This document shows positions 1 through 64,000 of a stretch of 64,000 bases of DNA, piece by piece. The notes below the pieces were generated by a model. That model made no database searches, was not told the DNA's origin, and saw only the letters and a list, made by a program, of their open reading frames with translations. Source of the DNA: Escherichia phage phi G17. The stretch lies in the sequence record NC_070870.1; one strand, given 5' to 3'. The translations under genes were made by a program, and so were the position numbers. Positions within the stretch are counted from its first letter, which is position 1, and each line of letters starts with the position of its first letter.

Positions 1-1143
1 AATGTAACTTTTGTGGGTAATCAGACCACAATCGTATCCTCATCTTCTAATTATATATTTGAGAGCGGTTACTTTAGTTCAGGGGATCTGGTAACGAACT
101 GGGGTCTTGATGATACTACCTTGGTTGCTAATGCTATCGTTACAGATTCAAGATTTCTTAACACACACTTTATTGGTATTGATAAAGTATTTAATCTTCG
201 TGGATTTACTATCGGTTGCACTATAGGTAGTGAATCAAAGTGTGTTACTTTCACTTCCTGCGGCACGTGTGTTAATGCGGATATGTCTTTTTATAGTGCA
301 TTCCACTTCTTTGTCCGAGGTGATCACGCTACGAGTTCGGGGCAGTATGCTACTAATTTTGGGCATCAATGCAACCTTAACAGGATTAATGTAACATATG
401 CTGATCGTGCTTACGGGACAACATTGTCAGAGCCTGTATCGGGCGTAAGACCTAATGCAAACATGCAACTTCCTGATTTCTCCGGGTCTTCTTTTGAAGG
501 CATCTCAGGAATTGGTGTGTTGCTTCGTGGTGTAACCTATGGTGTAAAACTTGACAATATCTATGTTGAAAACGTTGCTGTGCTGGTAGGTAAGGATGAT
601 GGGTCGTTTCTAACTCATGAGATGAGATTAAATAACAACTCATGGAACTTCGGGGTTGTGAAACTGATCGGTATAGCTGGCGCTCGTGATATCAACATAG
701 GCGTTTCAGGGAAGGGTGGTGACTACCCTCAAATTGAATTTGTATCAGCTACCGGGATGGAAAATACAGGGGAAATAAATATATCAGGTGAATTCGGACT
801 TACACCTTCAAAGTTAATACTTGATATGAATGATGATATCAAGATAAATTTTAGATATGAATTTCGTGGTTCTGAGGTTACTTACACATCACCTGAAGCA
901 CATGTTGTTATGCCAAATGTTGGTTATCAGCAATTTAATTATACACTGAAAGCGTTTGATTCAACCCATTCAATTGTAAAGAGTGGGATAGCGTCACTTC
1001 AGGGTGTTAGCGGCCTTGGAGGAACTAACGCATATGTATCCCAAAACTCTGATGGAAGTATTGTTCTTCATTTTACAGGGCTTAATTCATCAGAAAATAC
1101 TTGGTTAACATCTGCTACTTTTGTCGTATCCACATGGAGTTAA
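1..1143 (+). CDS. tail fibre/tailspike-like structural protein, C-terminal part (ORF open to window start)
   Basis: Reading frame is open from nt 1 (no in-frame stop before the GTG at 13); Gly/Ser/Thr/Asn-rich, beta-rich composition typical of phage fibres/spikes; sits upstream of the lysis genes; followed by a strong terminator. Confidence 0.45.
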   Translation, partial: NVTFVGNQTTIVSSSSNYIFESGYFSSGDLVTNWGLDDTTLVANAIVTDSRFLNTHFIGIDKVFNLRGFTIGCTIGSESKCVTFTSCGTCVNADMSFYSAFHFFVRGDHATSSGQYATNFGHQCNLNRINVTYADRAYGTTLSEPVSGVRPNANMQLPDFSGSSFEGISGIGVLLRGVTYGVKLDNIYVENVAVLVGKDDGSFLTHEMRLNNNSWNFGVVKLIGIAGARDINIGVSGKGGDYPQIEFVSATGMENTGEINISGEFGLTPSKLILDMNDDIKINFRYEFRGSEVTYTSPEAHVVMPNVGYQQFNYTLKAFDSTHSIVKSGIASLQGVSGLGGTNAYVSQNSDGSIVLHFTGLNSSENTWLTSATFVVSTWS

Positions 1144-1147
1144 CAAA

Positions 1148-1176
1148 AACCCCGCTTCGGCGGGGTTAGTTTTATC
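1148..1176 (+). terminator. rho-independent terminator
   Basis: AACCCCGC-TTCG-GCGGGGTT hairpin followed by AGTTTTAT. Confidence 0.7.
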
Positions 1177-1365
1177 ATTATAATGGAATGTCATCTGAAA
1201 AGCCCATAGGAGGTTCATTACTTCCTTGTGGGCTTTGTTGTTTAATGTTTCGGGTTCCAGCCAGACCAATTCGGCAGATGATATGGGGTTTTTGTTGTAC
1301 CCCAAACAATTCATTAGGTAGACTGTTTTAGTCAATTACGACTTAACTAACCTGAGAAAGCCCTT

Positions 1366-1698
1366 ATGGGAAATGAACCAGATAACGTAACTCTAGCCAG
1401 ACTCGAAGAGAGACTGAGAAACATTTTCGAAAACCAAACTCGTGAATCGAGAGAAAGGGAGAAAATGGAAGAGTCTATTAAAAAACTAAGTGAGTCTATG
1501 GGCGACCTTAGTACCCGACTTAAGCGGGTAGAAGAGAGCATCACTAAGTCTGAACCTACCATCGAAGAGTTCATCACTATTAAACATAAAGTTGTTGGTG
1601 CTGGGATTTTTGGTAAGTGGGTGTGGGCTGGGGCAGGTGCAATTATTGGCGTATTGGCTGCTGCAAGACGGGAGATATTCGCATGGTTTGCAGGTTAA
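1366..1698 (+). CDS. hypothetical coiled-coil protein with C-terminal hydrophobic segment (possible lysis regulator/antiholin)
   Basis: 110 aa; charged helical N-terminus, C-terminal GAGIFGKWVWAGAGAIIGVLAA hydrophobic stretch; weak SD GAGAAAG; location at start of lysis cassette. Confidence 0.4.
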   Translation: MGNEPDNVTLARLEERLRNIFENQTRESREREKMEESIKKLSESMGDLSTRLKRVEESITKSEPTIEEFITIKHKVVGAGIFGKWVWAGAGAIIGVLAAARREIFAWFAG

Positions 1699-1943
1699 AA
1701 AGAAAGATAGAGTTAGTACCTAACTGGAAGAAGTCCTGGAAGTGGGCATCTGTTCAGATTAGCACGATTGGGTTAATTCTGTTTTCTGCTGTGGATATTA
1801 TCCAACCAATGCTAACGGGACTACCTCGACACATCCTGGAAGATATTCCACATGGTTCCAGTATTACAATCGCACTGTTTGCCTTAAACATTGTAGGTAG
1901 ATTGGTACGATTCCGATCAAAGGAGGATTCCCATGAAAGCTAA
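1683..1943 (+). CDS. putative holin (two predicted TM segments, pinholin-like)
   Basis: In-frame ATG at 1683 inside track ORF 1617..1943; two hydrophobic helices (ISTIGLILFSAVDII, SITIALFALNIVG) and charged C-terminus; immediately precedes the endolysin with a 4-codon overlap. Confidence 0.4.
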   Translation: MVCRLKRKIELVPNWKKSWKWASVQISTIGLILFSAVDIIQPMLTGLPRHILEDIPHGSSITIALFALNIVGRLVRFRSKEDSHES

Positions 1944-2568
1944 GCAGAAACTTGCTGCAAAAGGTGGTGCAGTGGGAGGAGTTGTCGCTGCTATTCTGGG
2001 GGCAGTGTTCTATATGGAGGGGGGATACGTAAACAATCCTCGTGACCCAGGTGGGGAAACTAATCATGGTATTACTCATTCGGTAGCTAAGACTCATAAA
2101 GAAGTTCTGGCTACTGAGTATGGATGGGATGGTTCCATGAAAGGCTTATCAAAAGAGATGGCTGCTGAGATATACATTGATGACTACGTACTTAAGCCTA
2201 ACTTCGTAGCCTTCGCTGATATATCCCCTGCTGTAACACACAAACTGGTTGATGCTGGTGTTAACACTGGTGTATCCCGTCCGGCTAAGTGGTTGCAGTT
2301 ATCTCTTAATGAAATGTCCCGTGATGGCAAAGACTACCCTAAAGTACAAGTTGATGGTAAAGTCGGTGCAGGTACTGTTAATGCATATAAAGCATTACAG
2401 AAAAAACGAGGCAAAGTTGCAGCATGCCAGGTAATGATTAAGTTACTTGATGCTAAACAACTGAACCACTACACCTCATTGAACATGCCAGACTTTACAT
2501 ACGGTTGGGTAGCTAACCGAATTGGCAATGTGCCACTGGAGGCATGTAATGAAGATGCTAATCTCTAA
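1933..2568 (+). CDS. endolysin, GH108-type N-acetylmuramidase with C-terminal peptidoglycan-binding domain and SAR-like N-terminus
   Basis: EGGYVNNPRDPGGETNHGIT matches the GH108 catalytic signature; Gly/Ala-rich weakly hydrophobic N-terminus (GGAVGGVVAAILGAVFY) typical of signal-arrest-release endolysins; strong SD AGGAGG before the ATG. Confidence 0.8.
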   Translation: MKAKQKLAAKGGAVGGVVAAILGAVFYMEGGYVNNPRDPGGETNHGITHSVAKTHKEVLATEYGWDGSMKGLSKEMAAEIYIDDYVLKPNFVAFADISPAVTHKLVDAGVNTGVSRPAKWLQLSLNEMSRDGKDYPKVQVDGKVGAGTVNAYKALQKKRGKVAACQVMIKLLDAKQLNHYTSLNMPDFTYGWVANRIGNVPLEACNEDANL

Positions 2569-3049
2569 AGGTTGGCCTTATCTTCTGGTGGTGGTCCTTG
2601 GGGCCACCATTTACTTTTGGGGTAATTCCAACGGACAGTCTACTGTTCAAAAGAAGTGGGATGACCAAAAGGTCGAAGACCTGAAGGCAACACAAAAATT
2701 ACAGGACAAATACAATGCTCTCCAAAGAAACCATAGTTATGAAGTCGGGTTACTCACTTCCCGGTTGCAGACGGCTGAGAGTAATTACGCAAGCGAGCTT
2801 GCTCGCGTTAGCAGTGATTACGACAGCCGGATGCAACAGTCTGAAAGACGAGCATCGATATATCAACGTCAAGCCGAAGCCGGAACCCTTGAGTGCAGAA
2901 GTCTTGCAAGCCATGCAACCAGACTCGACAATAGTCTTGAAGAAGGCAGACGTTTGGTTGAAGAACTCCGGGCAACTGTTAGACTCCGTGACAACCAACT
3001 AATTGAGTTGGGTAAACAAATTCAGGCTGACCGTAAACTTTTTGAATAG
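2549..3049 (+). CDS. i-spanin (Rz-like)
   Basis: Start [24 protein letters not shown] has an N-terminal TM followed by a long charged coiled-coil; GGAGG SD; overlaps endolysin stop; contains embedded o-spanin. Confidence 0.6.
2739..3002 (+). CDS. o-spanin (Rz1-like lipoprotein) embedded in +1 frame of Rz
   Basis: [32 protein letters not shown]: signal peptide with lipobox-like TTAGC, Pro-rich mature part; entirely inside the Rz ORF in another frame. Confidence 0.5.
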   Translation: MKSGYSLPGCRRLRVITQASLLALAVITTAGCNSLKDEHRYINVKPKPEPLSAEVLQAMQPDSTIVLKKADVWLKNSGQLLDSVTTN

Positions 3050-3057
3050 GAATAACT

Positions 3058-5328
3058 ATGGAACACCAAGACACTTTTAAGCCTTTACCAGACCCGGCTC
3101 AATCAGAGAAGCTAACAGACTGGGCGAAGGAACCAAGTATCCAATTACTGAAGGGTGATTTGGAATCTGCTAAACCTGCTCATGATGCCATTATGACACA
3201 GATTCGTGAGTGGAATGACTTGATGGAAATCAAGGGTAAGGCTAAACCCCCAAAGGTTAAGGGACGTTCGCAAGTCCAACCTAGACTGGTTCGTCGTCAG
3301 GCAGAGTGGCGATATGCACCATTATCTGAACCTTTCCTCTCATCTAGTAAACTCTTTAAGTTAACCCCGGTTACTTTTGAAGATGAGTTAGCTGCACGAC
3401 AGAATGAATTAGTTCTTAACTACCAATTCCGTACGCAACTTAATAAAGTAAAACTGGTGGATGATTACGTACACAGTGTCGTAGATGACGGTACTGGAAT
3501 TGCTCGTATTGGTTGGGAACGTAAGACTGTTAAGATTAAAACAGAAACACCAGTCTTCCAGTTGTATCCAATTGAGAACCAGGAACAGGCAGATGTTCTT
3601 CAACAGGCTTTACAACTTCAGGCAGAGAACCCTCGCGAGTATGATGAAACTATGCCAGAAGATATTAAAGAAGCTGTTAACTACTTTAATGAAACTGGAG
3701 AAGCTACCTATGCAATCCAGACAGGGGTTACTGAGGTAGAAGTAGAGAAGGCACTGGTTAACAGACCTACTGTTGAAATGCTTAATCCCAATAACGTAGT
3801 TATTGACCCAAGCTGTAATGGTGATTTGGATAAAGCTCTGTATGCAGTTATCTCGTTTGAGACATGCAAAGCAGACCTCATGAAGAACAAAGACCGTTAT
3901 CACAACTTAGATAAGATTGACTGGGAAAGTTCTAGTCCTATGACTGACCCAGACCATGAAAGTAAAACTCCAAGTGACTTCCAGTTTAAGGATTCACTTC
4001 GTAAGAAAGTGGTTGCCTACGAGTACTGGGGATTCTACGACATCAATGATGATGGTTCGCTGGAACCAATTGTTGCTACCTGGATTGGTTCCACTCTTAT
4101 TCGTATGGAGAAGAACCCTTTCCCTGACGGTAAGTTACCTTTGGTAGTTGTTCCATACATGCCACGTAAACGTGAACTCTTTGGCGAAGCTGATGCTGAA
4201 CTGTTAGGAGATAACCAAGCTATTCTTGGTGCAACTATGCGAGGGATGATTGACCTGTTGGGTCGAAGTGCAAATGGGCAACGTGGTTATCCTAAAGGGA
4301 TGTTGGATACATTGAACCGTCGTCGATATGACGATGGGCAAGACTATGAATACAACCCAATGCAGGGTAATCCTAGTCAGTCCATTATGGAACATAAGTT
4401 CCCTGAGCTACCACAGTCGGCAATAGTAATGACCCAGATGCAAAACCAGGAAGCAGAATCACTAACTGGTGTTAAAGCATTCTCCGGTGGTGTAACTGGT
4501 TCAGCTTATGGAGATGTGGCTGCCGGTATTCGTGGTGCACTTGATGCAGCATCTAAACGTGAGATGGCAATCCTTCGTCGATTGGCTAAAGGTATGGCAG
4601 ACATTGGTACTAAGATTTGTGCAATGAATGCTGTGTTCTTATCCGAGAAGGAAGTAGTACGTATTACTAACGAGCAGTATGTAGAGATTAACCGTGAAGA
4701 CCTTAAAGGTAACTTCGACATCGAGGTTGATATTAACACTGCTGAAATTGATAACCAGAAATCCCAGGACTTGGGCTTCATGGTTCAAACGTTAGGTAAC
4801 ACAGTTGACCAAAGTATTACGTTATCTCTCGTAGCTAAGATTGCAGAACTTAAACGTATGCCTGACCTTGCACATGAGTTACGTACTTGGCAACCACAAC
4901 CAGACCCTATGGAAGAACAACTTAAGCAATTGGCAATTCAGAAAGCACAGCTTGAGAACGAAGAGTTGCAAAGTAAGATTGCACTCAATATGGCTAAGGC
5001 TAAAGAGGCTGCTTCTGCTGGTGACCTTAAGGACCTGGATTATCTGGAACAAGAATCTGGTACTAAACATGCTCGTGATATGGAGAAACAAAAAGCACAA
5101 TCTCAAGGAAACCAGAACCTTCAGATAACTAAGGCATTGACAACACCTACCAAAGAAGGTGAAACTACCCCCAACATATCTGCTGCTGTTGGATATAACA
5201 CTTTGACTAATGGGAACTCTCCGCAAGAACGTGACCTAGCTGCTCAGCAAGACCCAGCTTATTCACTTGGTTCCCAATACTATGACCCTAGTCAAGACCC
5301 ATCATCGGCTCTTGGCATGAACCTGTAA
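3058..5328 (+). CDS. portal protein (N4 gp59-like)
   Basis: 756 aa, size and position (after lysis genes, before scaffold/capsid) match the N4 portal as recalled; acidic C-terminus. Confidence 0.65.
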
Positions 5329-5341
5329 GGCAGACCTTCAC

Positions 5342-5686
5342 ATGAGTAAAGAACTAACAATTGCTGGACTGGAACATCGACTGGAAGCTGCTAAAGGTGC
5401 AGTGGCACATGCAGAAGAAGTACGTAAACTGCTTGAGAACCCACTGTTCCGTAAAGTAATCCTTCGCCAGTTCTGTGTAGAAGATTGTGCACGTTACGTA
5501 CAAGAGTCTGGTGACCCACTGCTTGAAGCTAACAACCGTGCAGATGCATTGAACATGGCCCAAGCTGCTGGTCACTTACGTCGTTGGCTGGACCTCGCCA
5601 TTCGTATGGGTGAGCGTGAAGCTGATGTTATTCTACAGGTACAAGATGAACTCGATGTAGTTCGTGCTGAACCTGAAGACGAATAA
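5342..5686 (+). CDS. hypothetical head-module protein
   Basis: 114 aa ORF tightly packed between portal and scaffold-like gene. Confidence 0.45.
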   Translation: MSKELTIAGLEHRLEAAKGAVAHAEEVRKLLENPLFRKVILRQFCVEDCARYVQESGDPLLEANNRADALNMAQAAGHLRRWLDLAIRMGEREADVILQVQDELDVVRAEPEDE

Positions 5687-5705
5687 TTAACCGGAGATAT
5701 TCCCT

Positions 5706-6926
5706 ATGACTACGGAAGCTGCAACCACAGCTTCCGACATTCTCGCAATGTCGGATGATGAGATTCTGAATATGGAAGCCCCAGCAGTTATTGCTGAGGA
5801 AGATACTTCCACTCAGAACAACCCAGAAACCAACGGCGTACAGACTCCTGATGAAGAAGTTGACACTCCTGCTGTTGAAGACCTACCAACCGAAGAAACC
5901 TCCACCGAAACCGAACCAGATGAAGAAGATGCAGCAAATCCTTTAACTTCTGATAAAGTTGATGATACAGTTGTCGACACAGAAGTTGATAGTAACGGTA
6001 AGCCGATTACTAAAGCTGAACCTTCTACTACTGAACCAGGCCAGGAACAGAAAGAAGAAGGCAAACAGTCTGAAGGTCTGCCTGCTGACTTCAACTATAA
6101 AGAAGGTTACGAGAAGTTGATGGCTCCGTTCAAAGCTAACGGCAAAATGATTACTCCCCGTTCACCGGAGGAGGCCATTAGCCTGATGCAGATGGGTGCT
6201 AACTATACTCGCAAGATGCAAGAACTACAGCCTTACCGTAAGGTAATGCTGATGTTACAGAACAACGGTTTGATGGATGAGGATAAACTTTCTTACCTGA
6301 TTGACTTGGATAAGAAGAATCCTGAGGCCATTAAAAAGTTGTTGAAAGACTCTGGTACAGACCCTCTGGACTTTAACCCAGATGAGGAAATTAACTACCA
6401 GGGAGGCAATCACCGTGTTACCGACACCGAAGCAGATTTTGCAACCGAGATTGACGACTTAAAGTCTACTCAAGAAGGACAAGCTACATTAGGTGTTATC
6501 GGCTCGACATGGGATGCTGCCAGTAAAGATGCTCTTTACCAGAATCGTGGCTTACTTCAGACTATTCACGAACAACGTGAGAATGGTATTTATGACACCA
6601 TTGCAAATGAAGTGAACCGTCTTCAGATGTTAGGTCAGATTCCGGTTGGTACTCCGTTCATTCAGGCTTATAACCACGTTGGTAATCTCCTTGCACAACA
6701 AGGGGCATTTAACCAAGTGGCTAAGCCAGAACCGGTACAAGCAGTTAAACCAGTGGTTCAGCCGGTAGTGCGTGTAGCACAACCTAAGCAGACTCTGGCT
6801 AACAGTGAGCAAGCTAAAGCAGCTTCCCCTAGTCGGGCTGCTACACGTAAAGCAACACCTATTGTAAACCCACTCGCTATGAGTGATGAAGATTTCGCTA
6901 AACTCCCAGTACCGGGTAGTCTTTAA
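5706..6926 (+). CDS. putative scaffolding protein
   Basis: 406 aa, very acidic low-complexity N-terminus then helical region; position directly upstream of the major capsid gene. Confidence 0.4.
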   Translation: MTTEAATTASDILAMSDDEILNMEAPAVIAEEDTSTQNNPETNGVQTPDEEVDTPAVEDLPTEETSTETEPDEEDAANPLTSDKVDDTVVDTEVDSNGKPITKAEPSTTEPGQEQKEEGKQSEGLPADFNYKEGYEKLMAPFKANGKMITPRSPEEAISLMQMGANYTRKMQELQPYRKVMLMLQNNGLMDEDKLSYLIDLDKKNPEAIKKLLKDSGTDPLDFNPDEEINYQGGNHRVTDTEADFATEIDDLKSTQEGQATLGVIGSTWDAASKDALYQNRGLLQTIHEQRENGIYDTIANEVNRLQMLGQIPVGTPFIQAYNHVGNLLAQQGAFNQVAKPEPVQAVKPVVQPVVRVAQPKQTLANSEQAKAASPSRAATRKATPIVNPLAMSDEDFAKLPVPGSL

Positions 6927-6942
6927 ACAGGAATAAGATGAT

Positions 6943-8145
6943 ATGTTAAACTATAACGCTCCAATTGACGGTCAGAAATCTAGTATTGATGGTGCTGGTT
7001 CCGACCAGATGAATACCTTTTACTGGCTGAAGAAAGCTATTATTCAGTCTCGTAAAGACCAGTACTTCATGCCACTGGCTAACACCATTAACATGCCGAA
7101 GAACTACGGTAAGACTGTTAAGGTGTACGAGTACGTTCCACTGCTTGATGATAAGAACATCAACGACCAGGGTATTGATGCTAATGGTGCTACCATTGTT
7201 AATGGTAACCTGTACGGTTCTTCTAAAGACGTTGGTAACATCACCTCTAAACTGCCTCTGCTGACAGAGAACGGTGGTCGTGTTAACCGTGTAGGCTTTA
7301 CCCGTCTGTCCCGTGAAGGTTCTATCCATAAGTTCGGTTTCTTCTACGAATTTACCCAAGAGTCCCTGGACTTTGATTCTGATGACCAACTGAAAGAACA
7401 CCTGTCTCGTGAACTGATGAACGGTGCTGTACAGTTGACTGAAGCTGTTCTCCAGAAAGACCTGTTGGCTGCTGCCGGTACTGTACTGTATGCAGGTGCT
7501 GCTACCTCTGATGCTACCATTACAGGTGAAGGTTCTACCCCGTCTGTAGTTTCTTATAAGAACCTGATGCGTCTTGACCAGATTCTTACTGAGAACCGTA
7601 CCCCGACTCAGACTACTATCATCACTGGTTCTAAACTGACTGATACCAAAGTACTTGGTGGTACTCGTGTAATGTACGTTGGTTCTGAACTGGTTCCAGA
7701 ACTGAAAGCGATGAAAGACCTGTTCGGTAATAAAGCATTCATCGAAATTCAGCACTATGCTGATGCTGGTACTCTGATGAATGGTGAAGTTGGTTGTATC
7801 GACAAGTTCCGTATTATCCAGGTTCCTGAGATGCTGCATTGGGCAGGTGCTGGTGCTCAAGCTACTACTAACCCGGGTTACCGTTCTTCTATGGTTGGTG
7901 GCCAAGAACACTATGACGTGTTCCCGATGCTGGTAGTTGGTGATGACTCCTTCTCTACCATTGGCTTCCAGACTGATGGTAAGTCTGTTAAGTTCACCAT
8001 CATGACTAAGATGCCGGGTAAAGAAACTGCTGACCGTAATGACCCGTATGGCGAGACTGGTTTCAGTTCTATCAAGTGGTACTACGGTATTCTGGTTAAA
8101 CGTCCAGAACGTCTGGCTCTGATTAAGACTGTTGCTCCTCTGTAA
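6943..8145 (+). CDS. major capsid protein (N4 gp56-like)
   Basis: 400 aa, position after portal/scaffold, strong codon regularity, followed by terminator; size matches N4 MCP as recalled. Confidence 0.7.
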
Positions 8146-8162
8146 TAGTCCGAAATAAAACA

Positions 8163-8188
8163 AGGGGGACTCATGTCCCCCTCTTAAC
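8163..8188 (+). terminator. rho-independent terminator after capsid gene
   Basis: AGGGGGAC-TCAT-GTCCCCCT hairpin then CTTAAC (weak T tract). Confidence 0.5.
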
Positions 8189-8212
8189 AAAACTAAATGA
8201 ACCACAGGAAAT

Positions 8213-8854
8213 ATGAACATGAGCATTAACGATAAACCGACCGCTGACGTAGAACTGAACGTACAGGGCAACGAAGATACCGTTAACGATATTGCAATGC
8301 CTAGCGAACTTGAAGTTCTTAAGCAACGTGCAACGTTGATGAATATTAAGTTCTCTAACAACATCTCCGTTGAGAAACTCCGTGAGAAGATTGAAGCTGC
8401 ACAAGCAAGTGATGAACCAGAGGTAGCAGAATCTGCAATTAACCCTTTGGGTGAAAAACAAGAAGCTGGTGTTAAGAAGATGACCCTGGGCCAGAAGATT
8501 CGTGCAGAACAGACTCGACTGATTCGTGTACGTATTCAGAACCTTGACCCTAAGAAGAAAGACCTGCCGGGTGAGATTATCACCGTAGCTAACGAATATA
8601 TGGGTACTGTACGTAAGTTTGTTCCATTCGGTGAGGTAACCGACAATGGTTATCATATCCCGTACTGTATTTATGAATTCCTTAAAGAGCGTAAGTTCAT
8701 CAACATTACGACTCGTAAAGGTAAGAATGGCTTACCGGATATCCGTGCAACTGAGGCACGTGAGTTCTCCATTGAAGTATTGCCCCCACTGACTGAAGCA
8801 GAATTGGCTCAACTGGCTCAAGCACAGATTGCTGCTGGTAGCCTGAACGATTAA
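8213..8854 (+). CDS. hypothetical virion-module protein
   Basis: 213 aa ORF between capsid gene terminator and next terminator. Confidence 0.45.
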   Translation: MNMSINDKPTADVELNVQGNEDTVNDIAMPSELEVLKQRATLMNIKFSNNISVEKLREKIEAAQASDEPEVAESAINPLGEKQEAGVKKMTLGQKIRAEQTRLIRVRIQNLDPKKKDLPGEIITVANEYMGTVRKFVPFGEVTDNGYHIPYCIYEFLKERKFINITTRKGKNGLPDIRATEAREFSIEVLPPLTEAELAQLAQAQIAAGSLND

Positions 8855-8874
8855 CGTATAAGCTACAGTTCAAC

Positions 8875-8912
8875 ACGGCTCACTGGGGTAACTCCGTGGG
8901 CCGTTTCTTTTT
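8875..8912 (+). terminator. rho-independent terminator
   Basis: CGGCTCAC...GTGGGCCG stem followed by TTTCTTTTT. Confidence 0.5.
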
Positions 8913-8924
8913 GAACCAAGAGGA

Positions 8925-9767
8925 ATGATTATGTCTTGTTCTGCTGAGGTAGAAGCTAACCGACTCCTAGAAGAGTTGACTAAGGGTGATGACTTTACCC
9001 TTCCTGATATTGATATGTCCGGCCCTGAATGGGATATCCCAGGTGGGGATGATTCCCCAATCTTTGGTGCTATTACCAAAGTAACTAATGAATCCCTTAC
9101 TACCCGTGAAGTAGGGGGTAGTGGTACGTTCGATGCATTAATGGAATCTGCACACAACCATCTTAAAGCTGAGTTTAAAGCTAACCGTATTACCGGTGGT
9201 GAATATACCAAGGCATATATTGCTATGATGGAATCTTGCATGGGTAATGCTGTTCAGTTCTTACTTGGTCGTGACCAAGCATACTGGGCTGCTGCTATGG
9301 CACAGATTCAGGCAGTTACTGCACGTGTTCAACTGGCAACTTCTAAGGCACAGTTTGTACTGGCTAAGATTCAGGCACTGTCTGCTAAGAGTGAATATGC
9401 CCTTACTAAGATGAAGATTGCTACCGAGTCTGAAACATACTGTGCTGCATTGTTTAATGCTAATCAGATGTTACCTCAACAGCTTAAGCTGATTACAGAA
9501 CAGACCGAAGCACAACGTGCACAGACTCTGGATACCCGTACTGATGGTACTGCCGTTAAAGGTTCTGTAGGTAAACAGAAAGAGTTGTACACCCAACAGA
9601 TTACTTCTTACCAACGTGATGCAGAAGTTAAAGCATCTAAGCTGTTTACTGATGCATGGATTACACAGAAGACTATTGATGAAGGCTTGAACCCACCTAA
9701 TGGTTTCACTAACGCAAGTATTGATACCATTCTGACCAAGCTGAAGTCTAACAACGGGCTGAACTAA
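8925..9767 (+). CDS. virion structural protein (N4 gp54-like by position)
   Basis: 280 aa, coiled-coil rich; synteny. Confidence 0.45.
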
Positions 9768-9768
9768 T

Positions 9769-12411
9769 ATGGGCTTATTCAGTGGGAAGACCAAAGTATA
9801 CGTAGCATCCTCTGTCTATAACATGGCAGGGGATATACAGAAACGTCCAAACTATATGAAGACTGTAGTCATAGGTAAGATTGTTGCTGATACAGGATTC
9901 ACTATGGCAGACACTATCTCCGATAGTTATCTGAATGGGCCAGGTATTCGTATGCGACTGTTCTCTAGCTGGAGTAAGAACCACTATGACTCAGTAGTTG
10001 GTATGGCAGGTTCTTCATTAGGTGTACTAGCTAAGATTGACCCTACTGTTATAGAGGGACAAATTACCCCACCTGCTGGAGAATCTGTATATGTTCAGGC
10101 AGCAGAGATTGGCTTTGCTGACTTTGAACAATGGTGTGACCAGTATCTTTATGAGAATGCCCCTAGTCGAATCATGGAACGATTCGACGTAGACATTGAC
10201 GAAGATACCAATGAAATTACTATGACCTCCTTAGATGGAGGTTCTACTATTACATTCACACCTGCTAACTTTGAACCAGGTGCTTTGTATCTCTATGCTG
10301 ATTACACATTCTATAAGTCTCCATCTACCAATCCACCGGTAGTAGGGCCGACTACTGTATATGATAATGAGGATGACTTACCGTCTACTTTATTGTGGAC
10401 TACCATTTCAAGTGATACGACTGCTAATACAACCAACCTTACTAAGACTATACAGACTCATTCTGTTTACTCTGATGGTAGGCCGGATGAAGACAGTACT
10501 GTTACTGAACCAAGTGTGGATAACTGGAACTCCTACGTTAAGGTTTATCGTAGAGGATTCACTGAGAAACCTGATGATGTAACTGTAGTTGTATCCGACA
10601 GGGTAATGACTCATACAAAGTTTGGTGAGATTCAAACCAGTACTGCTGTAACTACCAATGTTGTTGATTTAGGTGGGGGTGTTACCCGTACTGACACAAT
10701 CACTACAACTACAGAGACGCTGGTTCGTAAGTACTCATCCCAGACTACCCGTACTGATACTGAGATGACTGCTGTTGGTACACCTAAGATGCTTATCTAT
10801 AAGCAGAACTCTGGTAACGTTGCACTTGATTCACTGTTTGAGACTGAAGCTACCGATAACCGATTCTACCCATTCATTCCAATCAGGAATGATAAACAAT
10901 GGGTAGAGAATGACCCAATCTACCCATACTGTAAGAAGGCTCTCTTTAAAGCTACCGGTGGTAAAATCAATACAGTAATGACAGAGCTTAAGAAGAACGA
11001 TGACATAGATGATATTCAGTACATCTATGGTTCATTCGGAGTATCTCTTAATACTCCAGAGGATACTGCTAAGGAATACATCTACCGTTTCTTTCAGATG
11101 GCTACTGAAGCATTTCCACCTGACCCAACCTACCCTACATTGGAAGCAGTGATTGCAGGTTATCAGGCAGCAAATGATGCAGTTGATGAATATGTAGAAT
11201 GGTGGAACAGACAGGAAGGTCAGATTGTTGGAACACCTCCACCACTCCCGGAATACCCTGTCATACCTAAACGAGAGTTTAGGGTACATAGTAATAAGCA
11301 GTACAAGTACGACATGACTATTGGCTGGAACTATGTATCTGAAACTACTCATTCAGGTGAAGCATGGTCTGGTGCTAAGCAGGGACAACTTCGAGCCAGA
11401 TATGCAGGAGATATAACTCTTACTCGCAAGAACATACGTACAGGTGCTAACAACAAACTGGAAGTTACTACTACGTTTTACTCTATGCAGGAGTACGAGT
11501 TACTTTGGCAGGATGGTAATGACACTTACCGTAAACTTAGAGTACTGGGTCTAAATCACAATAACAGGGTATACAAAAATAAATCAGTAAGTATTGACGT
11601 TGCCGAAGCAATGGGTGATGCAGAAGAGAGTGGTTTCATTATTCCACTGCACACTAACATCTACCGTTCAATGTCACTGGTTCGTAGTACCCAATTGTCT
11701 ACTGCTTGCTCTTACTTAGTGATGAACTCATATAAGAAGGTTAAGCAGAAATGGTATACATCATCAGCCTTTAAGATTGTGGTTGTTGTAGTTGCTGTTG
11801 TTGTATCCGTATTCACTATGGGTGCTGGTGGTGCAGGTATTCTTGGGGCATATGGTGCAGTTGGTGCATCACTTGGTTTTGTTGGATTAGCTGCTGTAAT
11901 AGTGGGTGCTGTAGCAAACGCCATTGCTGCAATGATTCTGGTATCCATCATCACTAAAGTATCCACTTCACTGTTTGGTGATAAGCTGGGCTTTATTGTT
12001 GCAGCTATTGCTTCAATGGTGGCTATGAACGTTGGTACTGCTATGTCTACTGGAACATCCTTATCCACCTTAGCTGGTGAAATGATGAATGCCCAAAACA
12101 TCATGCAGCTTACTAGTTCAGTAGGTAATGGTATTAGTCAGTATATTAATGCATCCACGGCTGCTACTATTCAGAAAGCAGAGAGTGTAATGCAGCAGTA
12201 CAATACTGATATGATGGCAATCAATAAGCAGTATGAAGAAATGTTTGGTACTGCTGGTCAAGGTGTAATTGACCCTATGCAATTCGTGTCAATGGAGTCG
12301 ATGGATTCTTTCCTCTCACGTACTCTCATGACTGGTTCAGATATAGCTGACATGTCCCTTAACATGGTTGGAAGCTACTCTGATATGACTCTTAATACTG
12401 ACCTCGTTTAA
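9769..12411 (+). CDS. large internal virion protein with C-terminal multi-pass hydrophobic region (N4 gp53-like by position)
   Basis: 880 aa; C-terminal 150 aa is Gly/Ala/Val-rich with several predicted TM helices (VVVVAVVVSVFTMGAGGAGILGAYGAVGASLGFVGLAAVIVGAV); start overlaps previous stop. Confidence 0.5.
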   Translation: MGLFSGKTKVYVASSVYNMAGDIQKRPNYMKTVVIGKIVADTGFTMADTISDSYLNGPGIRMRLFSSWSKNHYDSVVGMAGSSLGVLAKIDPTVIEGQITPPAGESVYVQAAEIGFADFEQWCDQYLYENAPSRIMERFDVDIDEDTNEITMTSLDGGSTITFTPANFEPGALYLYADYTFYKSPSTNPPVVGPTTVYDNEDDLPSTLLWTTISSDTTANTTNLTKTIQTHSVYSDGRPDEDSTVTEPSVDNWNSYVKVYRRGFTEKPDDVTVVVSDRVMTHTKFGEIQTSTAVTTNVVDLGGGVTRTDTITTTTETLVRKYSSQTTRTDTEMTAVGTPKMLIYKQNSGNVALDSLFETEATDNRFYPFIPIRNDKQWVENDPIYPYCKKALFKATGGKINTVMTELKKNDDIDDIQYIYGSFGVSLNTPEDTAKEYIYRFFQMATEAFPPDPTYPTLEAVIAGYQAANDAVDEYVEWWNRQEGQIVGTPPPLPEYPVIPKREFRVHSNKQYKYDMTIGWNYVSETTHSGEAWSGAKQGQLRARYAGDITLTRKNIRTGANNKLEVTTTFYSMQEYELLWQDGNDTYRKLRVLGLNHNNRVYKNKSVSIDVAEAMGDAEESGFIIPLHTNIYRSMSLVRSTQLSTACSYLVMNSYKKVKQKWYTSSAFKIVVVVVAVVVSVFTMGAGGAGILGAYGAVGASLGFVGLAAVIVGAVANAIAAMILVSIITKVSTSLFGDKLGFIVAAIASMVAMNVGTAMSTGTSLSTLAGEMMNAQNIMQLTSSVGNGISQYINASTAATIQKAESVMQQYNTDMMAINKQYEEMFGTAGQGVIDPMQFVSMESMDSFLSRTLMTGSDIADMSLNMVGSYSDMTLNTDLV

Positions 12412-12424
12412 CAGGAGAATCCTC

Positions 12425-12868
12425 ATGGATTTGTCATTCTTAACAGGCAACCAAACCCCACAGCCAGCGGCTATGTCTTGGATGTCTAATAACAACCAGA
12501 ACTTTAATACCCCAGCTATGAGCTATAACCCAGGTGCAGCTATTGGTATGGGTGCAGATACAGGAGTAGCCTCCCCTACTTCTTTCTTGTCTGGTTCAGC
12601 TAATCAGTTGGGCATGAACGTACCTACCTTCCAACTAGGACTGGGTGCACTTGGTTCATTAGCTAATATCTATGGTGGTTTCCAGGCTAACAAGTTAGCC
12701 AAAGACCAGCTGAATTTTACTAAGAGTGTTACTAACACTAACCTGAATAATCAGATTAAGTCTTATAACACTGCACTGGAAGACCGTGCTCGTAGCCGTG
12801 CTACGGCAGAGAACCGTGACCAGACTTCGGCTGATGCGTACATTGCAGCTAATAAACTAACTCGTTAA
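12425..12868 (+). CDS. hypothetical virion protein
   Basis: 147 aa, Gly/Asn/Ala-rich; synteny with virion module. Confidence 0.4.
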   Translation: MDLSFLTGNQTPQPAAMSWMSNNNQNFNTPAMSYNPGAAIGMGADTGVASPTSFLSGSANQLGMNVPTFQLGLGALGSLANIYGGFQANKLAKDQLNFTKSVTNTNLNNQIKSYNTALEDRARSRATAENRDQTSADAYIAANKLTR

Positions 12869-12880
12869 TAGGAAACCATC

Positions 12881-14836
12881 ATGAGCCAGATAACATGGAG
12901 AAATGTTGATGCACCTAACTTCTCTGGAGTTGGTGACAGCATTCGCACATTTGGCAGCATGATTGGTAACGCTACCTCCGGCTTGAGTGATGCACTGGGT
13001 AATTTCCAGAACGCTGCCAAGCAGGAGGCCGGCAATGCCGTCATGATGAATGCTATGCAATACCAAGACCCGAATGAGTACCGTAATGCTTTAGCATCCG
13101 GTGCATTGTTTCAGGGGGTTGACCCTTCACTAGTAAACCAGCGTACTCTCCAGAATCTGGATGAACGTGCAGGTACATTACTGACTCAACAAGGACAGCA
13201 GGGAACCAATGACTACAATGCCTATCGCTTTGGTCGTTTACAGGATACTAACTCTGCATTAGATAATGCTTCCCCTGCTATTCGTTTGCTGTCTGAGGCT
13301 TATCAGTCCGGTGACCAGAGCCGTATTAATGCAGCATTGGGACAGACTCGTGAGGCACTGTCTGCTCTCCCTGCTGACCAGCAACTTGAGATGCTGGGTC
13401 GTCTGCAAGGGCAAGGTGGTCAGGCTATTGGTCAGGCACAGAACCGTTTTGATTTGGGTGTTGCTCAACGTAATGATGCTGATAGTCAGGCAGCTATGGG
13501 TGTAATGTCACAGATTACCCGTGGTGCTGAGAACCCTAATGATGCTCGTCTGTTGGCTGAAGCATACAGTAAGAACCTGTCTCCAGTTGCACAAGCACGT
13601 TTGCAGGGATTACTGGCTAGTGCTTACCCGGGTGTATACGGTAACGGTGTTGGTGCTGCTTCTGCACCAGGTACTGCTGGTACTCGTCAGGGTTCTCCTT
13701 ATGATGTTACTTACCAGTTTGCTGGTACATCCACTCCTATTACTCAAATGAGTATTGGTGATGTAATCAAACACCAGGAAGGTATGAAGACGAACCAAGG
13801 TGCTTCACCTGTTGGTGCATTCCAGATTAACCAAGCTACCCTACAAGACTTCGCTCCCAAAGTTCTTGGTTCAGATTGGCAAAGCCAGCCACTCTCTGCT
13901 GAGAACCAGGATAAGATTGGTAAGGCTATCTTCGAACAGCGTAAGAATGGCAACCTTAAAGATACTTGGGCTGCACTTCCTAATGCTGGTGTTGGTGCTT
14001 ATAAAGACATGACATGGGAAGAGATTAAACCAATCATTGCACAAGCAGAAGTTGGTGCTAATCCATTGGCTATGCGGCAGACTGCACAAGGCAACCAAGC
14101 CGTATCTACCTTGGCTCAAGGTATGATTGGTACTCGTTCTATGCAGGATAACACCGGCAGTCTTAACACTGACTTCCTTGGTACAGTCACTGATAATACC
14201 CCGGTAGGTGAGATTACTAACCGTCTGTTGGAAGGTGACTTTAAAGGTGCTGACCGTAACTGGGTACTGAACCGACTGACTGATATTTCTCAACGTGGGA
14301 ATATGTCACCAGCTATGGCTGCTGCTGTTATGCAACGTGCACAGACTGGCGTACCGGAGGGTTGGATTAGTCGTGCCATAGATGGGGTTAACCCATTCAT
14401 TACTAATGAAGCTGGTAATGGTATGCGTCTTAATGACCGTCAGGTAGAACAGTTAATTGAAGGTGTAAAACGAGGTGAACCACTGGAAGGTAGTGTACGT
14501 AACCTTGGACGTGCTCAAGCTGCACAGAGCATTCAGGCAGCACAGACTGCTTATGATGCTGCTGTAGCTGCACTGACTAATACCCAGAACAAGATTAACA
14601 CTGGACAGAGTGGTCTTACTGCACTGTTACCTGCACGACAGGAAGCTGTTACTAGAGCTGCTGCAATGCTCCAGGCTGCACAGGCACAAGTACAAGCTGA
14701 CCCAGCTAACCTGGCTCCAAGAGGTTTCCAGTCACAGTCTAGTGTGGACCGGGCACGAGCTAAGGAAGATGAAGAACGTGCTGCACGGTACTTACGTCAG
14801 GCACAAGGTTTACCTGAGTATATGCAACCTCGCTAA
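12881..14836 (+). CDS. virion protein with possible lytic-transglycosylase-like (SLT-like) segment
   Basis: 651 aa; segment HQEG...ASPVGAFQINQAT resembles SLT motif (E-S ... G-L-M-Q ... T) imperfectly; immediately upstream of vRNAP. Confidence 0.4.
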   Translation: MSQITWRNVDAPNFSGVGDSIRTFGSMIGNATSGLSDALGNFQNAAKQEAGNAVMMNAMQYQDPNEYRNALASGALFQGVDPSLVNQRTLQNLDERAGTLLTQQGQQGTNDYNAYRFGRLQDTNSALDNASPAIRLLSEAYQSGDQSRINAALGQTREALSALPADQQLEMLGRLQGQGGQAIGQAQNRFDLGVAQRNDADSQAAMGVMSQITRGAENPNDARLLAEAYSKNLSPVAQARLQGLLASAYPGVYGNGVGAASAPGTAGTRQGSPYDVTYQFAGTSTPITQMSIGDVIKHQEGMKTNQGASPVGAFQINQATLQDFAPKVLGSDWQSQPLSAENQDKIGKAIFEQRKNGNLKDTWAALPNAGVGAYKDMTWEEIKPIIAQAEVGANPLAMRQTAQGNQAVSTLAQGMIGTRSMQDNTGSLNTDFLGTVTDNTPVGEITNRLLEGDFKGADRNWVLNRLTDISQRGNMSPAMAAAVMQRAQTGVPEGWISRAIDGVNPFITNEAGNGMRLNDRQVEQLIEGVKRGEPLEGSVRNLGRAQAAQSIQAAQTAYDAAVAALTNTQNKINTGQSGLTALLPARQEAVTRAAAMLQAAQAQVQADPANLAPRGFQSQSSVDRARAKEDEERAARYLRQAQGLPEYMQPR

Positions 14837-14852
14837 AATACTTCATACTAAT

Positions 14853-14877
14853 AAAAGCCCTCCGGGGCTTTTTTCTT
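14853..14877 (+). terminator. rho-independent terminator
   Basis: AAAGCCC-TCCG-GGGCTTT hairpin followed by TTTTCTT. Confidence 0.65.
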
Positions 14878-14921
14878 ACACTGGCTTACTGTAGAGTAGG
14901 CTTCCTATATACGATATAAGT

Positions 14922-17900
14922 TTGAACAGGAAACATGCTATGTCAACATTTGACCGTCTGGCAGGTTTCGCAGACAGCATCACTAATGCTAAGCAAGTCG
15001 ATGTCTCTACTGCAACCTCTCAGAAGCAAGCTGCTCAAGGGCAAAGCCCTTTCCAATTAACCCCAGAGAATGCTTACAATCTCCAGACTGGACGAGTAGG
15101 TAATCTTGGAACTGGTGCATTCGAACCAGGTTCACTTCAGGCTGATTTCACTCAAGCCTCTCCATTAGAAATTATTAATAAGTACGGTAATGAGCAAGGT
15201 CTACAGATTCTTAATAGCCGAGCTAATGCTGCTGATGTTGTACGTCAGGACTTATCTAAACAGCGTACTAACGCAGAAGCATTTGGCGATACTCTTTCTG
15301 GTGTTGGTCTTGGTGTTGCTAATACCCTTGGGGGCATTGCTGCTCTTGGCACAGGTCTGGTCAATGATAATGCCGGGGCATCCATTGCTTCCGGGATGGA
15401 TTGGCTGAATGAAGGTGTACGCAATCTCCAGTCTGATGCACTGAACGCTAATCGTAATGTTGTTCAGAATCAGAACCAGATTACTGCACAAGAGAACCAG
15501 AAACTTTACGAACAAGATATTAAGAATGGGGAGAATGACTTAGTTGCCTCCTTGTCTCGCATTGGTCGTGACGCTTTTGATTCTGTTGCTAATACACTTG
15601 ATAATGGTATGGCTGCTTCCGATGGACTGAGTGAAGGCATTGGTTCCCTCTTTACCGGTGGCCCACTTATCCGTGGTGTATCTGCACTTGGTAAAGTAAT
15701 GGTAGGAGGTGATAAAGCTGTTAAGGGTATTACCTTAGCTGCTGAGTTAGGTTCACGTCCTGCACAGGTTGCACTGTCTGCCGGTCGTGTTGCTGCACCT
15801 GCTGTAGCAATCGGTGGTATGGAAGCTGGTGGTGCATACCAACAGACTGCTTCTGAAATCATGAAGATGTCCCATCAAGAATTGGCAAGTAAGTCTCCTG
15901 TTTACCAACAACATATTGCTGATGGTTTATCTCCTGATGAAGCACGTCGTCAGACTGCATCTGAAACAGGTATCACTGCTGCTGGCTTAACTGCTCCAGT
16001 TGCTGCTGCCACCGGTCCACTGGTATCTCGCTTTGAACTTAACCCACTTAAGGTAGGTTCACTGGCAGGTGCTGGTTCTAATATGCTGCGTGAAACAGTT
16101 GAAGAAGGTATTCAATCCGGCTTCGGACAGTTCGCACAGAACACTGCAATCAAGGAAAATGTTGATGCATCCCGTGATACCCTCAAAGGGGTCGGTGAAC
16201 AAGCAGGTCTGGGTGCACTCTATGGCTTCGGTAGTGCTGGAGTTGCTCAAGCTCCAGGTGCAACTGTTAAAGCTGCTGGTGCTGCCGTTGCTCCTGCTGT
16301 ACGTACTACCCTGGCTGGTGCTTCTCTGGTTGGTAATGCATTAGCAAAAGCTGCCTCCCCTATTACTAACATCTTGGTTCAACGTGGCGAAGAAGTTGCT
16401 AAGCGTAATGAACAAGCGTCCCCTGTAGCAGATGCTACGGTTAGTGCTGCTGCACAGGAAGCTACTGCTCAGTCAGAACAAGCACAAGCAACTGTACAGG
16501 AAGCAGTAGATGCAATGGACATTACTCCTGAAGAGAAAGCTGCTGCTACTCAATATGCTTCTGACTTAACACAGGCAATGAACTTTGACCCAGTAGAAAT
16601 AGAACAAGCTAATCCAGCAATCCGTGAAGCTGTTTCTGGTTCCACTAACCGTGTAGAAGCTATTCAGAAGATGGCTGACTTGGTTAATACTGCTGAAGAC
16701 CCTAACGTTCAAATGGAAGCTGCAATCCAGATGTATGACAATATTATGTCCATGGATAGCTTCATTAACCGTGACCCGGGTGCTCTGGCTAATCTGGAAC
16801 AAGGTTCTCCTGCTGCTGCAATCGTAGACCAGTTCTCTGGCTTGATGGCTAACGTACAGAATACACCGAAGGTACTTCGTGCATTCCGTGCTATCCATTC
16901 CATGATTCAGGAACAGGCTGAAGCAGGTAAACTGAAAGCTACTGAAGAAGCTAACCAAGCCCAAGCAAACAACATTGCTATGGCTGCTGATGTATCTCCA
17001 GAAGTGCTGGATGCTGATTCAGTGAACATGGTTCTGAAACACGCTAGCGAAGGTAAGATTACTCTGGGGAATCGTCAACGTGCTGCCCTGCAATCGGCTG
17101 CTGCTGTCTTACAGGGTGCACGCGAGTTCGACGCTAAAGCAGAAGAACTAGGCTTACGACCTCAAGACATTGTTAGTAAACAGATTAAGACCGACGAGTC
17201 TCGCTCTAATGAAGGCCAGTACTCTGCGTTGCAACATGCGAAACGCATTCGTTCTGCGTACAACTCTGGTAACTTCGATTTGGCCTCCGCTTATCTGAAC
17301 GACTTTATGCAGTTCGCCCAGCACATGCAGAATAAGGTCGGAGCGTTGAATGAGCATCTGGTTTCGGGGAATGCGGATAAGAATAAGTCTGTTCACTATC
17401 AGGCTCTCTCGCCTTCCCGTGAATGGGTACGTAGTCGTACTGGCCTCGGTGTCAATCCTTACGATACCAAGTCTGTTAAGTTTGCCCAGCAAGTAGGACT
17501 GGAAGCCAAGACCGTAGCTGATATTGCTAACGCACTTGCTACGGCTTACCCGGAGCTTAATGTTTCTCATGTGAATGTTACCTCGTTGGATTCACGTCTG
17601 GACAAGCCAGCTGCCCAGGTAGTTAAAGAGTTCCGTCAAGGTGGTCTTGATGCCACTCAGTCTCAACAGACTAATGAACCAGTGAATCAGGTTGATGAAA
17701 CTCCTGCACCAGTGCAAGAGACTGCCCCCACTGTACAGCCTAAAGCTGAGCCGGTGGTAGAAAATAAACCTGCTCCTACTAAGGATACTAGTTCAAAAAC
17801 AGAAGAAGTCTCTACTACTAAGTCTGAAACAGTGGATGCTACCCTCACTAATGAGGATACCACCCAGGAAGTAGCTGAAACTAAAACGGAAATGGAATCA

Positions 17901-20900
17901 GTGTTCCCTGTCTATAACAATGAAAAAACACCGAACCAGTTCCTGAAAGCATTTACTCTGCCGGAAGAACCTAAGTCCCGTACCATTGGTTCTGAATCTC
18001 CTTTGACTGATGTTAAGCAAGCACTGTCTTCTGCTGCTCGCTTTGAAGCATTCACTCAAAAAGAAAATAACGCTCTCACAGGTGATGTGATGAAACGTTA
18101 TCAGGACTTGATGGACTTTGGTGAAACACTGAAGACTACTTTGTCTGACCGTCTGGCTAAGTTCCTTGCTAACAAGAATGTTGGTAAACGTTTTGCAGAA
18201 GGTACTGAAGCTAACCGTTGGGTAGGTGGAAAACTGCTGAATATCGTTGAGCAAGATGGTGATACCTTTAAGTTCAATAACCAGTTGTTAGAGACTGCTG
18301 TACTTGCTGGTCTGCAATGGCGACTGACTGCTACGCAGAATGCTGCCGTTAAAGATATGAAAGACGTAGCTGCTATTACTGGTGTAGAAGCATCTCTGTT
18401 ACCAGAAGGTATTCTGGCTGAGTTTGAGAATGCTCAGACTCTGGTTGAAGCTACTAACTCACTGGCTCAAAAGATAGAATCCTATTGGGGTTTGAATCGT
18501 AATGCTAATGCACCACTGGGTTATACCAAAGGTATCCCAATGGCAATGGCTACAGAGATTCTGTCTTCCCTTATTGAGATGGGTGAAGTTAAAGAGTCTA
18601 TGCTGGATGTGTCTGAAATTGACCCAGCCTCTAATAAGACTGTTGGTCTGTATACCATTGAAAAGCTGGATGACAACGATGCTATTAACAAATTCCCTAC
18701 TGCTATTGAGGAAGCTGTCCTCTTAGAACCAGAAGAGAAAATGTACTTTGGTGATGACATTCCTTCCGTGGCTCAAACTCAGTTACGTAACCCTGCTGTT
18801 AAGAATACCCCTGAACAGAAAGCTGCACTGAAAGCTGAACAGGCTACTGAGTTCCGTGTACACATGCCGATGGTTAACTTCTATGAAGCAATGGGCCGTG
18901 AAAACATTCTGGAACTGATGGGTGCTGGTACTCTTAACCCTGAGCTACTGAACGTGAATACTGCTAAGTCACTGGAAGGTAAAAACCTATCCGTGTCTAT
19001 GGCATATGATTCTCTGTTCGGTGTTATCAGTCAGGTACGGGAACAAGAAGCAGGACTGGATACTCCTATCCATTATGGTTACAACATGACCCGTGTCGGT
19101 CGTATGCAGATGCTTGGCAAGAATAACCCACAATCCAGTAAACTGGTTCGTGAAGCAATTCTGCCAACCTTCTCTACTATCGACTTGAGTAATGAAAACA
19201 GCCAAACGTTCTCTGACTTCCAGTTAGGTCTGGCTCAGGCATTAGGTATCAAGGTACATAACATGTCCCGTGAAGCTATGTCTGAAAAGTTGACCAAGGC
19301 TCTGGAAGGTAATCTGAAACCTGCTGTTGATATGATGGTTGAGTTTGATAAGTCTGGTCACTTACCTACTGATGCAGTAGATATTCTGAAGACTTCTCTG
19401 GGTGGTGATAAATCCTTCGTAGCTCTCATGGCTCTGATGGAATATGCCCGTTACCTGAACAGTGACGACCGTGCCAACTTTAATACCCCACTGTACGTTG
19501 AAGCTGATGGTGTAACCAACGGCCCAATCAACGCAATGGTATTAATGACTGGTGGTAAGTTCACTCCAGACTGGATTAAGAACACTGCTAAAGGTGGTCT
19601 TTTCTTTGATAAAGCTGGTAAGACTATGAACGAACATCGTTCACAGGATGACAGTGTTGACTTGTATGAAGCATCTACCAATGGTCTGCAACAAGCACTG
19701 AATGAGTTACGTACTACTTACCGTAACAACGTTCCTGTTATGAACCAGATGAATCATCTCCAGAAGATAATGGACCTGTTCATTAAAGACTTTAACCTGA
19801 ATGAAGACGGTACTCTGGACCTGAAACGTGGTATCGCTAAGAACCCACTCACCATTACCATCTATGGTTCTGGTGCACGTGGTATTGCTGGCAAGATGGT
19901 TAGTGCAATTACTGATACCATCTATGAACGCTTCAGCGACGTTCTGCAAGCACGTGCTGCTGACCCTAGCATTTCCCCAGCTATGGCAATGTTTGGTAAG
20001 GAGGCTGCGTCTGAGGCCGATGCTCAGGCTATGCTGGATACTTTCCTTACTTCTATGGAAGCACTGACAGGTAATGTTCCAGTTATGCGTAAGGGTGAAT
20101 TGTCTATTCAGCAAGCAGAAGGTGCACTGACTGGTAAGTTAGACCCTCAGAAGTTTACTGTATCTGGCAATGCTCTGAAGAACTTACAAGAGAACATGCT
20201 CCACCTGTTCGTTGAACCAATGCGTACCGGTATCCAGAATACTGTTGGTGAAGGTCTGATGCACTCTACTGAGAACTTGCAGAAGGCTACCCAGATTCAA
20301 TCTCTGGTATTGCAGGATATGTTCCAACAAGCAGTACAGGCTAAGCTGGCAGAAAAAGAAAATGACCCAACCTGGAAGAAGGGTGATTTCTTAACTCAGA
20401 AAGAACTGAATGAAATCCAGGAATCATTATCTCCACTGGCCCCAATGATTGAGACTGGTTCACAGACTTTCTACATTGCTGGTAGTGAGAATACTGATGT
20501 TGCTAACCAAGTACTGGCTACCAACTTAGATGACCGTATGCGTGTGCCAATGAGCATCTATGCTCCTTCACAAGCAGGTGTTGCAGGTATTCCATTTATG
20601 ACCATCGGTACTGGTGATGGCATGATGATGCAGACTCTTTCTACTATGAAAGGTGCTCCGAAGAATACCCTGAAAATCTTTGATGGTATGAACATTGGTA
20701 TCAATGACATCACTGATGCAAGTCGTAAAGCAAATGAGGCTGTATACACTTCTTGGCAGGGGAACCCTATCAAGAATGTTTACGACTCCTACGCTAAGTT
20801 CATGAAGAATGTAGACTTCAGCAAACTGTCTGATGAAACTAAACAGGCTATCGCTAAGTCTGCTCTGGAATATGACCAGCGTGAAGGTGCTACAGATGAC

Positions 20901-23900
20901 CTGTTACGTGTAGGTGCTGAGCAGATTGAACGTAACCTGCGTAACATTGCTCTGGGTGTAGATATTCGCCACAAAGTAATGAACCAGGTACAGACCACTG
21001 TTGACCAGATGGCTGCTGTAGGTGCTCCTTATGTGAACAACGGTAAAATCTCTCTGGAAGGTCTGACGGTAGACCAGCAAGTAGCTAAGCTGAACGAACT
21101 GTTTGATGCTGAATTAAACAAGCGTCGTGATGCAGTACGTGCTGCTAAAGCAGAACCAGTGAAAGAAGTACCGGCAATGGAACAAGTTGGTCGTGTGCTT
21201 AAGTCAGGTGTACGTCTGCTGTCCAATACTGCCATTACTAAACTGGCTAAAGAGATGTCCCCAGAACAGCAAGCAGTATTGAAAGAAGTACAGAACTCCC
21301 TTGCTGCTAAAGACTACAAGGTTGTTTATGGTACTCCTGCTCAACTGGATGCTTATGCTATTGAGAAGAACATTACTCGCCCAGCACCGGAAGATATTGA
21401 AGCTGCTGAAGCAGGTAATGCATACGGCTGGACTAACTTTGATGATAAGACTATCTACTTAGTTACCCCTTCCTTAGAGACTCTGGTTCATGAATTGGTA
21501 CATGCTTCTACTTTTGAATCTGTACTGGCTCACTACGAGGGTACTCCTAATGAAGCAGTCCAGAATATTGAAGACTTGATGAACCAGTTCCGTGCTCTGG
21601 ATGTTAAGGATGAATCCCCGGCAGTACGTGAAGCATATGCTGATGCACTCAATACCATTAACGGTCACTTGTCTAATGGTTTCATTGAGCCAGCAATGTC
21701 TAAAGCTGCTGCACTGAATGAGTACATGGCATGGGGCTTAACCAACCGTGAACTGATTGGTAAGCAGAAGAAGACCACTGCACTGAAAGCTATGGTTCAG
21801 TCTGTGTATGAAGCAATTAAGCGTCTGGTATTTGGTCGTAAGAAAGCACCTGTTAATGCAGATGATATGTTCTCTGGCTTACTGTTTAACTCATCTGTAG
21901 TTATGCGTGGACAGGCTCCTACTGCTGCTGTATCCAAGGACACTACCTTGTTCCATAGCAAAGCATATGGTGACAATACTCGTCTGGAAGAGTTAGGGCA
22001 GACCTTTGATAAGCTGATTACTAACTACATTGGTTCTGAACCAGTACAGCAAGTAATCCGTAAAGGTAAGTTTTCTGATGCAGTAGTGAATGCAACTAAA
22101 GTAACCCGTGATGTTCAGGCTCATGGCTTTACTATGAATATGCAGGAACAGCGACTGTTCACTAATATTGTTGCTGCTTTGGCTACTGAAGCTGCTATTA
22201 GTCCGGCTGCTCTTTCTCGTGCACAGGAATATTATGCACATGTTACTAAGAATCTGACTGTTGAAGCATTCATGACAGACCCGGATAGTACTAACCCTGC
22301 TGACCGTTATTATGCACAGCAGAAGTTCGATACCATCATGGGTGCTAATAATATTGAGTATGATGCACAGGGTCGTTCTTCCTTACTGCCTACCTTTGTG
22401 GCTCTGGCAATGGTAAGTGAAGATGTACGTAATGTACTGGCTGACATTCCTGTTATGAAAGCAGATAAGCAATCCGGTAATACCGTTGATGCAATGCTGA
22501 CTAACATTGGTACTGCTGCAATGGCTAGCCTGAATGCTCGTGTAGCAGGTGACACTAAAGCTACTAACGTACAGGAAGGTATGGATGCACTGGCTCAGAC
22601 AATCATGCAGACTAGTCTTAATGCACAGTCATTCTATGATTCCATTGCTACCCCTAGTGGTAATGCTATCGACCGTGCTAACCAGTATCTGGTGGACTCT
22701 ATTGATGTACTGTCCACCCGTGCTTTAGATGGTGCACGTGAGGTTGCAGCTAATACCAAGAATCCGTTGGTTAAGGGTGCTGCTCATGCTGCTCAACTGG
22801 TAGCTGCCATTGCTACAGAGAAGAATGGTGCAATCGTAGCTGAAGGTGTTATGGCTGCAATGAACCAGGGTAAAGCATGGCAACCTTTCCATGACCTGGT
22901 TAATGACTTAACCGGTCGTACTAAGAGCAATGCTTCTGTGTATGATTTAATTAAAGCAGTTCGTGCACAGGTACAGGCTGACCGTCAACAGTTCCGTGAA
23001 CATCTGCCTACCACTATCGCATCTAAGTTCAGCCGTAAGCTGACCAATGATGAATGGAAAGCAATGCACACTGGTATGGGTAAAACTGATTTGGCTGTTC
23101 TGCGTGACACTATGTCTCTGGCTGAAATCCGTGACTTGCTGACTGACCAGAAGATTGTTGACCGTGAAGTGAATAAGCTGGAAGCAGATTTGCAGAAGCA
23201 AGCTGGTCGTAACTGGCCCCTGATTAATCGTAAATCTAAGCAACTGGCTCAGTACATGATTAACGGTACAGTCGGTAATAACCTGCTGCGTAATGCTACT
23301 GCAATCTCCCGTATGCTGGGTGAACGTCAGGCTGCTCGCTCTACCGTAGATGTAGCTCAACTGGATAAACTGATTACTCTGTATGCACTGGAAGCAATGA
23401 ACAAGAAAGACCGTGAGATGTTATCTTCACTGGCTCAATCAGAAGTTGATGGAATGGACTTTGTTACTTCTTATCTGGTTGGTCAGCGTAAAGATGAAAT
23501 GGCTAAAGCCAAATCTGATATGCGTGCAACCCTGAACCAGTACAAAGGGCATATCCCTAGCGAGAACAAACAGGGTGTTAATCTGATTGTTGCTGAAGAT
23601 AGTCAGTTTGCTGATTTGATTGAGAAGTCTTATGTACGTCTGGGTACTTATCAGGGTAGCTCTGCTAACCGTGGTCCGGCACGTAGCTACTACTTCGCAC
23701 CAGTACAGGCACAGGCTCCATTCTCACAGGGTATCCTACAGAACGTTCGTAATACTGCTGGTGGTGTAGACCTCGGCACAGGTTTTACGATGGGTTCAAT
23801 GGTGGCTGGTCGTATTACTGACAAGCCTTCTGTAGACCGTATTACTAAAGCACTGGCTCGTGGTGAGCGTGGTAATGAACCACTGCTGCCTGTATATGAT

Positions 23901-25292
23901 GACAAAGGTAATGTGGTTGCCTATGAGCAATCAATTGACCCTAACATGCTGAAGCACATTGAAGGCGAGAATCACCTTGCCCGTGCAATCGGTGTATGGC
24001 GTGGTCGTCAGGTTGAAGAAGCTAAGGCACAGCGTTTCAACGATATGCTGATTGAGAACCTGCATAGCATGTACGAGAACGACATTAAAATGTCTGCCTC
24101 TAATAAGTCCCAGTACGTGAACCTTCTTGGTTCTAAACTGGACCCAGTAACTGCTGATGCGCTTAAGCTGATGAACAGTGAAACTCGTCAGAAAGCAGAG
24201 AGCCTGTTTGGTGAGGGCGAACTATGGGTACGTCGTGACATGCTGAATGATGCACTAGGTTATCGTGCAGCTTCAGTTGGTGATGCATGGTCTGGTAACT
24301 CTCGTTGGTCCCCGGAAACTCTGGATACCTTCAAGAAAGCTATGCTGGGTGTATTCGGCAACCGTGCTTATAAGTACACAATGGGTGGAGAGAACCTGGT
24401 TCAGAACTTAGTTAAAGAAGCCAAGACTCTGATTGTAGTTAAGTCAGTAGTCGTACCTGCTGTTAACTTCTTGGCCAACCTTTACCAGATGGTTGCTCGT
24501 GGTGTACCGGTTAAGAACATTGCTAAGAGCATTCCACAGAAAACTGCTGAGATTAACCAGTACCTGAAATCTCGTCTGCGTCAGGTGGATGCAGAAGCAG
24601 AATTACGTGCAGCTACTAACCCGAACCAGATTCGTAAACTTAAGGCTGAGATTCAGTCCATCTCTGATAGCCATAAGCGTATGAGTATCTGGCCCCTGTT
24701 GGAAGCTGGTGAGTTCTCTTCAATTGCAGATGCTGGTATTGGTCGTGATGACATCCTGATTACTGAGGGTAAGATTCACGAATACATGGATAAGCTGGCT
24801 GATAAGTTGCCCAAGTCTGTACGTACTGCTGGTCGTTATGCACTTATCACTAAGGATACTGCTCTGTTCCAGGGCATCCAGAAGACGGTTGAGTACTCTG
24901 ACTTTATTGCTAAAGCAATCATCTACGATGAACTGACCCAGCGTAAAGGTAAGACTCGTGAAGAGGCACTTGGTCGTGTAACGGAAGAGTTCGTTAACTA
25001 TGACCGTCTGCCTGGTCGCTTCCGTGGATATATGGAAAGCGTTGGTTTAATGTGGTTCTACAACTTTAAGATTCGTTCTGCAAAAGTTGCAGTATCCATG
25101 ATTCGTAATAACCCAGTACATGCAGCAATGGCTATGTTGGCTCCAACTCCTACCATGTTTGGTAATGTTGGCTTACCTATTCAGGACAACATCTTCAGCA
25201 TTGCAGCACAGGGTAACATGGGTTACTCGTGGGGCTTTGGTCAGGGACTTCGTGCTCACAACCTTAACCCTTGGCTGAACTTAACTAACTAA
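14922..25292 (+). CDS. virion-encapsidated RNA polymerase (giant vRNAP, N4 gp50-like)
   Basis: Single uninterrupted 3456-aa ORF; N4 vRNAP is about 3500 aa and is the last gene of the late strand, as here; internal K-x-P-x-T-x-x-YG segment (KNPLTITIYGSG) resembles T7-like motif B. Confidence 0.85.
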   Translation: MNRKHAMSTFDRLAGFADSITNAKQVDVSTATSQKQAAQGQSPFQLTPENAYNLQTGRVGNLGTGAFEPGSLQADFTQASPLEIINKYGNEQGLQILNSRANAADVVRQDLSKQRTNAEAFGDTLSGVGLGVANTLGGIAALGTGLVNDNAGASIASGMDWLNEGVRNLQSDALNANRNVVQNQNQITAQENQKLYEQDIKNGENDLVASLSRIGRDAFDSVANTLDNGMAASDGLSEGIGSLFTGGPLIRGVSALGKVMVGGDKAVKGITLAAELGSRPAQVALSAGRVAAPAVAIGGMEAGGAYQQTASEIMKMSHQELASKSPVYQQHIADGLSPDEARRQTASETGITAAGLTAPVAAATGPLVSRFELNPLKVGSLAGAGSNMLRETVEEGIQSGFGQFAQNTAIKENVDASRDTLKGVGEQAGLGALYGFGSAGVAQAPGATVKAAGAAVAPAVRTTLAGASLVGNALAKAASPITNILVQRGEEVAKRNEQASPVADATVSAAAQEATAQSEQAQATVQEAVDAMDITPEEKAAATQYASDLTQAMNFDPVEIEQANPAIREAVSGSTNRVEAIQKMADLVNTAEDPNVQMEAAIQMYDNIMSMDSFINRDPGALANLEQGSPAAAIVDQFSGLMANVQNTPKVLRAFRAIHSMIQEQAEAGKLKATEEANQAQANNIAMAADVSPEVLDADSVNMVLKHASEGKITLGNRQRAALQSAAAVLQGAREFDAKAEELGLRPQDIVSKQIKTDESRSNEGQYSALQHAKRIRSAYNSGNFDLASAYLNDFMQFAQHMQNKVGALNEHLVSGNADKNKSVHYQALSPSREWVRSRTGLGVNPYDTKSVKFAQQVGLEAKTVADIANALATAYPELNVSHVNVTSLDSRLDKPAAQVVKEFRQGGLDATQSQQTNEPVNQVDETPAPVQETAPTVQPKAEPVVENKPAPTKDTSSKTEEVSTTKSETVDATLTNEDTTQEVAETKTEMESVFPVYNNEKTPNQFLKAFTLPEEPKSRTIGSESPLTDVKQALSSAARFEAFTQKENNALTGDVMKRYQDLMDFGETLKTTLSDRLAKFLANKNVGKRFAEGTEANRWVGGKLLNIVEQDGDTFKFNNQLLETAVLAGLQWRLTATQNAAVKDMKDVAAITGVEASLLPEGILAEFENAQTLVEATNSLAQKIESYWGLNRNANAPLGYTKGIPMAMATEILSSLIEMGEVKESMLDVSEIDPASNKTVGLYTIEKLDDNDAINKFPTAIEEAVLLEPEEKMYFGDDIPSVAQTQLRNPAVKNTPEQKAALKAEQATEFRVHMPMVNFYEAMGRENILELMGAGTLNPELLNVNTAKSLEGKNLSVSMAYDSLFGVISQVREQEAGLDTPIHYGYNMTRVGRMQMLGKNNPQSSKLVREAILPTFSTIDLSNENSQTFSDFQLGLAQALGIKVHNMSREAMSEKLTKALEGNLKPAVDMMVEFDKSGHLPTDAVDILKTSLGGDKSFVALMALMEYARYLNSDDRANFNTPLYVEADGVTNGPINAMVLMTGGKFTPDWIKNTAKGGLFFDKAGKTMNEHRSQDDSVDLYEASTNGLQQALNELRTTYRNNVPVMNQMNHLQKIMDLFIKDFNLNEDGTLDLKRGIAKNPLTITIYGSGARGIAGKMVSAITDTIYERFSDVLQARAADPSISPAMAMFGKEAASEADAQAMLDTFLTSMEALTGNVPVMRKGELSIQQAEGALTGKLDPQKFTVSGNALKNLQENMLHLFVEPMRTGIQNTVGEGLMHSTENLQKATQIQSLVLQDMFQQAVQAKLAEKENDPTWKKGDFLTQKELNEIQESLSPLAPMIETGSQTFYIAGSENTDVANQVLATNLDDRMRVPMSIYAPSQAGVAGIPFMTIGTGDGMMMQTLSTMKGAPKNTLKIFDGMNIGINDITDASRKANEAVYTSWQGNPIKNVYDSYAKFMKNVDFSKLSDETKQAIAKSALEYDQREGATDDLLRVGAEQIERNLRNIALGVDIRHKVMNQVQTTVDQMAAVGAPYVNNGKISLEGLTVDQQVAKLNELFDAELNKRRDAVRAAKAEPVKEVPAMEQVGRVLKSGVRLLSNTAITKLAKEMSPEQQAVLKEVQNSLAAKDYKVVYGTPAQLDAYAIEKNITRPAPEDIEAAEAGNAYGWTNFDDKTIYLVTPSLETLVHELVHASTFESVLAHYEGTPNEAVQNIEDLMNQFRALDVKDESPAVREAYADALNTINGHLSNGFIEPAMSKAAALNEYMAWGLTNRELIGKQKKTTALKAMVQSVYEAIKRLVFGRKKAPVNADDMFSGLLFNSSVVMRGQAPTAAVSKDTTLFHSKAYGDNTRLEELGQTFDKLITNYIGSEPVQQVIRKGKFSDAVVNATKVTRDVQAHGFTMNMQEQRLFTNIVAALATEAAISPAALSRAQEYYAHVTKNLTVEAFMTDPDSTNPADRYYAQQKFDTIMGANNIEYDAQGRSSLLPTFVALAMVSEDVRNVLADIPVMKADKQSGNTVDAMLTNIGTAAMASLNARVAGDTKATNVQEGMDALAQTIMQTSLNAQSFYDSIATPSGNAIDRANQYLVDSIDVLSTRALDGAREVAANTKNPLVKGAAHAAQLVAAIATEKNGAIVAEGVMAAMNQGKAWQPFHDLVNDLTGRTKSNASVYDLIKAVRAQVQADRQQFREHLPTTIASKFSRKLTNDEWKAMHTGMGKTDLAVLRDTMSLAEIRDLLTDQKIVDREVNKLEADLQKQAGRNWPLINRKSKQLAQYMINGTVGNNLLRNATAISRMLGERQAARSTVDVAQLDKLITLYALEAMNKKDREMLSSLAQSEVDGMDFVTSYLVGQRKDEMAKAKSDMRATLNQYKGHIPSENKQGVNLIVAEDSQFADLIEKSYVRLGTYQGSSANRGPARSYYFAPVQAQAPFSQGILQNVRNTAGGVDLGTGFTMGSMVAGRITDKPSVDRITKALARGERGNEPLLPVYDDKGNVVAYEQSIDPNMLKHIEGENHLARAIGVWRGRQVEEAKAQRFNDMLIENLHSMYENDIKMSASNKSQYVNLLGSKLDPVTADALKLMNSETRQKAESLFGEGELWVRRDMLNDALGYRAASVGDAWSGNSRWSPETLDTFKKAMLGVFGNRAYKYTMGGENLVQNLVKEAKTLIVVKSVVVPAVNFLANLYQMVARGVPVKNIAKSIPQKTAEINQYLKSRLRQVDAEAELRAATNPNQIRKLKAEIQSISDSHKRMSIWPLLEAGEFSSIADAGIGRDDILITEGKIHEYMDKLADKLPKSVRTAGRYALITKDTALFQGIQKTVEYSDFIAKAIIYDELTQRKGKTREEALGRVTEEFVNYDRLPGRFRGYMESVGLMWFYNFKIRSAKVAVSMIRNNPVHAAMAMLAPTPTMFGNVGLPIQDNIFSIAAQGNMGYSWGFGQGLRAHNLNPWLNLTN

Positions 25293-25294
25293 AT

Positions 25295-25328
25295 AAAAAA
25301 GCCCCTCTAATGAGGGGCTTTGCTTTTT
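25295..25328. terminator. bidirectional terminator between convergent vRNAP and minus-strand genes
   Basis: AGCCCCTC-TAAT-GAGGGGCT hairpin flanked by AAAAAA upstream and TTTGCTTTTT downstream. Confidence 0.7.
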
Positions 25329-25342
25329 AAAAGTCTGGGTGT

Positions 25343-25546
25343 TCATCTTTCATTAGGAAGTTTTCCTGTTTCGATAATACTTCTCAGAGTTTCCTCTGTA
25401 GGGAACCACAGAAATGAGAAGTAGAGTTTCTTAGCCACGTAACGAGTTACTCCCAGCTTCTCTGCGATTTCATCGAATGAATATGTACGGACGGTATTGT
25501 TGAGAATGGCTTCACGAACAACAGAGGTAATAGATACTTGTGTCAT
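25343..25546 (-). CDS. hypothetical small protein
   Basis: 67 aa ORF between two terminator-like hairpins. Confidence 0.3.
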   Translation of the reverse strand: MTQVSITSVVREAILNNTVRTYSFDEIAEKLGVTRYVAKKLYFSFLWFPTEETLRSIIETGKLPNER

Positions 25547-25670
25547 AATAGTTTCCTACAGATATGAGAAAGCCCTCACTAGGAGGGCTTGTTTTGTTTT
25601 GGCTTCTAGAGCCTTACCACATGTCGGGTAGTTCAGTACCTTTCGGTAAAAACTACCTTACACCTGTTTG

Positions 25671-26063
25671 TTAAATTGTGCAACCACCACCGTCACATGT
25701 GTTGTTTTCTGCAAAGGAAGCCAGTGCCTTAGCAGTCTCCTCTTTCTCATGCAGTGCCTGACGTAGCAGGTAACCTTCTAATTCCCAAATCTTATTGAAT
25801 GCATTTTCATATGCATAACGACGACCTACCCACTCATCGTAGATAGCTGGGTCAACACAGGCAGATACGCCTTCAACTTTGAAGCCATTTTCCAGGATGA
25901 TAGTGCAATAGGTTACTAGGCTCAGATTAGCCAAATCATCTTCCGGGATTGCAGAAGGGTTAGCGAATCCAGACTTCACTGCATCAGCACCATTGAAATA
26001 GTAGACGCTTTTAATTTTAGCTTCGATTGATTCTTTACTTACTGTTGCCATTATTAGCCTCAT
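25671..26063 (-). CDS. hypothetical protein
   Basis: 130 aa ORF. Confidence 0.4.
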   Translation of the reverse strand: MRLIMATVSKESIEAKIKSVYYFNGADAVKSGFANPSAIPEDDLANLSLVTYCTIILENGFKVEGVSACVDPAIYDEWVGRRYAYENAFNKIWELEGYLLRQALHEKEETAKALASFAENNTCDGGGCTI

Positions 26064-26220
26064 AGAGTGGTTTGAGTTTGTACTTAAACATGACTGCGTT
26101 GTTATAGGCTACGCTACCTGCAAACACCAAGGACTTACGTCCTCGGTTATCCGTTACCTCATAGGCATACGGGGTTAAGATTAGGTCAATCATCTTGGAT
26201 GTCCAATTAACAATATTCAA
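26035..26220 (-). CDS. hypothetical small protein (doubtful)
   Basis: 61 aa ORF starting immediately after a minus-strand terminator; may be spurious. Confidence 0.2.
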   Translation of the reverse strand: MNIVNWTSKMIDLILTPYAYEVTDNRGRKSLVFAGSVAYNNAVMFKYKLKPLYEANNGNSK

Positions 26221-26247
26221 ATAAAAAAGTCCCTCCGAAGAGGGACT
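26221..26247 (-). terminator. rho-independent terminator (minus orientation)
   Basis: On minus strand AGTCCCTC-TTCG-GAGGGACT followed by TTTTTTAT. Confidence 0.65.
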
Positions 26248-26407
26248 TAGTAGCTTTTAATAGATAGCTGTATTTGAGCATTATAGTCTGCTCATACTCA
26301 CACTCTTCTGTCGAAGAATATGTTTACAATATCTAGAGTGCCGGACTGTCTTACCGGCATTGTCTTTAGAGTGCTAAGCAATCAGGACTATGTTCTCTAT
26401 TAATGGG

Positions 26408-26481
26408 TGCCCACTACTGGATTTGAACCAGTGACTTTCCGATTATTAGTCGGTTGCTTTCCCCGTCTAAGCTAAGTGGAC
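26408..26481 (-). tRNA. tRNA-like gene, canonical cloverleaf, apparent anticodon AAU
   Basis: Minus-strand read GTCCACT-TA-GCTT-AGACGGGGA-AAGC-A-ACCGA-CTAATAA-TCGGA-AAGTC-ACTGG-TTCAAAT-CCAGT-AGTGGGC-A: 7-bp acceptor (one G-U), 4-bp D stem with GG in D loop, 7-nt anticodon loop with U33, 5-bp T stem with TTCAAAT loop; anticodon stem has one A-A mismatch. Confidence 0.45.
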
Positions 26482-26613
26482 ATAATAGGGTGAGTCATGC
26501 CAGGCTCTAACTGGCTCCTTCTTCGCAATCCTTACATACCCCTACATAATTATTGCGTTAAGCTTTTTTGTTTAAGTTTAAGTGAAGGTGTTCTTGCTGA
26601 CTCATAATACTTT

Positions 26614-26687
26614 CAATTCAGAGTAGCACTCACACAGGATTGTGCCTTTGAATACCGGGAAGTATAAACGAGTGCTACTTTGAATTG
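26614..26687. repeat. long inverted repeat (18-nt arms, 1 mismatch, 38-nt spacer)
   Basis: CAATTCAGAGTAGCACTC at 26614-26631 versus GAGTGCTACTTTGAATTG at 26670-26687. Confidence 0.7.
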
Positions 26688-26857
26688 GTTCCCCGTTTCT
26701 AATACACGGACGGGGACACTCCATGGTCGTTTGATAATCAGGACGACTCACTCCTGACTGAGGTTACGCTGTTAGGCGACCATCAGATACGCTTCTTCGT
26801 TTGCATTTATGTTATTGGTTCGTTTCTAAAAAACCGCATAATCGCTACGAAAACTAT

Positions 26858-26936
26858 CGGGGAGTGCACTAGCTCTGGGCCACGCTCGTGGACATCGACC
26901 TTCCTTCCACAGCTAATCAACTAATACACTCCCCTG
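26858..26936. repeat. inverted repeat (8-9 bp arms GGGGAGTG / CACTCCCC, about 60-nt spacer)
   Basis: CGGGGAGTGCACT at 26858-26870 and ACACTCCCCTG at 26926-26936; shares motif with the 27042-27115 repeat. Confidence 0.6.
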
Positions 26937-27041
26937 TTAGGAAGCTGCCAGGGATTCCACCTGGCTCCATCTGTTTTTAAAGTCACTCAGATATCGTCTG
27001 GACTTCCCATTGCCGTGGGATGTTGATAGAAATGAGAGGTT

Positions 27042-27115
27042 CTATCGGGGAGTACACTTACTCGACTGGTTAAACTATATCTATCCAGCTCCCCAGCAAA
27101 TGTACTCCCCGATAG
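27042..27115. repeat. perfect 15-bp inverted repeat with 44-nt spacer
   Basis: CTATCGGGGAGTACA at 27042-27056 and TGTACTCCCCGATAG at 27101-27115. Confidence 0.75.
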
Positions 27116-27289
27116 TCCATAATAGGAGGGAGGGGACGAATCCTCCCTTTATACCCTATGTTGCATGTAAGATCTAACAATTCGATGCTGTAGATAGCGA
27201 TACTATCCGACATTAAACCCAGCCCCTGGGGGCTTGTGTGATTATAATGCTCAACATTGAGCGGTTAGTTGATAAGGGATCTGAAGCCT

Positions 27290-27317
27290 TATCCCAAAGA
27301 TAATAACCTTTGGGATA
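27290..27317. repeat. perfect 10-bp stem / 8-nt loop hairpin
   Basis: TATCCCAAAG-ATAATAAC-CTTTGGGATA. Confidence 0.6.
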
Positions 27318-27530
27318 TAGCCTAAGATTCAGAAATGGCCCCTATATGGAGAGGCCATTGATTAACCCGAATGTTGCTTTACATTTGCTGTGATAACCAG
27401 TTCTTAAAATAGTCTGTCTGACGGATGGGGAGCCACCCCTAGCGTCAGTGCCATACGGCAAAGATTAAGTTAAGAAAGGTTATGATAGGAGTTCCTATCT
27501 CAAAGGATTCTGACAGAACCCTTCACGATA

Positions 27531-27797
27531 TTAACTACTCTTCTTCAGTGCTTCTACTTCACCATCTTTATACCAGGCATATGGTATCAAGACTTTGCAG
27601 CCTTCTGAATCAATGTGGAATGCTTTGTTTCCTTCAACGGGTTCTCCACCCAGAAAAGAACTAACCTTTCCATTGTGCCAGTGAATAGTAAATTTGTTCA
27701 TATTAACCTCGGTTGAACCAATGGACTGGGGAGAGTATTCCAATCCACTGGTTCGGTTGTTGTTATTCTGGCGGCTTGTCACCACCGTGTTTACCAC
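27531..27797 (-). CDS. hypothetical small protein
   Basis: 88 aa ORF; true start may be internal Met (MNKFTIHW...). Confidence 0.3.
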   Translation of the reverse strand: MVNTVVTSRQNNNNRTSGLEYSPQSIGSTEVNMNKFTIHWHNGKVSSFLGGEPVEGNKAFHIDSEGCKVLIPYAWYKDGEVEALKKSS

Positions 27798-27932
27798 TGC
27801 ATTTCCACAGGATAATGACAGTGATGATAAAAGCTATGTATGGAGCCGACACGTCTATAATCCTGACTAGTAGTAACATCAGGACTATAAACACTACCAC
27901 ACCTAGCAGCAGCTTCTGAGCCACCTACCAGA

Positions 27933-28433
27933 TTAACTACGTTTCAGGCCAGCGAACAGTGAAGGTTTCGCAGCAGGTTTCTCTGCTGGTTCTTCAACCT
28001 TAACTTCTTCCTGCACAGCTTCTTCGTGTGCATCTGGTTCAGTTGTTGCTTCTTCTTCTTCAGCAACTTCTTCTTCAGGTTCCGGCGTAGAACTCTCGTT
28101 CTGACCACCAACTGAGGTCGGGGCATCTACTTTCAGTTCCAGAGGTGCTCCCTCCTTTACCGATTCGGTAACAACTTGTTCACCAACCTCAGGTTCTGGG
28201 GTTGAGTCAACAGGACGATGTTTGGCTTCTTGTGGATTCTTGCGAGGACGGCGGGTCTTCTTCTCTACCACGGGTGGAGTGTCATCATCATGACCGACCT
28301 CTTCATTGATGCCAACGGAGGCAGTACCATCTGAATTCACCAGGATACTAATGTCCCCGGCAAGATTAACTTGTTCATTTACGTAAGCTTCAATAGCAGC
28401 TTCTACTTCGGACTGATTCAGGACGATTTGCAT
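27933..28433 (-). CDS. hypothetical highly acidic protein
   Basis: 166 aa; C-terminal half Glu/Pro/Val-rich low complexity with a short basic patch (KKTRRPRK). Confidence 0.45.
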   Translation of the reverse strand: MQIVLNQSEVEAAIEAYVNEQVNLAGDISILVNSDGTASVGINEEVGHDDDTPPVVEKKTRRPRKNPQEAKHRPVDSTPEPEVGEQVVTESVKEGAPLELKVDAPTSVGGQNESSTPEPEEEVAEEEEATTEPDAHEEAVQEEVKVEEPAEKPAAKPSLFAGLKRS

Positions 28434-28434
28434 A

Positions 28435-28989
28435 TTATGCCTTTATTAATTTAATGAGGTTCTGGAAAGCTGGGAGATTTACACCAGCGTGAATTGCACC
28501 GATTGCATCAGCTAAGTGCTCATTCTTATTTAGAAGTTTGCCTTTCTTATCTGTGAGCCAGTTGGCTTCTGGATAGATGGCATGAGCAGCACGAATCATC
28601 GTGTCTTTGGATGCAGTTTTATCTCCGACCAGTGCAAGTTTGTTTTCAATTGGGGATACTTCAAAGATTGGACAACCCAATGCACGGAATGCACCGATTA
28701 ATCCTACGCATACGCCATAGGATTTCATACCGTTAGCAGACTGAGAGCCTACTGGTACTTCTACGAATACTGCTTTAGCAGACCGTAACCATTCCTCACA
28801 ACCAAGAAACAAATCATAAGAGGCTTGTATATCTTTGGAGTTGGTTCGAACTTGCTTGTTGTGGTCAACTTCAGTTTGAACCAGTTTAAGTTCGACTTGC
28901 TCGAAGACGCCGGACTCAATGTCCAGCATCCCACGAGCTAATCCCCAATTGCGGAGACTAATGTCTGCACCGACAATTGGGATTTTCAT
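28435..28989 (-). CDS. putative RuvC-like (RNase H-fold) Holliday junction resolvase
   Basis: 184 aa; N-terminal IVGADISL and C-terminal EHLADAIGAIHAG resemble RuvC-family catalytic segments; adjacent to SSB and RecA-like genes. Confidence 0.4.
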   Translation of the reverse strand: MKIPIVGADISLRNWGLARGMLDIESGVFEQVELKLVQTEVDHNKQVRTNSKDIQASYDLFLGCEEWLRSAKAVFVEVPVGSQSANGMKSYGVCVGLIGAFRALGCPIFEVSPIENKLALVGDKTASKDTMIRAAHAIYPEANWLTDKKGKLLNKNEHLADAIGAIHAGVNLPAFQNLIKLIKA

Positions 28990-29786
28990 TAACGTTTACC
29001 GAACAGAGATTTACCACCTGCCGGAGCAGAACTTGTACTAGCACCTGGTTTAGGAGGCAAGCCACCTTTACCATTACCACCAGTAGAACCCTTGGTCTTA
29101 TCGCGGGTTTTACCTTTGTTCTTTTCCAGCCATGCTGCATAGAATACAGCCAGTTCTGGGGTCAGTTCTTTCTCAGCCTTCTCTGCTTCCTGAGCCTCGA
29201 CGACTGTGACCAGCAGTTCCGGGTGAAACACTTTCTGAATCTCGTTTACTTCACGAGTTTCACCAGAGTCAACGTAACCGTTGTCACCCTTAACCTGCTT
29301 AGCTTCCAGAACCTTTTCCAGAGCGAAGGTAACAGTCTGACCAACCAGATCAACTGGAACCATGACGGACTTGTTGGTTTCTGCTTTTAGGTCAAAGTCA
29401 TAGACTTTAACAATCTTCTCTTCGAAGTCTGCATCCGGTAGTTCATTACCAGTAGCCATCAACATCATGTCGTTAATGACAGTGTAACCAGGCAGGAAGT
29501 ATTCTTTACCGTTCTTCTCATAAGTCGGCTTATTGCCTTTAGCATTACCAGAAGTGAAGTACACCTGAGCACGGAACTCACCGGCACTATTGCCAGCAGA
29601 ACCTTTCAGGTCTTCAATGATTAACTGCATCCAGTCTGCACCAGAGTCTGCTTTACCTACGTAAGCCACTTTGACAGTACCGGTGTAGATATCAGATTCT
29701 TTAGCGCCGAAGCCACCACCACCAAGGGAGTCTTTAGCAGCTTCAACGTTTTGGGTTTTTTCTTTCAAGTTACCGAACAGTGACAT
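28989..29786 (-). CDS. ssb: single-stranded DNA-binding protein (N4 gp45-like)
   Basis: 265 aa, same length as recalled for N4 SSB; Gly-rich flexible C-terminal tail; position next to replication/recombination genes. Confidence 0.5.
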   Translation of the reverse strand: MSLFGNLKEKTQNVEAAKDSLGGGGFGAKESDIYTGTVKVAYVGKADSGADWMQLIIEDLKGSAGNSAGEFRAQVYFTSGNAKGNKPTYEKNGKEYFLPGYTVINDMMLMATGNELPDADFEEKIVKVYDFDLKAETNKSVMVPVDLVGQTVTFALEKVLEAKQVKGDNGYVDSGETREVNEIQKVFHPELLVTVVEAQEAEKAEKELTPELAVFYAAWLEKNKGKTRDKTKGSTGGNGKGGLPPKPGASTSSAPAGGKSLFGKR

Positions 29787-29827
29787 AATATTTTTTCCTA
29801 ATAAGTGATTAACAACCAGGCAAACGC

Positions 29828-30580
29828 TTAAGCGTAGTATTCAGCCAGATGGTCTAAAAGTTTTTGAGCGTCATTATCAATGTACGTCTCGGATTTATCG
29901 AACATACCCATCGGTGAACGTAAGCGTTTACCAACAGACTTCTTGGTTGGGCGAGTCTGGAATACATGCTTATAACCTAAGTCACGCTCTTCTTCAGTAA
30001 TTTCAAGCATCTTGTTGCCATACTTCTCCAGTTCCTTGATGTCTACACGCTCAGCGTAAACCACTGTAGAGAAATAAGCCTCAAGGCCATTGTTCTTCAG
30101 GGAGCCTTTGACCGGGATGAATGTTTTCATCACACCGGCAGCTTCATCGAGTTCATCTTTGGCATGGGCAGTAATGATTACTGGCTTACCAAACTTAACG
30201 ACTTTCTGTTGCAGCAGTACTTTAAAGAACTGTGCAAAGTCTCCCCAGGCTTTCTGGGTATTAGCAGATGGTAATACATACTGGGATTCCAGCATGTCCA
30301 TCATGAAGGTAGCAGAGTCGATAATGATGCCATCAACATCGTCTGCCATTTCACCACCTGGAGATGCAACATCGAATGCTTCCCAAATCTGATATGGGTC
30401 TTCAATGTTGTAGGTGTTGAACTTATTACGGAAAGGCAGTCGCTTACCTGCTTCTGTATTCAGATACAGCCAGCGTTCCTGGTTCCTGATATTACGCAGT
30501 GATGCTGATTTACCACTCGCTGAGAATCCTGCAATCAGGATTAGCTGAGTGTTCATATCGTTGGAGATTTCTTCGGACAT
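29828..30580 (-). CDS. RecA-like P-loop ATPase (Sak4-like recombination protein)
   Basis: 250 aa; Walker A GFSASGKS, Walker B-like GIIIDSAT; core-only RecA-size protein next to SSB. Confidence 0.5.
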   Translation of the reverse strand: MSEEISNDMNTQLILIAGFSASGKSASLRNIRNQERWLYLNTEAGKRLPFRNKFNTYNIEDPYQIWEAFDVASPGGEMADDVDGIIIDSATFMMDMLESQYVLPSANTQKAWGDFAQFFKVLLQQKVVKFGKPVIITAHAKDELDEAAGVMKTFIPVKGSLKNNGLEAYFSTVVYAERVDIKELEKYGNKMLEITEEERDLGYKHVFQTRPTKKSVGKRLRSPMGMFDKSETYIDNDAQKLLDHLAEYYA

Positions 30581-30636
30581 TATTTTTCCTCGTTTAGTTT
30601 AGGAGTCCTTCAAACCAAAGAAAGACTCCTGTTTGC

Positions 30637-32847
30637 TTATTTGCCAGCGAAGCGTTTAGCCACGGTGACCATTACGGTTGCATTCAATTCATCATCTGGT
30701 AATGGATTAGCCAGTTTCTTATTGAACGAGTAGACGGCTTGCTGTACTTGAGCAAAGTCCCAACCACTGTCTACTAATGCCAGTGCGTACTTAATCATTT
30801 GATTATTACGATTACCGGAGGCAATACGACCAGCGAACCAACGCTCCAGATTGTCTAACGACTGTACTTCCTTCATCTGGTTCTGGAACTGTTCGTTCTT
30901 ACTGGTACGAGGAATAAAGTCACGTACATCCAACAGATTCGCATCAAGGTTGTAATGATAGGAACCAGTTTCACAGGACATCCACTTCTTGGCTCGTTGG
31001 TTAGCAGACTCATCCGTTTCGAATGGTAGCCAAGCCATAACGTTATTCATGAACTCTTTGTATTCCACAGTGTCGAGGTGCAACTCATAGTTCATTGGGA
31101 TAATCAGACGGAAGCGGTTCTCTTCGTCGGAATGACGCTTAGTGGTATAGGTCATGAACTTATATTCCTTCATCAGTTCATGGCACGTATGCAGTGGTAC
31201 TCCACCATCACAGTCAATAACAATCATGTTAAATCCTGGAATCACGTTCTCTTCAGAACGATGTCCATTCTTCATGTGATGGTTTACCCAGTGCATACCG
31301 GGAGCTTGGGTTAATACATGTAGCTGGTCAAACGGTACACGTTCACCAACATAGTCATAAGCAAAGCTATCACTATAAGCCACCAGCATCTCATTGGTGT
31401 CAGTCTCTTTCAGAGTCTCACCACGGAAGAACTCAATACCTTCATTGAATGTCTTCTTAATAATGATGTGCTGTTTGTAACCCCATGCTGTAGCAAGAGT
31501 CATCATCTCATTACGAGCTGCATTGCCACTCTTATAGAACGGCAGTGACTCCAGTAAGTCAGCATGAGTCACTTCTTTGCCTACGGAAGCAATGTACTTA
31601 GCCAGCTTAACATAGGCTTTCTCACGATTAAGGATAGTCTGGAAAGCTGCCCCGGATTCTTCTACGAGCAGGATTGCTTGTTTAAGATGAGCCATCTCAA
31701 TGAATGAACTCTGGTCAACAAACGCCAGTGCACCTGCCAGCTTAAGAGCTTTGAAGTAACGGTGGGAGATTTCAGCTTTACGAATTTCTTCGTGGTCTGC
31801 CATAGCTTCTGCTTGTTTCTCACAATCAATTTTGTAAGTAATCAGAGCAATACCCACTGCATCTTCCACAATCATCTTAAAGCCAAACAGGTTTGGGTCA
31901 GCCAGACTATGAAAGTGGTTAGCCCACTTGCCAAGAGACTGAACGTTATCCTGCTTAATCAGGTTACGGTAGATTTCTTCCGGGGTCAGCGTTGCATGTG
32001 CTCGCTTGTCTAAGTGCCCAATGGCAAACAGACAACGACGTGCATACCCCGTATCAAGGAAGTCATAGAACTGGTCTTCAGTCTGACCACCATCCAGCAG
32101 CTTACTCGGAGTACCGAATAGCAGCAGGTTAGCGGGAGTCTTACCATCCAGTTCTTCACCACGTACACTTTCAGCAGTGTTCTTGGTTAACTTCTGTTTT
32201 ACTTTCCCTTGGTCATACAACTCAAGGAACAGGTTAAGTACTTCAACGTTGGCAATGAGGTTGGAACCAATCTCATCAATCTGTAAGTTGATGCCACCAC
32301 AACCAGCCATAAGCAGTTTGTGACGAAGTTGCTTTACAGCAGGTGCTGTACCAGAGTCGAACGTGAACGGGAATGCCCCAGCACGCTTATACTCTGCTTC
32401 AACTTTATCGAACTCTTCTTGCTGGTCAGTACCCTGACGTGCAGAACGTTCGTTAGCAATCTTCCACAGACGGTCATTTGCAATGACGGGCATGGTGTCT
32501 TCCATAAAACGTTTACGGAAGCCAGTCATGAATCCGTCTTCAATGATATTTACCGAGTGACCTTTACCGAAACCAGATGTAGCCAACGCCATAGCGTAGA
32601 TGTTTACTGGCAGGTCACCACGGTCTTTAGTTACGATGGTTGCACCCATGCAGGATGCCATTTTAGCCAAGAAGTAGGCCACTTCGACACGGAAAAATCC
32701 CCGGTCGTTATTCTGGGTTTTATTGCAGAGCACATCTACGATTTCTTCAATCGCCGGATGGTGCACTACTCCGGTAAGGTCAATACTCATGATGGAAAAT
32801 ATCTCTCTCTTTGTTTGCAAATGGACGCGACAGGGCAATATAAACAA
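30637..32847 (-). CDS. DNA primase (AEP/prim-pol type, N4 gp43-like)
   Basis: 736 aa; C-terminal region has IVIDCD (motif I hhhDhD), RHS and RFRLIIP segments typical of archaeo-eukaryotic primase domains; start uncertain (MSIDLTG at residue 20 possible). Confidence 0.55.
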   Translation of the reverse strand: MFILPCRVHLQTKREIFSIMSIDLTGVVHHPAIEEIVDVLCNKTQNNDRGFFRVEVAYFLAKMASCMGATIVTKDRGDLPVNIYAMALATSGFGKGHSVNIIEDGFMTGFRKRFMEDTMPVIANDRLWKIANERSARQGTDQQEEFDKVEAEYKRAGAFPFTFDSGTAPAVKQLRHKLLMAGCGGINLQIDEIGSNLIANVEVLNLFLELYDQGKVKQKLTKNTAESVRGEELDGKTPANLLLFGTPSKLLDGGQTEDQFYDFLDTGYARRCLFAIGHLDKRAHATLTPEEIYRNLIKQDNVQSLGKWANHFHSLADPNLFGFKMIVEDAVGIALITYKIDCEKQAEAMADHEEIRKAEISHRYFKALKLAGALAFVDQSSFIEMAHLKQAILLVEESGAAFQTILNREKAYVKLAKYIASVGKEVTHADLLESLPFYKSGNAARNEMMTLATAWGYKQHIIIKKTFNEGIEFFRGETLKETDTNEMLVAYSDSFAYDYVGERVPFDQLHVLTQAPGMHWVNHHMKNGHRSEENVIPGFNMIVIDCDGGVPLHTCHELMKEYKFMTYTTKRHSDEENRFRLIIPMNYELHLDTVEYKEFMNNVMAWLPFETDESANQRAKKWMSCETGSYHYNLDANLLDVRDFIPRTSKNEQFQNQMKEVQSLDNLERWFAGRIASGNRNNQMIKYALALVDSGWDFAQVQQAVYSFNKKLANPLPDDELNATVMVTVAKRFAGK

Positions 32848-33839
32848 CGTTTAACCTGCCCCTCCACGACTTTGATAGCACCCTTGCCACCTTTTTCAGC
32901 CATGAAGATACGAGCAGATGCCATATCATCAAAGTTTTTGGTACTTCTGGCTCCGGGCATATCTACCTTAGAAGCATCAGAGAAGTATTTAAACTGTGGC
33001 TCTGTTCGCCACAACTCCTCGTCAGTACATTCAGGGATTTCCTCTTCAGGTGCATCCCAGTACTTTTCGATTAAGTGAATCTTCTCTTCCACCCAACGTT
33101 CAGTCTTCTCAGCAGACAGCAACGGAATATCCTTATGCATAATACGATTAGCAGGATAGTTCGGATTGCTATTAGCCATGTGTTTCATGAAGTCGGTGAA
33201 GATGTAGTTAATACGGATTACATCCTCGGTAATGATGTCGTTGTGAATCCAACGGTACAAGCTGCCTTGCATCTTATGTTCATCATCACGGGAACCAGCA
33301 ACCCAGGAATAGGTTGAGGTAGACTTGAAGTCTTGTAACAGACCTTCCGTTACGATGTCGAACTTACCACCGATGGTCCAACCCTTAACTACCTTGGTTC
33401 CACGTTGTTCAATGTAGATTGGGATAAGGTCTGGGTTAGCAGCAAAGTCTGCTTTGGTTGGGTTAATGACTACTGCATCAATTACTCGCTGAGGATAACC
33501 CAGCTTCTTCAATGCAGTCTTATGACCTAGCTTCCAGGCTTTCTCGATAGAGTCATGTAAGCCAGTTCCCATTGATGTGGAGACGAAATCCATAACATCA
33601 ATAGACTGGTCACTAAAATCTACACGATGTTTCATGACTATTTGCTTAAGTGGTTTAAGCAATGTAGTAGCAGACAGATACTTAGGATTGTCTACGTAAT
33701 CATACTCATCATGTAATAGCCATACAGCCAGAGCCAGCGAGACATCATGATTGTTGGTTATCTTCATTAGTAAGTAATCCTGTAACGATAAATATCTGCC
33801 CACCTGATAGATTGGAAATGTAGTTCTCCTGGAAAGCAT
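32787..33839 (-). CDS. PD-(D/E)xK-type nuclease with C-terminal Cys cluster (Cas4/RecB-like exonuclease)
   Basis: 350 aa; C-terminal C...CLYCPVASIC (CxxCx5C) pattern as in Fe-S containing Cas4/AddB nucleases; start overlaps primase so true start may be internal. Confidence 0.5.
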   Translation of the reverse strand: MLSRRTTFPIYQVGRYLSLQDYLLMKITNNHDVSLALAVWLLHDEYDYVDNPKYLSATTLLKPLKQIVMKHRVDFSDQSIDVMDFVSTSMGTGLHDSIEKAWKLGHKTALKKLGYPQRVIDAVVINPTKADFAANPDLIPIYIEQRGTKVVKGWTIGGKFDIVTEGLLQDFKSTSTYSWVAGSRDDEHKMQGSLYRWIHNDIITEDVIRINYIFTDFMKHMANSNPNYPANRIMHKDIPLLSAEKTERWVEEKIHLIEKYWDAPEEEIPECTDEELWRTEPQFKYFSDASKVDMPGARSTKNFDDMASARIFMAEKGGKGAIKVVEGQVKRCLYCPVASICKQRERYFPS

Positions 33840-34240
33840 GTGTACGTTTTACAATGGTTTATGTACTCATACTCAATCTTCTTCCACTTACACATGAAGG
33901 ATGGTCTTTCATTACTGTAAACCCAATCGGTACTGGATTCTTCCAACTTATCTATTTCACCACTATCCTTAGAATCAATATAAGCTTTAACAAGTAGACG
34001 ATTAGCGTAATGAACTAGCTTCTCACAGTCATAGACTGTAGTGTTTCCAGGTTTACCATTACCCATACGGGCAGCAGCATTTCGCCATAGAGCCTTAAAG
34101 GCACAACCTTCATCGAAGGTCATGCCCAGTGCTTGGATAATATCTTCACACTCTGCTTGGTATGGCTCTTGCTCTTTCCGTTGGGGATTCTTAATCGGAA
34201 CTACATAGTAGTTATTAAGACCACCGGAGAGCTTAGTCAT
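33767..34240 (-). CDS. hypothetical protein (DUF3310-like N-terminal region)
   Basis: 157 aa; N-terminus NNYYVVP...AECEDIIQALGMTF...GNAA...KLVHYANRLL resembles the phage DUF3310 family from memory. Confidence 0.35.
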   Translation of the reverse strand: MTKLSGGLNNYYVVPIKNPQRKEQEPYQAECEDIIQALGMTFDEGCAFKALWRNAAARMGNGKPGNTTVYDCEKLVHYANRLLVKAYIDSKDSGEIDKLEESSTDWVYSNERPSFMCKWKKIEYEYINHCKTYTCFPGELHFQSIRWADIYRYRITY

Positions 34241-34545
34241 TATTCCCCCTTGGGAACCATGTTTGCTTGGAACTCAGGTTCAGACATCAGGCCCAGGTTG
34301 TTGATAGACAGATAAACAATATCTTTCAGGTCAACCGAGGTGTCGAAACGCTGGTCCAGACTAATCTTCAGAGAGTGATTGGCACGGGCCAAATCTTTAT
34401 AGGTCACATGAGGTTCGGCAGTGAGCAGCATTGTATTCATGGTAAGCAGGGAACCATCATCAGCTTTAGGAAGCTGGAAGATTACCTGTGCTGCTACCAT
34501 CCAATGATATTTTTTGACGACGGTTTCTTTAGTACTTTTAGTCAT
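34240..34545 (-). CDS. hypothetical protein
   Basis: 101 aa ORF, start overlaps upstream stop. Confidence 0.35.
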   Translation of the reverse strand: MTKSTKETVVKKYHWMVAAQVIFQLPKADDGSLLTMNTMLLTAEPHVTYKDLARANHSLKISLDQRFDTSVDLKDIVYLSINNLGLMSEPEFQANMVPKGE

Positions 34546-35513
34546 GCGAATGCCTTTTGAATTGTTTGATTAACTTCTTCAGGGGTAGCGTGATTTGGAA
34601 TCTCAATCTCGTTAGCCCACGTTGGGTAGAACAAGGACAGTTCCCCACCCAAACCAACTTCTGGATGAGCAATATCGGGATGGTCTTGCCAGTTAACGGC
34701 TTCAACCAAATGCTTGTTCGTGTACTGCAAGGTATCCATGTTGTCACGAATCATGAAGTACTGAGCATCATGAATGTGAATACTAGGACGTATATCTAAT
34801 CTGAACTCACTGGTTCTGACTTTACGCATAAATTCTGAGCCAGCACGGTTATTCAGTAGACACCAGCTTTGCCCTAAGGCATTGCCAGCAGTTCTACCTT
34901 CAGCCTCTGCTTCATATGGAGTCTTACATGTCCCACGTAAAACCTGAGCCAGTAAAGGAGTACGCACTCTTAAACCAAATGCAGCAGTTACATAACCAGT
35001 CTTAGCAGCCTCGTCTAGCTTAGCCTGAACCCAGGCATCACTAACTGTATACATCTCATGGTATCTGGACTCGATTAACTTAGCCTTCTCTTCAGAGAAG
35101 CCACAGTTTTTCATCAAGCCCATGTAAGTCCCACCGTAGGTCAGTAGGAAAGTGGGTGCTTTTGACTCACTACGTAAAGCCTTATACTTTTTCTGTATAG
35201 AGTTGATGCCTTCCACAGAGTCATCAATATCCGGCATTTGTTCACCGAAATAAAATTTAGCTCTGAGCGAATGCCCGTCGAACCCGTCAGTATAGACGCG
35301 CAATTTATTAGGGTCTTTGGTTGTTAGGGCTGATATACGATCCTCTAAGGACGCAAAATCGAGGCCACAGAACAACCAACCTCCCTCATAGTTAAAGCAT
35401 TCTGATACTTGTTCCTGCATGCCATATTTACTAGCCAATTGCATTAACTCGTCATAATCATCCAGGGTTACTCTATCTTTTATGCTAACTAATTTATTTA
35501 ATAAGTCCTGCAT
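34542..35513 (-). CDS. DNA polymerase (family A) C-terminal fragment, carrying motifs A, B and C
   Basis: GLDFASLEDRI (motif A, D-Y/F-S-Q-I-E-L-R), K-x3-F-x3-YG (SKAPTFLLTYGGTYMG, motif B), IHIHDAQ (motif C); own strong SD AGGAGAAGG 8 nt upstream of ATG at 35513. Confidence 0.8.
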   Translation of the reverse strand: MQDLLNKLVSIKDRVTLDDYDELMQLASKYGMQEQVSECFNYEGGWLFCGLDFASLEDRISALTTKDPNKLRVYTDGFDGHSLRAKFYFGEQMPDIDDSVEGINSIQKKYKALRSESKAPTFLLTYGGTYMGLMKNCGFSEEKAKLIESRYHEMYTVSDAWVQAKLDEAAKTGYVTAAFGLRVRTPLLAQVLRGTCKTPYEAEAEGRTAGNALGQSWCLLNNRAGSEFMRKVRTSEFRLDIRPSIHIHDAQYFMIRDNMDTLQYTNKHLVEAVNWQDHPDIAHPEVGLGGELSLFYPTWANEIEIPNHATPEEVNQTIQKAFA

Positions 35514-36150
35514 TACGAAGTACCTTCTCCTGTTCAACCATGTTATTAGCTAATACATAGGTAATAACTGCATTCATAACAGTATCTAGATCTCTATCTA
35601 CTAGGATTTCCACTCTCTTACCTAAATGGGTAATTCTACCTACCCATTTATTTTTCGACTTACTGTAACTAACATAAGGAGTTGTACTCCAAACCCTTTT
35701 GTTAGTTTGTTGGGTACTCCTATTTGCCCATCTACAATTGTCTGGAGAGTAGTCTTTGTAGGCGTCAATCCTGTCAATACTCAGTCCTATTTCATAGCCG
35801 GAAGATAATGCCCAATCTCGGAAATTTTCATATGAATTTTTCCACTCATCACAAACATTTATGCCTTTGGCCCCATATTTGTAATAAGTGGAACATTTTT
35901 CATTATGACAGCGGTCTAGCATACCGTAGTAAACCTTGTATAGAGGCTCTTTTGAACGCCCATCCTTGTAATTACGAGGGCATTCTTTGTACAAGCAACC
36001 ACAGCTTCTTGTATGACCACTTTTTAATTTTTGAATATTGACCACAGTGGTATTACCACAGTCACACAGACATACCCAATGCTTTGCATAGTATTTGTCT
36101 TTGTGGCTGAATCTCACTACGGTCAATCTATTAAATTTCTTTCCAATCAT
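35494..36150 (-). CDS. HNH homing endonuclease (HNH_3-type with AP2-like DNA-binding domain)
   Basis: CDCG...SCGC zinc-binding cysteines, LSIDRIDAYKDYSPDNCRWANRSTQ signature, C-terminal WVGRI...GKRVEIL AP2-like segment; ATG overlaps the TGA of the upstream polymerase fragment (ATGA). Confidence 0.8.
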   Translation of the reverse strand: MIGKKFNRLTVVRFSHKDKYYAKHWVCLCDCGNTTVVNIQKLKSGHTRSCGCLYKECPRNYKDGRSKEPLYKVYYGMLDRCHNEKCSTYYKYGAKGINVCDEWKNSYENFRDWALSSGYEIGLSIDRIDAYKDYSPDNCRWANRSTQQTNKRVWSTTPYVSYSKSKNKWVGRITHLGKRVEILVDRDLDTVMNAVITYVLANNMVEQEKVLRNAGLIK

Positions 36151-37964
36151 TTGGCACCACCAATTGTATTTTTCAGGGACTGGATTAATGTATCCAGCTT
36201 GTCCCTGTTTGGCAAGTAACAACTGGGTGGGGCTTCGAAGCATTTCTTAATCTTCTTGGCGTATTTAGAACCGGATGGAATTGTTTGTAGATTGGGCTCT
36301 GAAGCCGATAGCCTACCGGAGACTGTGCCTCCCAGATTGAGGTTGCCGAACAGATAGTGCCAGCCATCCGGCCCCGGTTGGGCATTCCTGAAAGCTGGTA
36401 TAAAACTAGTGATAATCTTATCCACGAGTTTATAGTCGATAAGTGCATTGAGCAGTTCCTTAACATCTTCACTCTGCGTATGTGTACGCAGTGCTTTAAT
36501 AGTGTCACCGTCAGTAGCAGGTTGCTTGCTCTTAGTAAGACCAAGAACCGGTAAGCCAATGTAATCAAATAACAGTTTCTGTAACTGTGGACCGGAGTTA
36601 GGATTAAACTCTATGTCACAATCAGCCAGTGTTACTTGCTTCTTCTTGAGCTTAGCATTCTTATCGTCTACCCATTCCTGACGAAGCGTCAGGGTGAAGT
36701 TCTTCATGAGCTTAGACTCACGAATAGTTTTCAGAGCCTGGTTCCTGTCAGTTTCCATCTCTTCAGCTACTTGGTTAACGGTTTCCATATTCATGGGCAT
36801 ACCGGTTAACTGCATCTGAATAATGTCTTCACAGGCTGGTTTAAAGATGTTGTTGTAAACATCCAGTTGGTCATCAGCAATGAGAGTATCCCAGTGCTTC
36901 TCGTAGGTGTACCACGTACACAAACCATCAATGAGGTTGTAACGTAACAGTTGCTCATTAGGAATAAGACAAATGTCTTTAATATCATCCTGAGCATAGT
37001 TACCGGCATACTCCTGAGCCTGGTCTTTCAGACTAAGGTGATTACCAGCACAACTGTTAGTAGCCAAGTAGGTGATTAACTTAGTACAGTCCCAATTACG
37101 CAGCATGATTTCCATGCCATGTAGTAAGCCTTCTGTATCAATCAGGTTATCCATGAATAGCTGATAGATAAGTATGTACACGTCATAGCTAATGTTGTGA
37201 TACATCTGCCGTTGAGTGTACTTAATGAAGAACTCACGTAACAGGTTACGAACAATATCGTTCCTGTTAATGCGCCCATAGGGTGCTTCAGTAGCCCCCT
37301 TAATCGGCTCGTAGTCCACATTAAAGGCTATGCCTTGTGTCTTACTCCAACAGAACGTAATCGTTCCTATACCTGCGTTATAGTGCTTTAAACCGAAGGA
37401 TTCGATGTCTATAGCCAGAGGCTTATTCATCTCAAGCAACTGGTCTAACCAGGCTTTAATCTTTTCGGGTGTGTCTGGATAGGCTTCAAACTCAATGATT
37501 CCCTGCCCAGGTTCAGCATACTGTCCTCGAATGTGGTTAAGTAATGCATCCATACCCTGAGCAATCTTGGCTCTCACTACAGGTGGGTCATAAAAGACCT
37601 GTCTGTAGTTAGGTGTATAGATAACCTTCTGCTTACCCCATACTGAGTCACAAACATAGCCGAGGTTAGCCTCTGCTTTAGCTTCTTTAGTCAGTATTTT
37701 GAAGTAGTCAGAATCGGTACAGATAATGTACTGAGTCTCTGCGTCATCCAGTACTTGTTGCAGTTCCTGCTGTATGAACTCTTTAATCTCCCTTGCAGGA
37801 GTCTTCTTCTTGCCTGGGGCAGAATGAAGTTCAAGGAAGATGAAATCTTCCATGCTTAGGTCATAAGGCAGCAGGTAGGTTTTAATCATCTCCTCCCTTC
37901 GGATTTGATGACCGAGGATAGCAATAGGATACTTACCCGTATCCTGAGAGGTGATGTAACGCAT
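36147..37964 (-). CDS. DNA polymerase (family A) N-terminal fragment: 3'-5' exonuclease plus N-terminal polymerase region
   Basis: Exo I LAIDIESFG, Exo II HNISYDVYIL, Exo III RYNLIDG; FNPNSGPQLQKLLFDYIGLP and SGRLSASEPNLQTIP match Pol I family segments; ORF stops just before motif A. Confidence 0.8.
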   Translation of the reverse strand: MRYITSQDTGKYPIAILGHQIRREEMIKTYLLPYDLSMEDFIFLELHSAPGKKKTPAREIKEFIQQELQQVLDDAETQYIICTDSDYFKILTKEAKAEANLGYVCDSVWGKQKVIYTPNYRQVFYDPPVVRAKIAQGMDALLNHIRGQYAEPGQGIIEFEAYPDTPEKIKAWLDQLLEMNKPLAIDIESFGLKHYNAGIGTITFCWSKTQGIAFNVDYEPIKGATEAPYGRINRNDIVRNLLREFFIKYTQRQMYHNISYDVYILIYQLFMDNLIDTEGLLHGMEIMLRNWDCTKLITYLATNSCAGNHLSLKDQAQEYAGNYAQDDIKDICLIPNEQLLRYNLIDGLCTWYTYEKHWDTLIADDQLDVYNNIFKPACEDIIQMQLTGMPMNMETVNQVAEEMETDRNQALKTIRESKLMKNFTLTLRQEWVDDKNAKLKKKQVTLADCDIEFNPNSGPQLQKLLFDYIGLPVLGLTKSKQPATDGDTIKALRTHTQSEDVKELLNALIDYKLVDKIITSFIPAFRNAQPGPDGWHYLFGNLNLGGTVSGRLSASEPNLQTIPSGSKYAKKIKKCFEAPPSCYLPNRDKLDTLIQSLKNTIGGAK

Positions 37965-37973
37965 ATCTTTACC

Positions 37974-38504
37974 TTAGAAAATCAGATGAGAAGCTGCATA
38001 GTACTCAATGGAAGGTAGAATCTTCTCATACTGTTTGATTGCCATAGCATCACCAGCAAGAGTCCAAGCCGCTTCACGAGTACGCTGTAGCCCTTTGTAC
38101 TGACCAGTCTGGTCTTGTGCTACCAGACATTCAGGCAGAGCATCACGTACATCCTGATAGGACATACAACCACGAACCAGTCGATATACAGTCTGGTTCA
38201 CAAGATGTACTTCCATAATCAGACGACTGGAGGCTTTCAGATACTTGTCCATTGCAGGCCATAGTTCTGGATTAAGCGTCAATCGTTCACCGTAGGTTGG
38301 AGGCCTAGTAGCGTTAGAACGCTGATAGAACTCCCCTTGGTAAAGAAATCCAGCCGATACATCTACACCATTGATACGGTCGTTCTTATCAATGATACCG
38401 TTTAACACACCATCAAGACGAACCAGTTCTGCTAAGAACAGGTGCTTGACTATCTCACTACTATTGGCAACCTGACCAATAGTCGTTGAACCAATCTGAG
38501 GCAT
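37974..38504 (-). CDS. hypothetical protein
   Basis: 176 aa ORF between helicase and polymerase. Confidence 0.45.
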   Translation of the reverse strand: MPQIGSTTIGQVANSSEIVKHLFLAELVRLDGVLNGIIDKNDRINGVDVSAGFLYQGEFYQRSNATRPPTYGERLTLNPELWPAMDKYLKASSRLIMEVHLVNQTVYRLVRGCMSYQDVRDALPECLVAQDQTGQYKGLQRTREAAWTLAGDAMAIKQYEKILPSIEYYAASHLIF

Positions 38505-38514
38505 ATACCCTCCC

Positions 38515-39825
38515 TTAGAAAGTTAGACCACCATACTTACTAGCAAGATTGCCATAGAACACTACACGCTTACGAGCACGAGACACAGCGACGTAAAGCA
38601 GTCGAGCAACCATATCAGGTTGGCGACAGCTTGAGAGGTCATCTGCATCAATGAATATTGTGTCGTAAGTAGAGCCTTGTGATTTATGAACAGTACATGC
38701 ATGAGTAGCACGAAGGTCTGGAATGGTTTCTTTAAGACGGAAATATGGTTCCCAGTTCTTCTCTTTACCTAACCACTTAACCAAACGATTGAAGTAGTCT
38801 GGGTCGGTAGGAATTGGGACTTCACTAACAATACCACCATAACCAAGGTCTAGGGTACTATCACGGACTTCTAGTTCCAGGTCGCCTGTAACTTTAATCA
38901 TGCGAGTACTACTATCTTGGTCAATGAGTTTTACGTCTTGTTCGATAGACAGACGGTCTTCCACACCTAAGCGAACGGCTGAGTTAGAGACTAATTGTTC
39001 GCCAATGGAGTATTCTCCCACGTAGCCGTTAGCTTCACGAATGTAGTTATTGTAATTGATAACCTGGTCATTGGTGTAAGCAACAATACGGCTATTGGTT
39101 GGTTGAGTGAAGTGACTGAGAACCAGTTTCTCCATCTCTTCTCCTTGTACCCAGTCAATAATTCCTGGGATACATTTAATAGGCAGGAAGCCTGTCTTAC
39201 CTTCCACCGTATCACGCAATTGCTGGTGCAACGCTTTGAGTTCCGGTGTATCGGTACGCATCTGTTCAGTCAGATAGTGTGTTGGGATATTGCCTGCATA
39301 CACTGGAGACTTATTCTCTTTAACAGGTAGAAGCTGAGAAGCATCACCTACGAATACCAGTTTGCACTGGTGAGTACCTTCACGAGCATACTTAAGTAAC
39401 TGACGGTCAATCATGGATGCTTCGTCTACGAAGATGATTTTGTTCTTCTTAATGGCGAACGATTTAGAAGGTACGACGTTAGCCTCACCAGTCTTAAAGT
39501 CATTCTTAACAATCAATCCCTGGAAGGAATGATAGGTAGAGGTTGGACGTCCAGTAGCTTGAGCCAGAACTTCAGCAGCCTTGTTCGTGGTCGCAGTCAT
39601 TACGACTTCATTATACAGAGGCTTGGTTCCCATCAGAGAGCAAGTTTCCATATATGCAGGCATAGTGTCATCAATGAGGTGCGACATCAGGAATGTCTTA
39701 CCAGTTCCCCCAGGGCCACTGATTCCAAATTCTGAGGCATTAGGGTCGAGCAGGAAGTCGAAGAACTCCTTCGCAACCGCTTCTTGCCCCTGGTTCAATG
39801 GGGCTTTGGTAGGTTTGGAAAACAT
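38515..39825 (-). CDS. SF1 DNA helicase (Dda/RecD-like)
   Basis: Walker A GPGGTGKT, Walker B FVDEASM, motif V/VI HACTVHKSQGSTYDT and AVSRARKRVVFYG. Confidence 0.8.
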   Translation of the reverse strand: MFSKPTKAPLNQGQEAVAKEFFDFLLDPNASEFGISGPGGTGKTFLMSHLIDDTMPAYMETCSLMGTKPLYNEVVMTATTNKAAEVLAQATGRPTSTYHSFQGLIVKNDFKTGEANVVPSKSFAIKKNKIIFVDEASMIDRQLLKYAREGTHQCKLVFVGDASQLLPVKENKSPVYAGNIPTHYLTEQMRTDTPELKALHQQLRDTVEGKTGFLPIKCIPGIIDWVQGEEMEKLVLSHFTQPTNSRIVAYTNDQVINYNNYIREANGYVGEYSIGEQLVSNSAVRLGVEDRLSIEQDVKLIDQDSSTRMIKVTGDLELEVRDSTLDLGYGGIVSEVPIPTDPDYFNRLVKWLGKEKNWEPYFRLKETIPDLRATHACTVHKSQGSTYDTIFIDADDLSSCRQPDMVARLLYVAVSRARKRVVFYGNLASKYGGLTF

Positions 39826-39844
39826 TTAAATCTCCAGTAAAAAA

Positions 39845-39869
39845 CCCTCCGTAGAGGGTTAGATGTAAG
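39845..39869 (-). terminator. terminator/attenuator hairpin (minus orientation)
   Basis: Minus strand AACCCTC-TACG-GAGGGTT followed by TTTTTAC; overlaps stop of upstream gene. Confidence 0.35.
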
Positions 39870-40320
39870 GTTTTAAATCTGGGGGAGTGTAATCTTTCCC
39901 CTTCATGACTTTCTTATTCTCGTTGAAGATAGGTTCCCCATCTTCGAACTTAGAATAGTTTGAGCGATTGACTTCAGCCAATGCTCCCGGGACATTCATC
40001 CCAAGGAAAGTACCGACGCCTGTTGCTGTAACAATCTGATCAGCAAGGCTATCAAGGATAGCTAAACGATGGCTGTTCGGTGCATATACCTCTTTGTCAT
40101 CTTTTTTCATTAAATCAGACAGTTTAGTTAATGCTGTAATAGCATTATGAAGAGTATTGTAAGCATCTTCTGAGTTAGAAACTAACTCGTCGAGCATCTC
40201 AACTACTTCTTCCAGATGGCAACCAATCTGGGTACTAATATTCTTACTCGTCGGATTCGATACGGCTTTTAGAAACCATTGCCGTGTGTTTTCCAGCGTA
40301 CAAACGGATGAACTTGTCAT
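39859..40320 (-). CDS. hypothetical protein, possibly MazG-like all-alpha NTP pyrophosphohydrolase
   Basis: 153 aa; HLEEVVEMLDEL resembles the E-E-x-x-E metal-binding helix of MazG-like enzymes; weak. Confidence 0.3.
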   Translation of the reverse strand: MTSSSVCTLENTRQWFLKAVSNPTSKNISTQIGCHLEEVVEMLDELVSNSEDAYNTLHNAITALTKLSDLMKKDDKEVYAPNSHRLAILDSLADQIVTATGVGTFLGMNVPGALAEVNRSNYSKFEDGEPIFNENKKVMKGKDYTPPDLKPYI

Positions 40321-40639
40321 GCTCGCTCTCTTGGTTAAGGTGGCGATTATTATATGCCTCCAGAATCAAGTCCCTTACATATGAGCGAATCTCATAAGCA
40401 GGACCAACTTGCTCTGATAGCCAATCTGCCACATGGGTTGGTAATGGTCGGAGTACATTCTCCATGAACGTCCGACGTGTGTCGGCTGGTTCAATGTTTA
40501 AAGAACGCAACCGTAAGGTCACGGTCGTTGGGTGAACACCCAATGTTTTAGCAATGGTTGCCAGAGACAATCCAACAGCATTCATTCGAATGATGTCTTC
40601 ATCAGTAGCCTTACGGTTTACACGATATACATTACTCAT
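40244..40639 (-). CDS. putative helix-turn-helix DNA-binding protein
   Basis: LSLATIAKTLGVHPTTVTLRLRSL HTH-like segment; start set to internal Met (MSNVYRV). Confidence 0.4.
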   Translation of the reverse strand: MSNVYRVNRKATDEDIIRMNAVGLSLATIAKTLGVHPTTVTLRLRSLNIEPADTRRTFMENVLRPLPTHVADWLSEQVGPAYEIRSYVRDLILEAYNNRHLNQESEHDKFIRLYAGKHTAMVSKSRIESDE

Positions 40640-40701
40640 AGTACATTTCCTCTTCAAATTTACCCTCACTTTATTACAAGTGAGGGCATTTGAACAGGCT
40701 A

Positions 40702-42747
40702 TTACTTAGCAGCTTTGGTCAGCTTGGTAGCTAACTTAGCTTCTTCTTCAGTCAGACCCATTGCAGTGAATGACTTCTTAGCAGCACGCTTGTAGTCTTG
40801 CAGAGCATGGCCTTTCTGATAGTCGGAGTACGACGTATCGTTCAGGATGCTACGCAGGTTATCAGCGTGTTTACCAGACGGTGCTACCTTGGTGGCAGTA
40901 GCCGAGCGAGAAACCTTAGCTTTCTTCGCTGGTTCAGTCTTTGGTGCAGGTGTACGGGTACTACGAATAGCAGCAATAGCATCCACAACATCATTGTTAA
41001 CACCGAAAGCAGCCCAAGGCTTACGAGCTTTACTTCGCAGTTCCACCAGTAGGTCGGCAACAGGCAACGCATCTTCCAGTGTAGTTGCAGCTTTGAACTC
41101 TTCAACGAGTTCCCGGATTTGTTCTTTCACAGTAGGAGCCTTCTTAATAACAGGTTTAAGGTCAGTAGCCTTCACTGGTTCGGAAGCTACAGCTTCATTC
41201 AGTGACTCTTCCATATTCAGTGCTTCTTTGTTAGCAACAGTACGGAATTGTTCTACGGAACCAGATGAGAGATTGGTGTATTTGAGGTTAGTTCCACGAT
41301 GCCCACCAACCATAACAAGTGTGGTAGGTGAACTATGGTTCCCAACGATGACATCATTGAGTAACTTCTTGCCTACTTCTGTATTAGACAGATAGATACC
41401 ATTGTTAACGTTATTACGTTCCTCTTCCGGCAGTTCAGCAATAATGTGATACGCAGCTACACGCATCTTATTGGTGTTGTATTCAGGAACAGCAAATACA
41501 TCTTCTGGTGCTACTTTACCGAGGATAGTTACATCACCGCTGAAGGTGCGGATATAGCTCATGGATGCTACATGCAGACCATTGGAGCAGTCCTGACGGC
41601 GGTCGGGGTCTACCAGGTCTTCGCGTACCTGTACTTTACAGCCTACCCACTGACGGATGTTGCCTGAGTGACAGTCAACATATACACGTTTACCATCTTC
41701 CGTACCTTTAGACCGAAGGCGTTTCAGGAACAGGATAGAGCCATCATCAGCAATAGGTAGTTCAGCTGTTTCCATGAACTTCATCAGGTCTTCCACTGAA
41801 TGCAGACGGTCTTTAATAACCGGAGCCAGACGCTCAAGGAACCTGGTAAAGCCCTTGTAGTCCTTCAGCTTGGCAGATTGACGCAAGTGACGTTGCAGGT
41901 TCTCAACTCCAGGGATAACCCCATCGTTGGTAACAGCAACAACCACTTCATCTTCCTTCACATCAGTGTGGAAGTTGGCGTCATCGGTACTAATAGCCCC
42001 CAATGCAGTTAGCTTCTCAGAAGCAGCAGCCAGTTTATCCTGGTTCGTAACTTTATCCTCTTCTACGTAAGGTAGAGGGGTTTCCTCACGATTGGTAAAT
42101 ACAATTTGTACGCCTTTGATGTTCCGGGCTTGTTTAGCAAACTCACCCATTTCATCATCAGATACCCCACGAATTGCAATAGGCCATTCCTGTGCAAGAA
42201 TGTTGTTGGTGTGGTAATAACCCCAACCCAGCACATCGTTAATAAAACGAACCAGTGCAGTATGGTTATGGTCTTTATCCCAGCCGGTAACCCACATCAG
42301 ATTGTCGCGTTTGTCACGCCAACCCTCTGATACAGTTACTACTGGTTCATTAGCCTGTACAGCCAGGAAGGTATCCATAGCGTTAGACACTAATGTCTTA
42401 GTGGGACTGCCAAGCTTAATATCTGAAACGATACGGGTAGGAGGAGTACCCGTGCCATCTTCGAAGAACTCTTTAAGTTTAGCTTTAGCTACTTTAAAGA
42501 AGCGGACGAACCCATTAGTGCTCTTCTCTGCTTCCAGATATTCAGTACGCAGATCTACTTCTGGTGCAATGTTTACTTCTATCAGGTCTTGGGTAGTTCC
42601 CAGACCTTTGATTTGTGCTTCAGATACAATACGAGCAACCCGTGGGTCGCTCTGAGGATATACAACTGTGGAGCCGTCAGGCTTCCACAATGTGAGGTTA
42701 CGACTGTCAACTGCCAGTGCGATGATAGAAATCAGCTCGATTTTCAT
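40702..42747 (-). CDS. rIIB: rIIB-like protein (by position next to rIIA-like gene)
   Basis: 681 aa; immediately downstream of rIIA-like gene with 4-nt gap; no strong motif recognised. Confidence 0.35.
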   Translation of the reverse strand: MKIELISIIALAVDSRNLTLWKPDGSTVVYPQSDPRVARIVSEAQIKGLGTTQDLIEVNIAPEVDLRTEYLEAEKSTNGFVRFFKVAKAKLKEFFEDGTGTPPTRIVSDIKLGSPTKTLVSNAMDTFLAVQANEPVVTVSEGWRDKRDNLMWVTGWDKDHNHTALVRFINDVLGWGYYHTNNILAQEWPIAIRGVSDDEMGEFAKQARNIKGVQIVFTNREETPLPYVEEDKVTNQDKLAAASEKLTALGAISTDDANFHTDVKEDEVVVAVTNDGVIPGVENLQRHLRQSAKLKDYKGFTRFLERLAPVIKDRLHSVEDLMKFMETAELPIADDGSILFLKRLRSKGTEDGKRVYVDCHSGNIRQWVGCKVQVREDLVDPDRRQDCSNGLHVASMSYIRTFSGDVTILGKVAPEDVFAVPEYNTNKMRVAAYHIIAELPEEERNNVNNGIYLSNTEVGKKLLNDVIVGNHSSPTTLVMVGGHRGTNLKYTNLSSGSVEQFRTVANKEALNMEESLNEAVASEPVKATDLKPVIKKAPTVKEQIRELVEEFKAATTLEDALPVADLLVELRSKARKPWAAFGVNNDVVDAIAAIRSTRTPAPKTEPAKKAKVSRSATATKVAPSGKHADNLRSILNDTSYSDYQKGHALQDYKRAAKKSFTAMGLTEEEAKLATKLTKAAK

Positions 42748-42751
42748 CAGA

Positions 42752-45316
42752 TTAGTTACCTTTCAGTTTATTTAGACGATTACGGTAGAGGGACTTAAAC
42801 CCAGGAATATCCTCTGGGTGTTTCTTGAGATACCTGACTAAGCTAGTCAAGTCCAGGTTTTGCAGGATGTCATCCTGTTTCCAGCTATAACAAAATAAAT
42901 TTTTGTACTTGCTGAGTATTTCGTAATGTTTATGATTATGTGGGTTAGTCATTGTCATGTATGGCACTAAGTCTTCCTCTGACTTAATGTACCCCATTTC
43001 AATGAGCTTCCTCTCTTTACTCCGATGATTTCTTAGGAAATCATACGCCCATTCATACTCTGGATTAAAAATCAGATTTTGTAGTGGTTTGAATGTTAGA
43101 CCAAGAATATCGAGGATTTCCCAATACTCTCTGTCATCCAATCCTGTGTGCTCAGTAATACCAATACGCTGTTCAGTGACATACTTCTTGAATCCCTTAC
43201 TGGTAATAACCGACATCAGTTCACTAAAGCGAACATCGTCAATGTGAATAGCACCACGTCGTTTAGCCTTGTTAACTTCGATTTGATTGCGACAGACAAC
43301 AGTCTCTGCTTTCATCTCATCGGACAACTCATACCATTTCCACATGGTTCCAATTTGGGCATTATCTGGTCTACCAGAACCAACCTGATTGGCTAGTACG
43401 TAGTACTTAGGCATCTCCACTTCAACGAATCGAGGTTCTGCATGGTATCTTGGGTCAGCAAATTCACTCTGAATGTAAGGTTTAGTTTCCCAATCACCAT
43501 TACTATTTCGTACAGGAGTAGTACCAAGTACAGCATTCAATGAAACCAGGGCATTAGTTTTACCACCTGCTTTGGTTTTATTTTCAGCTATAGTTTTAGC
43601 CCGTTTAGCAGCAGCTATTTTAGCCTGTTCCTTACGGAAGTTAGTTGGCTTGTCCCACTCATTATATTGAGTAAGGTCAATTACCCGATAACCCATAGCA
43701 GTGAACTTAGCTACAGCTTTTTCTGCTTCGCCTTTCTTAGGACTAACCACATGAACAAAAGCTGTACGCTCCAAGTCACCTCGATTGTATTCAGGGAAGT
43801 ACGAGAAAGAATCTGCACAGTCAGATAAACGTCTGGTAACTACAACGTTTTTGGTAGTGAATATGCCAATACCTTTATGGCAGTCGTAATCCGTCTTAAA
43901 GTAGGTAACAAGATTGCTCTTCTCTAAGCTAACACAGTTACCTTGGTTCATGATGTAGCCAGACCACTTAACACCAGATGCTTTTAATTTAGCAAGCTGA
44001 GGTAAATGCAAATGACGATACACCAATTCCTGGAAAGGATAGTATGTACCCTCTTCACGCGTTTCCTTAAGAGCACTCATGGCTTTACCATACAGTTTCT
44101 TAAGACCTGCATATTCAGGACGAGCCAGTAATGTTTTATTGGATAGGTTACGCCAATGCTTAATATAATGCTTACGCTGCTTAGCCCACAAGCTAGAGGA
44201 CATATAGTGTTGAACAGTTCTGTCTGTAACAGCACGCAGGAAAGATGGATATTCCCAGTAACGAGTAGAAGATTCGGAGGCATATTCTTCAACCTGCTTA
44301 ATAGCTTCAGGAATCTTAGCCTTAATCTCTTTCTCCATACGGTCTACTAAATCTACACATAGAGTAGTAATACCATCGTCGGTTAACTTCTGGTTAGACA
44401 AAGTTTCTCGACTAGGAGCAATAGCTAAGGTATCTGGTGCAGCCTGAACTACTAAAGTGCCAGCACCAATGATATTCATGAAGTTGAGGATAAGACCTAC
44501 AGCCTCTTCACTAGCTGGGCTGGATACTACTGGGTACATTACATTACCGTAGCGAACAAAGATGTTACTGTTGCCCATATAGTTCTGATACCAGCTATCA
44601 GACAAATCATATGAACCAGGTTCGAATGACATACCTAATGTACCCAGAAGAGTGTAGTCACCCTGTGTAATACTATTACCTGTTTCAACCCGATTGAGTT
44701 TAGGAGTACTAAGTTCAGCCTTAATCTCACCGTTAAATACGATGGATTTAATGTACTGAATAAAGGTATCTAAATCTCGCTTACCTAACTGGAATTTAAC
44801 TTCCAGACCGGATTCCTTAGTTGGAATACCAGTAACAATAGGAATAATACCCGGTTTGCCGTCATTCTCAATTGCAGCCTTAGCTACGTTATATACCGAC
44901 ATCTTTCCTTGGTTCCATGAAGTAACCTGGAAGCTATCTGTATAAGCGAATGGGGACTTACATCCCAGACCAAATCCACCAGTAACACTACTGTTGGACT
45001 TCTTGGTAGATGCACCATAGACACCATAAATGGAACCAATGAGTTCATCTGGGATACCGTTACCAAAGTCACGGAAGGTAATAAAGTGGTCTGTATCAAT
45101 GGTAATACGGATAGGAATATCAGTCTTACCTGCTTCAATATGAGCATCCCAACTGTTACAGATAGTCTCACGGACTACTGCCAGGGTAGGATTGTTATAT
45201 AGGGAAGTACTTAATACGTGAAAGAATGCCGGGTCATCAGAGATGCCAAAGGCGATTGCTTCTTTACCACCCAGTGTCGCTGAAGTGGCTGATTGATTGG
45301 TATCTGCAACTAACAT
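42752..45316 (-). CDS. rIIA: rIIA-like protein with GHKL-type ATPase fold
   Basis: 854 aa; N-terminal ICNSWDAH (N box), DFGNGIP (G1), GGFGLG (G2) as in histidine-kinase-like ATPases found in rIIA. Confidence 0.55.
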   Translation of the reverse strand: MLVADTNQSATSATLGGKEAIAFGISDDPAFFHVLSTSLYNNPTLAVVRETICNSWDAHIEAGKTDIPIRITIDTDHFITFRDFGNGIPDELIGSIYGVYGASTKKSNSSVTGGFGLGCKSPFAYTDSFQVTSWNQGKMSVYNVAKAAIENDGKPGIIPIVTGIPTKESGLEVKFQLGKRDLDTFIQYIKSIVFNGEIKAELSTPKLNRVETGNSITQGDYTLLGTLGMSFEPGSYDLSDSWYQNYMGNSNIFVRYGNVMYPVVSSPASEEAVGLILNFMNIIGAGTLVVQAAPDTLAIAPSRETLSNQKLTDDGITTLCVDLVDRMEKEIKAKIPEAIKQVEEYASESSTRYWEYPSFLRAVTDRTVQHYMSSSLWAKQRKHYIKHWRNLSNKTLLARPEYAGLKKLYGKAMSALKETREEGTYYPFQELVYRHLHLPQLAKLKASGVKWSGYIMNQGNCVSLEKSNLVTYFKTDYDCHKGIGIFTTKNVVVTRRLSDCADSFSYFPEYNRGDLERTAFVHVVSPKKGEAEKAVAKFTAMGYRVIDLTQYNEWDKPTNFRKEQAKIAAAKRAKTIAENKTKAGGKTNALVSLNAVLGTTPVRNSNGDWETKPYIQSEFADPRYHAEPRFVEVEMPKYYVLANQVGSGRPDNAQIGTMWKWYELSDEMKAETVVCRNQIEVNKAKRRGAIHIDDVRFSELMSVITSKGFKKYVTEQRIGITEHTGLDDREYWEILDILGLTFKPLQNLIFNPEYEWAYDFLRNHRSKERKLIEMGYIKSEEDLVPYMTMTNPHNHKHYEILSKYKNLFCYSWKQDDILQNLDLTSLVRYLKKHPEDIPGFKSLYRNRLNKLKGN

Positions 45317-45449
45317 TTATTTACTCTCCAGTTTAAATGTTGCTTATAGGAAAAGACTTAATACAACTACGGAAATACCTATGGCTGTACCGTATGTACC
45401 TAATAATTCATTAAGTAAGTAGGGTAGAGCCATGAAATAGTTGAATACT

Positions 45450-45782
45450 TCAGCCATTGCGTTTACTTGCCATTGCTTGAAGGACGAATACAGCTATATC
45501 ACTTGCAGTGTCATCAGTAAGTTCCTCCACTGAATAGTGACTTTCACCATCAAGTTCACCATTTTGCCATTCATCCAGCATACGCTGCACTTCAGCTAAT
45601 CCAGCCTGAATCATTTCCTTGCTTGGTTCCAGCCATAATTTACGTTCCTCTGCCAGTGCAGCAATGCACATACACAGTGAAGCGATGTTAGCCGGACAAG
45701 CAGCAATATCACCAGTGAGAGCTATCTCACTTAAAGGTTTAGATTCCCCAGTTTGGGCCAGTATAACTTCAGGATTAATCAC
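45450..45782 (-). CDS. hypothetical protein
   Basis: 110 aa ORF. Confidence 0.35.
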   Translation of the reverse strand: MINPEVILAQTGESKPLSEIALTGDIAACPANIASLCMCIAALAEERKLWLEPSKEMIQAGLAEVQRMLDEWQNGELDGESHYSVEELTDDTASDIAVFVLQAMASKRNG

Positions 45783-45990
45783 GTATTTGCTCCAGGTTAT
45801 GAGTAGGAATAGGGAAGAACGGATAGTCCCCAGTAGGGTCTAAGGTTACGGACACATGATGAATACCAGTAATCTGGGACATGCTAATAGCAGTGTCGAA
45901 ATCATCCTGTGTACAGGCGTAAACAACATCACCTTTATTGACTTGTGGGTCCATTACAGGTGTGTCTTTGATACGGTATTTAGCAGGCAT
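45775..45990 (-). CDS. hypothetical small protein
   Basis: 71 aa ORF. Confidence 0.3.
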   Translation of the reverse strand: MPAKYRIKDTPVMDPQVNKGDVVYACTQDDFDTAISMSQITGIHHVSVTLDPTGDYPFFPIPTHNLEQIRD

Positions 45991-45999
45991 ACTATTTCC

Positions 46000-46254
46000 T
46001 TATTTTTTATAAATAAAAGGATTTCTGTAATCCCAGGCTCTATTAAGTTTTTCCAGCTTAAACCCTGCATAACCTGATTCTTTAGACAGGGTTTCTTCTG
46101 CAATATCTACTGCGTTAATCGTGCATAAACGCCCATCTATACAGATGTTTTTGAAACTGCCAGTGGATTCCCTGTATAGTCCATTGGAATCTTTCTCCAA
46201 CATAGTTGCATACCAACTTGCCATAAGTCCTCCTGGGGCAGTAATTGAAACCAA
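46000..46254 (-). CDS. hypothetical small protein
   Basis: 84 aa ORF. Confidence 0.3.
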   Translation of the reverse strand: MVSITAPGGLMASWYATMLEKDSNGLYRESTGSFKNICIDGRLCTINAVDIAEETLSKESGYAGFKLEKLNRAWDYRNPFIYKK

Positions 46255-46279
46255 AAAAAGACCTCCCGGAGGAGGTCTT
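46252..46279 (-). terminator. rho-independent terminator (minus orientation)
   Basis: 9-bp stem AAGACCTCC / GGAGGTCTT with CGGA loop; A7 on plus strand gives T7 after the hairpin on minus strand. Confidence 0.65.
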
Positions 46280-46283
46280 AGGT

Positions 46284-46523
46284 TTACTTACGATTCCGTC
46301 CTACGAAGAATTGTAATAGACGTTCCTCAGCATCATCCTGTTCCTTGGTGGCTACATAGTCGCGTGCATAGTAATACACACACCATAAGCCAAGAACACA
46401 TGCAGAGAAACGGGCTACTACGAAGAACATCTCTTCCAGGCTCTGTGCACCATGTAGTGCAAATACAAATTCCAGAACCAGGATGATACTTATAATCATT
46501 GCTTGGATAGCTAAACGTTTCAT
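46284..46523 (-). CDS. small membrane protein (two predicted TM helices)
   Basis: 79 aa; IQAMIISIILVLEFVFAL and SACVLGLWCVYYYA hydrophobic segments. Confidence 0.4.
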   Translation of the reverse strand: MKRLAIQAMIISIILVLEFVFALHGAQSLEEMFFVVARFSACVLGLWCVYYYARDYVATKEQDDAEERLLQFFVGRNRK

Positions 46524-47464
46524 TCTGTAATTGTTTCTCCGGGTATTAGTTTCCTAAATTGGATGAAATCCAGTAAGTTGCCTGAATACAGCTTACCTTC
46601 ACGATCCATTGAAGTAACACCCTGTTCCCAGGTTAATGGGTTCTGGTTGTTAATGAACTTATCACCGAACAGCATAGGAGTTGCCTGGTGTTCAGTAGGG
46701 GATGCATGAATAGGTTGGTCTTCAACTAACTTAGCAAACAATCCTAAGTCCTCTTCAATAGTAGAAGGACGGCCTTCGAAATTGTTGTAAGAAGCACGAG
46801 CACAGCGAGCAGCACTTACTTTAAGAAGTAAGCCATACACTTCTGTAGCACTTGGTTCATCACGAGTAATTCGTTGATGTTTGCAATGAGAGTAAGCAGC
46901 ACTACGGTCAGGAAAGCCGATGTAAGGCAGATGCCACTCACCTTGGGACAGCTTAGATGGAACACTTTCATTATGAGCCTTACGCATTGCTTGAGCCAAT
47001 TCACGAATCTCTGGCTGTGCATCCTTATGGTCACGCAAGCCATAGAAGTTAGCCCAGCTAGTTGAGGTTACCACTACACGGATATGTGTGAATGGCTCCA
47101 GAATACGGTTAACAATCTGCTTATGTACTTGCCCACGACGTAGTTGTTCAGCATATACAGCAGCAGCAGATGCAGCGTTATCCCAGATAAACTTAGCATC
47201 CTCAATCTCCATAGGAGTGAGTTCTTCATCTGCTTGCATACCTTTCTGGTTCTTGCCCCAGTGACTTGGCATCACTGGTTCATTACGAACCTGTTCAATG
47301 AATTTAGAAGTAGGAATAGCACGACTGCTTGAAGCATTACGGTTGAATACACGGTGGGTCATAAACTCACTGTGGATGAATCGGGGATAGACCAATTCAA
47401 AGGTAGTAATACGAGTACCCGTTGCATGATGAACGGAATCTGCAATGACAGTTGCCTTAATCAT
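46520..47464 (-). CDS. thyX: flavin-dependent thymidylate synthase (ThyX)
   Basis: EFMTHRVFNRNASSSR matches the ThyX signature (R/T-H-R-x7-S-x-R). Confidence 0.7.
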   Translation of the reverse strand: MIKATVIADSVHHATGTRITTFELVYPRFIHSEFMTHRVFNRNASSSRAIPTSKFIEQVRNEPVMPSHWGKNQKGMQADEELTPMEIEDAKFIWDNAASAAAVYAEQLRRGQVHKQIVNRILEPFTHIRVVVTSTSWANFYGLRDHKDAQPEIRELAQAMRKAHNESVPSKLSQGEWHLPYIGFPDRSAAYSHCKHQRITRDEPSATEVYGLLLKVSAARCARASYNNFEGRPSTIEEDLGLFAKLVEDQPIHASPTEHQATPMLFGDKFINNQNPLTWEQGVTSMDREGKLYSGNLLDFIQFRKLIPGETITE

Positions 47465-47907
47465 TAGAATGACCTTAGATAGTTGGTAATACCACTACGG
47501 TTTTCTGTAATCCTCTTGGCCTGAACATATACCAGCTTAAACTCACTACGGGGTAGTTCCTGTAATACTGCTATACCTTCAGTAAGAGCCACAGAACACG
47601 CTACAGCGGTTTCTTCTTTAAAGGAGTACAAGTCTTCATACATGAGGGCTTCATACTCTTTACGGAGCATACAGAGAGCATCTCTTGCCTTATCACTTAC
47701 TTCTTGTGAACCAGCAGACATAGCTAAGCTGTATATGATAAAGACTTGTTCGAAAACAAAGTCCAGTAATCTATCAGGGGTGTTAGTACCCATGAATAAT
47801 TTTGTTGTGTAGGAACGAGCTTTACGGTTGAGTACATACTCATCCTCTATGCCTTTCTTATAAAGAACAGGGTTTCGTTCCCTTTTTCGTAGGAATGGAA
47901 TACGCAT
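47464..47907 (-). CDS. hypothetical protein
   Basis: 147 aa ORF, start overlaps ThyX gene end. Confidence 0.4.
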   Translation of the reverse strand: MRIPFLRKRERNPVLYKKGIEDEYVLNRKARSYTTKLFMGTNTPDRLLDFVFEQVFIIYSLAMSAGSQEVSDKARDALCMLRKEYEALMYEDLYSFKEETAVACSVALTEGIAVLQELPRSEFKLVYVQAKRITENRSGITNYLRSF

Positions 47908-47926
47908 TAGTAAGTCTTTCCTAGTA

Positions 47927-47955
47927 AATAAAAAAGCCCACGGGTTAGGTGGGCT
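47927..47955 (-). terminator. rho-independent terminator (minus orientation)
   Basis: AGCCCAC / GTGGGCT stem; plus-strand A-run gives T-run after hairpin on minus strand. Confidence 0.55.
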
Positions 47956-48035
47956 TGGGTTAGGAGATGGATAAGCAATGAGCTGGAAGTAACTTCCACA
48001 AATAGCCCTACTAGAGGGCTATTCAGGTAAGTTAC

Positions 48036-48242
48036 TTATTCAGCTTCTGCTTCAGGCTTAGCTCCAGACAGTGCTTTAGCTACATTACGACGAACAGAGT
48101 CGTAACCTACTTCAGTTCGTAGAAGAGAGCCGTCAACAAAAGCAATATCTGCTTTTCCGTCATCGCTGCATTGTACTGTTACTACGTTTGCTGCAACTAC
48201 TGTAAACTTACGACCATTTGCTTTGGTAGTGAATACTGACAT
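48036..48242 (-). CDS. hypothetical small protein
   Basis: 68 aa ORF. Confidence 0.3.
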   Translation of the reverse strand: MSVFTTKANGRKFTVVAANVVTVQCSDDGKADIAFVDGSLLRTEVGYDSVRRNVAKALSGAKPEAEAE

Positions 48243-48251
48243 GTTGTTTCC

Positions 48252-48758
48252 TTATTTACTGCTTCTCGCAGCTACTGGTTTGTTTTCCTGGTTATTGTAC
48301 TTGCCTGTGTATGTGGCAGGTTCTTGAACCAGATGAAATAGTACTTGAGCTATCCCGGAACCAGCCGGGATATGTAATTTCTTACGCCCGTGATAGACCA
48401 GTTCAAGGGTAAGATACCCTTTCCATCCTGGTTCTATTACGGTATTGAACACTGATAGTGCACGTCTTGCCCATGTAGACTTATCGTGAACGATAGCTAC
48501 ACAGGACGGGGACATGTTGAACTTCTCAATTGCTGAAGCCAATGCGAATTTACCAAGATGGTGTGATATTTGTTTTCCATCAACGACTTTCACCATTGGA
48601 ATCAACCCAAATAAGCGATAGAAGGTAATGTCCTGCTTTATGCGTATGTCGTAACCAGCTTCACCCAATCCATAGCTTACACCATGCTCGGATACCTTAT
48701 GGTCTGGGACATCCAGCAACTGAGATGAACGATATAGAGAATTACCATTAACAACCAT
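48252..48758 (-). CDS. dcd: dCTP deaminase / dUTPase-fold enzyme
   Basis: 168 aa; GYDIR and IEPGWKGYLTLELVY segments resemble the dCTP deaminase family. Confidence 0.6.
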   Translation of the reverse strand: MVVNGNSLYRSSQLLDVPDHKVSEHGVSYGLGEAGYDIRIKQDITFYRLFGLIPMVKVVDGKQISHHLGKFALASAIEKFNMSPSCVAIVHDKSTWARRALSVFNTVIEPGWKGYLTLELVYHGRKKLHIPAGSGIAQVLFHLVQEPATYTGKYNNQENKPVAARSSK

Positions 48759-49933
48759 TATTTCATTCCTTTAGGGATATGAACTACCTCCCCAAAAGGT
48801 ACGGTAGCACTAGGGTTATTCAGAACACACCAGATGATTGGAATATCAAACGGGAGTTCTTCCATTGGGCGAACGTACATATCAGAGAATATGATTGCAG
48901 CGGTTGGCTTATTCTTAATAATCCATTCGCGTACTGGTTCAAGGTTTGTACCACCACGACCAGTAATCTTAATCTCTTCAAAAGTATCTTCTTCAGTGAT
49001 GTCTATTTCTTCTTGGATAATATCGTCGAAGGTAATAAGGGACATCTTCTTAGGATTGAACTGGCTCTTAACGTAGGCAACCTCTGAGTTAAAACGCAGA
49101 GAGTCAGCACTACTGATAGAACCAGATACATCCTCAAAGTATGCTAAATGTCGTAAACGTCCTTCATCATCTTCCAGGGATGGTAGATAGATGTCAGTGA
49201 AACGACGGTTAGGTCTGGCCCACGTATAGCGTGAGTCATCAATGTCAGTGAAGAAGTCCATAAGGACTTCCTGCCAAGGAACCACTGGTTTAAGGAATTG
49301 GGTAATAACCTCTTCCATATGACCAGCACCTTTACCTGGCATCACTCCACCAGCCATCTTCTGGCTTTGCATTGCACGTACTACGTTGTTGACAACAGCA
49401 CCCTGGGACTGCCCCGAAGAGGGAGCTTTCATGTCGCCAGCAAGACCTGCTCCGGCACCCCCTGACGGCTGCTGCCTTTTCTGTGGGTTCTTCATCAGGT
49501 CATCGTAGATGTCTTCTTCGACCCATCCTTTATATTGAGGGTCTTTGCAAATACCTTCGTCGATACCAGTGAACTTGTAACCATCTTCCTCTAACTGAAG
49601 GTTAATGAAGTGGTCACATGCCTGGTTCCAGACTTCTGGGTCACGGCTTCCACAACGGATGCCATGCAGATATGCCACATGCCAGAGTTCGTGCATTAGC
49701 ACTGTTTCTCTTGCATCAGGACACATCCAGATAAAGAAGTCTGGGTTGAATCGTAGTTCTATCCCATCGGTACATGCAGTAGGACAATCCTCACGATTCC
49801 ATGAGAACTTAAGACTACACAGCAATGAACCAAAGAAAGCAGCACTCCTGCCCAAAAATGCCTGTGCTTGAATACGGTCATACTCACGCATGAGTTGTTC
49901 ATCACTAAGTGTGTGCTGAGGTATCTGGTTCAT
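48758..49933 (-). CDS. VWA-domain protein with N-terminal HExxH metallopeptidase-like domain (MoxR partner)
   Basis: 391 aa; HELWHVAYLH zinc-binding-like motif; C-terminal region consistent with VWA; directly downstream of MoxR-like ATPase. Confidence 0.55.
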   Translation of the reverse strand: MNQIPQHTLSDEQLMREYDRIQAQAFLGRSAAFFGSLLCSLKFSWNREDCPTACTDGIELRFNPDFFIWMCPDARETVLMHELWHVAYLHGIRCGSRDPEVWNQACDHFINLQLEEDGYKFTGIDEGICKDPQYKGWVEEDIYDDLMKNPQKRQQPSGGAGAGLAGDMKAPSSGQSQGAVVNNVVRAMQSQKMAGGVMPGKGAGHMEEVITQFLKPVVPWQEVLMDFFTDIDDSRYTWARPNRRFTDIYLPSLEDDEGRLRHLAYFEDVSGSISSADSLRFNSEVAYVKSQFNPKKMSLITFDDIIQEEIDITEEDTFEEIKITGRGGTNLEPVREWIIKNKPTAAIIFSDMYVRPMEELPFDIPIIWCVLNNPSATVPFGEVVHIPKGMK

Positions 49934-49940
49934 GATGTAA

Positions 49941-50993
49941 TTATCCGTGAATGTAGCGGGAGATATTGGCAGCAGCCTTACGCCATTCAGGGGTAGCCTG
50001 AATTTCTGGTAATGCTTTGCCTACTGTACGGAAGTACAGAATCTTATGGGTGAACGTTTTAAAGCGTTCAATGTACTGAAGAACATCAGCGAAGTTATCT
50101 TCAGTGGTCTTGTTAGCCAGATGGTTAACGGTAGCCCAACACAGGTTATTATCTTCCGGCAGTGCACAGCCCATGGGGTCTTTGACTACCTTCTCAATCG
50201 TAATCATACGATTGTATACCTGAGTGAACTGTACAAACTCCACAGCTTTACCCGGTGTAACAAATCCACTGTAGTAAAGGGAATCTTCATCAGGCAGTGC
50301 CCCTTCGGGGCAGTTATGTAAGTCCTTGTTAATGAAGTCCCATGTTCTCGGACACGCGAATGTTTTGTTCTTATGTGCTGGGTCGAAGTCATGCAGGTAG
50401 CCTGGGTTAGCATGTAAGAATGCAACCAGACGTTCATCCCACTCATATGGAATCATTACGTCTTCAACAAAGATGTCGAAGTTAAGTTCCATTTCGAAGT
50501 GTACAACACGAGACTGCATTGCAGTACCCAGTGGGTTAACGATGGCACGGTCAGTAGCTTTGTTACCGGCACAGACAATCATCACATTGGGGTGAAGTTT
50601 CTTCTGACCGGTCATACGGTCAAGAATCAGCTTGTATGCAGCAGCTACTACTTCTTTCTTAGCTGAGTTGAACTCATCCAGGAACAGGAGCCAGCCATTA
50701 TAACCTTCAGGGATTTCATCCCCTTCAATAGGGAACAGGTCAGCGAATGGAATAAATTCTGCACGGTCACCATTACGGAATGGTAGACCGGACAAGTCTT
50801 CAGGAGCAGAAGTAGACAGACGATGGTCAATCAGCTTCATGCCAAATTCCTCTGCAACAGAACGAATGATCGCAGACTTACCCATGCCTGGTGATGAAGT
50901 CAGAAACGGAACGTTACCTGCTTGCAAGGCACGGATGATAAAGTTACGGGCTTGACGTGTATTACATACGGTCAAGGAGTCAATGCTCGCCAT
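49941..50993 (-). CDS. MoxR-like AAA+ ATPase
   Basis: Walker A SSPGMGKS, Walker B LLFLDEFN, about 350 aa. Confidence 0.7.
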   Translation of the reverse strand: MASIDSLTVCNTRQARNFIIRALQAGNVPFLTSSPGMGKSAIIRSVAEEFGMKLIDHRLSTSAPEDLSGLPFRNGDRAEFIPFADLFPIEGDEIPEGYNGWLLFLDEFNSAKKEVVAAAYKLILDRMTGQKKLHPNVMIVCAGNKATDRAIVNPLGTAMQSRVVHFEMELNFDIFVEDVMIPYEWDERLVAFLHANPGYLHDFDPAHKNKTFACPRTWDFINKDLHNCPEGALPDEDSLYYSGFVTPGKAVEFVQFTQVYNRMITIEKVVKDPMGCALPEDNNLCWATVNHLANKTTEDNFADVLQYIERFKTFTHKILYFRTVGKALPEIQATPEWRKAAANISRYIHG

Positions 50994-51027
50994 TTACTTA
51001 CTCTCCTAAAGTTAATGGAATTGCTAA

Positions 51028-51357
51028 TTAAGATTTAACGCAAGGGTATGCTTTGTGGATTGCCACATTAATCATGTCAGCAGGATGGTTCAGTTTTTGG
51101 ATAGTTGCATCCAACAGAATCTCATCTGCTACTTTGTGAAGTACATGCTTAAGCTGGATACCTTCTGGTACGCAGTTATCGGTAATATCCACAGCCATGG
51201 ATACCATACCCATGTAATAACCTTGGCTCGTATAATCAGGTGTATCGTACTTGTAGGCTTTGGCAGCAGCTTCCAGCAAGGTTGCACGACTAGATGCTTG
51301 AGCACCGAATGAAAGAGCTGATAGAACCACTACAGCAACAGCAATTAAAGTTTTCAT
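51028..51357 (-). CDS. secreted/periplasmic small protein (signal peptide)
   Basis: N-terminal MKTLIAVAVVVLSALSFGAQA signal-peptide-like sequence; 109 aa with two Cys. Confidence 0.45.
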   Translation of the reverse strand: MKTLIAVAVVVLSALSFGAQASSRATLLEAAAKAYKYDTPDYTSQGYYMGMVSMAVDITDNCVPEGIQLKHVLHKVADEILLDATIQKLNHPADMINVAIHKAYPCVKS

Positions 51358-51543
51358 TTAGTTACCTTTTAACTCGTTGAGTTGAAGTACTCCGGTAGGG
51401 GTTAATGACCACCCAAGACCGGCATTGAACTGTACTAAGCCCAGCTTCTTAAGAGACTGTGCGGTTTTGTTATTACGGTTGCTGGTGGCAGAACCACCTT
51501 GAACCATGCGAATGAAGATTACTTGGGACTGGGTAAGTTTCAT
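51358..51543 (-). CDS. hypothetical small protein
   Basis: 61 aa ORF. Confidence 0.3.
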   Translation of the reverse strand: MKLTQSQVIFIRMVQGGSATSNRNNKTAQSLKKLGLVQFNAGLGWSLTPTGVLQLNELKGN

Positions 51544-51728
51544 TTTTTCTCCGGTACGAACTGCATTACGCAGTTTTGATTACGAGGGATACTCAATTCA
51601 CATTCATGCTTGAGGGTTTGCGTTACAGAATTTGGTGTAGGACCAAAGTAGTTATTATTAATAGCTACAATTCCTGCACCAATGAACCCACCTAGTACGA
51701 ATGAGAAGAATGCAATCTCTTTGTACAT
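51540..51728 (-). CDS. small membrane protein
   Basis: 62 aa; FFSFVLGGFIGAGIVAI hydrophobic helix. Confidence 0.35.
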   Translation of the reverse strand: MYKEIAFFSFVLGGFIGAGIVAINNNYFGPTPNSVTQTLKHECELSIPRNQNCVMQFVPEKK

Positions 51729-51753
51729 TTCCTGGCTCCAGTTTGTTTAAGTC

Positions 51754-51782
51754 AAAAAAAGACCTCCTATTTCTAGGAGGTC
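51754..51782 (-). terminator. rho-independent terminator (minus orientation)
   Basis: GACCTCCTA-TTTC-TAGGAGGTC perfect 9-bp stem; A7 on plus strand. Confidence 0.65.
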
Positions 51783-51831
51783 AAACTTGAGGGTTTCGTG
51801 TCAGGGTTTATAACCCCAAATAAGAACTCAA

Positions 51832-52428
51832 TTACAGAGCAGAGTAGGCTAATTGTAGCGTAGTAGATACACCATCTTTGGTAATAGTCAGTTCTGCATC
51901 ATAAACCCCAGGGCTTGGCTCAGTGCCCCACTTATAACTGATTACCCCGTAACCTAAGGTTGGTTCCAGTTTAATATCATAGGAAGCTGCTGCTTCCCCT
52001 TCCACAGCAAGGGTGATGGTTCCAGTTGAACCAGTAGGCTTAGGTACTACACGGAGGTAGCGTACACCTTCATATACATCCAAAGTCTCCCCGTCTTGGT
52101 ACAGGCGGGAAATTTCCTCTGTTTCCGGGTCATAGCGATAAACATCAAACCCAACTGGTACAGGGTCTGAGCCGGGAACTACTTCATAGATATCCCAGTC
52201 GTTAAGGTTGGTCAGGTTGTCCGGGAAGAATGCAGTCTGAGCTACATTTCCACCGTTACGGAAGTAAGCAATCTTACGGATACCGTGCCAGATAACATAA
52301 CTATCCGGGTAGGTAGCATCAGGGTGTTCAAATGAACCGATAGCTACAAAACCATCCTCCATAGAGGGAGAGGTTGAGTAGTTAATTTTCTTGGTAGATT
52401 GTTGAGCAGATACATATACAGTTGGCAT
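51832..52428 (-). CDS. beta-rich protein, possible capsid decoration protein
   Basis: 198 aa, Gly/Thr/Val-rich; N4 is recalled to encode its decoration protein (gp17) just after RNAP II genes; tentative. Confidence 0.3.
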   Translation of the reverse strand: MPTVYVSAQQSTKKINYSTSPSMEDGFVAIGSFEHPDATYPDSYVIWHGIRKIAYFRNGGNVAQTAFFPDNLTNLNDWDIYEVVPGSDPVPVGFDVYRYDPETEEISRLYQDGETLDVYEGVRYLRVVPKPTGSTGTITLAVEGEAAASYDIKLEPTLGYGVISYKWGTEPSPGVYDAELTITKDGVSTTLQLAYSAL

Positions 52429-52429
52429 C

Positions 52430-53671
52430 TTAGATTTCCTCTTTGTATGACATGCCTAAGTTGGCAGCGAAGCCCATATTATTGAACTGAAGGTTAATGT
52501 TACCACCAACTGGTTGCATATCCACAACGTCGGGTGATGCCAGCATTACTGTAGTTAGGGAGAGGCTATCAGCCAGTATCTGTACATTTGACAGAGTACA
52601 ATTCTCATTTGATGAGATTCTGATTGAGTGGTAATACGCACCACTCGCAGAAGATTCAATCATTACTTCTTGGTCTGTTATTGGTCCCATCAGGATATGT
52701 GTACGAGATGCCCCATTAGGACTCATAAACTTAATAACCATAGAACCTGCTTGAGAAAGGGTAGTTGTGAACCGGATGGCATTGTACTTACTAGAATCAG
52801 TTGCTCCACCCGGATAGGTTAATTCCAGGTATTCATTAGCATCATCATTACCACCGGTATACGTAGCAGTACCTGCTGAGTAAGTCCAGGTAGCTTTAGA
52901 AGCAGAAGCTGTAGGAGTAGCTGGAGTACCTCCCATAATGCGTTTATAAGCTAGCAGGTCTACTGGAGTACCACTGGTTCCAACGTAGTCCTTAAAGCCT
53001 CTGTAACCTATCAGGAAGCGTAAATACTTCTGCTCAGGTAATTGCTCAAACTTCAGGGAAAACACACTGGAGTTCTCTGTATTGGATACAAACTCTGCAT
53101 CCACAACAGGATGTTCTTTATCAATGATACGACCAATCAGTGGTGTAATTGGTTCATCTGCTTCCACTATAAGGTCTGCCTCTTCCAGAGTGAGGTTGGA
53201 ACCAATGAAGATAGCTGCCCAGCATACCCAGTCATTAGCCTGAGTATAGTAAGCCAACTGGAGAGGCTCACCTCCATGCGTTGCACGTAATCCTTGTAAA
53301 CCTTGGCTCATTTCTTTACGACCTGTAACCATAAGGATGCAGTTCGGATAGGCCATAGTGTAAGGCACAGTGTATGAGGTCAGTCTGCTCTCGCTGGTAT
53401 TGAAATCCATTGGACCTGGTTCCAGTGGCTCAGGGCCAGATTGAATCATACGGATAGGATAGTTCATTGCATCATCTTGCCCATCTCTGTACAGGAGGTC
53501 TTGAACGTGATGGAACATGACATGGTTAAGCGGATTGCCTAAAATATCTTGTCCTTCTTCATGATGGTATTCCCCAATAGGTACATACCCATCAAGACCG
53601 GCATTCACCTCATAGGGAACTACGGCTATAGCTTTAGGCTTATCTGATTTAAACACTTTACGGTTTGGCAT
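52430..53671 (-). CDS. hypothetical beta-rich protein
   Basis: 413 aa ORF abutting the next gene. Confidence 0.4.
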   Translation of the reverse strand: MPNRKVFKSDKPKAIAVVPYEVNAGLDGYVPIGEYHHEEGQDILGNPLNHVMFHHVQDLLYRDGQDDAMNYPIRMIQSGPEPLEPGPMDFNTSESRLTSYTVPYTMAYPNCILMVTGRKEMSQGLQGLRATHGGEPLQLAYYTQANDWVCWAAIFIGSNLTLEEADLIVEADEPITPLIGRIIDKEHPVVDAEFVSNTENSSVFSLKFEQLPEQKYLRFLIGYRGFKDYVGTSGTPVDLLAYKRIMGGTPATPTASASKATWTYSAGTATYTGGNDDANEYLELTYPGGATDSSKYNAIRFTTTLSQAGSMVIKFMSPNGASRTHILMGPITDQEVMIESSASGAYYHSIRISSNENCTLSNVQILADSLSLTTVMLASPDVVDMQPVGGNINLQFNNMGFAANLGMSYKEEI

Positions 53672-53723
53672 ACTTCGTACCCTCTTTTAGTTGTATATGC
53701 ACGAGAGAGTATACAGTGGAAAT

Positions 53724-53755
53724 AAAAAAGCCCCACACTGTTTAGGTGTGAGGCT
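53724..53755 (-). terminator. rho-independent terminator (minus orientation)
   Basis: AGCCCCACAC / GTGTGAGGCT stem (one mismatch); plus-strand A-run. Confidence 0.5.
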
Positions 53756-53759
53756 AGTT

Positions 53760-53978
53760 TCAGCTGTTGATGCAGTATATCCAGTAACCTATCCATCCTG
53801 CTAATACAAAACAAGCAGCAGAGTAAGCACCATAGTATTGCAATGGTTCCTTCTCTTCGTGTGCTTTAACGATTGTTATCAATACAATGCCTGATAAAAC
53901 TATCAGGATTACCTTAGTAATTACTTCATAAGTAAATGGCATGTTGACTACCTCCAAGCAAAAAATAAAAGGCCCCAC
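53760..53978 (-). CDS. small membrane protein
   Basis: 72 aa; two hydrophobic helices. Confidence 0.4.
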   Translation of the reverse strand: MGPFIFCLEVVNMPFTYEVITKVILIVLSGIVLITIVKAHEEKEPLQYYGAYSAACFVLAGWIGYWIYCINS

Positions 53979-54129
53979 TCCCGAAGGAATGAGGCCAGTT
54001 TATTAACACACTTTCACAGTCCAGCCTTTGTAAGCATCTATAAAGGCAATCCAGTCATCTTCTGCCCATAGTCTAGAACAAACTCCTGGGGCTTTAAATC
54101 TATATAAACCTTGTCTATAAGCTTCTTTT

Positions 54130-55347
54130 TTAGCTAAGGGCATAATCGGTCTCCAGAATGTCTTGCCAGAGGCTGTCATCCAGCTTACCAGCAGAGAACT
54201 CTTGTCCCAGTACCTGAGACAGAATGAAGCCTAGCAAGTCACTCTTAGCAATGTCAGACAGAATCTGATTGTACTGACGACGCAAGTCATTGCCATAGTT
54301 AGGATGGCAACGGAAGCAGTCATGTACGGTCATTACAGGGAATGATTTCTTAGGCATGGTATTGAGCATAGCCATGATTACATCCGTATCAACCAATGCA
54401 ATTGTTTCTGAATCCAGGTAGTCAAAGATACGAGTAGACAGGAAGCCTGACTTCTCATAGCTAGCCCACAGTGTGTTAACCATTTCATAGTTATCATCAG
54501 AACCAACCATGTAATCACTAGTTCCTTCACAGAGTGACTTAACATAGCTCACCTGGTTCATGTCGAAGTTACAACGACGCAGCATCTCACGTACCACCAT
54601 CCCATCAATAGAGTGGGTGATGTTAGCAGAGAGCATACGAGTCTTCTCTTCAGTACCCTGAACCATACGAGTGATGTCGAATGGTTTACCTAAGAAGTTA
54701 ACAGTCTGTACTTCAGGAACCATGACCTTAATGACAGCATGATAGTTGTCAGGCAGTACCCATACGTATCGGTTAGCATCCGGGTTACCACATTGCAGTA
54801 AGAACTTGTTCAATGCCCAAGGCCCACTAGCAACAGTTTCCATTACATTCTCAAAAGTCTTGAGACGGATACCTTCTCCGAATACTTCTTTAGGCTTAGC
54901 TTCTGAGCCATAGAACGCAGTCATAACTGCCTGCTTAGTGTCACTACGTTTGATGCGAGATGCTTCGCCAAGGATATCCAGCATCTTGTGGTAGATAACT
55001 GTATAAGCATCACGGCGTAATGGCTTACCATTTTCTCCCATGTAGTTAACTACGTTACACAGTTCGGCAGCAGAACGATCACCAGTCAGACAGGCTAATA
55101 ACTGTAAGCCAGATGATGTAGCATCCAGAGCTACGGTATAGCCAATAGGCTTACCTGCTTTCATATCTTTCCATGCGTTTACACCTGCATAGAACAGTGC
55201 AGATTCTTCAGCCTCATCTACCAGATTAAGCAGATTAGCTTCATTCTCATCGAACCAGCTAATACGTTCATCCCATGTCTTCTTATCTAAGCCATAGTTG
55301 TTAGCAATATCTACTTTCAGGTATTCACGGGCAGTTAACAGTTGCAT
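54130..55347 (-). CDS. T7-like single-subunit RNA polymerase, catalytic subunit (N4 RNAP II gp16-like)
   Basis: ALDATSSGLQ (motif A, cf. T7 FDGSCSGIQH), RSDTKQAVMTAFYGS (motif B), MTVHDCF (motif C); 405 aa. Confidence 0.8.
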   Translation of the reverse strand: MQLLTAREYLKVDIANNYGLDKKTWDERISWFDENEANLLNLVDEAEESALFYAGVNAWKDMKAGKPIGYTVALDATSSGLQLLACLTGDRSAAELCNVVNYMGENGKPLRRDAYTVIYHKMLDILGEASRIKRSDTKQAVMTAFYGSEAKPKEVFGEGIRLKTFENVMETVASGPWALNKFLLQCGNPDANRYVWVLPDNYHAVIKVMVPEVQTVNFLGKPFDITRMVQGTEEKTRMLSANITHSIDGMVVREMLRRCNFDMNQVSYVKSLCEGTSDYMVGSDDNYEMVNTLWASYEKSGFLSTRIFDYLDSETIALVDTDVIMAMLNTMPKKSFPVMTVHDCFRCHPNYGNDLRRQYNQILSDIAKSDLLGFILSQVLGQEFSAGKLDDSLWQDILETDYALS

Positions 55348-55402
55348 TTTATGTTCCTTAGCGTCTTGAGCCTATTGGCTCGCATAGTGGATTAATAAGT
55401 GG

Positions 55403-56221
55403 TTAGTCTTCGTTTACTAATTCTTTATCAGCGAACTCCAGTACAGCTTTGTTGTAACTGGTTCCTTGATAGTTGATGTGATAGCCCTGAGCGTAAGTAC
55501 GCCCACGTTTATCGAATTTGTGACCTAGTGAGAAGTTATTACCCTCTTGGGTCACTAACTCCATTACTTCCTTAGCAGTACGGCTGTACTTCTCAAAGGC
55601 TTTGACACGTTTCTCATAGTCCTGACGGGTTTCACCCTCTTTAGGTTTATCCATGTTAGGACGGGAGTCTTTTACATAGTTAGCAACGTCCCAGTTAATA
55701 CAGAGACGTTGGTTGTTCATACGGTTGATGTGGTCAAGACAGACATCCATCTCATGATGGTTCTTCTTGAGGATGATTGAGCCTTTGGACTCATAGTAAC
55801 CAGTATCCCGGTTAGTCAGGACAGGCTTAGGTTTACTTACGATAGGCAATGGATACTGGAATGCCTCCAGTTCCATCTGAACATCTTCACTAATCTCATA
55901 GATAACACCGAACTTGTCGATGGTAGGGTCATAGTTGAAGCAGTCATTCTCTGCCATCTTATACAGACAGTCAGCGATATACTGAGCATCATCTGAGTGA
56001 CTCATGAGAGAGCCAATCATAGTCTGAATGTCAGCACGTTTATGTAGGGCAATCTGCACCATTGCATCAATGAGCAGCTTATAATCAATTTCCAGGTAGG
56101 CAGCGAATGCCTTAAAGTCAATTTCTTTGGATTCCTCGAACTCTTTCCTCATGCGAGGCAAAAGTTGATTCTTATTAAATAGTTTTTCGAGGGTTTTCTG
56201 GTGCTCAATGGATGCGTACAT
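55403..56221 (-). CDS. RNA polymerase II small subunit (N4 gp15-like, N-terminal T7-RNAP-like part)
   Basis: 272 aa ORF immediately upstream of the catalytic subunit; size matches N4 gp15 as recalled. Confidence 0.5.
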   Translation of the reverse strand: MYASIEHQKTLEKLFNKNQLLPRMRKEFEESKEIDFKAFAAYLEIDYKLLIDAMVQIALHKRADIQTMIGSLMSHSDDAQYIADCLYKMAENDCFNYDPTIDKFGVIYEISEDVQMELEAFQYPLPIVSKPKPVLTNRDTGYYESKGSIILKKNHHEMDVCLDHINRMNNQRLCINWDVANYVKDSRPNMDKPKEGETRQDYEKRVKAFEKYSRTAKEVMELVTQEGNNFSLGHKFDKRGRTYAQGYHINYQGTSYNKAVLEFADKELVNED

Positions 56222-56271
56222 AGCTTCTTTCCTTTAATGAGTTAATTACCACAAGGTGCGGAGCACCCTTC

Positions 56272-56619
56272 TTATGACCAGTAGTTGTAATCGTCACCTA
56301 AGTACGGTTTCCATTGTTCAGGGAGCAGTACATTACCGGTGACATTAATGAATTGATGTGGAAGTAGGTCTTCCGAGATTGCTACTTTGAAATCCCATTG
56401 AGGATTCATAGAGGCATAAGCAATAAATCCATTAATGAATTTCTGCACATCCTCTTGGTTCAATAAACCATCACGACCTTGCGTAGGAATAGCAAAGCTA
56501 TTTCCGTATTGACCATAGGCCATACCCCAACGAGCACCATGCTTCTTATAAGCCAGCTTGGCTGAGTCAGATGAGTGCTGGCCCATAAAGTTAGATGTGA
56601 ATACGAATATCTCTTTCAT
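56272..56619 (-). CDS. hypothetical protein
   Basis: 115 aa ORF. Confidence 0.4.
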   Translation of the reverse strand: MKEIFVFTSNFMGQHSSDSAKLAYKKHGARWGMAYGQYGNSFAIPTQGRDGLLNQEDVQKFINGFIAYASMNPQWDFKVAISEDLLPHQFINVTGNVLLPEQWKPYLGDDYNYWS

Positions 56620-56623
56620 GTTA

Positions 56624-56944
56624 TTAACCCTTTGGTTTAAGTACTTGGAATGCGAATACAGGACGTTTACTACGCCATTGGTTCATAGCTAGTTCACTGG
56701 TATGTGAGCCGTCATGTAAGTCGTATATGAATGTAATCATATATTCTGGTTCTTCTGGGAAGTTCTCTGTAGAGAATGGAAGACCAGCTTCCTTTAATAC
56801 AGGAACCAGTGGTGATTCAGCTACGCAGTAGATAATGAACTCTTCACTGAATGCTTTACTACTCTGAGATACGTAATCAATATTACGCATCATCTTATCG
56901 ACATCAGTAAATGTATTATCATGTACTACTACAATGCTATTCAT
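56624..56944 (-). CDS. hypothetical protein
   Basis: 106 aa ORF. Confidence 0.4.
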   Translation of the reverse strand: MNSIVVVHDNTFTDVDKMMRNIDYVSQSSKAFSEEFIIYCVAESPLVPVLKEAGLPFSTENFPEEPEYMITFIYDLHDGSHTSELAMNQWRSKRPVFAFQVLKPKG

Positions 56945-57198
56945 ACTTTCTCCAGTGTACTGTAGATTGAATCTTTAGTGGGTTTATAGTGCGTATTAAG
57001 CCCTATATCTTCTTGCTTACCTTTCTTACTAACCCATATTCCATGGTCAGTTAGTTTAGGTTTATGACTGAATCCAATTAAGGTTGAACTCTTAGTAAAT
57101 GTATTTGGAAGCAAAGCAATGTAATTAACCCATAAAGGGACATCGACAGTGCTTCCCATATATTCAACCATCTTGTGAGTAGGATAGGTAATAATCAC
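56941..57198 (-). CDS. hypothetical protein
   Basis: 85 aa ORF, overlapping start/stop with neighbours. Confidence 0.35.
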   Translation of the reverse strand: MIITYPTHKMVEYMGSTVDVPLWVNYIALLPNTFTKSSTLIGFSHKPKLTDHGIWVSKKGKQEDIGLNTHYKPTKDSIYSTLEKV

Positions 57199-57416
57199 TT
57201 CTGGTATCCTTGTATATAGTTAATACGACGAATACGTTGAGTAGATGCCTTAACAGCCATCTGTTGATTCTCTTCTTTGTGCTGATTTTCCAGCACCTTA
57301 GCCCATTCTTCCTGGTTCCGTTGTTTCTGTAATATACGACTACAACGTTTATGATTGGCAACTCCACGTCCTTTCTTACAGACTGGGCAAATACCATAAT
57401 CGCTTGTGTACATCAT
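57195..57416 (-). CDS. small Cys-containing protein (possible zinc ribbon)
   Basis: 73 aa; CPVC plus downstream Cys, basic. Confidence 0.35.
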   Translation of the reverse strand: MMYTSDYGICPVCKKGRGVANHKRCSRILQKQRNQEEWAKVLENQHKEENQQMAVKASTQRIRRINYIQGYQK

Positions 57417-57721
57417 TGGCTTAAAGCCTCCATTAATATTTTACGAATAACGTTAACATCAGATTCAGTACCAATTAAACCAACAGGTTTCTTAGTACCA
57501 TCAGTGACAAAGGATGCAATCCTTTCCATCTCTGCTGTAATTAATTTGTCACCACTAATAAGACGATTACGAAGGTAAGCTTCATAAGCTACCTCTACAT
57601 CTTCTACCGTGGTTCTTTCATTACGAGTGAATGGATTACTTAATGGGAAGGGTAAATGTACCCGTATATTCCTGTCAGCTACCTTAGCTAGGTGAGGAAG
57701 TATACATACTATTTCATTCAA
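57413..57721 (-). CDS. hypothetical protein
   Basis: 102 aa ORF. Confidence 0.4.
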   Translation of the reverse strand: MNEIVCILPHLAKVADRNIRVHLPFPLSNPFTRNERTTVEDVEVAYEAYLRNRLISGDKLITAEMERIASFVTDGTKKPVGLIGTESDVNVIRKILMEALSQ

Positions 57722-57761
57722 GGTTCTTTCTCCTATTTAAATACATATCTAACTATTCAAA

Positions 57762-57797
57762 AATAAAAAATAGGAGCCTCCTATTGGAGGACTCCTA
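57762..57797 (-). terminator. rho-independent terminator (minus orientation)
   Basis: TAGGAGCCTCC-TATT-GGAGGACTCCTA stem; A-run on plus strand. Confidence 0.55.
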
Positions 57798-57854
57798 GTT
57801 CTACTAATGCACCATAGGTTAACAGTGCACACATAATTAATGTTATAGGCCAAT

Positions 57855-58067
57855 TCATATAAATGGGTATAGGTAGTTGACTACACAATAATATACGAAC
57901 CATAAACCATAGCCTATGCTCAATCCCTTAGTTAATGCAGTAACATAACCAAATATTGCAAAACCTCTGGCATCATTATTAGTAACAAAGGTTTTAGTGA
58001 TATTACCAGCTGCATTAGTGAGCCAAACGTTCAGGTATAGTAATACTATAAAGATTATAAAGTACAT
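57855..58067 (-). CDS. small membrane protein
   Basis: 70 aa, two hydrophobic helices. Confidence 0.35.
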   Translation of the reverse strand: MYFIIFIVLLYLNVWLTNAAGNITKTFVTNNDARGFAIFGYVTALTKGLSIGYGLWFVYYCVVNYLYPFI

Positions 58068-58363
58068 TATTAATTTCCTAAGATTGGATGATTGAAGGTA
58101 ACAATCTTACGTACTGGTTCAGTTGTCTGTTGCTTAGCAGCCAGACGCTCTTTCATCTTTTGTACGTCAGCTTTGGTTCCCATGATTAATGACTTACGCA
58201 TGTTTGGTACTCCACATAAAGTTAAAAGGTTTATTGTTACGTACAATTCTTACAGCCATTTGATGACCATTGATTTGCACAACACCATAGTGTCGTTTCT
58301 GGTCACCAGTGTGATATCTACGATAGATACACTCTTCAATGGCATCCTCAATGTTAGTGAACA

Positions 58364-58606
58364 TCACTGGTTCCTCTTTGCATAGTCTTCTGCTTCTTTA
58401 GCCCAGAGTTGCTTACGAACTTCTTTGGCTATGATGGAAGCAAACAGACACTTAACGAATACAACTGGTAACTTAACAATGAGGATAGTCTTAGTGACTA
58501 CCCACTTAACTAATTTCAGTGCAATGAATCTCACTCGGTAAGCCACATAGAAGATGAACAACCATGTAGCAACAGAGATTAAATAGCCTAATTCGTATAC
58601 AGACAT
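58364..58606 (-). CDS. small membrane protein
   Basis: 80 aa, hydrophobic N-terminal helices, basic C-terminus. Confidence 0.35.
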   Translation of the reverse strand: MSVYELGYLISVATWLFIFYVAYRVRFIALKLVKWVVTKTILIVKLPVVFVKCLFASIIAKEVRKQLWAKEAEDYAKRNQ

Positions 58607-58710
58607 AGTACATATCCTCTTCTAATATAAATCTATATCTAACTGGTTACTGTTTCAGTACCCTTCGTCTAAAGATACTCAAAAAGTAGAAATAGCTTAT
58701 CGCATAGTTA

Positions 58711-58739
58711 AAAATAAAAGGACTACCCGAAGGTAGTCC
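58711..58739 (-). terminator. rho-independent terminator (minus orientation)
   Basis: GGACTACC-TTCG-GGTAGTCC on minus strand followed by TTTTATTTTT. Confidence 0.7.
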
Positions 58740-58748
58740 AGTTGTTGA

Positions 58749-59132
58749 TTAGAAAGTCAGTTTACGAGCATATTTATTCTCGTCTGCTGGGATGTCAGCA
58801 GCCTCTGCTTTCACACGACGAAGTTGAACTTGCAGGTTAATGATACCTTCTTCACCTGGTTCCAGGTTCTGAGCATATTCGATTAACTGTTCCAGCAAAT
58901 CGTTCTGTGCACAACGCATAGCACGGAAGTCAGCATTGCTGCTGTTAGTAGGCAGTGCTTCCTGAGTATCCAGTGGAATACCAGTAGGCAGAGAGATGAA
59001 CTTCTCTTCTTCAGAGCCTTCGTTAGCAACATAACCAATGTTCAACCAGAACTGAGCCTTAGGCTTAGCAGCTTTAGTTTCAGTGGTAGCAGCAGCGTTA
59101 GATTGACCGAAAGTGAATTTTTGAATAGACAT
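58749..59132 (-). CDS. early protein, unknown function
   Basis: Start set to internal ATG ([11 protein letters not shown]) with SD GGAGAG 8 nt upstream; first ORF downstream of candidate hairpin promoter at 59243-59257. Confidence 0.45.
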
Positions 59133-59242
59133 TTTGTACTCTCCAGATAAATGATTGTTTGATTTATGGGTTTGTCTGTCGGTGACTAAACCCAAGAAAA
59201 GACTTAAGATTTCAATGATTAGTGGATTCACATGAATCCTTT

Positions 59243-59257
59243 AGACGCGGAGCGTCT
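59243..59257 (-). promoter_or_regulatory. candidate virion-RNAP hairpin promoter
   Basis: Plus (template) strand A-GACGC-GGA-GCGTC-T: 5-6 bp stem, 3-nt purine loop; shares GCGGAGC core with hairpin at 60013-60027. Confidence 0.45.
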
Positions 59258-59262
59258 GGTTT

Positions 59263-59556
59263 TTAAGACAAGCGTTTAAGCAACTCTGCTCTAGCAGATT
59301 CGTAGTCAGAACTATTCTGTCTTACTGCATCTTCGAAGCGAGCCAGTAGTTCTTCCTTATCAGGACCAACAAGTTCTTCCCATTGCCATACATAACCAGT
59401 TAATGGAACAAGTTCTCCTTTCTGGAAGTAAGGATATTGTCCAAGTAGAACAGTAGAATCTTTAGTGAGAACTATCGTTTCTCCACTAAGTTCTCCTTCA
59501 ATAATTGTTCCAACAGGAAGTTCAGAATTGCCTTTGATACAACGGAATTTAGTCAT
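59263..59556 (-). CDS. hypothetical early protein
   Basis: 97 aa ORF. Confidence 0.4.
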   Translation of the reverse strand: MTKFRCIKGNSELPVGTIIEGELSGETIVLTKDSTVLLGQYPYFQKGELVPLTGYVWQWEELVGPDKEELLARFEDAVRQNSSDYESARAELLKRLS

Positions 59557-59610
59557 GATTTTCTATCCTTAAAGTAGATAAATATCTACTTAGACTATCT
59601 ATCTAATCTT

Positions 59611-59638
59611 TATAAAAGGAGACTCCGAAGAGCCTCCT
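59611..59638 (-). terminator. rho-independent terminator (minus orientation)
   Basis: AGGAGGCTC-TTCG-GAGTCTCCT on minus strand followed by TTTTATA. Confidence 0.6.
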
Positions 59639-59646
59639 ATATTGAT

Positions 59647-59970
59647 TTAGTCTTTAGTCAGGATGTCGATTACTTTTGAATATTCTGCGTTATAGATACG
59701 AGCGTTCTCAGAATCTTTGCAGAATTCTTCGATACTTTTCTTACGCAGAGTTTCGTTCATAGCTGTTTCTTCAGCTAATTTGTTTACGAATGTATGCATT
59801 TCTAATTTAGTACGGATGGCTTGTTTCTCAGCCATAGTAGATACATATGAGTTAAGCATACCAACTGCTTTAGTAGCTGTGCCGAATGTATCAGCAACAG
59901 TAGTAGCAGCAGAGTTAACAGTACCAAGTAAAGTTCCTGCGGTCATACGTACAGTAGCGGTAGTAGTCAT
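59647..59970 (-). CDS. hypothetical early protein
   Basis: 107 aa ORF; first ORF downstream of candidate hairpin promoter at 60013-60027. Confidence 0.4.
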   Translation of the reverse strand: MTTTATVRMTAGTLLGTVNSAATTVADTFGTATKAVGMLNSYVSTMAEKQAIRTKLEMHTFVNKLAEETAMNETLRKKSIEEFCKDSENARIYNAEYSKVIDILTKD

Positions 59971-60012
59971 GATGATAGCTCCAAGGTTAGATGATAGGAC
60001 GACATGTCCATA

Positions 60013-60027
60013 ACATGCGGAGCATGT
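60013..60027 (-). promoter_or_regulatory. candidate virion-RNAP hairpin promoter
   Basis: Plus (template) strand A-CATGC-GGA-GCATG-T: 5-6 bp stem, GGA loop; same GCGGAGC core as 59243-59257 with covarying outer stem. Confidence 0.45.
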
Positions 60028-60175
60028 GTAACGTGTAAGGTGGGGTAGGGCAGTGGCTACACGGTCAACATACCGGGGGGGATGGTTGAGTGTAAGGGTG
60101 TAGCCCCAGCCACACCACTACAGCTATACATAGCTATCAATATTTTGATATGCAAAAATATCATAGCTATCTCAC

Positions 60176-60463
60176 TTATAAGCAGTTAAATAGGAGGTGA
60201 GGGGTTTGGTAGCTATCTGTATTCACATGCCACGGGGAGGACATGCTTCCCTCCCACGGGAGTACCTTTCCTGGTTCAAGTACCCTTACTATAAGTTTCT
60301 TACCTGCTATCAGTGCCAAGCCTTGTAACTCATGAAGGGTATCTTCATCGGGGACCAGAACCAGTGTGGCTTTAGCTAGCTTTAGATCTTGGAAGTCTAT
60401 CTGTCTTTTTACAGAGTCGGGTCTATACCCTTTAAGAGGAATACGCGTGATAATCATAGTCAT
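60176..60463 (-). CDS. hypothetical early protein
   Basis: 95 aa ORF. Confidence 0.35.
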   Translation of the reverse strand: MTMIITRIPLKGYRPDSVKRQIDFQDLKLAKATLVLVPDEDTLHELQGLALIAGKKLIVRVLEPGKVLPWEGSMSSPWHVNTDSYQTPHLLFNCL

Positions 60464-60822
60464 ACGCCGTAGTCTATCTTAACCAATCTGCCTTTGTAGT
60501 AGCCAAAGTTCTTGGGAAAGGCATCATATTCGTAGAACTCTCTGGATAACTCACAAGAGTGGTATAGGGATTCTAACTCACACCAGAATAACCCCTCATT
60601 GTTAACTTTACTGGCTCTAGCCATGACAACCAGTAGGCCAAATCTATTCGAGTAATGGATTGGACATAGATGCTTGTCTGGGTAATCTTTCCATTGACCC
60701 TCTGTAAGGTTGCTAAGCATACCCTGTACAAAGGTCTTCCATGTCTTGGGGATAGGGAACTTAATAGCATACTTACGTGTTAATAGTACCCATCTGGTTC
60801 CACCTGATTTAATCAGTCTCAT
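60460..60822 (-). CDS. hypothetical early protein
   Basis: 120 aa ORF. Confidence 0.4.
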   Translation of the reverse strand: MRLIKSGGTRWVLLTRKYAIKFPIPKTWKTFVQGMLSNLTEGQWKDYPDKHLCPIHYSNRFGLLVVMARASKVNNEGLFWCELESLYHSCELSREFYEYDAFPKNFGYYKGRLVKIDYGV

Positions 60823-61026
60823 GGTTTTAGTAACCTCAGTATAAGTTTAAACATTACCAGTTCTATAAGATGGTGCTTTGGTGATTATACGGATAGTTCT
60901 GAAGGAGTTACCTTCTCTTACCGTACCGGTCGGAAGTACACGGTAACTTTATTCCGGGACATTAAACCCCAGCGTGGGTTGAATATTTCCTGGGTAGATA
61001 CCCCTCCTTCAAACATCATGAATAGT

Positions 61027-61341
61027 TTAAGGTTCATACTTCAGTACCTGATTAAGAAGACTATCCATGTAATAGCAGTATGCCTCGGAGGATTCGTCAT
61101 TAATAGGAAGACCAATTAAGCCAAAGGTGTATATGCAGAAGTGATTGAGTTCATGAACCAAGGTGATAGGGTCATTATCTTTTGCATAGATGAGTACCGA
61201 ACCATTAGGGAGTAGTGAGGTTATACCTTTGCTTCCATCCTCTGGTTCAATGCCTTTAGCCTTCTTATATTTCTTAGAGAAGGTAGACCAGTCATGTACT
61301 ACTTCTAACTGTACTGGATAGGGGGATGTGTTTAGTTTCAT
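61027..61341 (-). CDS. hypothetical early protein
   Basis: 104 aa ORF. Confidence 0.4.
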   Translation of the reverse strand: MKLNTSPYPVQLEVVHDWSTFSKKYKKAKGIEPEDGSKGITSLLPNGSVLIYAKDNDPITLVHELNHFCIYTFGLIGLPINDESSEAYCYYMDSLLNQVLKYEP

Positions 61342-61661
61342 TAGATACTCTCGTCGCTAGATAAATATGAGGTAGAAGGATAAAGGGTAATCAGTCTACC
61401 GGTAAGGGTAGTAGCTACCATAGGTTCACAAGTAGATAGGATGTATACACCTTTATTCTTAGGTACTTCGACAGGGGTATCTATCTTAATAAAAGTAACT
61501 GGTATACCTAACATTAAGCATGTACCAAGGAATTCATCAGCTTCTTGACTAGGTTCATACAGGACTGTAGTAGTCTTAGCCTTACCGTTGTACCAATCCT
61601 GCTTTGTTATGCTGGATAGATAGCAACTATCACTGTAGTTAGCTAAACAATAGAAGTGCAT
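61341..61661 (-). CDS. hypothetical early protein
   Basis: 106 aa ORF abutting neighbours. Confidence 0.4.
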   Translation of the reverse strand: MHFYCLANYSDSCYLSSITKQDWYNGKAKTTTVLYEPSQEADEFLGTCLMLGIPVTFIKIDTPVEVPKNKGVYILSTCEPMVATTLTGRLITLYPSTSYLSSDESI

Positions 61662-61664
61662 AGC

Positions 61665-61979
61665 TTACTTCCTTACATAGTAGTAACGGTATTCGTCATT
61701 CTCATAACGACTATCCCATTGGTATTCATCAGATACCAGCATGTATGGGATAGGATCATTAGCACTGTGGTTTGTATAGACGGAAGGGGGAACAAGACAT
61801 ACAACCTTACGGTCATTACTTGCCAAGAAGAGTTGACCCCTTACTTCATGGTAATCCTCTAAGGTAGGAACCAGGATTACTTGATGTGGGTTACTGTTCA
61901 TGACCTCTTCTAAAGTGAAGTCAGTTGTGTACATAGACACCCTTTCAGCAAAACTGGGGATGGTCATTATAAATTTCAT
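61665..61979 (-). CDS. hypothetical early protein
   Basis: 104 aa ORF. Confidence 0.4.
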   Translation of the reverse strand: MKFIMTIPSFAERVSMYTTDFTLEEVMNSNPHQVILVPTLEDYHEVRGQLFLASNDRKVVCLVPPSVYTNHSANDPIPYMLVSDEYQWDSRYENDEYRYYYVRK

Positions 61980-62343
61980 GATTGGTTCTCCTTCCTTTAG
62001 GAAGAGGTCTGAAGTAAATGGAAAGTGTTTTATTAAAGACGTTATGGTCAGCTATCAATTCCCAACCGTCTATCTTATAGAAGCGTACACCGGGGAAGAA
62101 CTCATTGAATCCTATATAGCGGGTAAGGTCATACACCTTTGGTTCAGTAAGTATCTCAGTGTTAAGCTGAAGGTTGTATAAGAAAAGAGAACCAATAACC
62201 TCATGGGACTCTTCGCAGTCAGGTAAGAATACTGATTGCCATGGAGCAATGAACTTACTTACTGCTTCTGGTTCCCCAAGGTAATAGGGTTCCTGCTTAT
62301 GAAGTACTCCAGTAATATCAATATCAAAACAGTAGATGCTCAT
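61945..62343 (-). CDS. hypothetical early protein
   Basis: 132 aa ORF. Confidence 0.4.
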   Translation of the reverse strand: MSIYCFDIDITGVLHKQEPYYLGEPEAVSKFIAPWQSVFLPDCEESHEVIGSLFLYNLQLNTEILTEPKVYDLTRYIGFNEFFPGVRFYKIDGWELIADHNVFNKTLSIYFRPLPKGRRTNHEIYNDHPQFC

Positions 62344-62358
62344 AATTGCATACCTCCA

Positions 62359-62395
62359 GAAAAAGAAATGGGGTAGAGCCTCTCGACTCTACCCC
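62359..62395 (-). terminator. rho-independent terminator (minus orientation)
   Basis: GGGGTAGAG / CTCTACCCC 9-bp stem; on minus strand followed by ATTTCTTTTTCT. Confidence 0.6.
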
Positions 62396-62545
62396 TTACC
62401 GTTTTCAATCACGGGTCAGTTCATCCCCCTAGGTACTTATGTACCGTTAGACCAACTGGGTTGGCAAAGGAGCCGGGGAACCCTGACTGTAGAAGTTATT
62501 AACTCTTTACGAGTACCGCCACTGTCTACTAGGCGGTATGACTAA

Positions 62546-62863
62546 TCACATCGTCACCGTCATCCGAACGCTATCGTTGCTTCGTTTGATGGAGACACTA
62601 TGAGGTAATTTTGTGAAGAACACAAGAGATGAAACAGACTTTTCTAAAGAGTAAGTTTCTTGTGGTTCTAAGATGGTAACACCGGGACGATTCTCTAATA
62701 ACATCATTCCAGATAACTCATGGAAAGAATCCCAGTCATGGGTAACAACTATGTCACCCTTCATTAAGCCAGCCTTGGTGTGGCTTACTTCAAAGTATTT
62801 GTCTCCGGAGTCTTGGACTCTCATAAAGATTCTCAAGGGGTACTCCTTGGGGAATAAGGTCAT
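62546..62863 (-). CDS. hypothetical early protein
   Basis: 105 aa ORF, rightmost minus-strand gene. Confidence 0.4.
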   Translation of the reverse strand: MTLFPKEYPLRIFMRVQDSGDKYFEVSHTKAGLMKGDIVVTHDWDSFHELSGMMLLENRPGVTILEPQETYSLEKSVSSLVFFTKLPHSVSIKRSNDSVRMTVTM

Positions 62864-63006
62864 CGGAACATTACATACTATTTAGTATCATGAACTTTTT
62901 CTATATCATGACTAAAGTGTAACTGTGTGGTAGAGTTTCTTCAAGGGGTATCTCACCCCAAGAAAAGAATCTTCGTTAATAGACATAACTTTGTAGAGAG
63001 ATAAGT

Positions 63007-63696
63007 ATGAGTGAACTAACTAAGCAGCAGATTGTTAATGCCTTACCTGCTAACTTCAAGAACAGTGTGAGCCAAGAGTTGGTAGACACGATTAACAACG
63101 TAACCCAGGACCAATTGGTTGCTGAGGCATTTCGTGAAAACTTCATCTCTTACTCTGGTGTCATGAAGGAAGGCAAGTTTAAGACACAGGACTACATGAA
63201 TGCAGTTCAGTATGTAACTTACAAACACATGGGCTACTCGAATAAGGAAGCCTACTTCAAGACATTCCCCAACCGACAAGCAGAACTAGTAGCACGAGGA
63301 ACCAGTGAGAAAGATATTAGTGCTTACGTATCTGCTTATCACAGAGGTAAGTTAGTTAACCTAATCATGGAACAAAGTTTGGTTCCAGTGTGGATTGTGA
63401 ACCAAGACAATTATCAGAAGGCAATCAACGTACAGGTTGAACTAATGAATACGGCTGTTAGTGAGAAGGTTCGTTGCGATGCAGCTAACTCTATCCTTAC
63501 TCACTTAGCTAAACCAAAAGATCAGGTAACGAATATCAATCTGGACTTGAGAGAGAACTCCGGGTTGACTGACCTCAAGGCAACACTTGCTGCATTGGCT
63601 GAACAGCAAATTAGTGCAATCAATAGTGGTGTACCTACTAAAGAGATTGCTGGTTCTAAACTCGTACGTGCAGATGAGGACATTACAGATGTCTGA
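63007..63696 (+). CDS. hypothetical protein preceding terminase (possible small terminase subunit)
   Basis: 229 aa ORF whose stop overlaps the ATG of the next ORF (ATGTCTGA); position only. Confidence 0.3.
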   Translation: MSELTKQQIVNALPANFKNSVSQELVDTINNVTQDQLVAEAFRENFISYSGVMKEGKFKTQDYMNAVQYVTYKHMGYSNKEAYFKTFPNRQAELVARGTSEKDISAYVSAYHRGKLVNLIMEQSLVPVWIVNQDNYQKAINVQVELMNTAVSEKVRCDAANSILTHLAKPKDQVTNINLDLRENSGLTDLKATLAALAEQQISAINSGVPTKEIAGSKLVRADEDITDV

Positions 63697-64000
63697 GTTA
63701 ATTAAACAGGAACTAGATGAATGGCTAGACCAGGTGGATTACTCCCACCTTAATTCTTCTAACTATGTTCCTAGTCAGTTTGCTCTTACCTTTGCCAACT
63801 TCATTAAGTTGGTTAATGGCAAAGAGGGCGAATCAAACAAAACACCTCCAGTTCACCTGAAGATGTTGGATAAGATGATTAGCCCTAACCAGTATGTAGT
63901 TAACCTGTGTTTCCGTGGTGCAGGTAAGACTGCTGTATTCATGGAATACTTTACTCTGTTCCTGGCAGTGTTTGGTCACTTACCTAGTTTGGGTAAAGTA
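63689..64000 (+). CDS. probable terminase large subunit, N-terminal part (ORF runs off window end)
   Basis: Open frame from ATG 63689 to window end; FRGAGKT Walker-A-like motif; location at head of late strand. Confidence 0.4.
   Translation, partial: MSELIKQELDEWLDQVDYSHLNSSNYVPSQFALTFANFIKLVNGKEGESNKTPPVHLKMLDKMISPNQYVVNLCFRGAGKTAVFMEYFTLFLAVFGHLPSLGKV

Follow-up and report, generated by a model that had tools for sequence, protein, structure and literature searches.

In tRNA-Ile2 (the ileX/ileY type), that is often carried by phages, the CAU anticodon is modified to lysidine by TilS and reads AUA. The eukaryotic cytoplasmic tRNA-Ile is encoded with an AAU anticodon, whose A34 is obligatorily deaminated by ADAT2/3 to give IAU. 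E. coli has one regular A34 tRNA, tRNA-Arg(ACG), which TadA edits to ICG. To our knowledge, anticodons starting with A are almost never kept by bacteria and phages, with the exception of tRNA-Arg(ACG), and the reason for this is an open question in tRNA biology. Where an unmodified A34 was described, i.e., in Mycoplasma tRNA-Thr(AGU) and in ANN tRNAs engineered in E. coli, it pairs best with U at the third codon position; the natural cases belong to four-fold boxes, in which loose reading is harmless, whereas the tRNA described below belongs to the AUN box. Seven ANN tRNAs of four-fold boxes are absent from phages (2026 preprint).

The 64-kb stretch of DNA analysed here (the window) comes from a Gamaleyavirus, a G7C/N4-like coliphage whose nearest relative is Shigella phage Moonfish. 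It holds, according to ARAGORN and Rfam, a single tRNA, a canonical and well-formed tRNA-Ile(AAU) gene at 26408..26481 on the minus strand, which is 74 nt long, lacks an encoded CCA in the standard register and is recognised by Rfam, ARAGORN, its fold and its conservation. The Rfam RF00005 match (26481..26408, minus strand) covers model positions 1-71 of 71 without truncation and reaches 61.6 bits (E=6e-11), far over the gathering score of 29; ARAGORN calls tRNA-Ile with the anticodon aat over 26404..26482. Scoring by such predictors had been proposed in an earlier note on this DNA, made from the sequence alone, which had also pointed to the unusual A34; both programs confirm the AAU anticodon, and the Rfam match has exactly the coordinates of that note. 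The ARAGORN span is longer than that of Rfam, by one nucleotide at the 5′ end and four at the 3′ end, because its acceptor register is shifted by one base and takes in a downstream CCA-like CCCA. With this shift, the acceptor and D stems have to be joined by 3 nt, and the CCA so included is not conserved in relatives.

The textbook cloverleaf of the earlier note (7-bp acceptor, GG D-loop, U33, TTCAAAT T-loop) is present in the sequence in every listed detail. The acceptor stem is formed by G1-C72, U2.G71, C3-G70, C4-G69, A5-U68, C6-G67 and U7-A66, and U8, A14, G18G19, the TTCAAAT T-loop (of the form TTCRANY) and the discriminator A73 are all in place. The stems measure 7/4/5/5 bp, and the sole exception to regular pairing is an A27.A43 mismatch, that tops the anticodon stem and is invariant across all relatives. 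The anticodon A34-A35-U36 (26445..26447, minus strand) is read directly from the 7-nt loop CUAAUAA at 26443-26449, i.e., C32-U33-A34-A35-U36-A37-A38, and the ARAGORN and Rfam registers agree on it. The fold of lowest energy in RNAfold is the cloverleaf (-20.6 kcal/mol; compared with shuffles, z=-1.8). Another fold or register with a conventional anticodon, which the earlier note had named as the result that would speak against it, was rejected, since the shifted ARAGORN register and RNAfold both yield AAU and none of the alternative registers has a different anticodon.

The gene is closer to lysidine-type tRNA-Ile2 than to tRNA-Ile GAU: it is 73% identical to ileX(CAU) and 74-80% identical to CAU tRNA-Ile2 genes of phages, prophages and plasmids, and 59% and 67% identical to ileV(GAU) and metT, respectively. 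By its sequence it is therefore best described as a derivative of tRNA-Ile2 in which C34 to A is the single anticodon change. Common to it and tRNA-Ile2 are a D-arm that starts with CTTAGCT, the anticodon arm CGACU-NAU-AAUCG, the T-arm, and A73, C4-G69, U12-A23 and C29-G41; as with many phage copies of tRNA-Ile2, the phage carries it as an accessory gene. The differences are A34 in place of C34, by which lysidine formation and AUA reading would be lost, an A-U or G.U pair at 5:68, and a remodelled D-arm (U13-A22 and the loop AGACGGGGA). Since AAU is the isoleucine anticodon of eukaryotes, an origin from eukaryotes or giant viruses was considered and rejected: the window is that of an N4-like coliphage, the tRNA is ileX-like, and it shows no sequence kinship to the eukaryotic tRNA-Ile(AAU) beyond general tRNA features and the fact that both genes encode AAU for Ile.

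The identity elements were compared with those of two enzymes. The determinants of E. coli TilS are C4:G69 and C5:G68 (Ikeuchi et al., as cited in PMC12514573); all of the nearest CAU relatives carry both pairs, as do 88/120 of the CAU-type phage tRNAs. The window tRNA keeps C-G at 4:69 and has A-U at 5:68 (G.U in some relatives), and instead of the C34 of a CAU anticodon, that a TilS substrate requires, the window tRNA and 15/15 Gamaleyavirus copies have AAU. Of the identity elements for bacterial IleRS (PMC9976931) the tRNA has A73, C4-G69, U12-A23, C29-G41, A35, U36, A37 and A38 (8/8), and this retention, like the Ile2 origin, is shown by the sequence. Against charging by IleRS, the wobble determinant (G34 or lysidine-34) is replaced by A34, and the D-loop determinants G16, U20 and U21 are absent, as A16 and a G at 20/20a are found in the loop AGACGGGGA.

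The AAU loop and its structure are conserved. CUAAUAA is identical in 15/15 Gamaleyavirus copies examined, which span distinct species (ECBP1, IME11, PhAPEC7, Uz-1, a Klebsiella phage and metagenomic contigs). Among 10 distinct sequences the anticodon loop, T-arm and D-stem show zero changes, and every stem substitution keeps pairing, with double compensatory changes at 2:71 (U-A, C-G, U.G) and at 29:41 (C-G to U-A, the U29-A41 pair being found in one metagenomic relative). The relatives are only about 5-10% diverged, and in pairwise comparison the conservation of the tRNA barely exceeds that of the flanks where these can be aligned (4 differences in 74 nt to PhAPEC7), so that selection on the tRNA is argued from the location of the changes, i.e., from about six pair-preserving stem events, for which p ~0.02 is our own estimate and not the output of a tool. 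The flanks are full of indels in the relatives and the tRNA is free of them. The gene is patchy, being carried by ~43 of ~129 related records and lacking in about two thirds; in public annotation of relatives it stands as "tRNA-Ile-AAT", given without comment, and it is already annotated in many related phages, though it is not known to have been studied. Ile(AAU) genes occur in at least two further phage lineages (L072/L076 and L074), within otherwise canonical tRNA arrays; a search by the same pattern through 185,579 species genomes of bacteria and archaea gave only about four credible copies.

These data bear on the question whether the gene is a recently inactivated tRNA-Ile2, in which a neutral C34-to-A change was fixed in one phage clade and decay is still to come. 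The gene is one point mutation away from a CAU tRNA and belongs to a young clade (>90% identity), many of the relatives have lost it or hold something else in its place, drift has altered both the TilS pair C5:G68 and the determinants in the D-loop, and the invariant A27.A43 weakens the anticodon stem. Still, decay of this kind seems hardly probable when the stem changes are all pair-preserving, with two double compensations and no indels in spite of indel-rich flanks, when the stems differ from those of CAU relatives by compensated pairs (2:71, 5:68, 13:22) with a perfect fold, and when tRNA arrays of other phages have come to the same C34-to-A state independently. The pseudo-tRNA option raised in the earlier note is unlikely.

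How would an A34 of this kind be read? In E. coli, a tRNA with the AAU anticodon in the loop CU-AAU-AA, stated to be identical to that of tRNA-Arg2, gave 4.5% with AUU and 0.43% with AUC, a roughly 10-fold preference, and AUA was below detection (PMC11066159). Reading of AUG in the AUN box would put Ile at Met codons, but for AAU it was measured at 0.27% against the 4.5% of AUU (PMC11066159). An overexpressed Ile-tRNA(AAU) with its native backbone was tolerated by, or beneficial to, E. coli (bioRxiv 10.64898/2026.05.15.725136). The earlier note had proposed a phage tRNA-Ile that needs A-to-I editing; the tRNA-Ile part is supported and the need for editing is not, given the decoding data of PMC11066159 and a search of the phage for a deaminase that found none. 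Neither an adenosine-deaminase-type nor another tRNA-modification enzyme was found in the Moonfish annotation or, by Pfam, in 20 uncharacterised ORFs of the window, for which reason a phage-encoded tRNA deaminase was rejected; the sole "deaminase" match among these ORFs is a dCTP deaminase-like protein of the dUTPase fold, and several small ORFs gave no match.

An alternative is conversion of A34 to inosine by host TadA or by an unrecognised phage enzyme, so that a tRNA-Ile(IAU) reads AUU, AUC and AUA and keeps the ancestral AUA role without TilS. AUA makes up 8-11% of phage Ile codons, so a reader of it would be useful, and I34 is an IleRS determinant in yeast (PMC9976931). Like tRNA-Arg(ACG), the window tRNA has A34, C32, U33, A37 and A38, and loop positions 32, 33, 37 and 38 match the TadA substrate tRNA-Arg2 (PMC11066159); moreover, a Phe-tRNA(AAA) with its native backbone acquires I34 in E. 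coli, from which a wider flexibility of TadA than hitherto assumed has been suggested (2026 preprint). However, TadA reads the anticodon nucleotides and its substrate loop is U33-A34-C35-G36, whereas the window loop C-U-A-A-U-A-A differs at 35 and 36, where it has A and U, and the amino-acid identity of the two tRNAs differs too. Inosine was found in only 3/15 A34 tRNAs, the anticodons named as TadA-recognised are ACG, AUG and AAG, and the AAU loop is not among the reported E. coli edits; the decoding of ~10:1 AUU over AUC, with AUA undetectable, is also unlike inosine (PMC11066159). Bacterial TadA acts specifically on loops of the ACG type, in the phage no CDA-fold deaminase was found, and the inosine reading is accordingly a doubtful one. 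Editing, as opposed to the case of tRNA-Arg(ACG), is not expected from this comparison, and the tRNA is most likely an accessory tRNA-Ile with an unmodified A34 that would read AUU only.

The reading that we hold to be, by a little, the probable one is that of a functional elongator tRNA of Gamaleyavirus, derived from Ile2, which with its unmodified A34 serves as an accessory helper for AUU. A lysidine-type tRNA-Ile2 (CAU) would have become the window tRNA by C34 to A, and TilS would therefore be neither needed nor usable. The tRNA would be transcribed together with a conserved leader and a structured 3′ element, up to a terminator at 26248-26227, processed by host enzymes, which would also add CCA, and charged by IleRS through the retained A73, C4-G69, U12-A23, C29-G41, A35, U36, A37 (probably t6A) and A38. 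Left unmodified, A34 would allow AUU to be read by three Watson-Crick pairs and AUC weakly, with AUA unread; the host itself reads AUU by G.U wobble only. Such a tRNA would be a dispensable helper, and its benefit would be either an extra capacity for AUU decoding or a tRNA that withstands those host nucleases by which tRNA-Ile(GAU) is cut. Its expression, charging, absence of modification, decoding range and selective benefit are inferences.

Codon usage, which the earlier note had proposed to compare between phage and host, was counted in the phage and its relatives. AUU is indeed the commonest Ile codon of the phage (58% overall, 65-70% in late genes, 30.8 per 1000 codons), and its raw excess over other two-fold pairs is large (odds ratio 2.4-3.5, p ~1e-11), mostly because of near-total avoidance of GATC, whose observed/expected ratio is 0.09, with 1 G|ATC codon against 72-75 G|ATT. 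After correction for GATC a modest Ile-specific U excess is left, in structural genes only (odds ratio 2.0, p=0.001). The AUU fraction of relatives without a decoding copy (G7C 0.725, Bas96 0.711) equals that of the window (0.712) and Moonfish (0.696). The GATC artefact and these equal fractions led to the rejection of codon co-adaptation as meaningful evidence, so codon usage lends the tRNA little support.

The surroundings of the gene are those of a cassette site. A conserved leader of about 120 nt (26490..26608, minus strand), which is presumed to be a promoter or 5′ leader, lies directly 5′ of the tRNA slot and is 97.5-98.3% identical to three relatives within DNA that is otherwise mosaic; directly 3′ of the tRNA lies a structured RNA element (26334..26399, minus strand), with a closing 5-bp helix, an invariant core and a hairpin. 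The slot between them is occupied by different cassettes in different relatives. In pSb-1 and Bas96 it holds an 85-nt allele in which the acceptor, D and T arms are intact and the anticodon loop is absent, in some relatives a tRNA-like gene with a 6-nt loop stands just upstream of Ile(AAU), and in G7C an unrelated insert of ~140 nt is found; in KP8 this region contains several motifs that resemble a T-arm. The "tRNA-Cys(ACA)", "tRNA-Ala(CGC)" and "tRNA-Undet" of relatives have no counterparts in the window, and the Cys(ACA) and Ala(CGC) calls, whose arms are poor, are probably not decoding tRNAs, which leaves the idea of a set of A34 tRNAs at this locus unsupported. Next to the region, relatives have genes whose annotations are Thoeris anti-defence 2-like and anti-CRISPR.

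Such variety may suggest a non-decoding RNA that acts by its shape: it could catch, like a decoy or sponge, host defence nucleases or enzymes that bind tRNA, or it could be a processing signal for RNase P/RNase Z by which the small RNAs nearby are released. Besides the varied cassettes, the KP8 motifs and the adjoining anti-defence genes, this agrees with the fact that presence of the gene does not track codon usage. Action by shape would not, however, require an invariant CUAAUAA with U33 and A37, a compensated 29:41 pair or eight IleRS determinants kept across all arms, and the non-canonical cassettes, being other genes or other alleles, say nothing direct about the Ile(AAU) gene; we regard this explanation as unlikely. 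The decoy or tRNA-like element named in the earlier note fits a locus that is a cassette site for tRNA-like RNAs and that holds, in some relatives, an allele without an anticodon loop; for the allele of the window it is less likely because the canonical anticodon arm is invariant.

The same surroundings may connect the tRNA to counter-defence. Phage tRNAs are known to counter tRNA-cutting defences, i.e., T5 tRNAs act against PARIS and Retron-Eco7, and anticodon-loop variants were described (PMC10264068, PMC11555353, PMC11464382). HepS, an enterobacterial anticodon nuclease, cuts tRNA-Ile(GAU), with a proposed preference for U36 and a G at 34 or 35 (PMC13043305). As in anti-defence phage tRNAs, the anticodon loop of the window tRNA differs from that of the host isoacceptor and the gene lies in a variable accessory region; those tRNAs, though, alter the loop around an unchanged anticodon, whereas here the wobble base itself is altered. 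The link is circumstantial: AAU has no G of the kind proposed to be required by HepS, and in relatives the locus adjoins anti-defence genes. It might be that C34 to A yields, on a tRNA-Ile2 body, a nuclease-proof tRNA-Ile, whose G-less anticodon escapes HepS-like HEPN nucleases so that the dominant AUU codons are still translated during cleavage of the host tRNA, with the tRNA-like cassettes and the 3′ RNA belonging to the same counter-defence island. We consider this rather improbable; if true, it would be a new route of evasion, in which the wobble base is swapped rather than the loop around a fixed anticodon. Should the tRNA prove to do no more than help weakly with AUU, it would be a curiosity rather than a new principle.

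A clade of E. coli phages that are easy to grow has fixed an A34 tRNA-Ile and kept its structure, and among their near-isogenic relatives some are without the gene and others have a non-decoding allele; this makes a natural system for several questions. Does A34 serve unmodified in a split codon box, and is it accepted by IleRS? Does a change of the wobble base help a phage by decoding or by escape from tRNA-cutting defences?

The elements around the slot have features of their own. Inside the leader lies a hairpin, GGAGCCAG-UUAGAGC-CUGGCA (26498-26518, minus strand), whose motif occurs 2 times in the window against 0 expected. No sigma-70 consensus was found upstream of the tRNA on the same strand, a recurring promoter motif in the leader was rejected as it does not recur elsewhere in the window, and a database search with the leader sequence returned no new informative loci. 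An Rfam search at the 3′ element gave no match, and the element is found in 67 phage records, being unannotated in every listed record. RNAalifold gives it 19 pairs, 8 of them with compensatory double changes; 98.8% of cells are paired, against ~30% in slid registers, and its covariation score was reached by 0/500 shuffles. The element probably shares a transcript with the tRNA. A terminator scan found an intrinsic terminator at 26227..26248 (minus strand), with a 9-bp stem holding 5 G-C pairs followed by a T-run, which is likely the end of the tRNA-containing transcript; rho-independent terminators are annotated in G7C, ~175 nt beyond the conserved 3′ element, and in PhAPEC7, ~250 nt downstream from the tRNA. 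Upstream, Rfam reports "permuted tmRNA" matches of 27-33 bits, which are below the threshold of 47.

The gene at window positions 26408-26481 (74 nt, minus strand), the only tRNA gene within the 64-kb window, is a genuine accessory phage tRNA that is, as judged from its sequence, derived from tRNA-Ile2 (the lysidine type, ileX, whose CAU anticodon is modified by TilS and reads AUA) and that carries a rare A34 anticodon. The Rfam tRNA model covers it end to end (61.6 bits, E=6e-11; threshold 29 bits), at exactly the coordinates proposed in the earlier note. ARAGORN also calls tRNA-Ile with anticodon aat, spanning 26404-26482; here the acceptor stem is slid by one base and takes in the downstream CCCA, with the anticodon unchanged, which results in non-standard junction lengths and a CCA that is not kept among relatives. 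The cloverleaf is the minimum-energy fold and contains a 7-bp acceptor stem, U8, A14, a D-loop GG, the anticodon loop C32-U33-A34-A35-U36-A37-A38, the T-loop TTCAAAT and discriminator A73, so that all details read earlier from the sequence (acceptor, GG, U33, TTCAAAT) are present; its sole flaw is an A27.A43 mismatch. An alternative fold or register with a conventional anticodon was ruled out, since both the ARAGORN register and the minimum-energy fold keep AAU, as does the Rfam match.

The region around the tRNA is 90–95% identical to Gamaleyavirus phages (G7C/N4-like Schitoviridae of E. coli, Shigella and Klebsiella), the closest relative of the window being Shigella phage Moonfish. The gene stands last in a minus-strand block of replication genes, behind those for the single-strand DNA-binding protein and resolvase, and is preceded by about 1 kb of hairpin-rich, ORF-poor DNA. 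A 3,456-codon ORF is found just upstream on the other strand; downstream are a strong intrinsic terminator (26248-26227, about 160 nt from the tRNA), a Phage_gp49_66-family gene and the convergent virion RNA polymerase gene. The AAT anticodon, within the same loop, is present in every readable Gamaleyavirus copy (15 loci from GenBank and IMG/VR). Variation among 10 distinct tRNA sequences is confined to nine columns, of which three belong to the D-loop or variable loop and six to stems, and all stem changes keep pairing: 1:72 is G-C or G.U, 2:71 is U-A, C-G or U.G, 5:68 is A-U or G.U, and 29:41 is C-G, or U-A in one sequence. The anticodon loop, T-arm and D-stem are invariant. The phages compared are only 5–10% diverged, so that in pairwise comparison conservation of the tRNA is little above that of its alignable flanks; the case for selection is built on the location of the changes and on the lack of indels in an indel-rich region, and these make a moderate, not an overwhelming, argument. 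That the gene is a young pseudogene is considered improbable.

Identity of the phage tRNA is 73% to K-12 ileX (CAU) and 74–80% to phage, prophage and plasmid CAU copies, 67% to metT and 59% to ileV (GAU). The more distant BLAST matches are CAT-anticodon tRNAs in Yersinia, Aeromonas and Vibrio phages, and the nearest genes resident in E. coli are CAT tRNAs of prophages or plasmids, which NCBI annotates as tRNA-Ile. The closest IMG/VR CAU relatives, among the matches listed, all have both TilS determinants of E. coli, C4:G69 and C5:G68. These identities, together with the nearest CAU relatives, indicate a tRNA-Ile2 derivative in which C34 was changed to A. Compared with the CAU relatives, the 5:68 pair is now A-U and the D-arm is remodelled, which would be consistent with release from TilS recognition.

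The unusualness of A34, claimed earlier, was borne out by a pattern search (TTAGCT, the loop ACTAATAA and GGTTCRA at tRNA spacing). IMG/VR gave 12 matches to the AAU pattern and at least 120 to its CAT form. Seven of the 12 are Gamaleyavirus, and three are real Ile(AAU) genes of other phages: two in related 30%-GC contigs (L072 2939-3011; L076 4781-4853), where the fetched stretches hold arrays of 20 and 11 predicted tRNAs including Ile(GAU) and CAU tRNAs, and one ileX-like gene with one stem mismatch in a 317-kb contig (L074 10219-10292, minus strand). In 185,579 bacterial and archaeal species genomes there were 16 matches, about four of them credible tRNA-Ile(aat): a fully canonical gene on a 6-kb Pseudomonadales MAG contig (L207 6132-6205, minus strand) and three cyanobacterial genes with weak acceptor stems. 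The A34 form of the tRNA is rare everywhere; most copies found come from Gamaleyaviruses, a clade in which the gene is conserved. A literature search found no paper discussing A34 in a phage tRNA-Ile. Public annotations already include the gene; new are its Ile2 derivation, the clade-wide consistency of A34, the dismissal of codon usage as an argument and the account of the cassette context. The gene bears on the question of why A34 tRNAs are avoided and provides an experimentally tractable system.

The determinants of bacterial IleRS include A73, C4-G69, U12-A23, G16, U20, U21 and C29-G41, and in the anticodon loop G34 or modified C34, A35, U36, A37 and A38 (Giegé and Eriani, PMC9976931). The phage tRNA retains A73, C4-G69, U12-A23, C29-G41, A35, U36, A37 and A38; wobble position 34 and the D-loop set, which matters in aminoacylation and editing (PMC9976931), are without a match. 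MetRS requires C34 and ValRS requires C36 (PMC9976931), and AAU fits no other synthetase's anticodon set. Charging by IleRS appears plausible, and may be inefficient.

The anticodon loop of tRNA-Arg2, which we take to be C-U-N-N-N-A-A, has the same frame as that of the phage tRNA. Schmitt et al. (PMC11066159) expressed in E. coli an M. jannaschii tRNA with a loop stated to be identical to that of tRNA-Arg2, and its AAU-anticodon form reassigned 4.5% of AUU, 0.43% of AUC and 0.27% of AUG, AUA being below detection. According to a 2026 preprint (10.64898/2026.05.15.725136), E. coli tolerates native-backbone ANN tRNAs, and overexpression of Ile-tRNA(AAU) had, if any effect, a beneficial one. We lean, a little beyond even chances, towards an unmodified A34 that would read AUU by Watson-Crick pairing, the ancestral AUA-reading role having presumably been given up. 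The earlier note had offered, among three options, a tRNA-Ile that needs A-to-I editing; tRNA-Ile is supported, but the need for editing is not, unmodified A34 being the likelier state. Editing to inosine has a precedent in Phe-tRNA(AAA), which became I34 in E. coli (10.64898/2026.05.15.725136), yet inosine was seen in only 3/15 A34 tRNAs and AAU is not among the TadA-recognised anticodons named, i.e., ACG, AUG and AAG (PMC11066159). No adenosine-deaminase-type or tRNA-modifying enzyme was found in the Moonfish annotation or in 20 uncharacterised ORFs of the window. Editing is considered quite unlikely. The sole related match of the deaminase search, a dCTP deaminase-like protein of dUTPase fold (ORF 48252-48758, minus strand, 168 aa; Pfam DCD, E=1.6e-16), is an enzyme of nucleotide metabolism rather than a tRNA deaminase.

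Codon usage lends the tRNA weak support. The phage uses AUU/AUC/AUA at 58%/32%/11% (65%/27%/8% in late genes), and the shift of Ile to U, relative to the other two-fold pyrimidine pairs, has an odds ratio of 2.4–3.5 (p about 1e-11), compared with 0.8–0.9, no U-shift, for the ribosomal-protein or ordinary genes of E. coli. However, GATC is nearly absent from the window (18 sites, observed/expected 0.09; 0.3–0.6 per kb in relatives), a sign that Dam or GATC-targeting restriction sites are strongly selected against, and the raw shift is largely due to this avoidance, which turns G-preceded Ile codons to ATT (72:1 and 75:1). With GATC-prone contexts removed, a U excess is left in late genes (odds ratio 1.5, p=0.004) and structural genes (2.0, p=0.001), none in polymerase or early/middle genes, and Asp is as U-rich as Ile. 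Across nine orthologous late genes the AUU fraction is alike with the decoding tRNA (window 0.712, Moonfish 0.696) and without it (G7C, no tRNA, 0.725; Bas96, with an 85-nt non-decoding allele, 0.711). The whole clade has a high demand for AUU, in part from GATC avoidance; tRNA-Ile(AAU) has left no codon-usage signature and the gene is dispensable.

About 129 phage records match the 2.7-kb region, but the AAU tRNA, at a cut-off of 80% identity, is matched by only about 43 (both counts are of records and include RefSeq/GenBank duplicates). The tRNA slot varies from phage to phage between a conserved leader of about 120 nt (26490-26608) and, directly 3′, a structured RNA element of about 66 nt (26334-26399, minus strand). 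At the leader start is a 15-codon mini-ORF (MSQQEHLHLNLNKKA*, 26558-26605, minus strand), probably not a conserved peptide, since a 1-nt insertion breaks its frame in some relatives. The 3′ element, found in 67 phage records (G7C, St11Ph5, Moo19, Klebsiella KP8 and others; homologs in retrieved loci L001, L003-L008, L046, L214 and L215), has a 5-bp closing helix fully swapped between two haplotypes (UAGAG/CUCUA and GCAGU/RCUGC) with complementarity kept, a hairpin with three covarying pairs and the invariant core AACAUAGUCCUGAUUGCAUAGCACUCUAAAGACAA. It has no annotation in any listed record and no Rfam match, and is a candidate new phage small RNA. In Shigella phage pSb-1 (L005 1530-1614) and Escherichia phage Bas96 (L061 1143-1227, minus strand) the slot holds the 85-nt allele, with intact acceptor, D and T arms (Rfam 54 bits) and, as anticodon arm, a weakly structured insert of about 30 nt identical in both; ARAGORN reports no tRNA there and one record annotates tRNA-Val. 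In G7C an unrelated insert, about 140 nt long, fills the slot. Some relatives (L003 1429-1504, L007, L008) have a 'tRNA-Undet' just 5′ of tRNA-Ile; it forms a good cloverleaf (Rfam 42.8 bits), its loop AAACCA has 6 nt and its ACCA end is encoded. Weak 'tRNA-Cys(ACA)' and 'tRNA-Ala(CGC)' calls occur further upstream in some (L001 387-458, 750-828); these three cassettes are absent from the window. Klebsiella phage KP8 has three T-arm-like motifs (L215 300-600), likewise lacking in the window.

The region thus acts as a site for cassettes that encode small structured RNAs, and relatives have, close by, genes with the annotations Thoeris anti-defence 2-like and anti-CRISPR. For these reasons a non-decoding or counter-defence role deserves weight, although a role through shape is on balance unlikely. 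Phage tRNAs neutralise tRNA-cutting defences, and loop mutations have been proposed to give resistance (PMC10264068, PMC11555353, PMC11464382). HepS, a Salmonella prophage nuclease, cuts tRNA-Ile(GAU) as a secondary target and is proposed to prefer anticodons with U as the third base and G as the first or second (PMC13043305), and AAU is without such a G; by this analogy, AAU as counter-defence against a HepS-like nuclease is suggestive only.

The stretch of about 1 kb at 26600-27530 (minus strand) has no long ORF and several long hairpins (arms 26614-26631/26670-26687, 27042-27062/27095-27115 and 27279-27299/27308-27328), a repeated CTATCGGGGAGT motif, a second GGAGCCAG...CTGGCA hairpin (26946-26968) resembling the tRNA-leader hairpin, and sub-threshold Rfam 'permuted tmRNA' matches; its modules are shuffled relative to relatives. 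In one metagenomic relative, an IMG/VR Gamaleyavirus-like contig, two group I intron matches (L027 1264-2018; 49.8 and 32.2 bits, threshold 50) lie a few kb from the tRNA locus.

Follow-up and report, generated by a model that had tools for sequence, protein, structure and literature searches.

What does a small, highly acidic protein do whose gene lies among the recombination genes of a phage? The question is raised by an open reading frame (ORF) on the minus strand of a 64,000-nucleotide stretch of the Escherichia phage phi G17 genome (NC_070870.1), the whole of which is referred to here as the window. The original prediction, made from the letters alone, described a C-terminal half dominated by Glu, Pro, Val and Ala after a short basic patch, and offered three readings, i.e. 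a DNA-mimic anti-restriction protein, a histone-like or chaperone protein, or a flexible-tailed replisome protein.

Identity and genomic context of the acidic ORF

The phi G17 stretch is that of a G7C-like/N4-like podophage (Schitoviridae, Gamaleyavirus), and the DNA of the phages Mimir124, Moonfish and E20 is approximately 92-94% identical to the window. The genes that frame the acidic ORF are the following.

14922..25292, plus strand: virion RNA polymerase, 3456 aa (ORF in the window)
27763..27924, minus strand: small predicted membrane protein, 53 aa (phrog_19025, E 5e-9)
27933..28433, minus strand: gp47-family ORF, 166 aa plus stop, ATG start (phrog_7641 match)
28435..28989, minus strand: gp46, RuvC-like Holliday-junction resolvase (phrog_159, E 1.6e-41)
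28989..29786, minus strand: gp45, N4-type SSB (phrog_743, E 8.6e-89)
29828..30580, minus strand: gp44, Sak4-like AAA_24 ATPase, an ssDNA annealase (phrog_124, E 8e-50; PF13479)
30637..32847, minus strand: primase gp43 (replication operon)

The ORF at 27933..28433 is 100% identical to gp20 of phi G17, which is annotated as 'hypothetical protein'. It matches the profile phrog_7641 over its full length (E 1.2e-54; residues 1-166 are aligned to positions 1-151 of a 151-position profile), and the G7C ortholog is gp47, annotated as 'similar to gp47 from phage N4'. Judged from these matches the ORF is the ortholog of N4/G7C gp47, and this name is used below. There are 721 homologs at E<=0.001; after clustering at 50% the window protein matches only 14 clusters. 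The number of homologs, the full-length match to phrog_7641 and the conserved position of the gene together mean that gp47 is a real gene and not a chance ORF. The head domain, i.e. the N-terminal part of the protein, is found in N4-like phages of Escherichia, Klebsiella, Salmonella, Erwinia and Achromobacter, and also in those of Rhizobium, Pseudomonas, Stenotrophomonas and Xanthomonas, the wider spread having been reached by searching onward from a distant gp47 member. The hosts of the gp47-bearing N4-like phages compared here are alpha-, beta- and gamma-proteobacteria.

In terms of serial order, the minus-strand operon runs from the gp43 primase through the Sak4-like gp44, the gp45 SSB and the gp46 resolvase to gp47. 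The placement beside a RuvC-like gene and an SSB gene, which had been read from the letters, is borne out by the phrog_159 and phrog_743 matches. The junctions read TAATG between SSB and gp46 and TAA-T-ATG between gp46 and gp47, with one base between the gp46 stop and the gp47 start, and neither a terminator nor a promoter was found between gp47 and the rest of the operon. On the evidence of these junctions, gp47 is translationally coupled to gp46, and gp46 to SSB. A further minus-strand ORF at 27944..28126 (60 aa, Lys/Arg-rich) was considered as a gene and rejected, as it is an out-of-frame image of the acidic run.

The whole of gp47 (166 aa) has a pI of 4.3 and contains 31 Glu, 15 Pro, 20 Val and 16 Ala residues. 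Among the approximately 77 putative genes of the window it has the highest fraction of Glu (18.7%) and of Asp plus Glu (23.5%), and it also holds the most acidic 40-residue stretch (18 out of 40). The peptide quoted in the original prediction, PEPEEEVAEEEEATTEPDAHEEAVQEEVKVEEPAEKP, corresponds to gp47 residues 117-153.

Sequence and profile searches of Pfam, NCBIfam and PDB with the window protein and 56 relatives gave no significant match; for the window protein the Pfam search returned nothing at E<=0.01, nor at E<=1. DUF2653 was matched weakly by 9 out of 56 relatives, with a score far short of credible (E 0.0018 at best), and this was treated as noise. Clear homology to a known replisome accessory protein had been named beforehand as the observation that would speak against the acidic-protein readings; Pfam, NCBIfam, PDB and the Foldseek searches of PDB and BFVD gave only uncharacterised homologs. 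We found no statement on the function of gp47 in the literature on gp47, on gene essentiality (CRISPRi-ART, transposon screens) or on the N4-like core genome. By its matches, the window ORF is a member of a known family without an assigned function. In other words, the family itself is already known, and what is new is a specific functional hypothesis for a conserved orphan gene.

Segments of gp47 and their conservation

The protein is divided into the following segments.

28299..28433, minus strand: head, residues 1-45 (AlphaFold2 pLDDT 87-93; conservation)
28209..28265, minus strand: basic patch EKKTRRPRKNPQEAKHRPV, residues 57-75, net charge +6 (AT-hook-like, without the Gly of the RGRP core)
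27978..28208, minus strand: acidic linker, residues 76-152, net charge -22 (Pro/Val/Ala/Thr-rich, predicted to be disordered)
27936..27977, minus strand: tip PAAKPSLFAGLKRS, residues 153-166 (motif [KR]-x-S-[LIV]-F-[ASGN]-..[KR])

The head is modelled by AlphaFold2 (AF2) as a helix (residues 7-21) and a beta-hairpin (28-32/38-42). The alignment of close and distant relatives shows conserved residues at the start, MQI(T/V)LNQxE(V/I), and then ...DGT...I(G/N)EE. A Foldseek search of the AF2 model against PDB gave no match with E<1, and the sole significant match in BFVD was an uncharacterised KP8 homolog. A likeness of the helix and hairpin to the MADS-box (SRF/MEF2) was rejected as evidence, the Foldseek probability being only 0.06-0.10.

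The short basic patch that had been noted ahead of the acidic half is indeed present. The block DTPPVVEKKTRRPRKNPxEAKHxPV is conserved in the Escherichia/Shigella/Klebsiella group, and a net charge of +6 within 15 residues, at positions of about 58-72, is found in all 130 close relatives (group A). In the wider gp47 family the patch is weak (median +3, sometimes 0) and its position is variable. As far as the alignments go, the strong basic patch is restricted to group A, i.e. to the Enquatrovirinae-like members. With respect to the AT-hook core, the window protein reads KKTRRPRKNP and has no Gly, and a loose RGRP/RRPR pattern is found in 90 out of 212 members. One protein of the Rhizobium phage RHEph22, in which gp47 is fused to the resolvase RusA (see below), reads KRGRPRNK at the position of the basic patch.

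The acidic linker has low AF2 confidence (pLDDT 51-57 for residues 81-150) and no secondary structure, so the structure prediction agrees with the early description of a low-complexity, disordered segment; the dominance of Glu, Pro, Val and Ala in the C-terminal half is likewise confirmed by the net charge of the linker and by the rank of gp47 in Glu content. Across the relatives the linker has many indels and varies in both sequence and length, and its acidic composition is kept: in 208 family members it measures 60-133 aa, with median values of 27% Asp plus Glu, 13% Pro and a net charge of -13.

The core of the window tip, KPSLFAGLKR, is nearly invariant. KPSLF(A/G)(G/N)L is kept in 130 out of 130 group-A proteins, and [KR]-x-S-[LIV]-F-[ASGN] is located 2-9 residues from the C-terminal end in 211 out of 212 family members. 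Many distant members contain a second, internal copy of the motif in the linker (e.g. AGGLFGKK, SSQIFGKK, KTSIFK), a kind of duplication that is typical of short linear docking motifs. When the tip is set against the beta-clamp-binding motif QL[SD]LF, its S-L-F fits positions 3-5, and the Gln is replaced by Lys or Arg across the whole family. The general pattern of conservation, i.e. a near-invariant head and tip and an indel-rich stretch between them, is, at the level of the alignments, typical of proteins built from a head, a tether and a motif.

The N4 reference record shows a peculiarity at this gene, namely a 1-nt deletion in an A-run at about position 32,050 of NC_008720, in comparison to PMBT57 and other N4-species genomes. 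The annotated N4 gp47 ends with ...KKYRKKRLKNQYKPNLLCLQV and has no tip, and the -1 frame of N4 itself, as well as PMBT57, reads ...EVQEEEAKEPVQAKPSLFAGLKR. The apparently divergent C terminus of N4 gp47 (KPNLLCLQV) is thereby explained as a 1-nt frameshift in the reference record. Either the frameshift is an error of sequencing, or it indicates that the laboratory strain can do without the tip.

Association of gp47 with Holliday-junction resolvases

The gene order Sak4-like, SSB, resolvase, gp47 is kept in 36 out of 36 loci, the window included. The comparison covered 31 IMG/VR loci and several GenBank phages, and 14 divergent loci were looked at in detail; in most of these 14 the gene of the small membrane protein directly follows gp47. 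The resolvase adjoining gp47 is one of three unrelated types, i.e. the RuvC-like phrog_159, phrog_1770 (a 157-aa RuvC-fold protein) or a RusA-like protein. As the type of resolvase varies, what gp47 stays with is the function, whichever protein provides it.

In three Rhizobium phages of different genera and in the Pseudomonas phage ZC08, RusA and gp47 form a single in-frame ORF, and such in-frame fusions are also found in approximately 100 metagenomic protein clusters. The PHROG profiles that match the fusion protein are those of RusA (residues 4-147, E 5e-37) and of the gp47 families (residues 127-237, E 2e-18). In the AF2 model of the fusion, the RusA domain (pLDDT 92-97) matches E. coli RusA 2h8c (E 3.8e-5, probability 1.00). 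Behind this domain come the helix-hairpin head known from gp47 (pLDDT 88-95), an acidic stretch that is disordered, and the tip. Among the best 120 database matches to the fusion, approximately 105 are of fusion length (230-341 aa) and 13 are RusA alone without a tail; 61 of the fusion-length proteins were confirmed by a strict head-domain pattern, and almost all fusion-length proteins end with ...(K/R)xS(L/I)FG(G/N)L(K/T)KP.N. The fusion genes contain a conserved internal Shine-Dalgarno sequence with an ATG, from which free gp47 might also be made. In Pollock, in Pylas and in the group of Salmonella phage FSL SP-058, RusA and gp47 are separate genes. Proteins that work jointly are classically recognised by such a pattern, i.e. 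by a gene pair that is split in some genomes and fused in others. The gp47 of the window has a gene to itself, with its own ATG after the stop of the RuvC-like gene, and does not belong to the RusA-gp47 fusions.

Resemblance of the gp47 tip to the termini of SSB

The SSB encoded in the window has similar peptides at both of its ends (alignments, tip tables).

28992-29018, minus strand: C-terminal tip of the gp45 SSB, GGKSLFGKR
29763-29786, minus strand: N-terminal peptide of the gp45 SSB, MSLFGNLK

The C-terminal ends of the SSB proteins read GGKSLFGKR in the window, AAKSLFGKK in N4, KKSLFGKK in KP8 and KPSLFGKK in the Rhizobium phages, and KKKLFG, PNLFG and KTSLFG are found in distant loci. 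Nearly all SSBs of the compared loci end with K/R-x-(L/I/M)-F-(G/A/N/K), the exception being L020, which ends with S-F. Two of the distant tips, KKKLFG and PNLFG, do not have the Ser that is invariant in gp47, and the N-terminal MSLFGNLK of the SSB is closer in spacing to the gp47 tip (SLFAGLK) than is the C-terminal one. In the window, strict SLF[AG] at a protein terminus is seen only in gp47 (C-terminal end) and in SSB (both ends), and a looser tip pattern is found at 4 out of 77 C termini, as compared to 0.76 expected. A shared DNA repeat as the source of the likeness was rejected, since the coding stretches have only CTGTTCG in common. The gp47 tip showed no lineage-specific covariation with the C- or N-terminal peptides of SSB (permutation test, p = 0.98 and 0.14). 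The resemblance is therefore that of a shared general motif of approximately 4-5 residues, which could be convergent or coincidental.

Two published systems bear on the possible receptor of such a tip. The C-terminal residues of N4SSB are essential for the activation of late transcription, for which ssDNA binding is dispensable; N4SSB contacts RNA polymerase (RNAP) at the beta' C terminus and activates sigma70-RNAP (N4 review, PMC4496689). In HK620, Sak4 depends on the six C-terminal residues of the SSB that is its partner (PMC5928155). The cluster of the window that holds SSB, resolvase and gp47 begins with a Sak4-like gene.

A proposed role for gp47 and alternatives to it

We suggest that gp47 is an accessory tail module, or adaptor, of the phage Holliday-junction resolvase which docks via its SSB-like tip, and we give this reading a probability of about 50%. 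The head, in this lineage together with the basic patch, would keep gp47 with the resolvase and/or with DNA, and in many relatives the link to the resolvase would be covalent, through fusion to RusA. The acidic tether may act as a flexible spacer that repels DNA, or it may shield the basic patch. The gp47 tip would dock into the site that receives the C-terminal SSB tip KSLFGK(K/R), and junction cleavage would thus be placed or regulated where SSB-organised replication and recombination occur. Candidate receptors are the gp44 Sak4-like ATPase, other replisome proteins, SSB itself and the C terminus of the host RNAP beta' subunit. Of the roles initially offered, that of a flexible-tailed replisome or recombination protein is the one that fits best, given the adjacency and fusion to resolvases and the SSB-like tip.

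Several observations weigh against the adaptor reading. The same head is present beside three unrelated resolvases, which argues against a specific interface between head and resolvase, and the strong basic patch is not conserved family-wide. The N4 frameshift, if real, would mean that the tip is dispensable in the laboratory. Moreover, the head is kept even in the RusA fusions, and therefore resolvase binding cannot be its only role; probably it acts in its own right, for instance in dimerisation or in the binding of DNA or of another partner.

The adaptor reading can be extended to a more general scheme, which we regard as speculative and rather doubtful. A single docking code, basic-x-(L/I)-F-small, at the ends of protein chains (both ends of SSB, gp47 and RusA-gp47) would plug replication, junction resolution and late-gene activation into one receptor, e.g. 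the RNAP beta' C terminus or the Sak4-like ATPase. In such a scheme gp47 would be the adaptor of the resolvase to this hub, and the acidic tether would be a DNA-mimicking auto-inhibitor that is released on docking.

A different use of the same tip would make gp47 a regulator of late transcription, which we consider unlikely. The gp47 tip would mimic the activation peptide of N4SSB and bind the host RNAP beta' C terminus, either as a competitor, i.e. an anti-activator timing the switch from middle to late genes, or as a co-activator, and the acidic tail would repel DNA or occupy the nucleic-acid channel. Such a role would be in line with the dependence of N4SSB on its C-terminal residues, rather than on ssDNA binding, and with its contact to the beta' C terminus (PMC4496689). 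The tips of gp47 and SSB are similar in nearly all of the compared loci, gp47 is a middle gene and shares its operon with SSB, and the beta' target is described as highly conserved, which fits the conservation of the tip across phages of different hosts. However, the tips do not covary, and the strict adjacency to resolvases and the frequent fusions would be left unexplained.

The basic patch, on the other hand, could point to an architectural protein of the HMGA/HMGB kind that binds DNA or junctions, or to a chaperone, in which the patch would bind to four-way junctions or in the minor groove of DNA, with the acidic tail as an auto-inhibitor or modulator of this binding; we consider it quite improbable that this is the function of gp47. 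HMGA and HMGB have the same charge pattern, i.e. a basic segment and then an acidic tail, the net charge of +6 in 15 residues is common to all 130 close relatives, the RHEph22 fusion has KRGRPRNK, which is a canonical AT-hook core, in the same place, and a site beside a junction resolvase would suit junction binding. Nevertheless, the RRPRK of the window protein has no Gly of the RGRP core, and the invariant tip would be left unexplained. As the patch is weak and variable in the wider family, it is not the family's defining function. The histone-like or chaperone role of the original prediction thus retains the charge pattern in this lineage and loses the support of the family as a whole.

It is very improbable that gp47 is a DNA-mimic inhibitor of host defence (e.g. 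of restriction-modification), in which the acidic tail would pass for a DNA backbone and block a nuclease of the host. In favour of this reading are the high negative charge of gp47 and its position at the edge of a variable region, in which genes with the annotations Tad2-like and anti-CRISPR are found in relatives. Against it, DNA mimics of the known kind (e.g. Ocr and ArdA) are folded and mimic the geometry of B-DNA, whereas the acidic region of gp47 is disordered, hypervariable in length and sequence and not a folded acidic surface. Moreover, gp47 has no match to any Pfam, NCBIfam or PDB family, and many relatives have it fused to RusA. Its place within the replication module is kept in phages whose hosts differ widely, in contrast to an accessory gene specific to one host, and, to judge from gene order, gp47 is expressed from a middle rather than an early operon.

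The strict linkage to three unrelated junction resolvases, fusions included, is the first functional context for gp47. The gp47 tip would be a second natural ligand for whatever site the C-terminal peptide of N4SSB binds, and the likeness of the tips makes directly testable a question that has been standing since the 1990s, namely how the C terminus of N4SSB activates the host RNA polymerase. If the adaptor reading is true, gp47 exemplifies a phage resolvase that carries an SSB-like tail for recruitment; if the likeness of the tips is coincidental, what is left is a conserved hypothetical protein of the ordinary sort whose acidic region is disordered.

Comparison with known systems

With Ocr and ArdA, gp47 has only the high negative charge in common; there is no sequence or structure match, and in place of their ordered rows of acidic residues gp47 has an indel-rich stretch with pLDDT 51-57. 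HMGA and HMGB resemble gp47 in having an acidic tail after a basic Arg/Pro/Lys patch and in being largely disordered, but the window protein has no RGRP core, its patch is not family-wide and there is no homology.

The tails of SSB proteins are similar in layout. E. coli SSB has a linker and a DDDIPF tip, T7 gp2.5 and T4 gp32 have acidic tails, and the short terminal peptide of SSB recruits partner proteins. The SSB tip of HK620 is NDYPPF (PMC5928155). As in these proteins, a disordered linker joins the folded domain of gp47 to a short peptide at the end of the chain, and in the case of T7 gp2.5 and T4 gp32 the acidic character of the tail also matches. On the other hand, no OB fold is present in gp47, nor could homology to any SSB be detected. 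Moreover, the E. coli-type tip is acidic and hydrophobic with a terminal Pro-Phe, whereas the gp47 tip (KPSLFAGLKRS) is basic and hydrophobic, i.e. the acidity of gp47 lies in its linker and not in its tip.

The likeness to the C-terminal region of N4SSB (gp45), whose tip is an atypical one, is that of KSLFGKK to the KPSLFAGLKR of gp47, encoded in the same operon. The two proteins are otherwise unrelated, the SSB linker being rich in Gly, Pro, Ser and Lys and the gp47 linker acidic.

In RusA-like resolvases extended at the C terminus (phrog_33948; also the long forms among phrog_1682, 14238 and 21721; e.g. QWY83752 of the Rhizobium phage RHph_X3_15 and gp13 of the Pseudomonas phage ZC08), the C-terminal half is the gp47 module, and the window protein corresponds only to this module. 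In contrast to these proteins, the gp47 of the window is separate and its neighbour is a RuvC-like resolvase of the gp46 type, not RusA. The closest likeness is to the N4/G7C gp47 family itself (phrog_7641, and the related phrog_18842 and phrog_27655), with which the window protein shares full-length homology, the position after gp46 and the arrangement of head, linker and tip.

The frameshifted gp47 of the N4 reference

The annotated gp47 of the N4 reference genome (NC_008720), the acidic-tailed protein, lacks the conserved KPSLFAGLKR end because a 1-nt deletion in an A-run shifts the frame; in the -1 frame the N4 DNA can still be read through to this end. The frameshift (locus L003, about 3040-3122) was seen by comparison with phage PMBT57 (locus L041, 612-753), the A-run changing from GAAGAAAAAG to GAAG-AAAAG. 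It is either a sequencing error or a mutation of the laboratory strain.

In the window, gp47 is directly followed by a small gene:

27763-27924, - strand: predicted membrane protein of 53 aa (phrog_19025)

When 14 divergent Schitoviridae loci were inspected, most of them had an ORF of a similar kind at the same place. The N4 record carries no annotation of this small membrane-protein ORF; the N4 DNA at the corresponding position (L003, ~3128-3290) encodes MVATKLLLGVVVFIVL...

Another annotation concerns Pseudomonas phage Zuri (MK863032, 343-2959 of locus L037), in which the product names of the module appear to be one gene out of register, i.e. the label 'Holliday junction resolvase' sits on the gp47 homolog and 'ssDNA binding protein' on the RuvC-like gene.

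Motifs at protein termini and fusion boundaries

The N-terminus of the window SSB (29763-29786, - strand), MSLFGNLK, is similar in sequence and spacing to the SLFAGLK of the gp47 tip, which suggests that SSB may carry a tip-like motif at both ends. The general pattern of the SSB N-termini in loci L001-L040 is M-x-(L/I/M)-F-(G/S/A)-x-L-(K/T). Loosely motif-like termini are also seen in three other predicted window proteins (1366-1698, + strand; 56624-56944, - strand; 9769-12411, + strand), namely the C-terminal ends ...RREIFAWFAG and ...KRPVFAFQVLKPKG and the N-terminal end MGLFSGK.

In the RusA-gp47 fusion ORFs an ATG is kept at the domain boundary (L036, 2471-2515; L038 and L039, 2471-2515; L040, ~2849-2893), and GAGGA, AGAGGA or GGAG is found 8-9 nt upstream of it. 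Internal initiation might yield free gp47 as well.

The accessory region

The segment between the virion RNA polymerase and gp47 (window 25300-27900) is the variable accessory region of these phages. In the window it includes:

25671-26063: N4 gp49/Sf6 gene 66 family protein (PF13876)
26227-26248: strong bidirectional terminator hairpin
26404-26482, - strand: a lone tRNA-Ile gene, whose anticodon, AAT, is unusual

In relatives, tRNA sets differ at the position of the tRNA-Ile gene, and the region holds genes whose annotations name an HNH endonuclease, a Tad2-like anti-Thoeris protein and anti-CRISPR proteins.

Follow-up and report, generated by a model that had tools for sequence, protein, structure and literature searches.

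Five consecutive genes on the minus strand of Escherichia phage phi G17 raise the question of what kind of unit they form. They lie between positions 28435 and 33839 of the 64,000-nucleotide stretch of record NC_070870.1 analysed here (hereafter the window). A sequence-only reading had taken them for a self-contained toolkit for recombination-dependent replication and restart, made up of a RuvC-like resolvase, an SSB, a core-only RecA-like ATPase, an AEP-type primase and a Cas4-like nuclease, the last one with an Fe-S cluster and perhaps an additional part in anti-defence. The N4 counterparts of the five genes have been under study since the 1980s, and the last genes of the block have recently been tied to the evasion of bacterial immune signalling (bioRxiv 10.64898/2026.06.04.730250).

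Origin and layout of the gene block

The five ORFs are present at this place and the motifs quoted for them were all recovered, i.e. GFSASGKS in the ORF at 29828..30580, IVIDCD in that at 30637..32847 and CX2CX5C in that at 32787..33839. The limit of the module at 28435 was retained, while that at 33839 was set 72 nt too far, the true start of the exonuclease gene being at 33767. The primase ORF was likewise too long (true start 32790), both starts having been misplaced because the longest ORFs were taken. Domain, fold and motif evidence taken together upheld the five domain assignments, that of the primase as AEP-type with less certainty.

The window comes from a member of Gamaleyavirus, i.e. 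a G7C-like phage within the N4-like Schitoviridae. The window is about 95 % identical in DNA sequence to published phages bearing the same five gene annotations, and the whole 5.4 kb shares 92-96 % DNA identity with G7C, PhAPEC5/7, Moonfish and IME11, in whose records a primase, an exonuclease, an SSB, a Sak4-like protein and a RuvC-like resolvase are annotated. As the five ORFs matched PHROG families with E-values from 1.6e-41 to 0 and as 62 phage records covered at least 80 % of the 5.4-kb stretch, they are genuine genes and not chance ORFs. The five-gene block itself was already known, with identical names in the RefSeq records of near-identical phages, and finding it is as such ordinary and adds nothing new.

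Amino acid identities to N4 gp42, gp43, gp44, gp45 and gp46 were 71, 81, 77, 60 and 68 %, respectively, and the gene order is the same; judged by these comparisons, the five genes are one-to-one orthologues of N4 gp42-gp46, whose names are used below. They are likely to constitute the distal half of a conserved replication operon of middle genes (gp37-gp47) in an N4-like (Gamaleyavirus) phage, a judgement that applies jointly to the identity of the operon, the orthology and the mechanism proposed at the end of this text. The upstream half (33767..39825, minus strand) encodes gp41-like and gp40-like proteins, a family-A DNA polymerase whose coding sequence is interrupted by an HNH gene (both halves being matched by Pfam DNA_pol_A), a gp38-like protein and a gp37-like SF1 helicase of the RecD/Pif1 type (38515..39825, matched by AAA_30, UvrD_C_2 and PIF1), in the gene order of G7C and N4. 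The genes of the operon overlap or abut, and strong terminator-like hairpins on the minus strand were found only at the flanks of the block (39860-39843 and 26248-26227). Genes, order and strand are the same as in N4, G7C, PhAPEC5/7, IME11 and Moonfish, and only mobile insertions differ: in G7C, gp41 and gp42 are separated by an HNH gene and gp47 is followed by two additional genes, all absent from the window, whereas in the window, and not in G7C, an HNH gene interrupts the DNA polymerase.

This layout bears directly on the proposed self-containment. The five activities that a cycle of resection, annealing, priming and resolution would need are encoded side by side; however, the block is one half of an operon that provides a DNA polymerase and a second helicase upstream, and N4 replication also requires host functions, as indicated by the title of a 1986 study by Guinta et al. 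and by the way it is cited in PMC4496689. Regarding an anti-defence role of the Fe-S nuclease, we found no link between gp42 and anti-defence, the available data concerning gp46, gp47 and Acb4 instead (bioRxiv 10.64898/2026.06.04.730250). A self-contained recombination-dependent replication and restart toolkit with such a nuclease thus appears improbable.

Proteins gp42 to gp45

The gp42-like protein (32787..33767, minus strand; 326 aa) starts at M25 of the longest ORF according to its homologues and to the G7C annotation, its gene overlapping the upstream one by 1 nt. It matched phrog_2139 ('exonuclease') at 7e-152 and, weakly, phrog_1706; the Pfam match to PDDEXK_1 was weak (0.004, 17.5 bits, under the 22-bit cut-off), and the search against PDB chains gave no sequence-level match. 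The AF2 model (pLDDT 89.6) was, in agreement with the Cas4-like nuclease proposed earlier, a PD-(D/E)XK (Cas4/RecB) fold: its best Foldseek match in the PDB was SSO0001, the Cas4 of S. solfataricus (4ic1; E = 4.5e-7, TM-score 0.6 on target), and further matches were RecE, human EXO5, AdnAB and RecB, with lambda exonuclease and MGME1 also in the list. The fold equally fits a flap or end processing in ordinary replication, of the Dna2, EXO5 or MGME1 kind.

Among 50 homologues of gp42, H71, D137, D146-x-K148 and Q167xxxY171 are invariant, and so are four cysteines (C247, C308, C311 and C317), the last three of which form the CX2CX5C motif at the C-terminus (C-LY-C-PVASI-C). The same D...D-x-K...QxxxY core followed by CX2CX5C is present in Cas4, AddB, Dna2 and EXO5, where the first ligand of the cluster precedes the nuclease core and so creates the 'iron staple'. 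By contrast, gp42 has no N-terminal cysteine, and its fourth cysteine, C247, sits after the nuclease core, 61 residues ahead of the triad. A predicted [4Fe-4S] cluster is plausible for gp42, with the fourth cysteine placed non-canonically.

Rather than resecting DNA for recombination, gp42 may be a replication-maturation nuclease that removes 5' flaps or primers as Dna2, EXO5 and MGME1 do. The DNA polymerase of the N4 type has no 5'-3' exonuclease domain (PMC2784036), hence lagging-strand maturation requires some 5' nuclease. Such a role would also suit the 4-nt overlap (ATGA) between the gp42-like gene and the helicase-primase gene, as well as the presence of human EXO5 and MGME1 among the fold matches, beside Cas4 and RecB-type nucleases. 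The same list, however, contains the resection enzymes RecE, lambda exonuclease, AdnAB and RecB, and the gene co-travels with those of Sak4, the SSB and the RuvC-like nuclease; moreover, Guinta and co-workers reportedly found in 1986 that N4 uses the 5'-3' exonuclease of the host Pol I. We therefore regard a flap-removing gp42 as possible, with the balance tilted somewhat against it.

The gp43-like protein, orthologous to N4 dns (30637..32790, minus strand; 717 aa, with M20 of the longest ORF as start by homologues and G7C annotation), matched phrog_2135 ('DNA primase') at E = 0. Its reading as an AEP-type primase agrees with the C-terminal part, which comprises an AEP-like primase core (~30901..31293) and PriCT-1 (30673..30837), but it overlooked the N-terminal two-thirds of the protein, predicted to be a DUF3987/MCM-like ATPase, i.e. 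a helicase (~31471..32673; all on the minus strand). PriCT_1 (PF08708) was detected in the window protein (5.6e-7, 29.5 bits for a cut-off of 21.1) and in 34 of 38 diverse family members; DUF3987 matched 18 of these 38 (best 3.3e-8), with 0.037 for the window protein. Invariant residues of the helicase part include A70xxxxG75-K76-G77, D172-E173 and R251-R252, position 77 being a G where a P-loop usually has S/T. AEPs are marked by motif I (hhhDhD), motif II (sxH) and motif III (hD). In the primase part, the DxD motif (D526xD528), D593 and, upstream of motif I, H504 are nearly invariant, while H553, at the motif-II position in 'TTKRH', is S in some members.

No Pfam AEP family matched any of the 38 diverse members, and comparison of gp43 with the PDB yielded neither a sequence match nor a significant fold match. 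The best PDB fold matches were MCM subunits, all weak (E from 0.06), for a model whose helicase part is poor (mean pLDDT 62.9 overall, ~80-90 in the C-terminal part). Fold matches in BFVD, at 1e-7 to 1e-2, comprised VapE, VirE-like, PriCT-2, DUF3987 and primase/polymerase proteins, and hhalign of gp43 with the N-terminal domain of a VapE-type phage primase-helicase gave a probability of 83 % (E = 9e-6). For N4 dns, which is essential for replication, a published HHsearch assignment gives an SF6 helicase of the DUF3987 family fused to an AEP domain at the C-terminus (PMC4889955). Based on these similarities, gp43 is predicted to be more than a primase: an MCM-like helicase (DUF3987) would precede the AEP-type primase and PriCT-1. 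Like the known fusions of AEP/Prim-Pol with D5, VapE or DUF3987 helicases, it would unite both activities in a single chain bearing PriCT-1 and a DxD primase motif; unlike the fusions of phages and mobile elements, it has the helicase first and the primase last, a reversed order already remarked for N4 dns (PMC4889955).

The gp44-like protein (29828..30580, minus strand; 250 aa) belongs to the Sak4 or 'core-only RecA' ssDNA-annealing ATPases, as the earlier reading had suggested. It matched AAA_24 at 6.4e-11 (42.9 bits, cut-off 27) and phrog_124 ('Sak4-like') at 8.4e-50, carries its Walker A motif at aa 18-25 and lacks the RecA C-terminal domain. Pairwise BLASTP with the characterised Sak4 of HK620 (HkaL) aligned the Walker A region (E = 1e-6) and a C-terminal SPMGMF..IDND..YY region (E = 6e-6), and G23-K24-S25, D88 and also H139 are invariant across the Sak4s of the window, N4, Ab09 and HK620. 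Sak4, which occurs in N4-like phages, anneals ssDNA in an ATP-dependent manner and is stimulated in this by the cognate SSB, as found for HK620 Sak4 (PMC5928155). As in the modules of HK620 and PA73, the ATPase gene adjoins an SSB gene, and the ATPases share the C-terminal motif along with Walker A and Walker B. The partner here is nevertheless an N4-type SSB and, by sequence, no canonical OB-fold SSB; likewise, gp44 is part of the replisome operon of a lytic phage and theirs of a lambdoid recombination module of temperate phages.

An accessory replisome ATPase, e.g. a loader or organiser of the gp43 helicase, and not a recombinase, could also occupy a gene lying between those of the helicase-primase and the SSB. 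AAA_24 is a broad P-loop family, gp44 carries an extra segment of ~30 aa relative to HK620 Sak4, and its BLAST-level relatives, in the rows listed out of 476 matching records, are confined to N4-like phages, with genomes of ~66-79 kb except for one weak unclassified record. Nevertheless, such a role is quite unlikely in view of the direct similarity to a biochemically characterised Sak4, around Walker A as well as in the C-terminal motif, the strength of the phrog_124 match and the explicit naming of N4-like phages as Sak4 carriers (PMC5928155). An annealing protein of the Sak4 type is retained for gp44 below.

The gp45-like protein (28989..29786, minus strand; 265 aa, ending in ...GGKSLFGKR) is an N4-type SSB, the assignment as SSB being upheld by a match to phrog_743 at 8.6e-89 and by 60 % identity to N4SSB over the full length, with the same size and genomic position. 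In N4SSB, Y75 serves in ssDNA binding and S260, K264 and K265 constitute the activating region (PMC2784036). The tyrosine equivalent to Y75 is kept in all four aligned SSBs; S260 and K264 are also kept in gp45 and K265 is replaced by Arg, giving a tail KSLFGKR versus KSLFGKK in N4. In N4, replication cannot do without N4SSB, which also takes part in recombination and, through its C-terminus, activates sigma70-RNAP at late promoters (PMC4496689, PMC2784036). Its tail contacts the beta' subunit of the host RNA polymerase, switching late genes on. This second function of the N4 orthologue, as a late-transcription activator, had been missed in the earlier synthesis, as had the orthology of the RuvC-like gene to Bes1 of Pseudomonas phage Ab09.

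gp46, gp47 and immune evasion

The gp46-like protein (28435..28989, minus strand; 184 aa) matched phrog_159 ('RuvC-like Holliday junction resolvase') at 1.6e-41, in line with its earlier assignment. The window protein itself had no Pfam match, PF02075 being present in six listed homologues, and the top five matches of a PDB profile search were all RuvC, at weak E-values (0.013-0.48). The catalytic tetrad of RuvC is D7/E66/D138/D141 in E. coli and D7/E70/H143/D146 in T. thermophilus. In gp46 a D/E/H/D tetrad (D9, E77, H158 and D161) is intact, and an alignment of 24 homologues, Ab09 Bes1 among them, shows no change at D9, E77, E157-H158 and D161. This conservation points to a family of DNA-cutting enzymes, which could serve both DNA processing and immune evasion; gp46 is a putative four-way-junction resolvase.

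Ab09 gp60 (Bes1) is orthologous to gp46, with 42 % identity (E = 2e-47) and the same catalytic residues. Together with Bes2 (gp61), it has been implicated in the evasion of CBASS and Thoeris; bes1 or bes2 singly restores resistance to several signalling systems, the signals being neither bound nor cleaved, and a mutant deleted for gp58-61 together with the final 17 codons of the SSB gene grows well without immunity (bioRxiv 10.64898/2026.06.04.730250). A resolvase role is therefore non-essential in Ab09. Evasion of CBASS and Thoeris in Ab09 is the only phenotype reported for the gp46 family in the literature that we found. Since the full RuvC tetrad is kept, Bes1 included, conservation argues that this activity is likely to depend on DNA cleavage.

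Just outside the five-gene block, a gp47-like protein of the Bes2 family (27933..28433, minus strand; 166 aa; phrog_7641 at 1.2e-54) is built of a small domain at the N-terminus, a linker that is acidic (net charge -19) and disordered, and a tip with the C-terminal sequence ...KPSLFAGLKRS. Its N-terminus can be aligned with N4 gp47 and Ab09 gp61 (Bes2), and it shares with the latter the pattern of the N-terminal domain, the acidic linker and the SLF tip, BLASTP alone being non-significant. An iterative profile search recovered 86 gp47-like ORFs, and among the 86 loci with both genes the gp47-like one comes directly after the RuvC-like one in essentially every case. The junction between SSB and RuvC-like genes, by contrast, varies, serving as an insertion site in 27 of 91 loci. 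In Ab09, gp58 and an Acb4-Sequestin fusion lie between SSB and Bes1, whereas SSB and gp46 abut here. In the window, an Acb4-family protein (N4 gp48-like; 25671..26063, minus strand; 130 aa; PF13876 at 2.8e-26) is instead encoded 2 kb further along, in the variable part that separates the module from the virion RNA polymerase gene. Its identity is 48 % to N4 gp48 and 42 % to the Acb4 half of Ab09 gp59. N4 acb4 activates Panoptes (bioRxiv 10.64898/2026.06.04.730250).

The homology to Bes1, the architecture shared with Bes2, the single-gene effects in Ab09, the near-constant adjacency of the pair next to a variable junction and the Acb4 homologue along the same stretch would all suit gp46 and gp47 being primarily an immune-evasion unit, which keeps CBASS and Thoeris from triggering or acting, and not replication or recombination machinery. 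Such a unit might remove a sensed DNA structure or retune phage development. Against an exclusive reading of this kind, an invariant RuvC tetrad denotes a DNA-cutting enzyme able to do both; the phenotypes come from one Pseudomonas phage, and the authors of the preprint themselves propose that the Bes genes may act via phage development and not as inhibitors (bioRxiv 10.64898/2026.06.04.730250). We give this reading close to, though short of, an even chance.

The one new point of this analysis, and its one testable lead, concerns the tips of gp45 and gp47. The tip of gp47 (KPSLFAGLKRS) resembles that of the SSB (KSLFGKR), with the same 'SLF', and the two co-vary across 85 N4-like loci: the paired tips are, for example, SLFAKPQS with SLFAKPQS, TTSLF with T(T)SLF, DDPF with DDPF, DLF with DLF and SIF with PIF. 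We tentatively propose, while considering it rather unlikely, that the gp47-like (Bes2) protein mimics the C-terminal tail of the SSB and competes or cooperates with it for one shared partner, which would make the end of the replication module a dual-use unit for replication and immune evasion.

Division of labour and significance for N4-type phages

Building on the gene identities, folds, conserved catalytic residues and orthology described above, we infer the following division of labour among gp42-gp46. As a replicative helicase-primase, gp43 would unwind DNA with its MCM-like DUF3987 ATPase and prime with its C-terminal AEP-type domain and PriCT-1. Its partners would be the family-A DNA polymerase encoded upstream and the gp45 SSB, the latter coating the exposed single strand. 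The Cas4-fold gp42 would digest 5' ends, converting genome termini or breaks into 3' single strands or trimming lagging-strand 5' flaps. With its cognate SSB, gp44 (Sak4) may anneal complementary strands, e.g. the terminal repeats of the linear genome, generating concatemers and new primer-templates, and the RuvC-like gp46 would then cut the resulting branched DNA ahead of packaging. Finally, by orthology with N4SSB, the C-terminal tip of gp45 is expected to switch the host RNA polymerase onto late promoters, which would couple late expression to replication.

The recombination-primed step of this scheme is put forward by inference; the literature searched contained no experiment on recombination-dependent replication in N4-like phages. 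In T4, this mode of replication involves UvsX, UvsY, gp32, gp46/47 and endonuclease VII. The logic would be the same here, with a nuclease, an SSB, a RecA-family protein and a junction cutter acting on a linear, terminally redundant genome, but none of the proteins are orthologous, and Sak4 anneals strands where UvsX forms a strand-exchange filament (PMC5928155).

What makes the N4-type replisome unusual is the reversed fusion of an MCM-like helicase with an AEP primase, together with an SSB that has diverged and also activates transcription and a nuclease of Cas4 fold whose fourth cysteine is displaced. If gp47 does mimic the SSB tail, its competition with that tail could shift the expression of late genes or the contacts of the replisome, providing a mechanism by which Bes2 would aid the evasion of Thoeris and CBASS without binding their signals. 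For Bes2, the mechanism of which was left unexplained in the preprint (bioRxiv 10.64898/2026.06.04.730250), the tip motif shared by the SSB and gp47 thus offers a concrete hypothesis.

An N4-like gene set within a longer replication operon

At the DNA level, the 5.4-kb stretch carrying the five consecutive minus-strand genes (28435-33839) was matched by 92 phage records, with coverage of 80 % or more in 62 of them. Gamaleyavirus genomes matched best, namely G7C, PhAPEC5/7, Moonfish, IME11 and NAN33P5 (92-96 % DNA identity). As the window's first 25 kb matched the same phages and contained a 3456-aa virion RNA polymerase ORF, the window was assigned to a G7C-like, N4-like E. coli phage of the Schitoviridae. 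Collinear counterparts of the five genes, named gp42 to gp46 after their N4 orthologues, were found on a single strand in G7C and N4. Amino-acid identities of gp42, gp43, gp44, gp45 and gp46 were 71, 81, 77, 60 and 68 % to N4, and 42, 47, 52, 36 and 42 % to Pseudomonas phage Ab09, respectively. The five-gene module is already known.

All five ORFs and the three motifs quoted in the sequence-only reading were recovered from the window, and its five domain calls (RuvC-like, SSB, Sak4/RecA, primase and Cas4-like nuclease) were correct. Only AAA_24 and PriCT_1 exceeded the cut-offs when window proteins were searched with Pfam and NCBIfam (nothing with NCBIfam). The integrated interpretation of that reading was right in part, the proposal of a self-contained module being one element that failed. 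Upstream of gp42 and on the same strand lie gp41- and gp40-like genes, the family-A DNA polymerase gene, gp38 and an SF1 helicase gene, and strong terminator-like minus-strand hairpins were found only at 39860-39843 and 26248-26227. Because of these upstream replication genes and flanking terminator-like hairpins, we regard the five genes as the distal half of a single, long replication operon that also includes the polymerase and the SF1 helicase.

The polymerase gene itself (34542-37964, minus strand) occurs as two ORFs (36147..37964 and 34542..35537) split by an HNH endonuclease gene (35494..36150; phrog_374 at 6.7e-63), the break falling between the PNLQ(T/N)IP motif and motif A. A group I intron was rejected as the cause, since Rfam detected no intron and the halves are separate ORFs with the HNH gene between them. 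Among 71 matching records, the same arrangement was present only in U1G, PGN829.1 and ST4 (five records with GenBank/RefSeq duplicates); the G7C polymerase gene, unlike that of the window, is intact.

The exonuclease gp42 and the helicase-primase gp43

The starts of two genes had to be revised, the longest possible start having been used for ORFs of 350 and 736 aa. PHROG alignments began at residues 25 and 22 of these ORFs, respectively, homologues measured 326 aa (gp42) and about 717 aa (gp43), and the G7C annotation agreed; on this basis, gp42 was placed at 32787..33767 and gp43 at 30637..32790 (minus strand). The two genes overlap by 4 nt, and gp42 overlaps its upstream neighbour by 1 nt.

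For gp42, PHROG matches were obtained to an 'exonuclease' family (7e-152) and to a Cas-associated family (6e-12), the Pfam match to PDDEXK_1 was sub-threshold only, and a profile of 17 homologues matched no PDB sequence. An AlphaFold model derived from 50 homologues was confident (pLDDT 89.6). Its top match among solved structures was SSO0001 (entry 4ic1; E = 4.5e-7, TM-score 0.6 on target), which we take to be the [4Fe-4S]-containing Cas4 of Sulfolobus, followed by RecE, human EXO5, AdnAB, RecB, MGME1 and lambda exonuclease. Residues H71, D137, D146-x-K148, Q167xxxY171, C247, C308, C311 and C317 were invariant among 50 gp42 sequences. The predicted Cas4-like fold, already proposed from the sequence, is thus supported by fold matches together with invariant core residues and cysteines. 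C308, C311 and C317 reproduce the exact CX2CX5C of Cas4, AddB, Dna2 and EXO5, in which the first cluster ligand lies N-terminal to the nuclease core. Unlike these proteins, gp42 lacks an N-terminal cysteine; the fourth invariant one, C247, comes after the core, and a putative Fe-S cluster of unusual topology is plausible from this pattern.

Regarding gp43, Pfam identified PriCT-1 in all close homologues and 34 of 38 diverse ones, and DUF3987 over N-terminal residues 40-260 in 18 of the 38 (best 3.3e-8). The primase call holds for the PriCT-1 primase part, but it had missed the N-terminal DUF3987 helicase part. The latter keeps the P-loop A70xxxxG75-K76 (G77 replacing the usual S/T), the Walker B pair D172-E173 and the arginine pair R251-R252, and the primase part keeps D526xD528, D593, R559 and R561. 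No AEP domain was recovered with Pfam (17, then 38 diverse homologues), among PDB sequences (family profile) or among PDB folds. The AlphaFold model of the whole protein (mean pLDDT 62.9) was of poor quality over the helicase part, and Foldseek returned no significant PDB match, the weak ones all being MCM subunits. Among predicted viral structures, fold matches comprised VapE, VirE-like, PriCT-2, DUF3987 and primase/polymerase proteins. The N4 orthologue, dns, has been described as an MCM-related SF6 helicase (DUF3987) with an atypically C-terminal AEP domain, essential for replication (Kazlauskas et al. 2016, PMC4889955).

A tblastn search of phages with the primase domain retrieved essentially N4-like genomes only, plus one weak Clostridium phage match. 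Using hhalign, gp43 residues 502-626 were aligned with the N-terminal domain of this VapE-type phage primase-helicase (probability 83 %); as that domain bears no Pfam label, the match is no proof of AEP membership. The primase domain was also searched with HMMER against 1.84 billion protein representatives. Among the best 150 matches, all proteins long enough displayed the helicase-then-primase order, the others being fragments, so no link to other families emerged from this search. Among the 38 scanned homologues, those of about 1000 aa carry inteins: P0369, P0374, P0400 and P0502 contain intein or Hint plus LAGLIDADG domains, each found in one or two of the 38 members.

Sak4, SSB, the RuvC-like nuclease and the adjacent variable stretch

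The gp44 product (29828..30580, minus strand) matched AAA_24 above cut-off and phrog_124 'Sak4-like' at 8e-50. It aligned directly with Sak4 of HK620, a biochemically characterised protein (PMC5928155), over the Walker A segment (E = 1e-6) and the C-terminal SPMGMF..IDND..YY motif (E = 6e-6), which supports its identification as a Sak4/core-only RecA protein. Walker A, Walker B and the TAH motif were invariant in the Sak4 alignment including both proteins. A PDB sequence search with the single gp44 sequence gave nothing useful, and tblastn of Sak4 against phages retrieved essentially N4-like genomes only, plus one weak unclassified fecal-phage record. N4-like phages are among the listed Sak4 carriers, and Sak4 strand annealing is ATP-dependent and stimulated by the cognate SSB (Hutinet et al. 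2018, PMC5928155).

The SSB call was likewise valid for gp45 (28989..29786, minus strand), an orthologue of N4SSB, although a role in late transcription had been overlooked: N4SSB is essential for replication and acts in recombination, and its C-terminus activates E. coli sigma70 RNA polymerase at late promoters (PMC4496689, PMC2784036). The tyrosine needed by N4SSB for ssDNA binding is kept in gp45, as are S260 and K264 of the activating region, K265 being replaced by Arg (KSLFGKR vs KSLFGKK in N4). Since the N-terminus (MSLFGNLK...) also starts with the motif, SLFG is present at both ends of gp45; M..[LMFI]F lies close to the beginning of the longest ORF in 57 of 92 SSB-like ORFs of the compared loci.

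The gp46 product (28435..28989, minus strand) matched phrog_159 'RuvC-like resolvase' at 1.6e-41, its five best PDB profile matches were all RuvC (weak but consistent), and PF02075 was present in some homologues. D9, E77, H158 and D161, which match the RuvC catalytic tetrad, were invariant across 24 homologues. Given these profile matches and the tetrad, the RuvC-like assignment is upheld and the resolvase reading is structurally sound, while the recorded phenotype is of another kind. With 42 % identity (E = 2e-47), gp46 is related to Ab09 ORF60, i.e. Bes1 of a June 2026 preprint (bioRxiv 10.64898/2026.06.04.730250), in which the gene following Bes1 is named Bes2 (Ab09 gp61). There, resistance to Thoeris and CBASS is restored individually by Bes1, by Bes2 and by an Acb4-Sequestin fusion; neither Bes1 nor Bes2 binds or cleaves the signals. 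In the literature covered, immune evasion is the sole phenotype on record for the gp46 family.

According to the same preprint, the variable stretch between the module and the virion RNA polymerase gene is an anti-defence hotspot, and N4 acb4 triggers Panoptes defence. In the window this stretch holds gp47, small ORFs of unassigned function, one tRNA and an Acb4-family gene (25671-26063, minus strand; 130 aa, PF13876). The encoded protein shares 48 % identity with N4 gp48 and 42 % with the Acb4 half of Ab09 gp59, and on account of these identities and PF13876 it is likely a cyclic-nucleotide sponge (anti-CBASS Acb4). Over about 1.3 kb (26250-27530), no ORF exceeds 60 aa. Beyond one tRNA (26404-26482, minus strand; Ile, anticodon AAT by ARAGORN; 61.6 bits with Rfam), the search for RNA genes in this interval gave only sub-threshold matches (e.g. 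permuted-tmRNA-like, E = 0.004). A comparable gap occurs in N4; in Erwinia phage phiEaP8, five tRNAs occupy the position. Two perfect hairpins resembling bidirectional terminators (stems of 10 and 9 bp) were also observed: one at 25298-25321, separating the virion RNA polymerase gene from the leftward genes that converge on it, the other at 26227-26248, just downstream of the tRNA.

A tail motif shared by SSB and gp47

The gp47-like gene (27933..28433, minus strand) directly follows gp46, and its product displays the N-terminal pattern common to N4 gp47 and Ab09 Bes2. BLASTP of gp47 against Ab09 gp61 was not significant alone; only this pattern, the tail and iterative profile searching revealed the relation. 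In the gp47-like protein, an acidic linker rich in proline (net charge -19) leads to the C-terminal end KPSLFAGLKRS, similar to the SSB tip KSLFGKR, which is encoded within 28989-29030 (minus strand).

Tips were compared in a sample extended to eight further genera and 80 IMG/VR loci, with counts made over 85 loci. SLF occurred in the SSB tip of 79 loci and in the gp47-like tip of 62, and the hydrophobic-Phe pair [LIP]F in 85 and 80, respectively; among 1128 other ORFs, just 5 had SLF within their last 16 residues. Both tips co-vary within genomes (SSB/gp47-like: QQSLFAKPQS/PVSLFAKPQSN, KPTTSLFA/KTPTSLFN, TGDDPFTM/TEDDPFANFD, QSDLFL/VLDLFS and KKSIFGKKA/RRPIFGNLKKPE). Same-genome tip similarity reached 20.5, against 17.95 ± 0.49 for shuffled pairs, and was above all 5000 shuffles, a control that leaves shared ancestry in place. 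Of the 86 loci having both a RuvC-like and a gp47-like gene, essentially all have the two side by side, and insertions at the SSB-RuvC junction were present in 27 of 91 loci.

In N4 (NC_008720, about 12050-12115), the annotated gp47 3' end reads ...KNQYKPNLLCLQV, and another frame of the same DNA reads ...VQAKPSLFAGLKR*, i.e. the gp47 tail conserved in G7C and the window; a frameshift near the gp47 end, whether real or a sequencing error, is probable in the N4 record. In Klebsiella phage Tribble and Pectobacterium phage CB1, the RuvC-like gene is followed by a longer gene (227-262 aa), annotated 'RusA-like' in RefSeq in the case of Tribble. In these lineages the tips of SSB and of the post-RuvC protein have both switched, to DDPF or DLF, the DDPF tip resembling the bacterial SSB tip DDDIPF.

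From these comparisons, we read gp47/Bes2 as carrying a putative SSB-tail-like interaction tip. The SLF tip motif is not essential in Ab09, as an Ab09 mutant without both tips is viable. The tail motif shared by SSB and gp47 is the sole new element, and it suggests a testable mechanism for Bes2.
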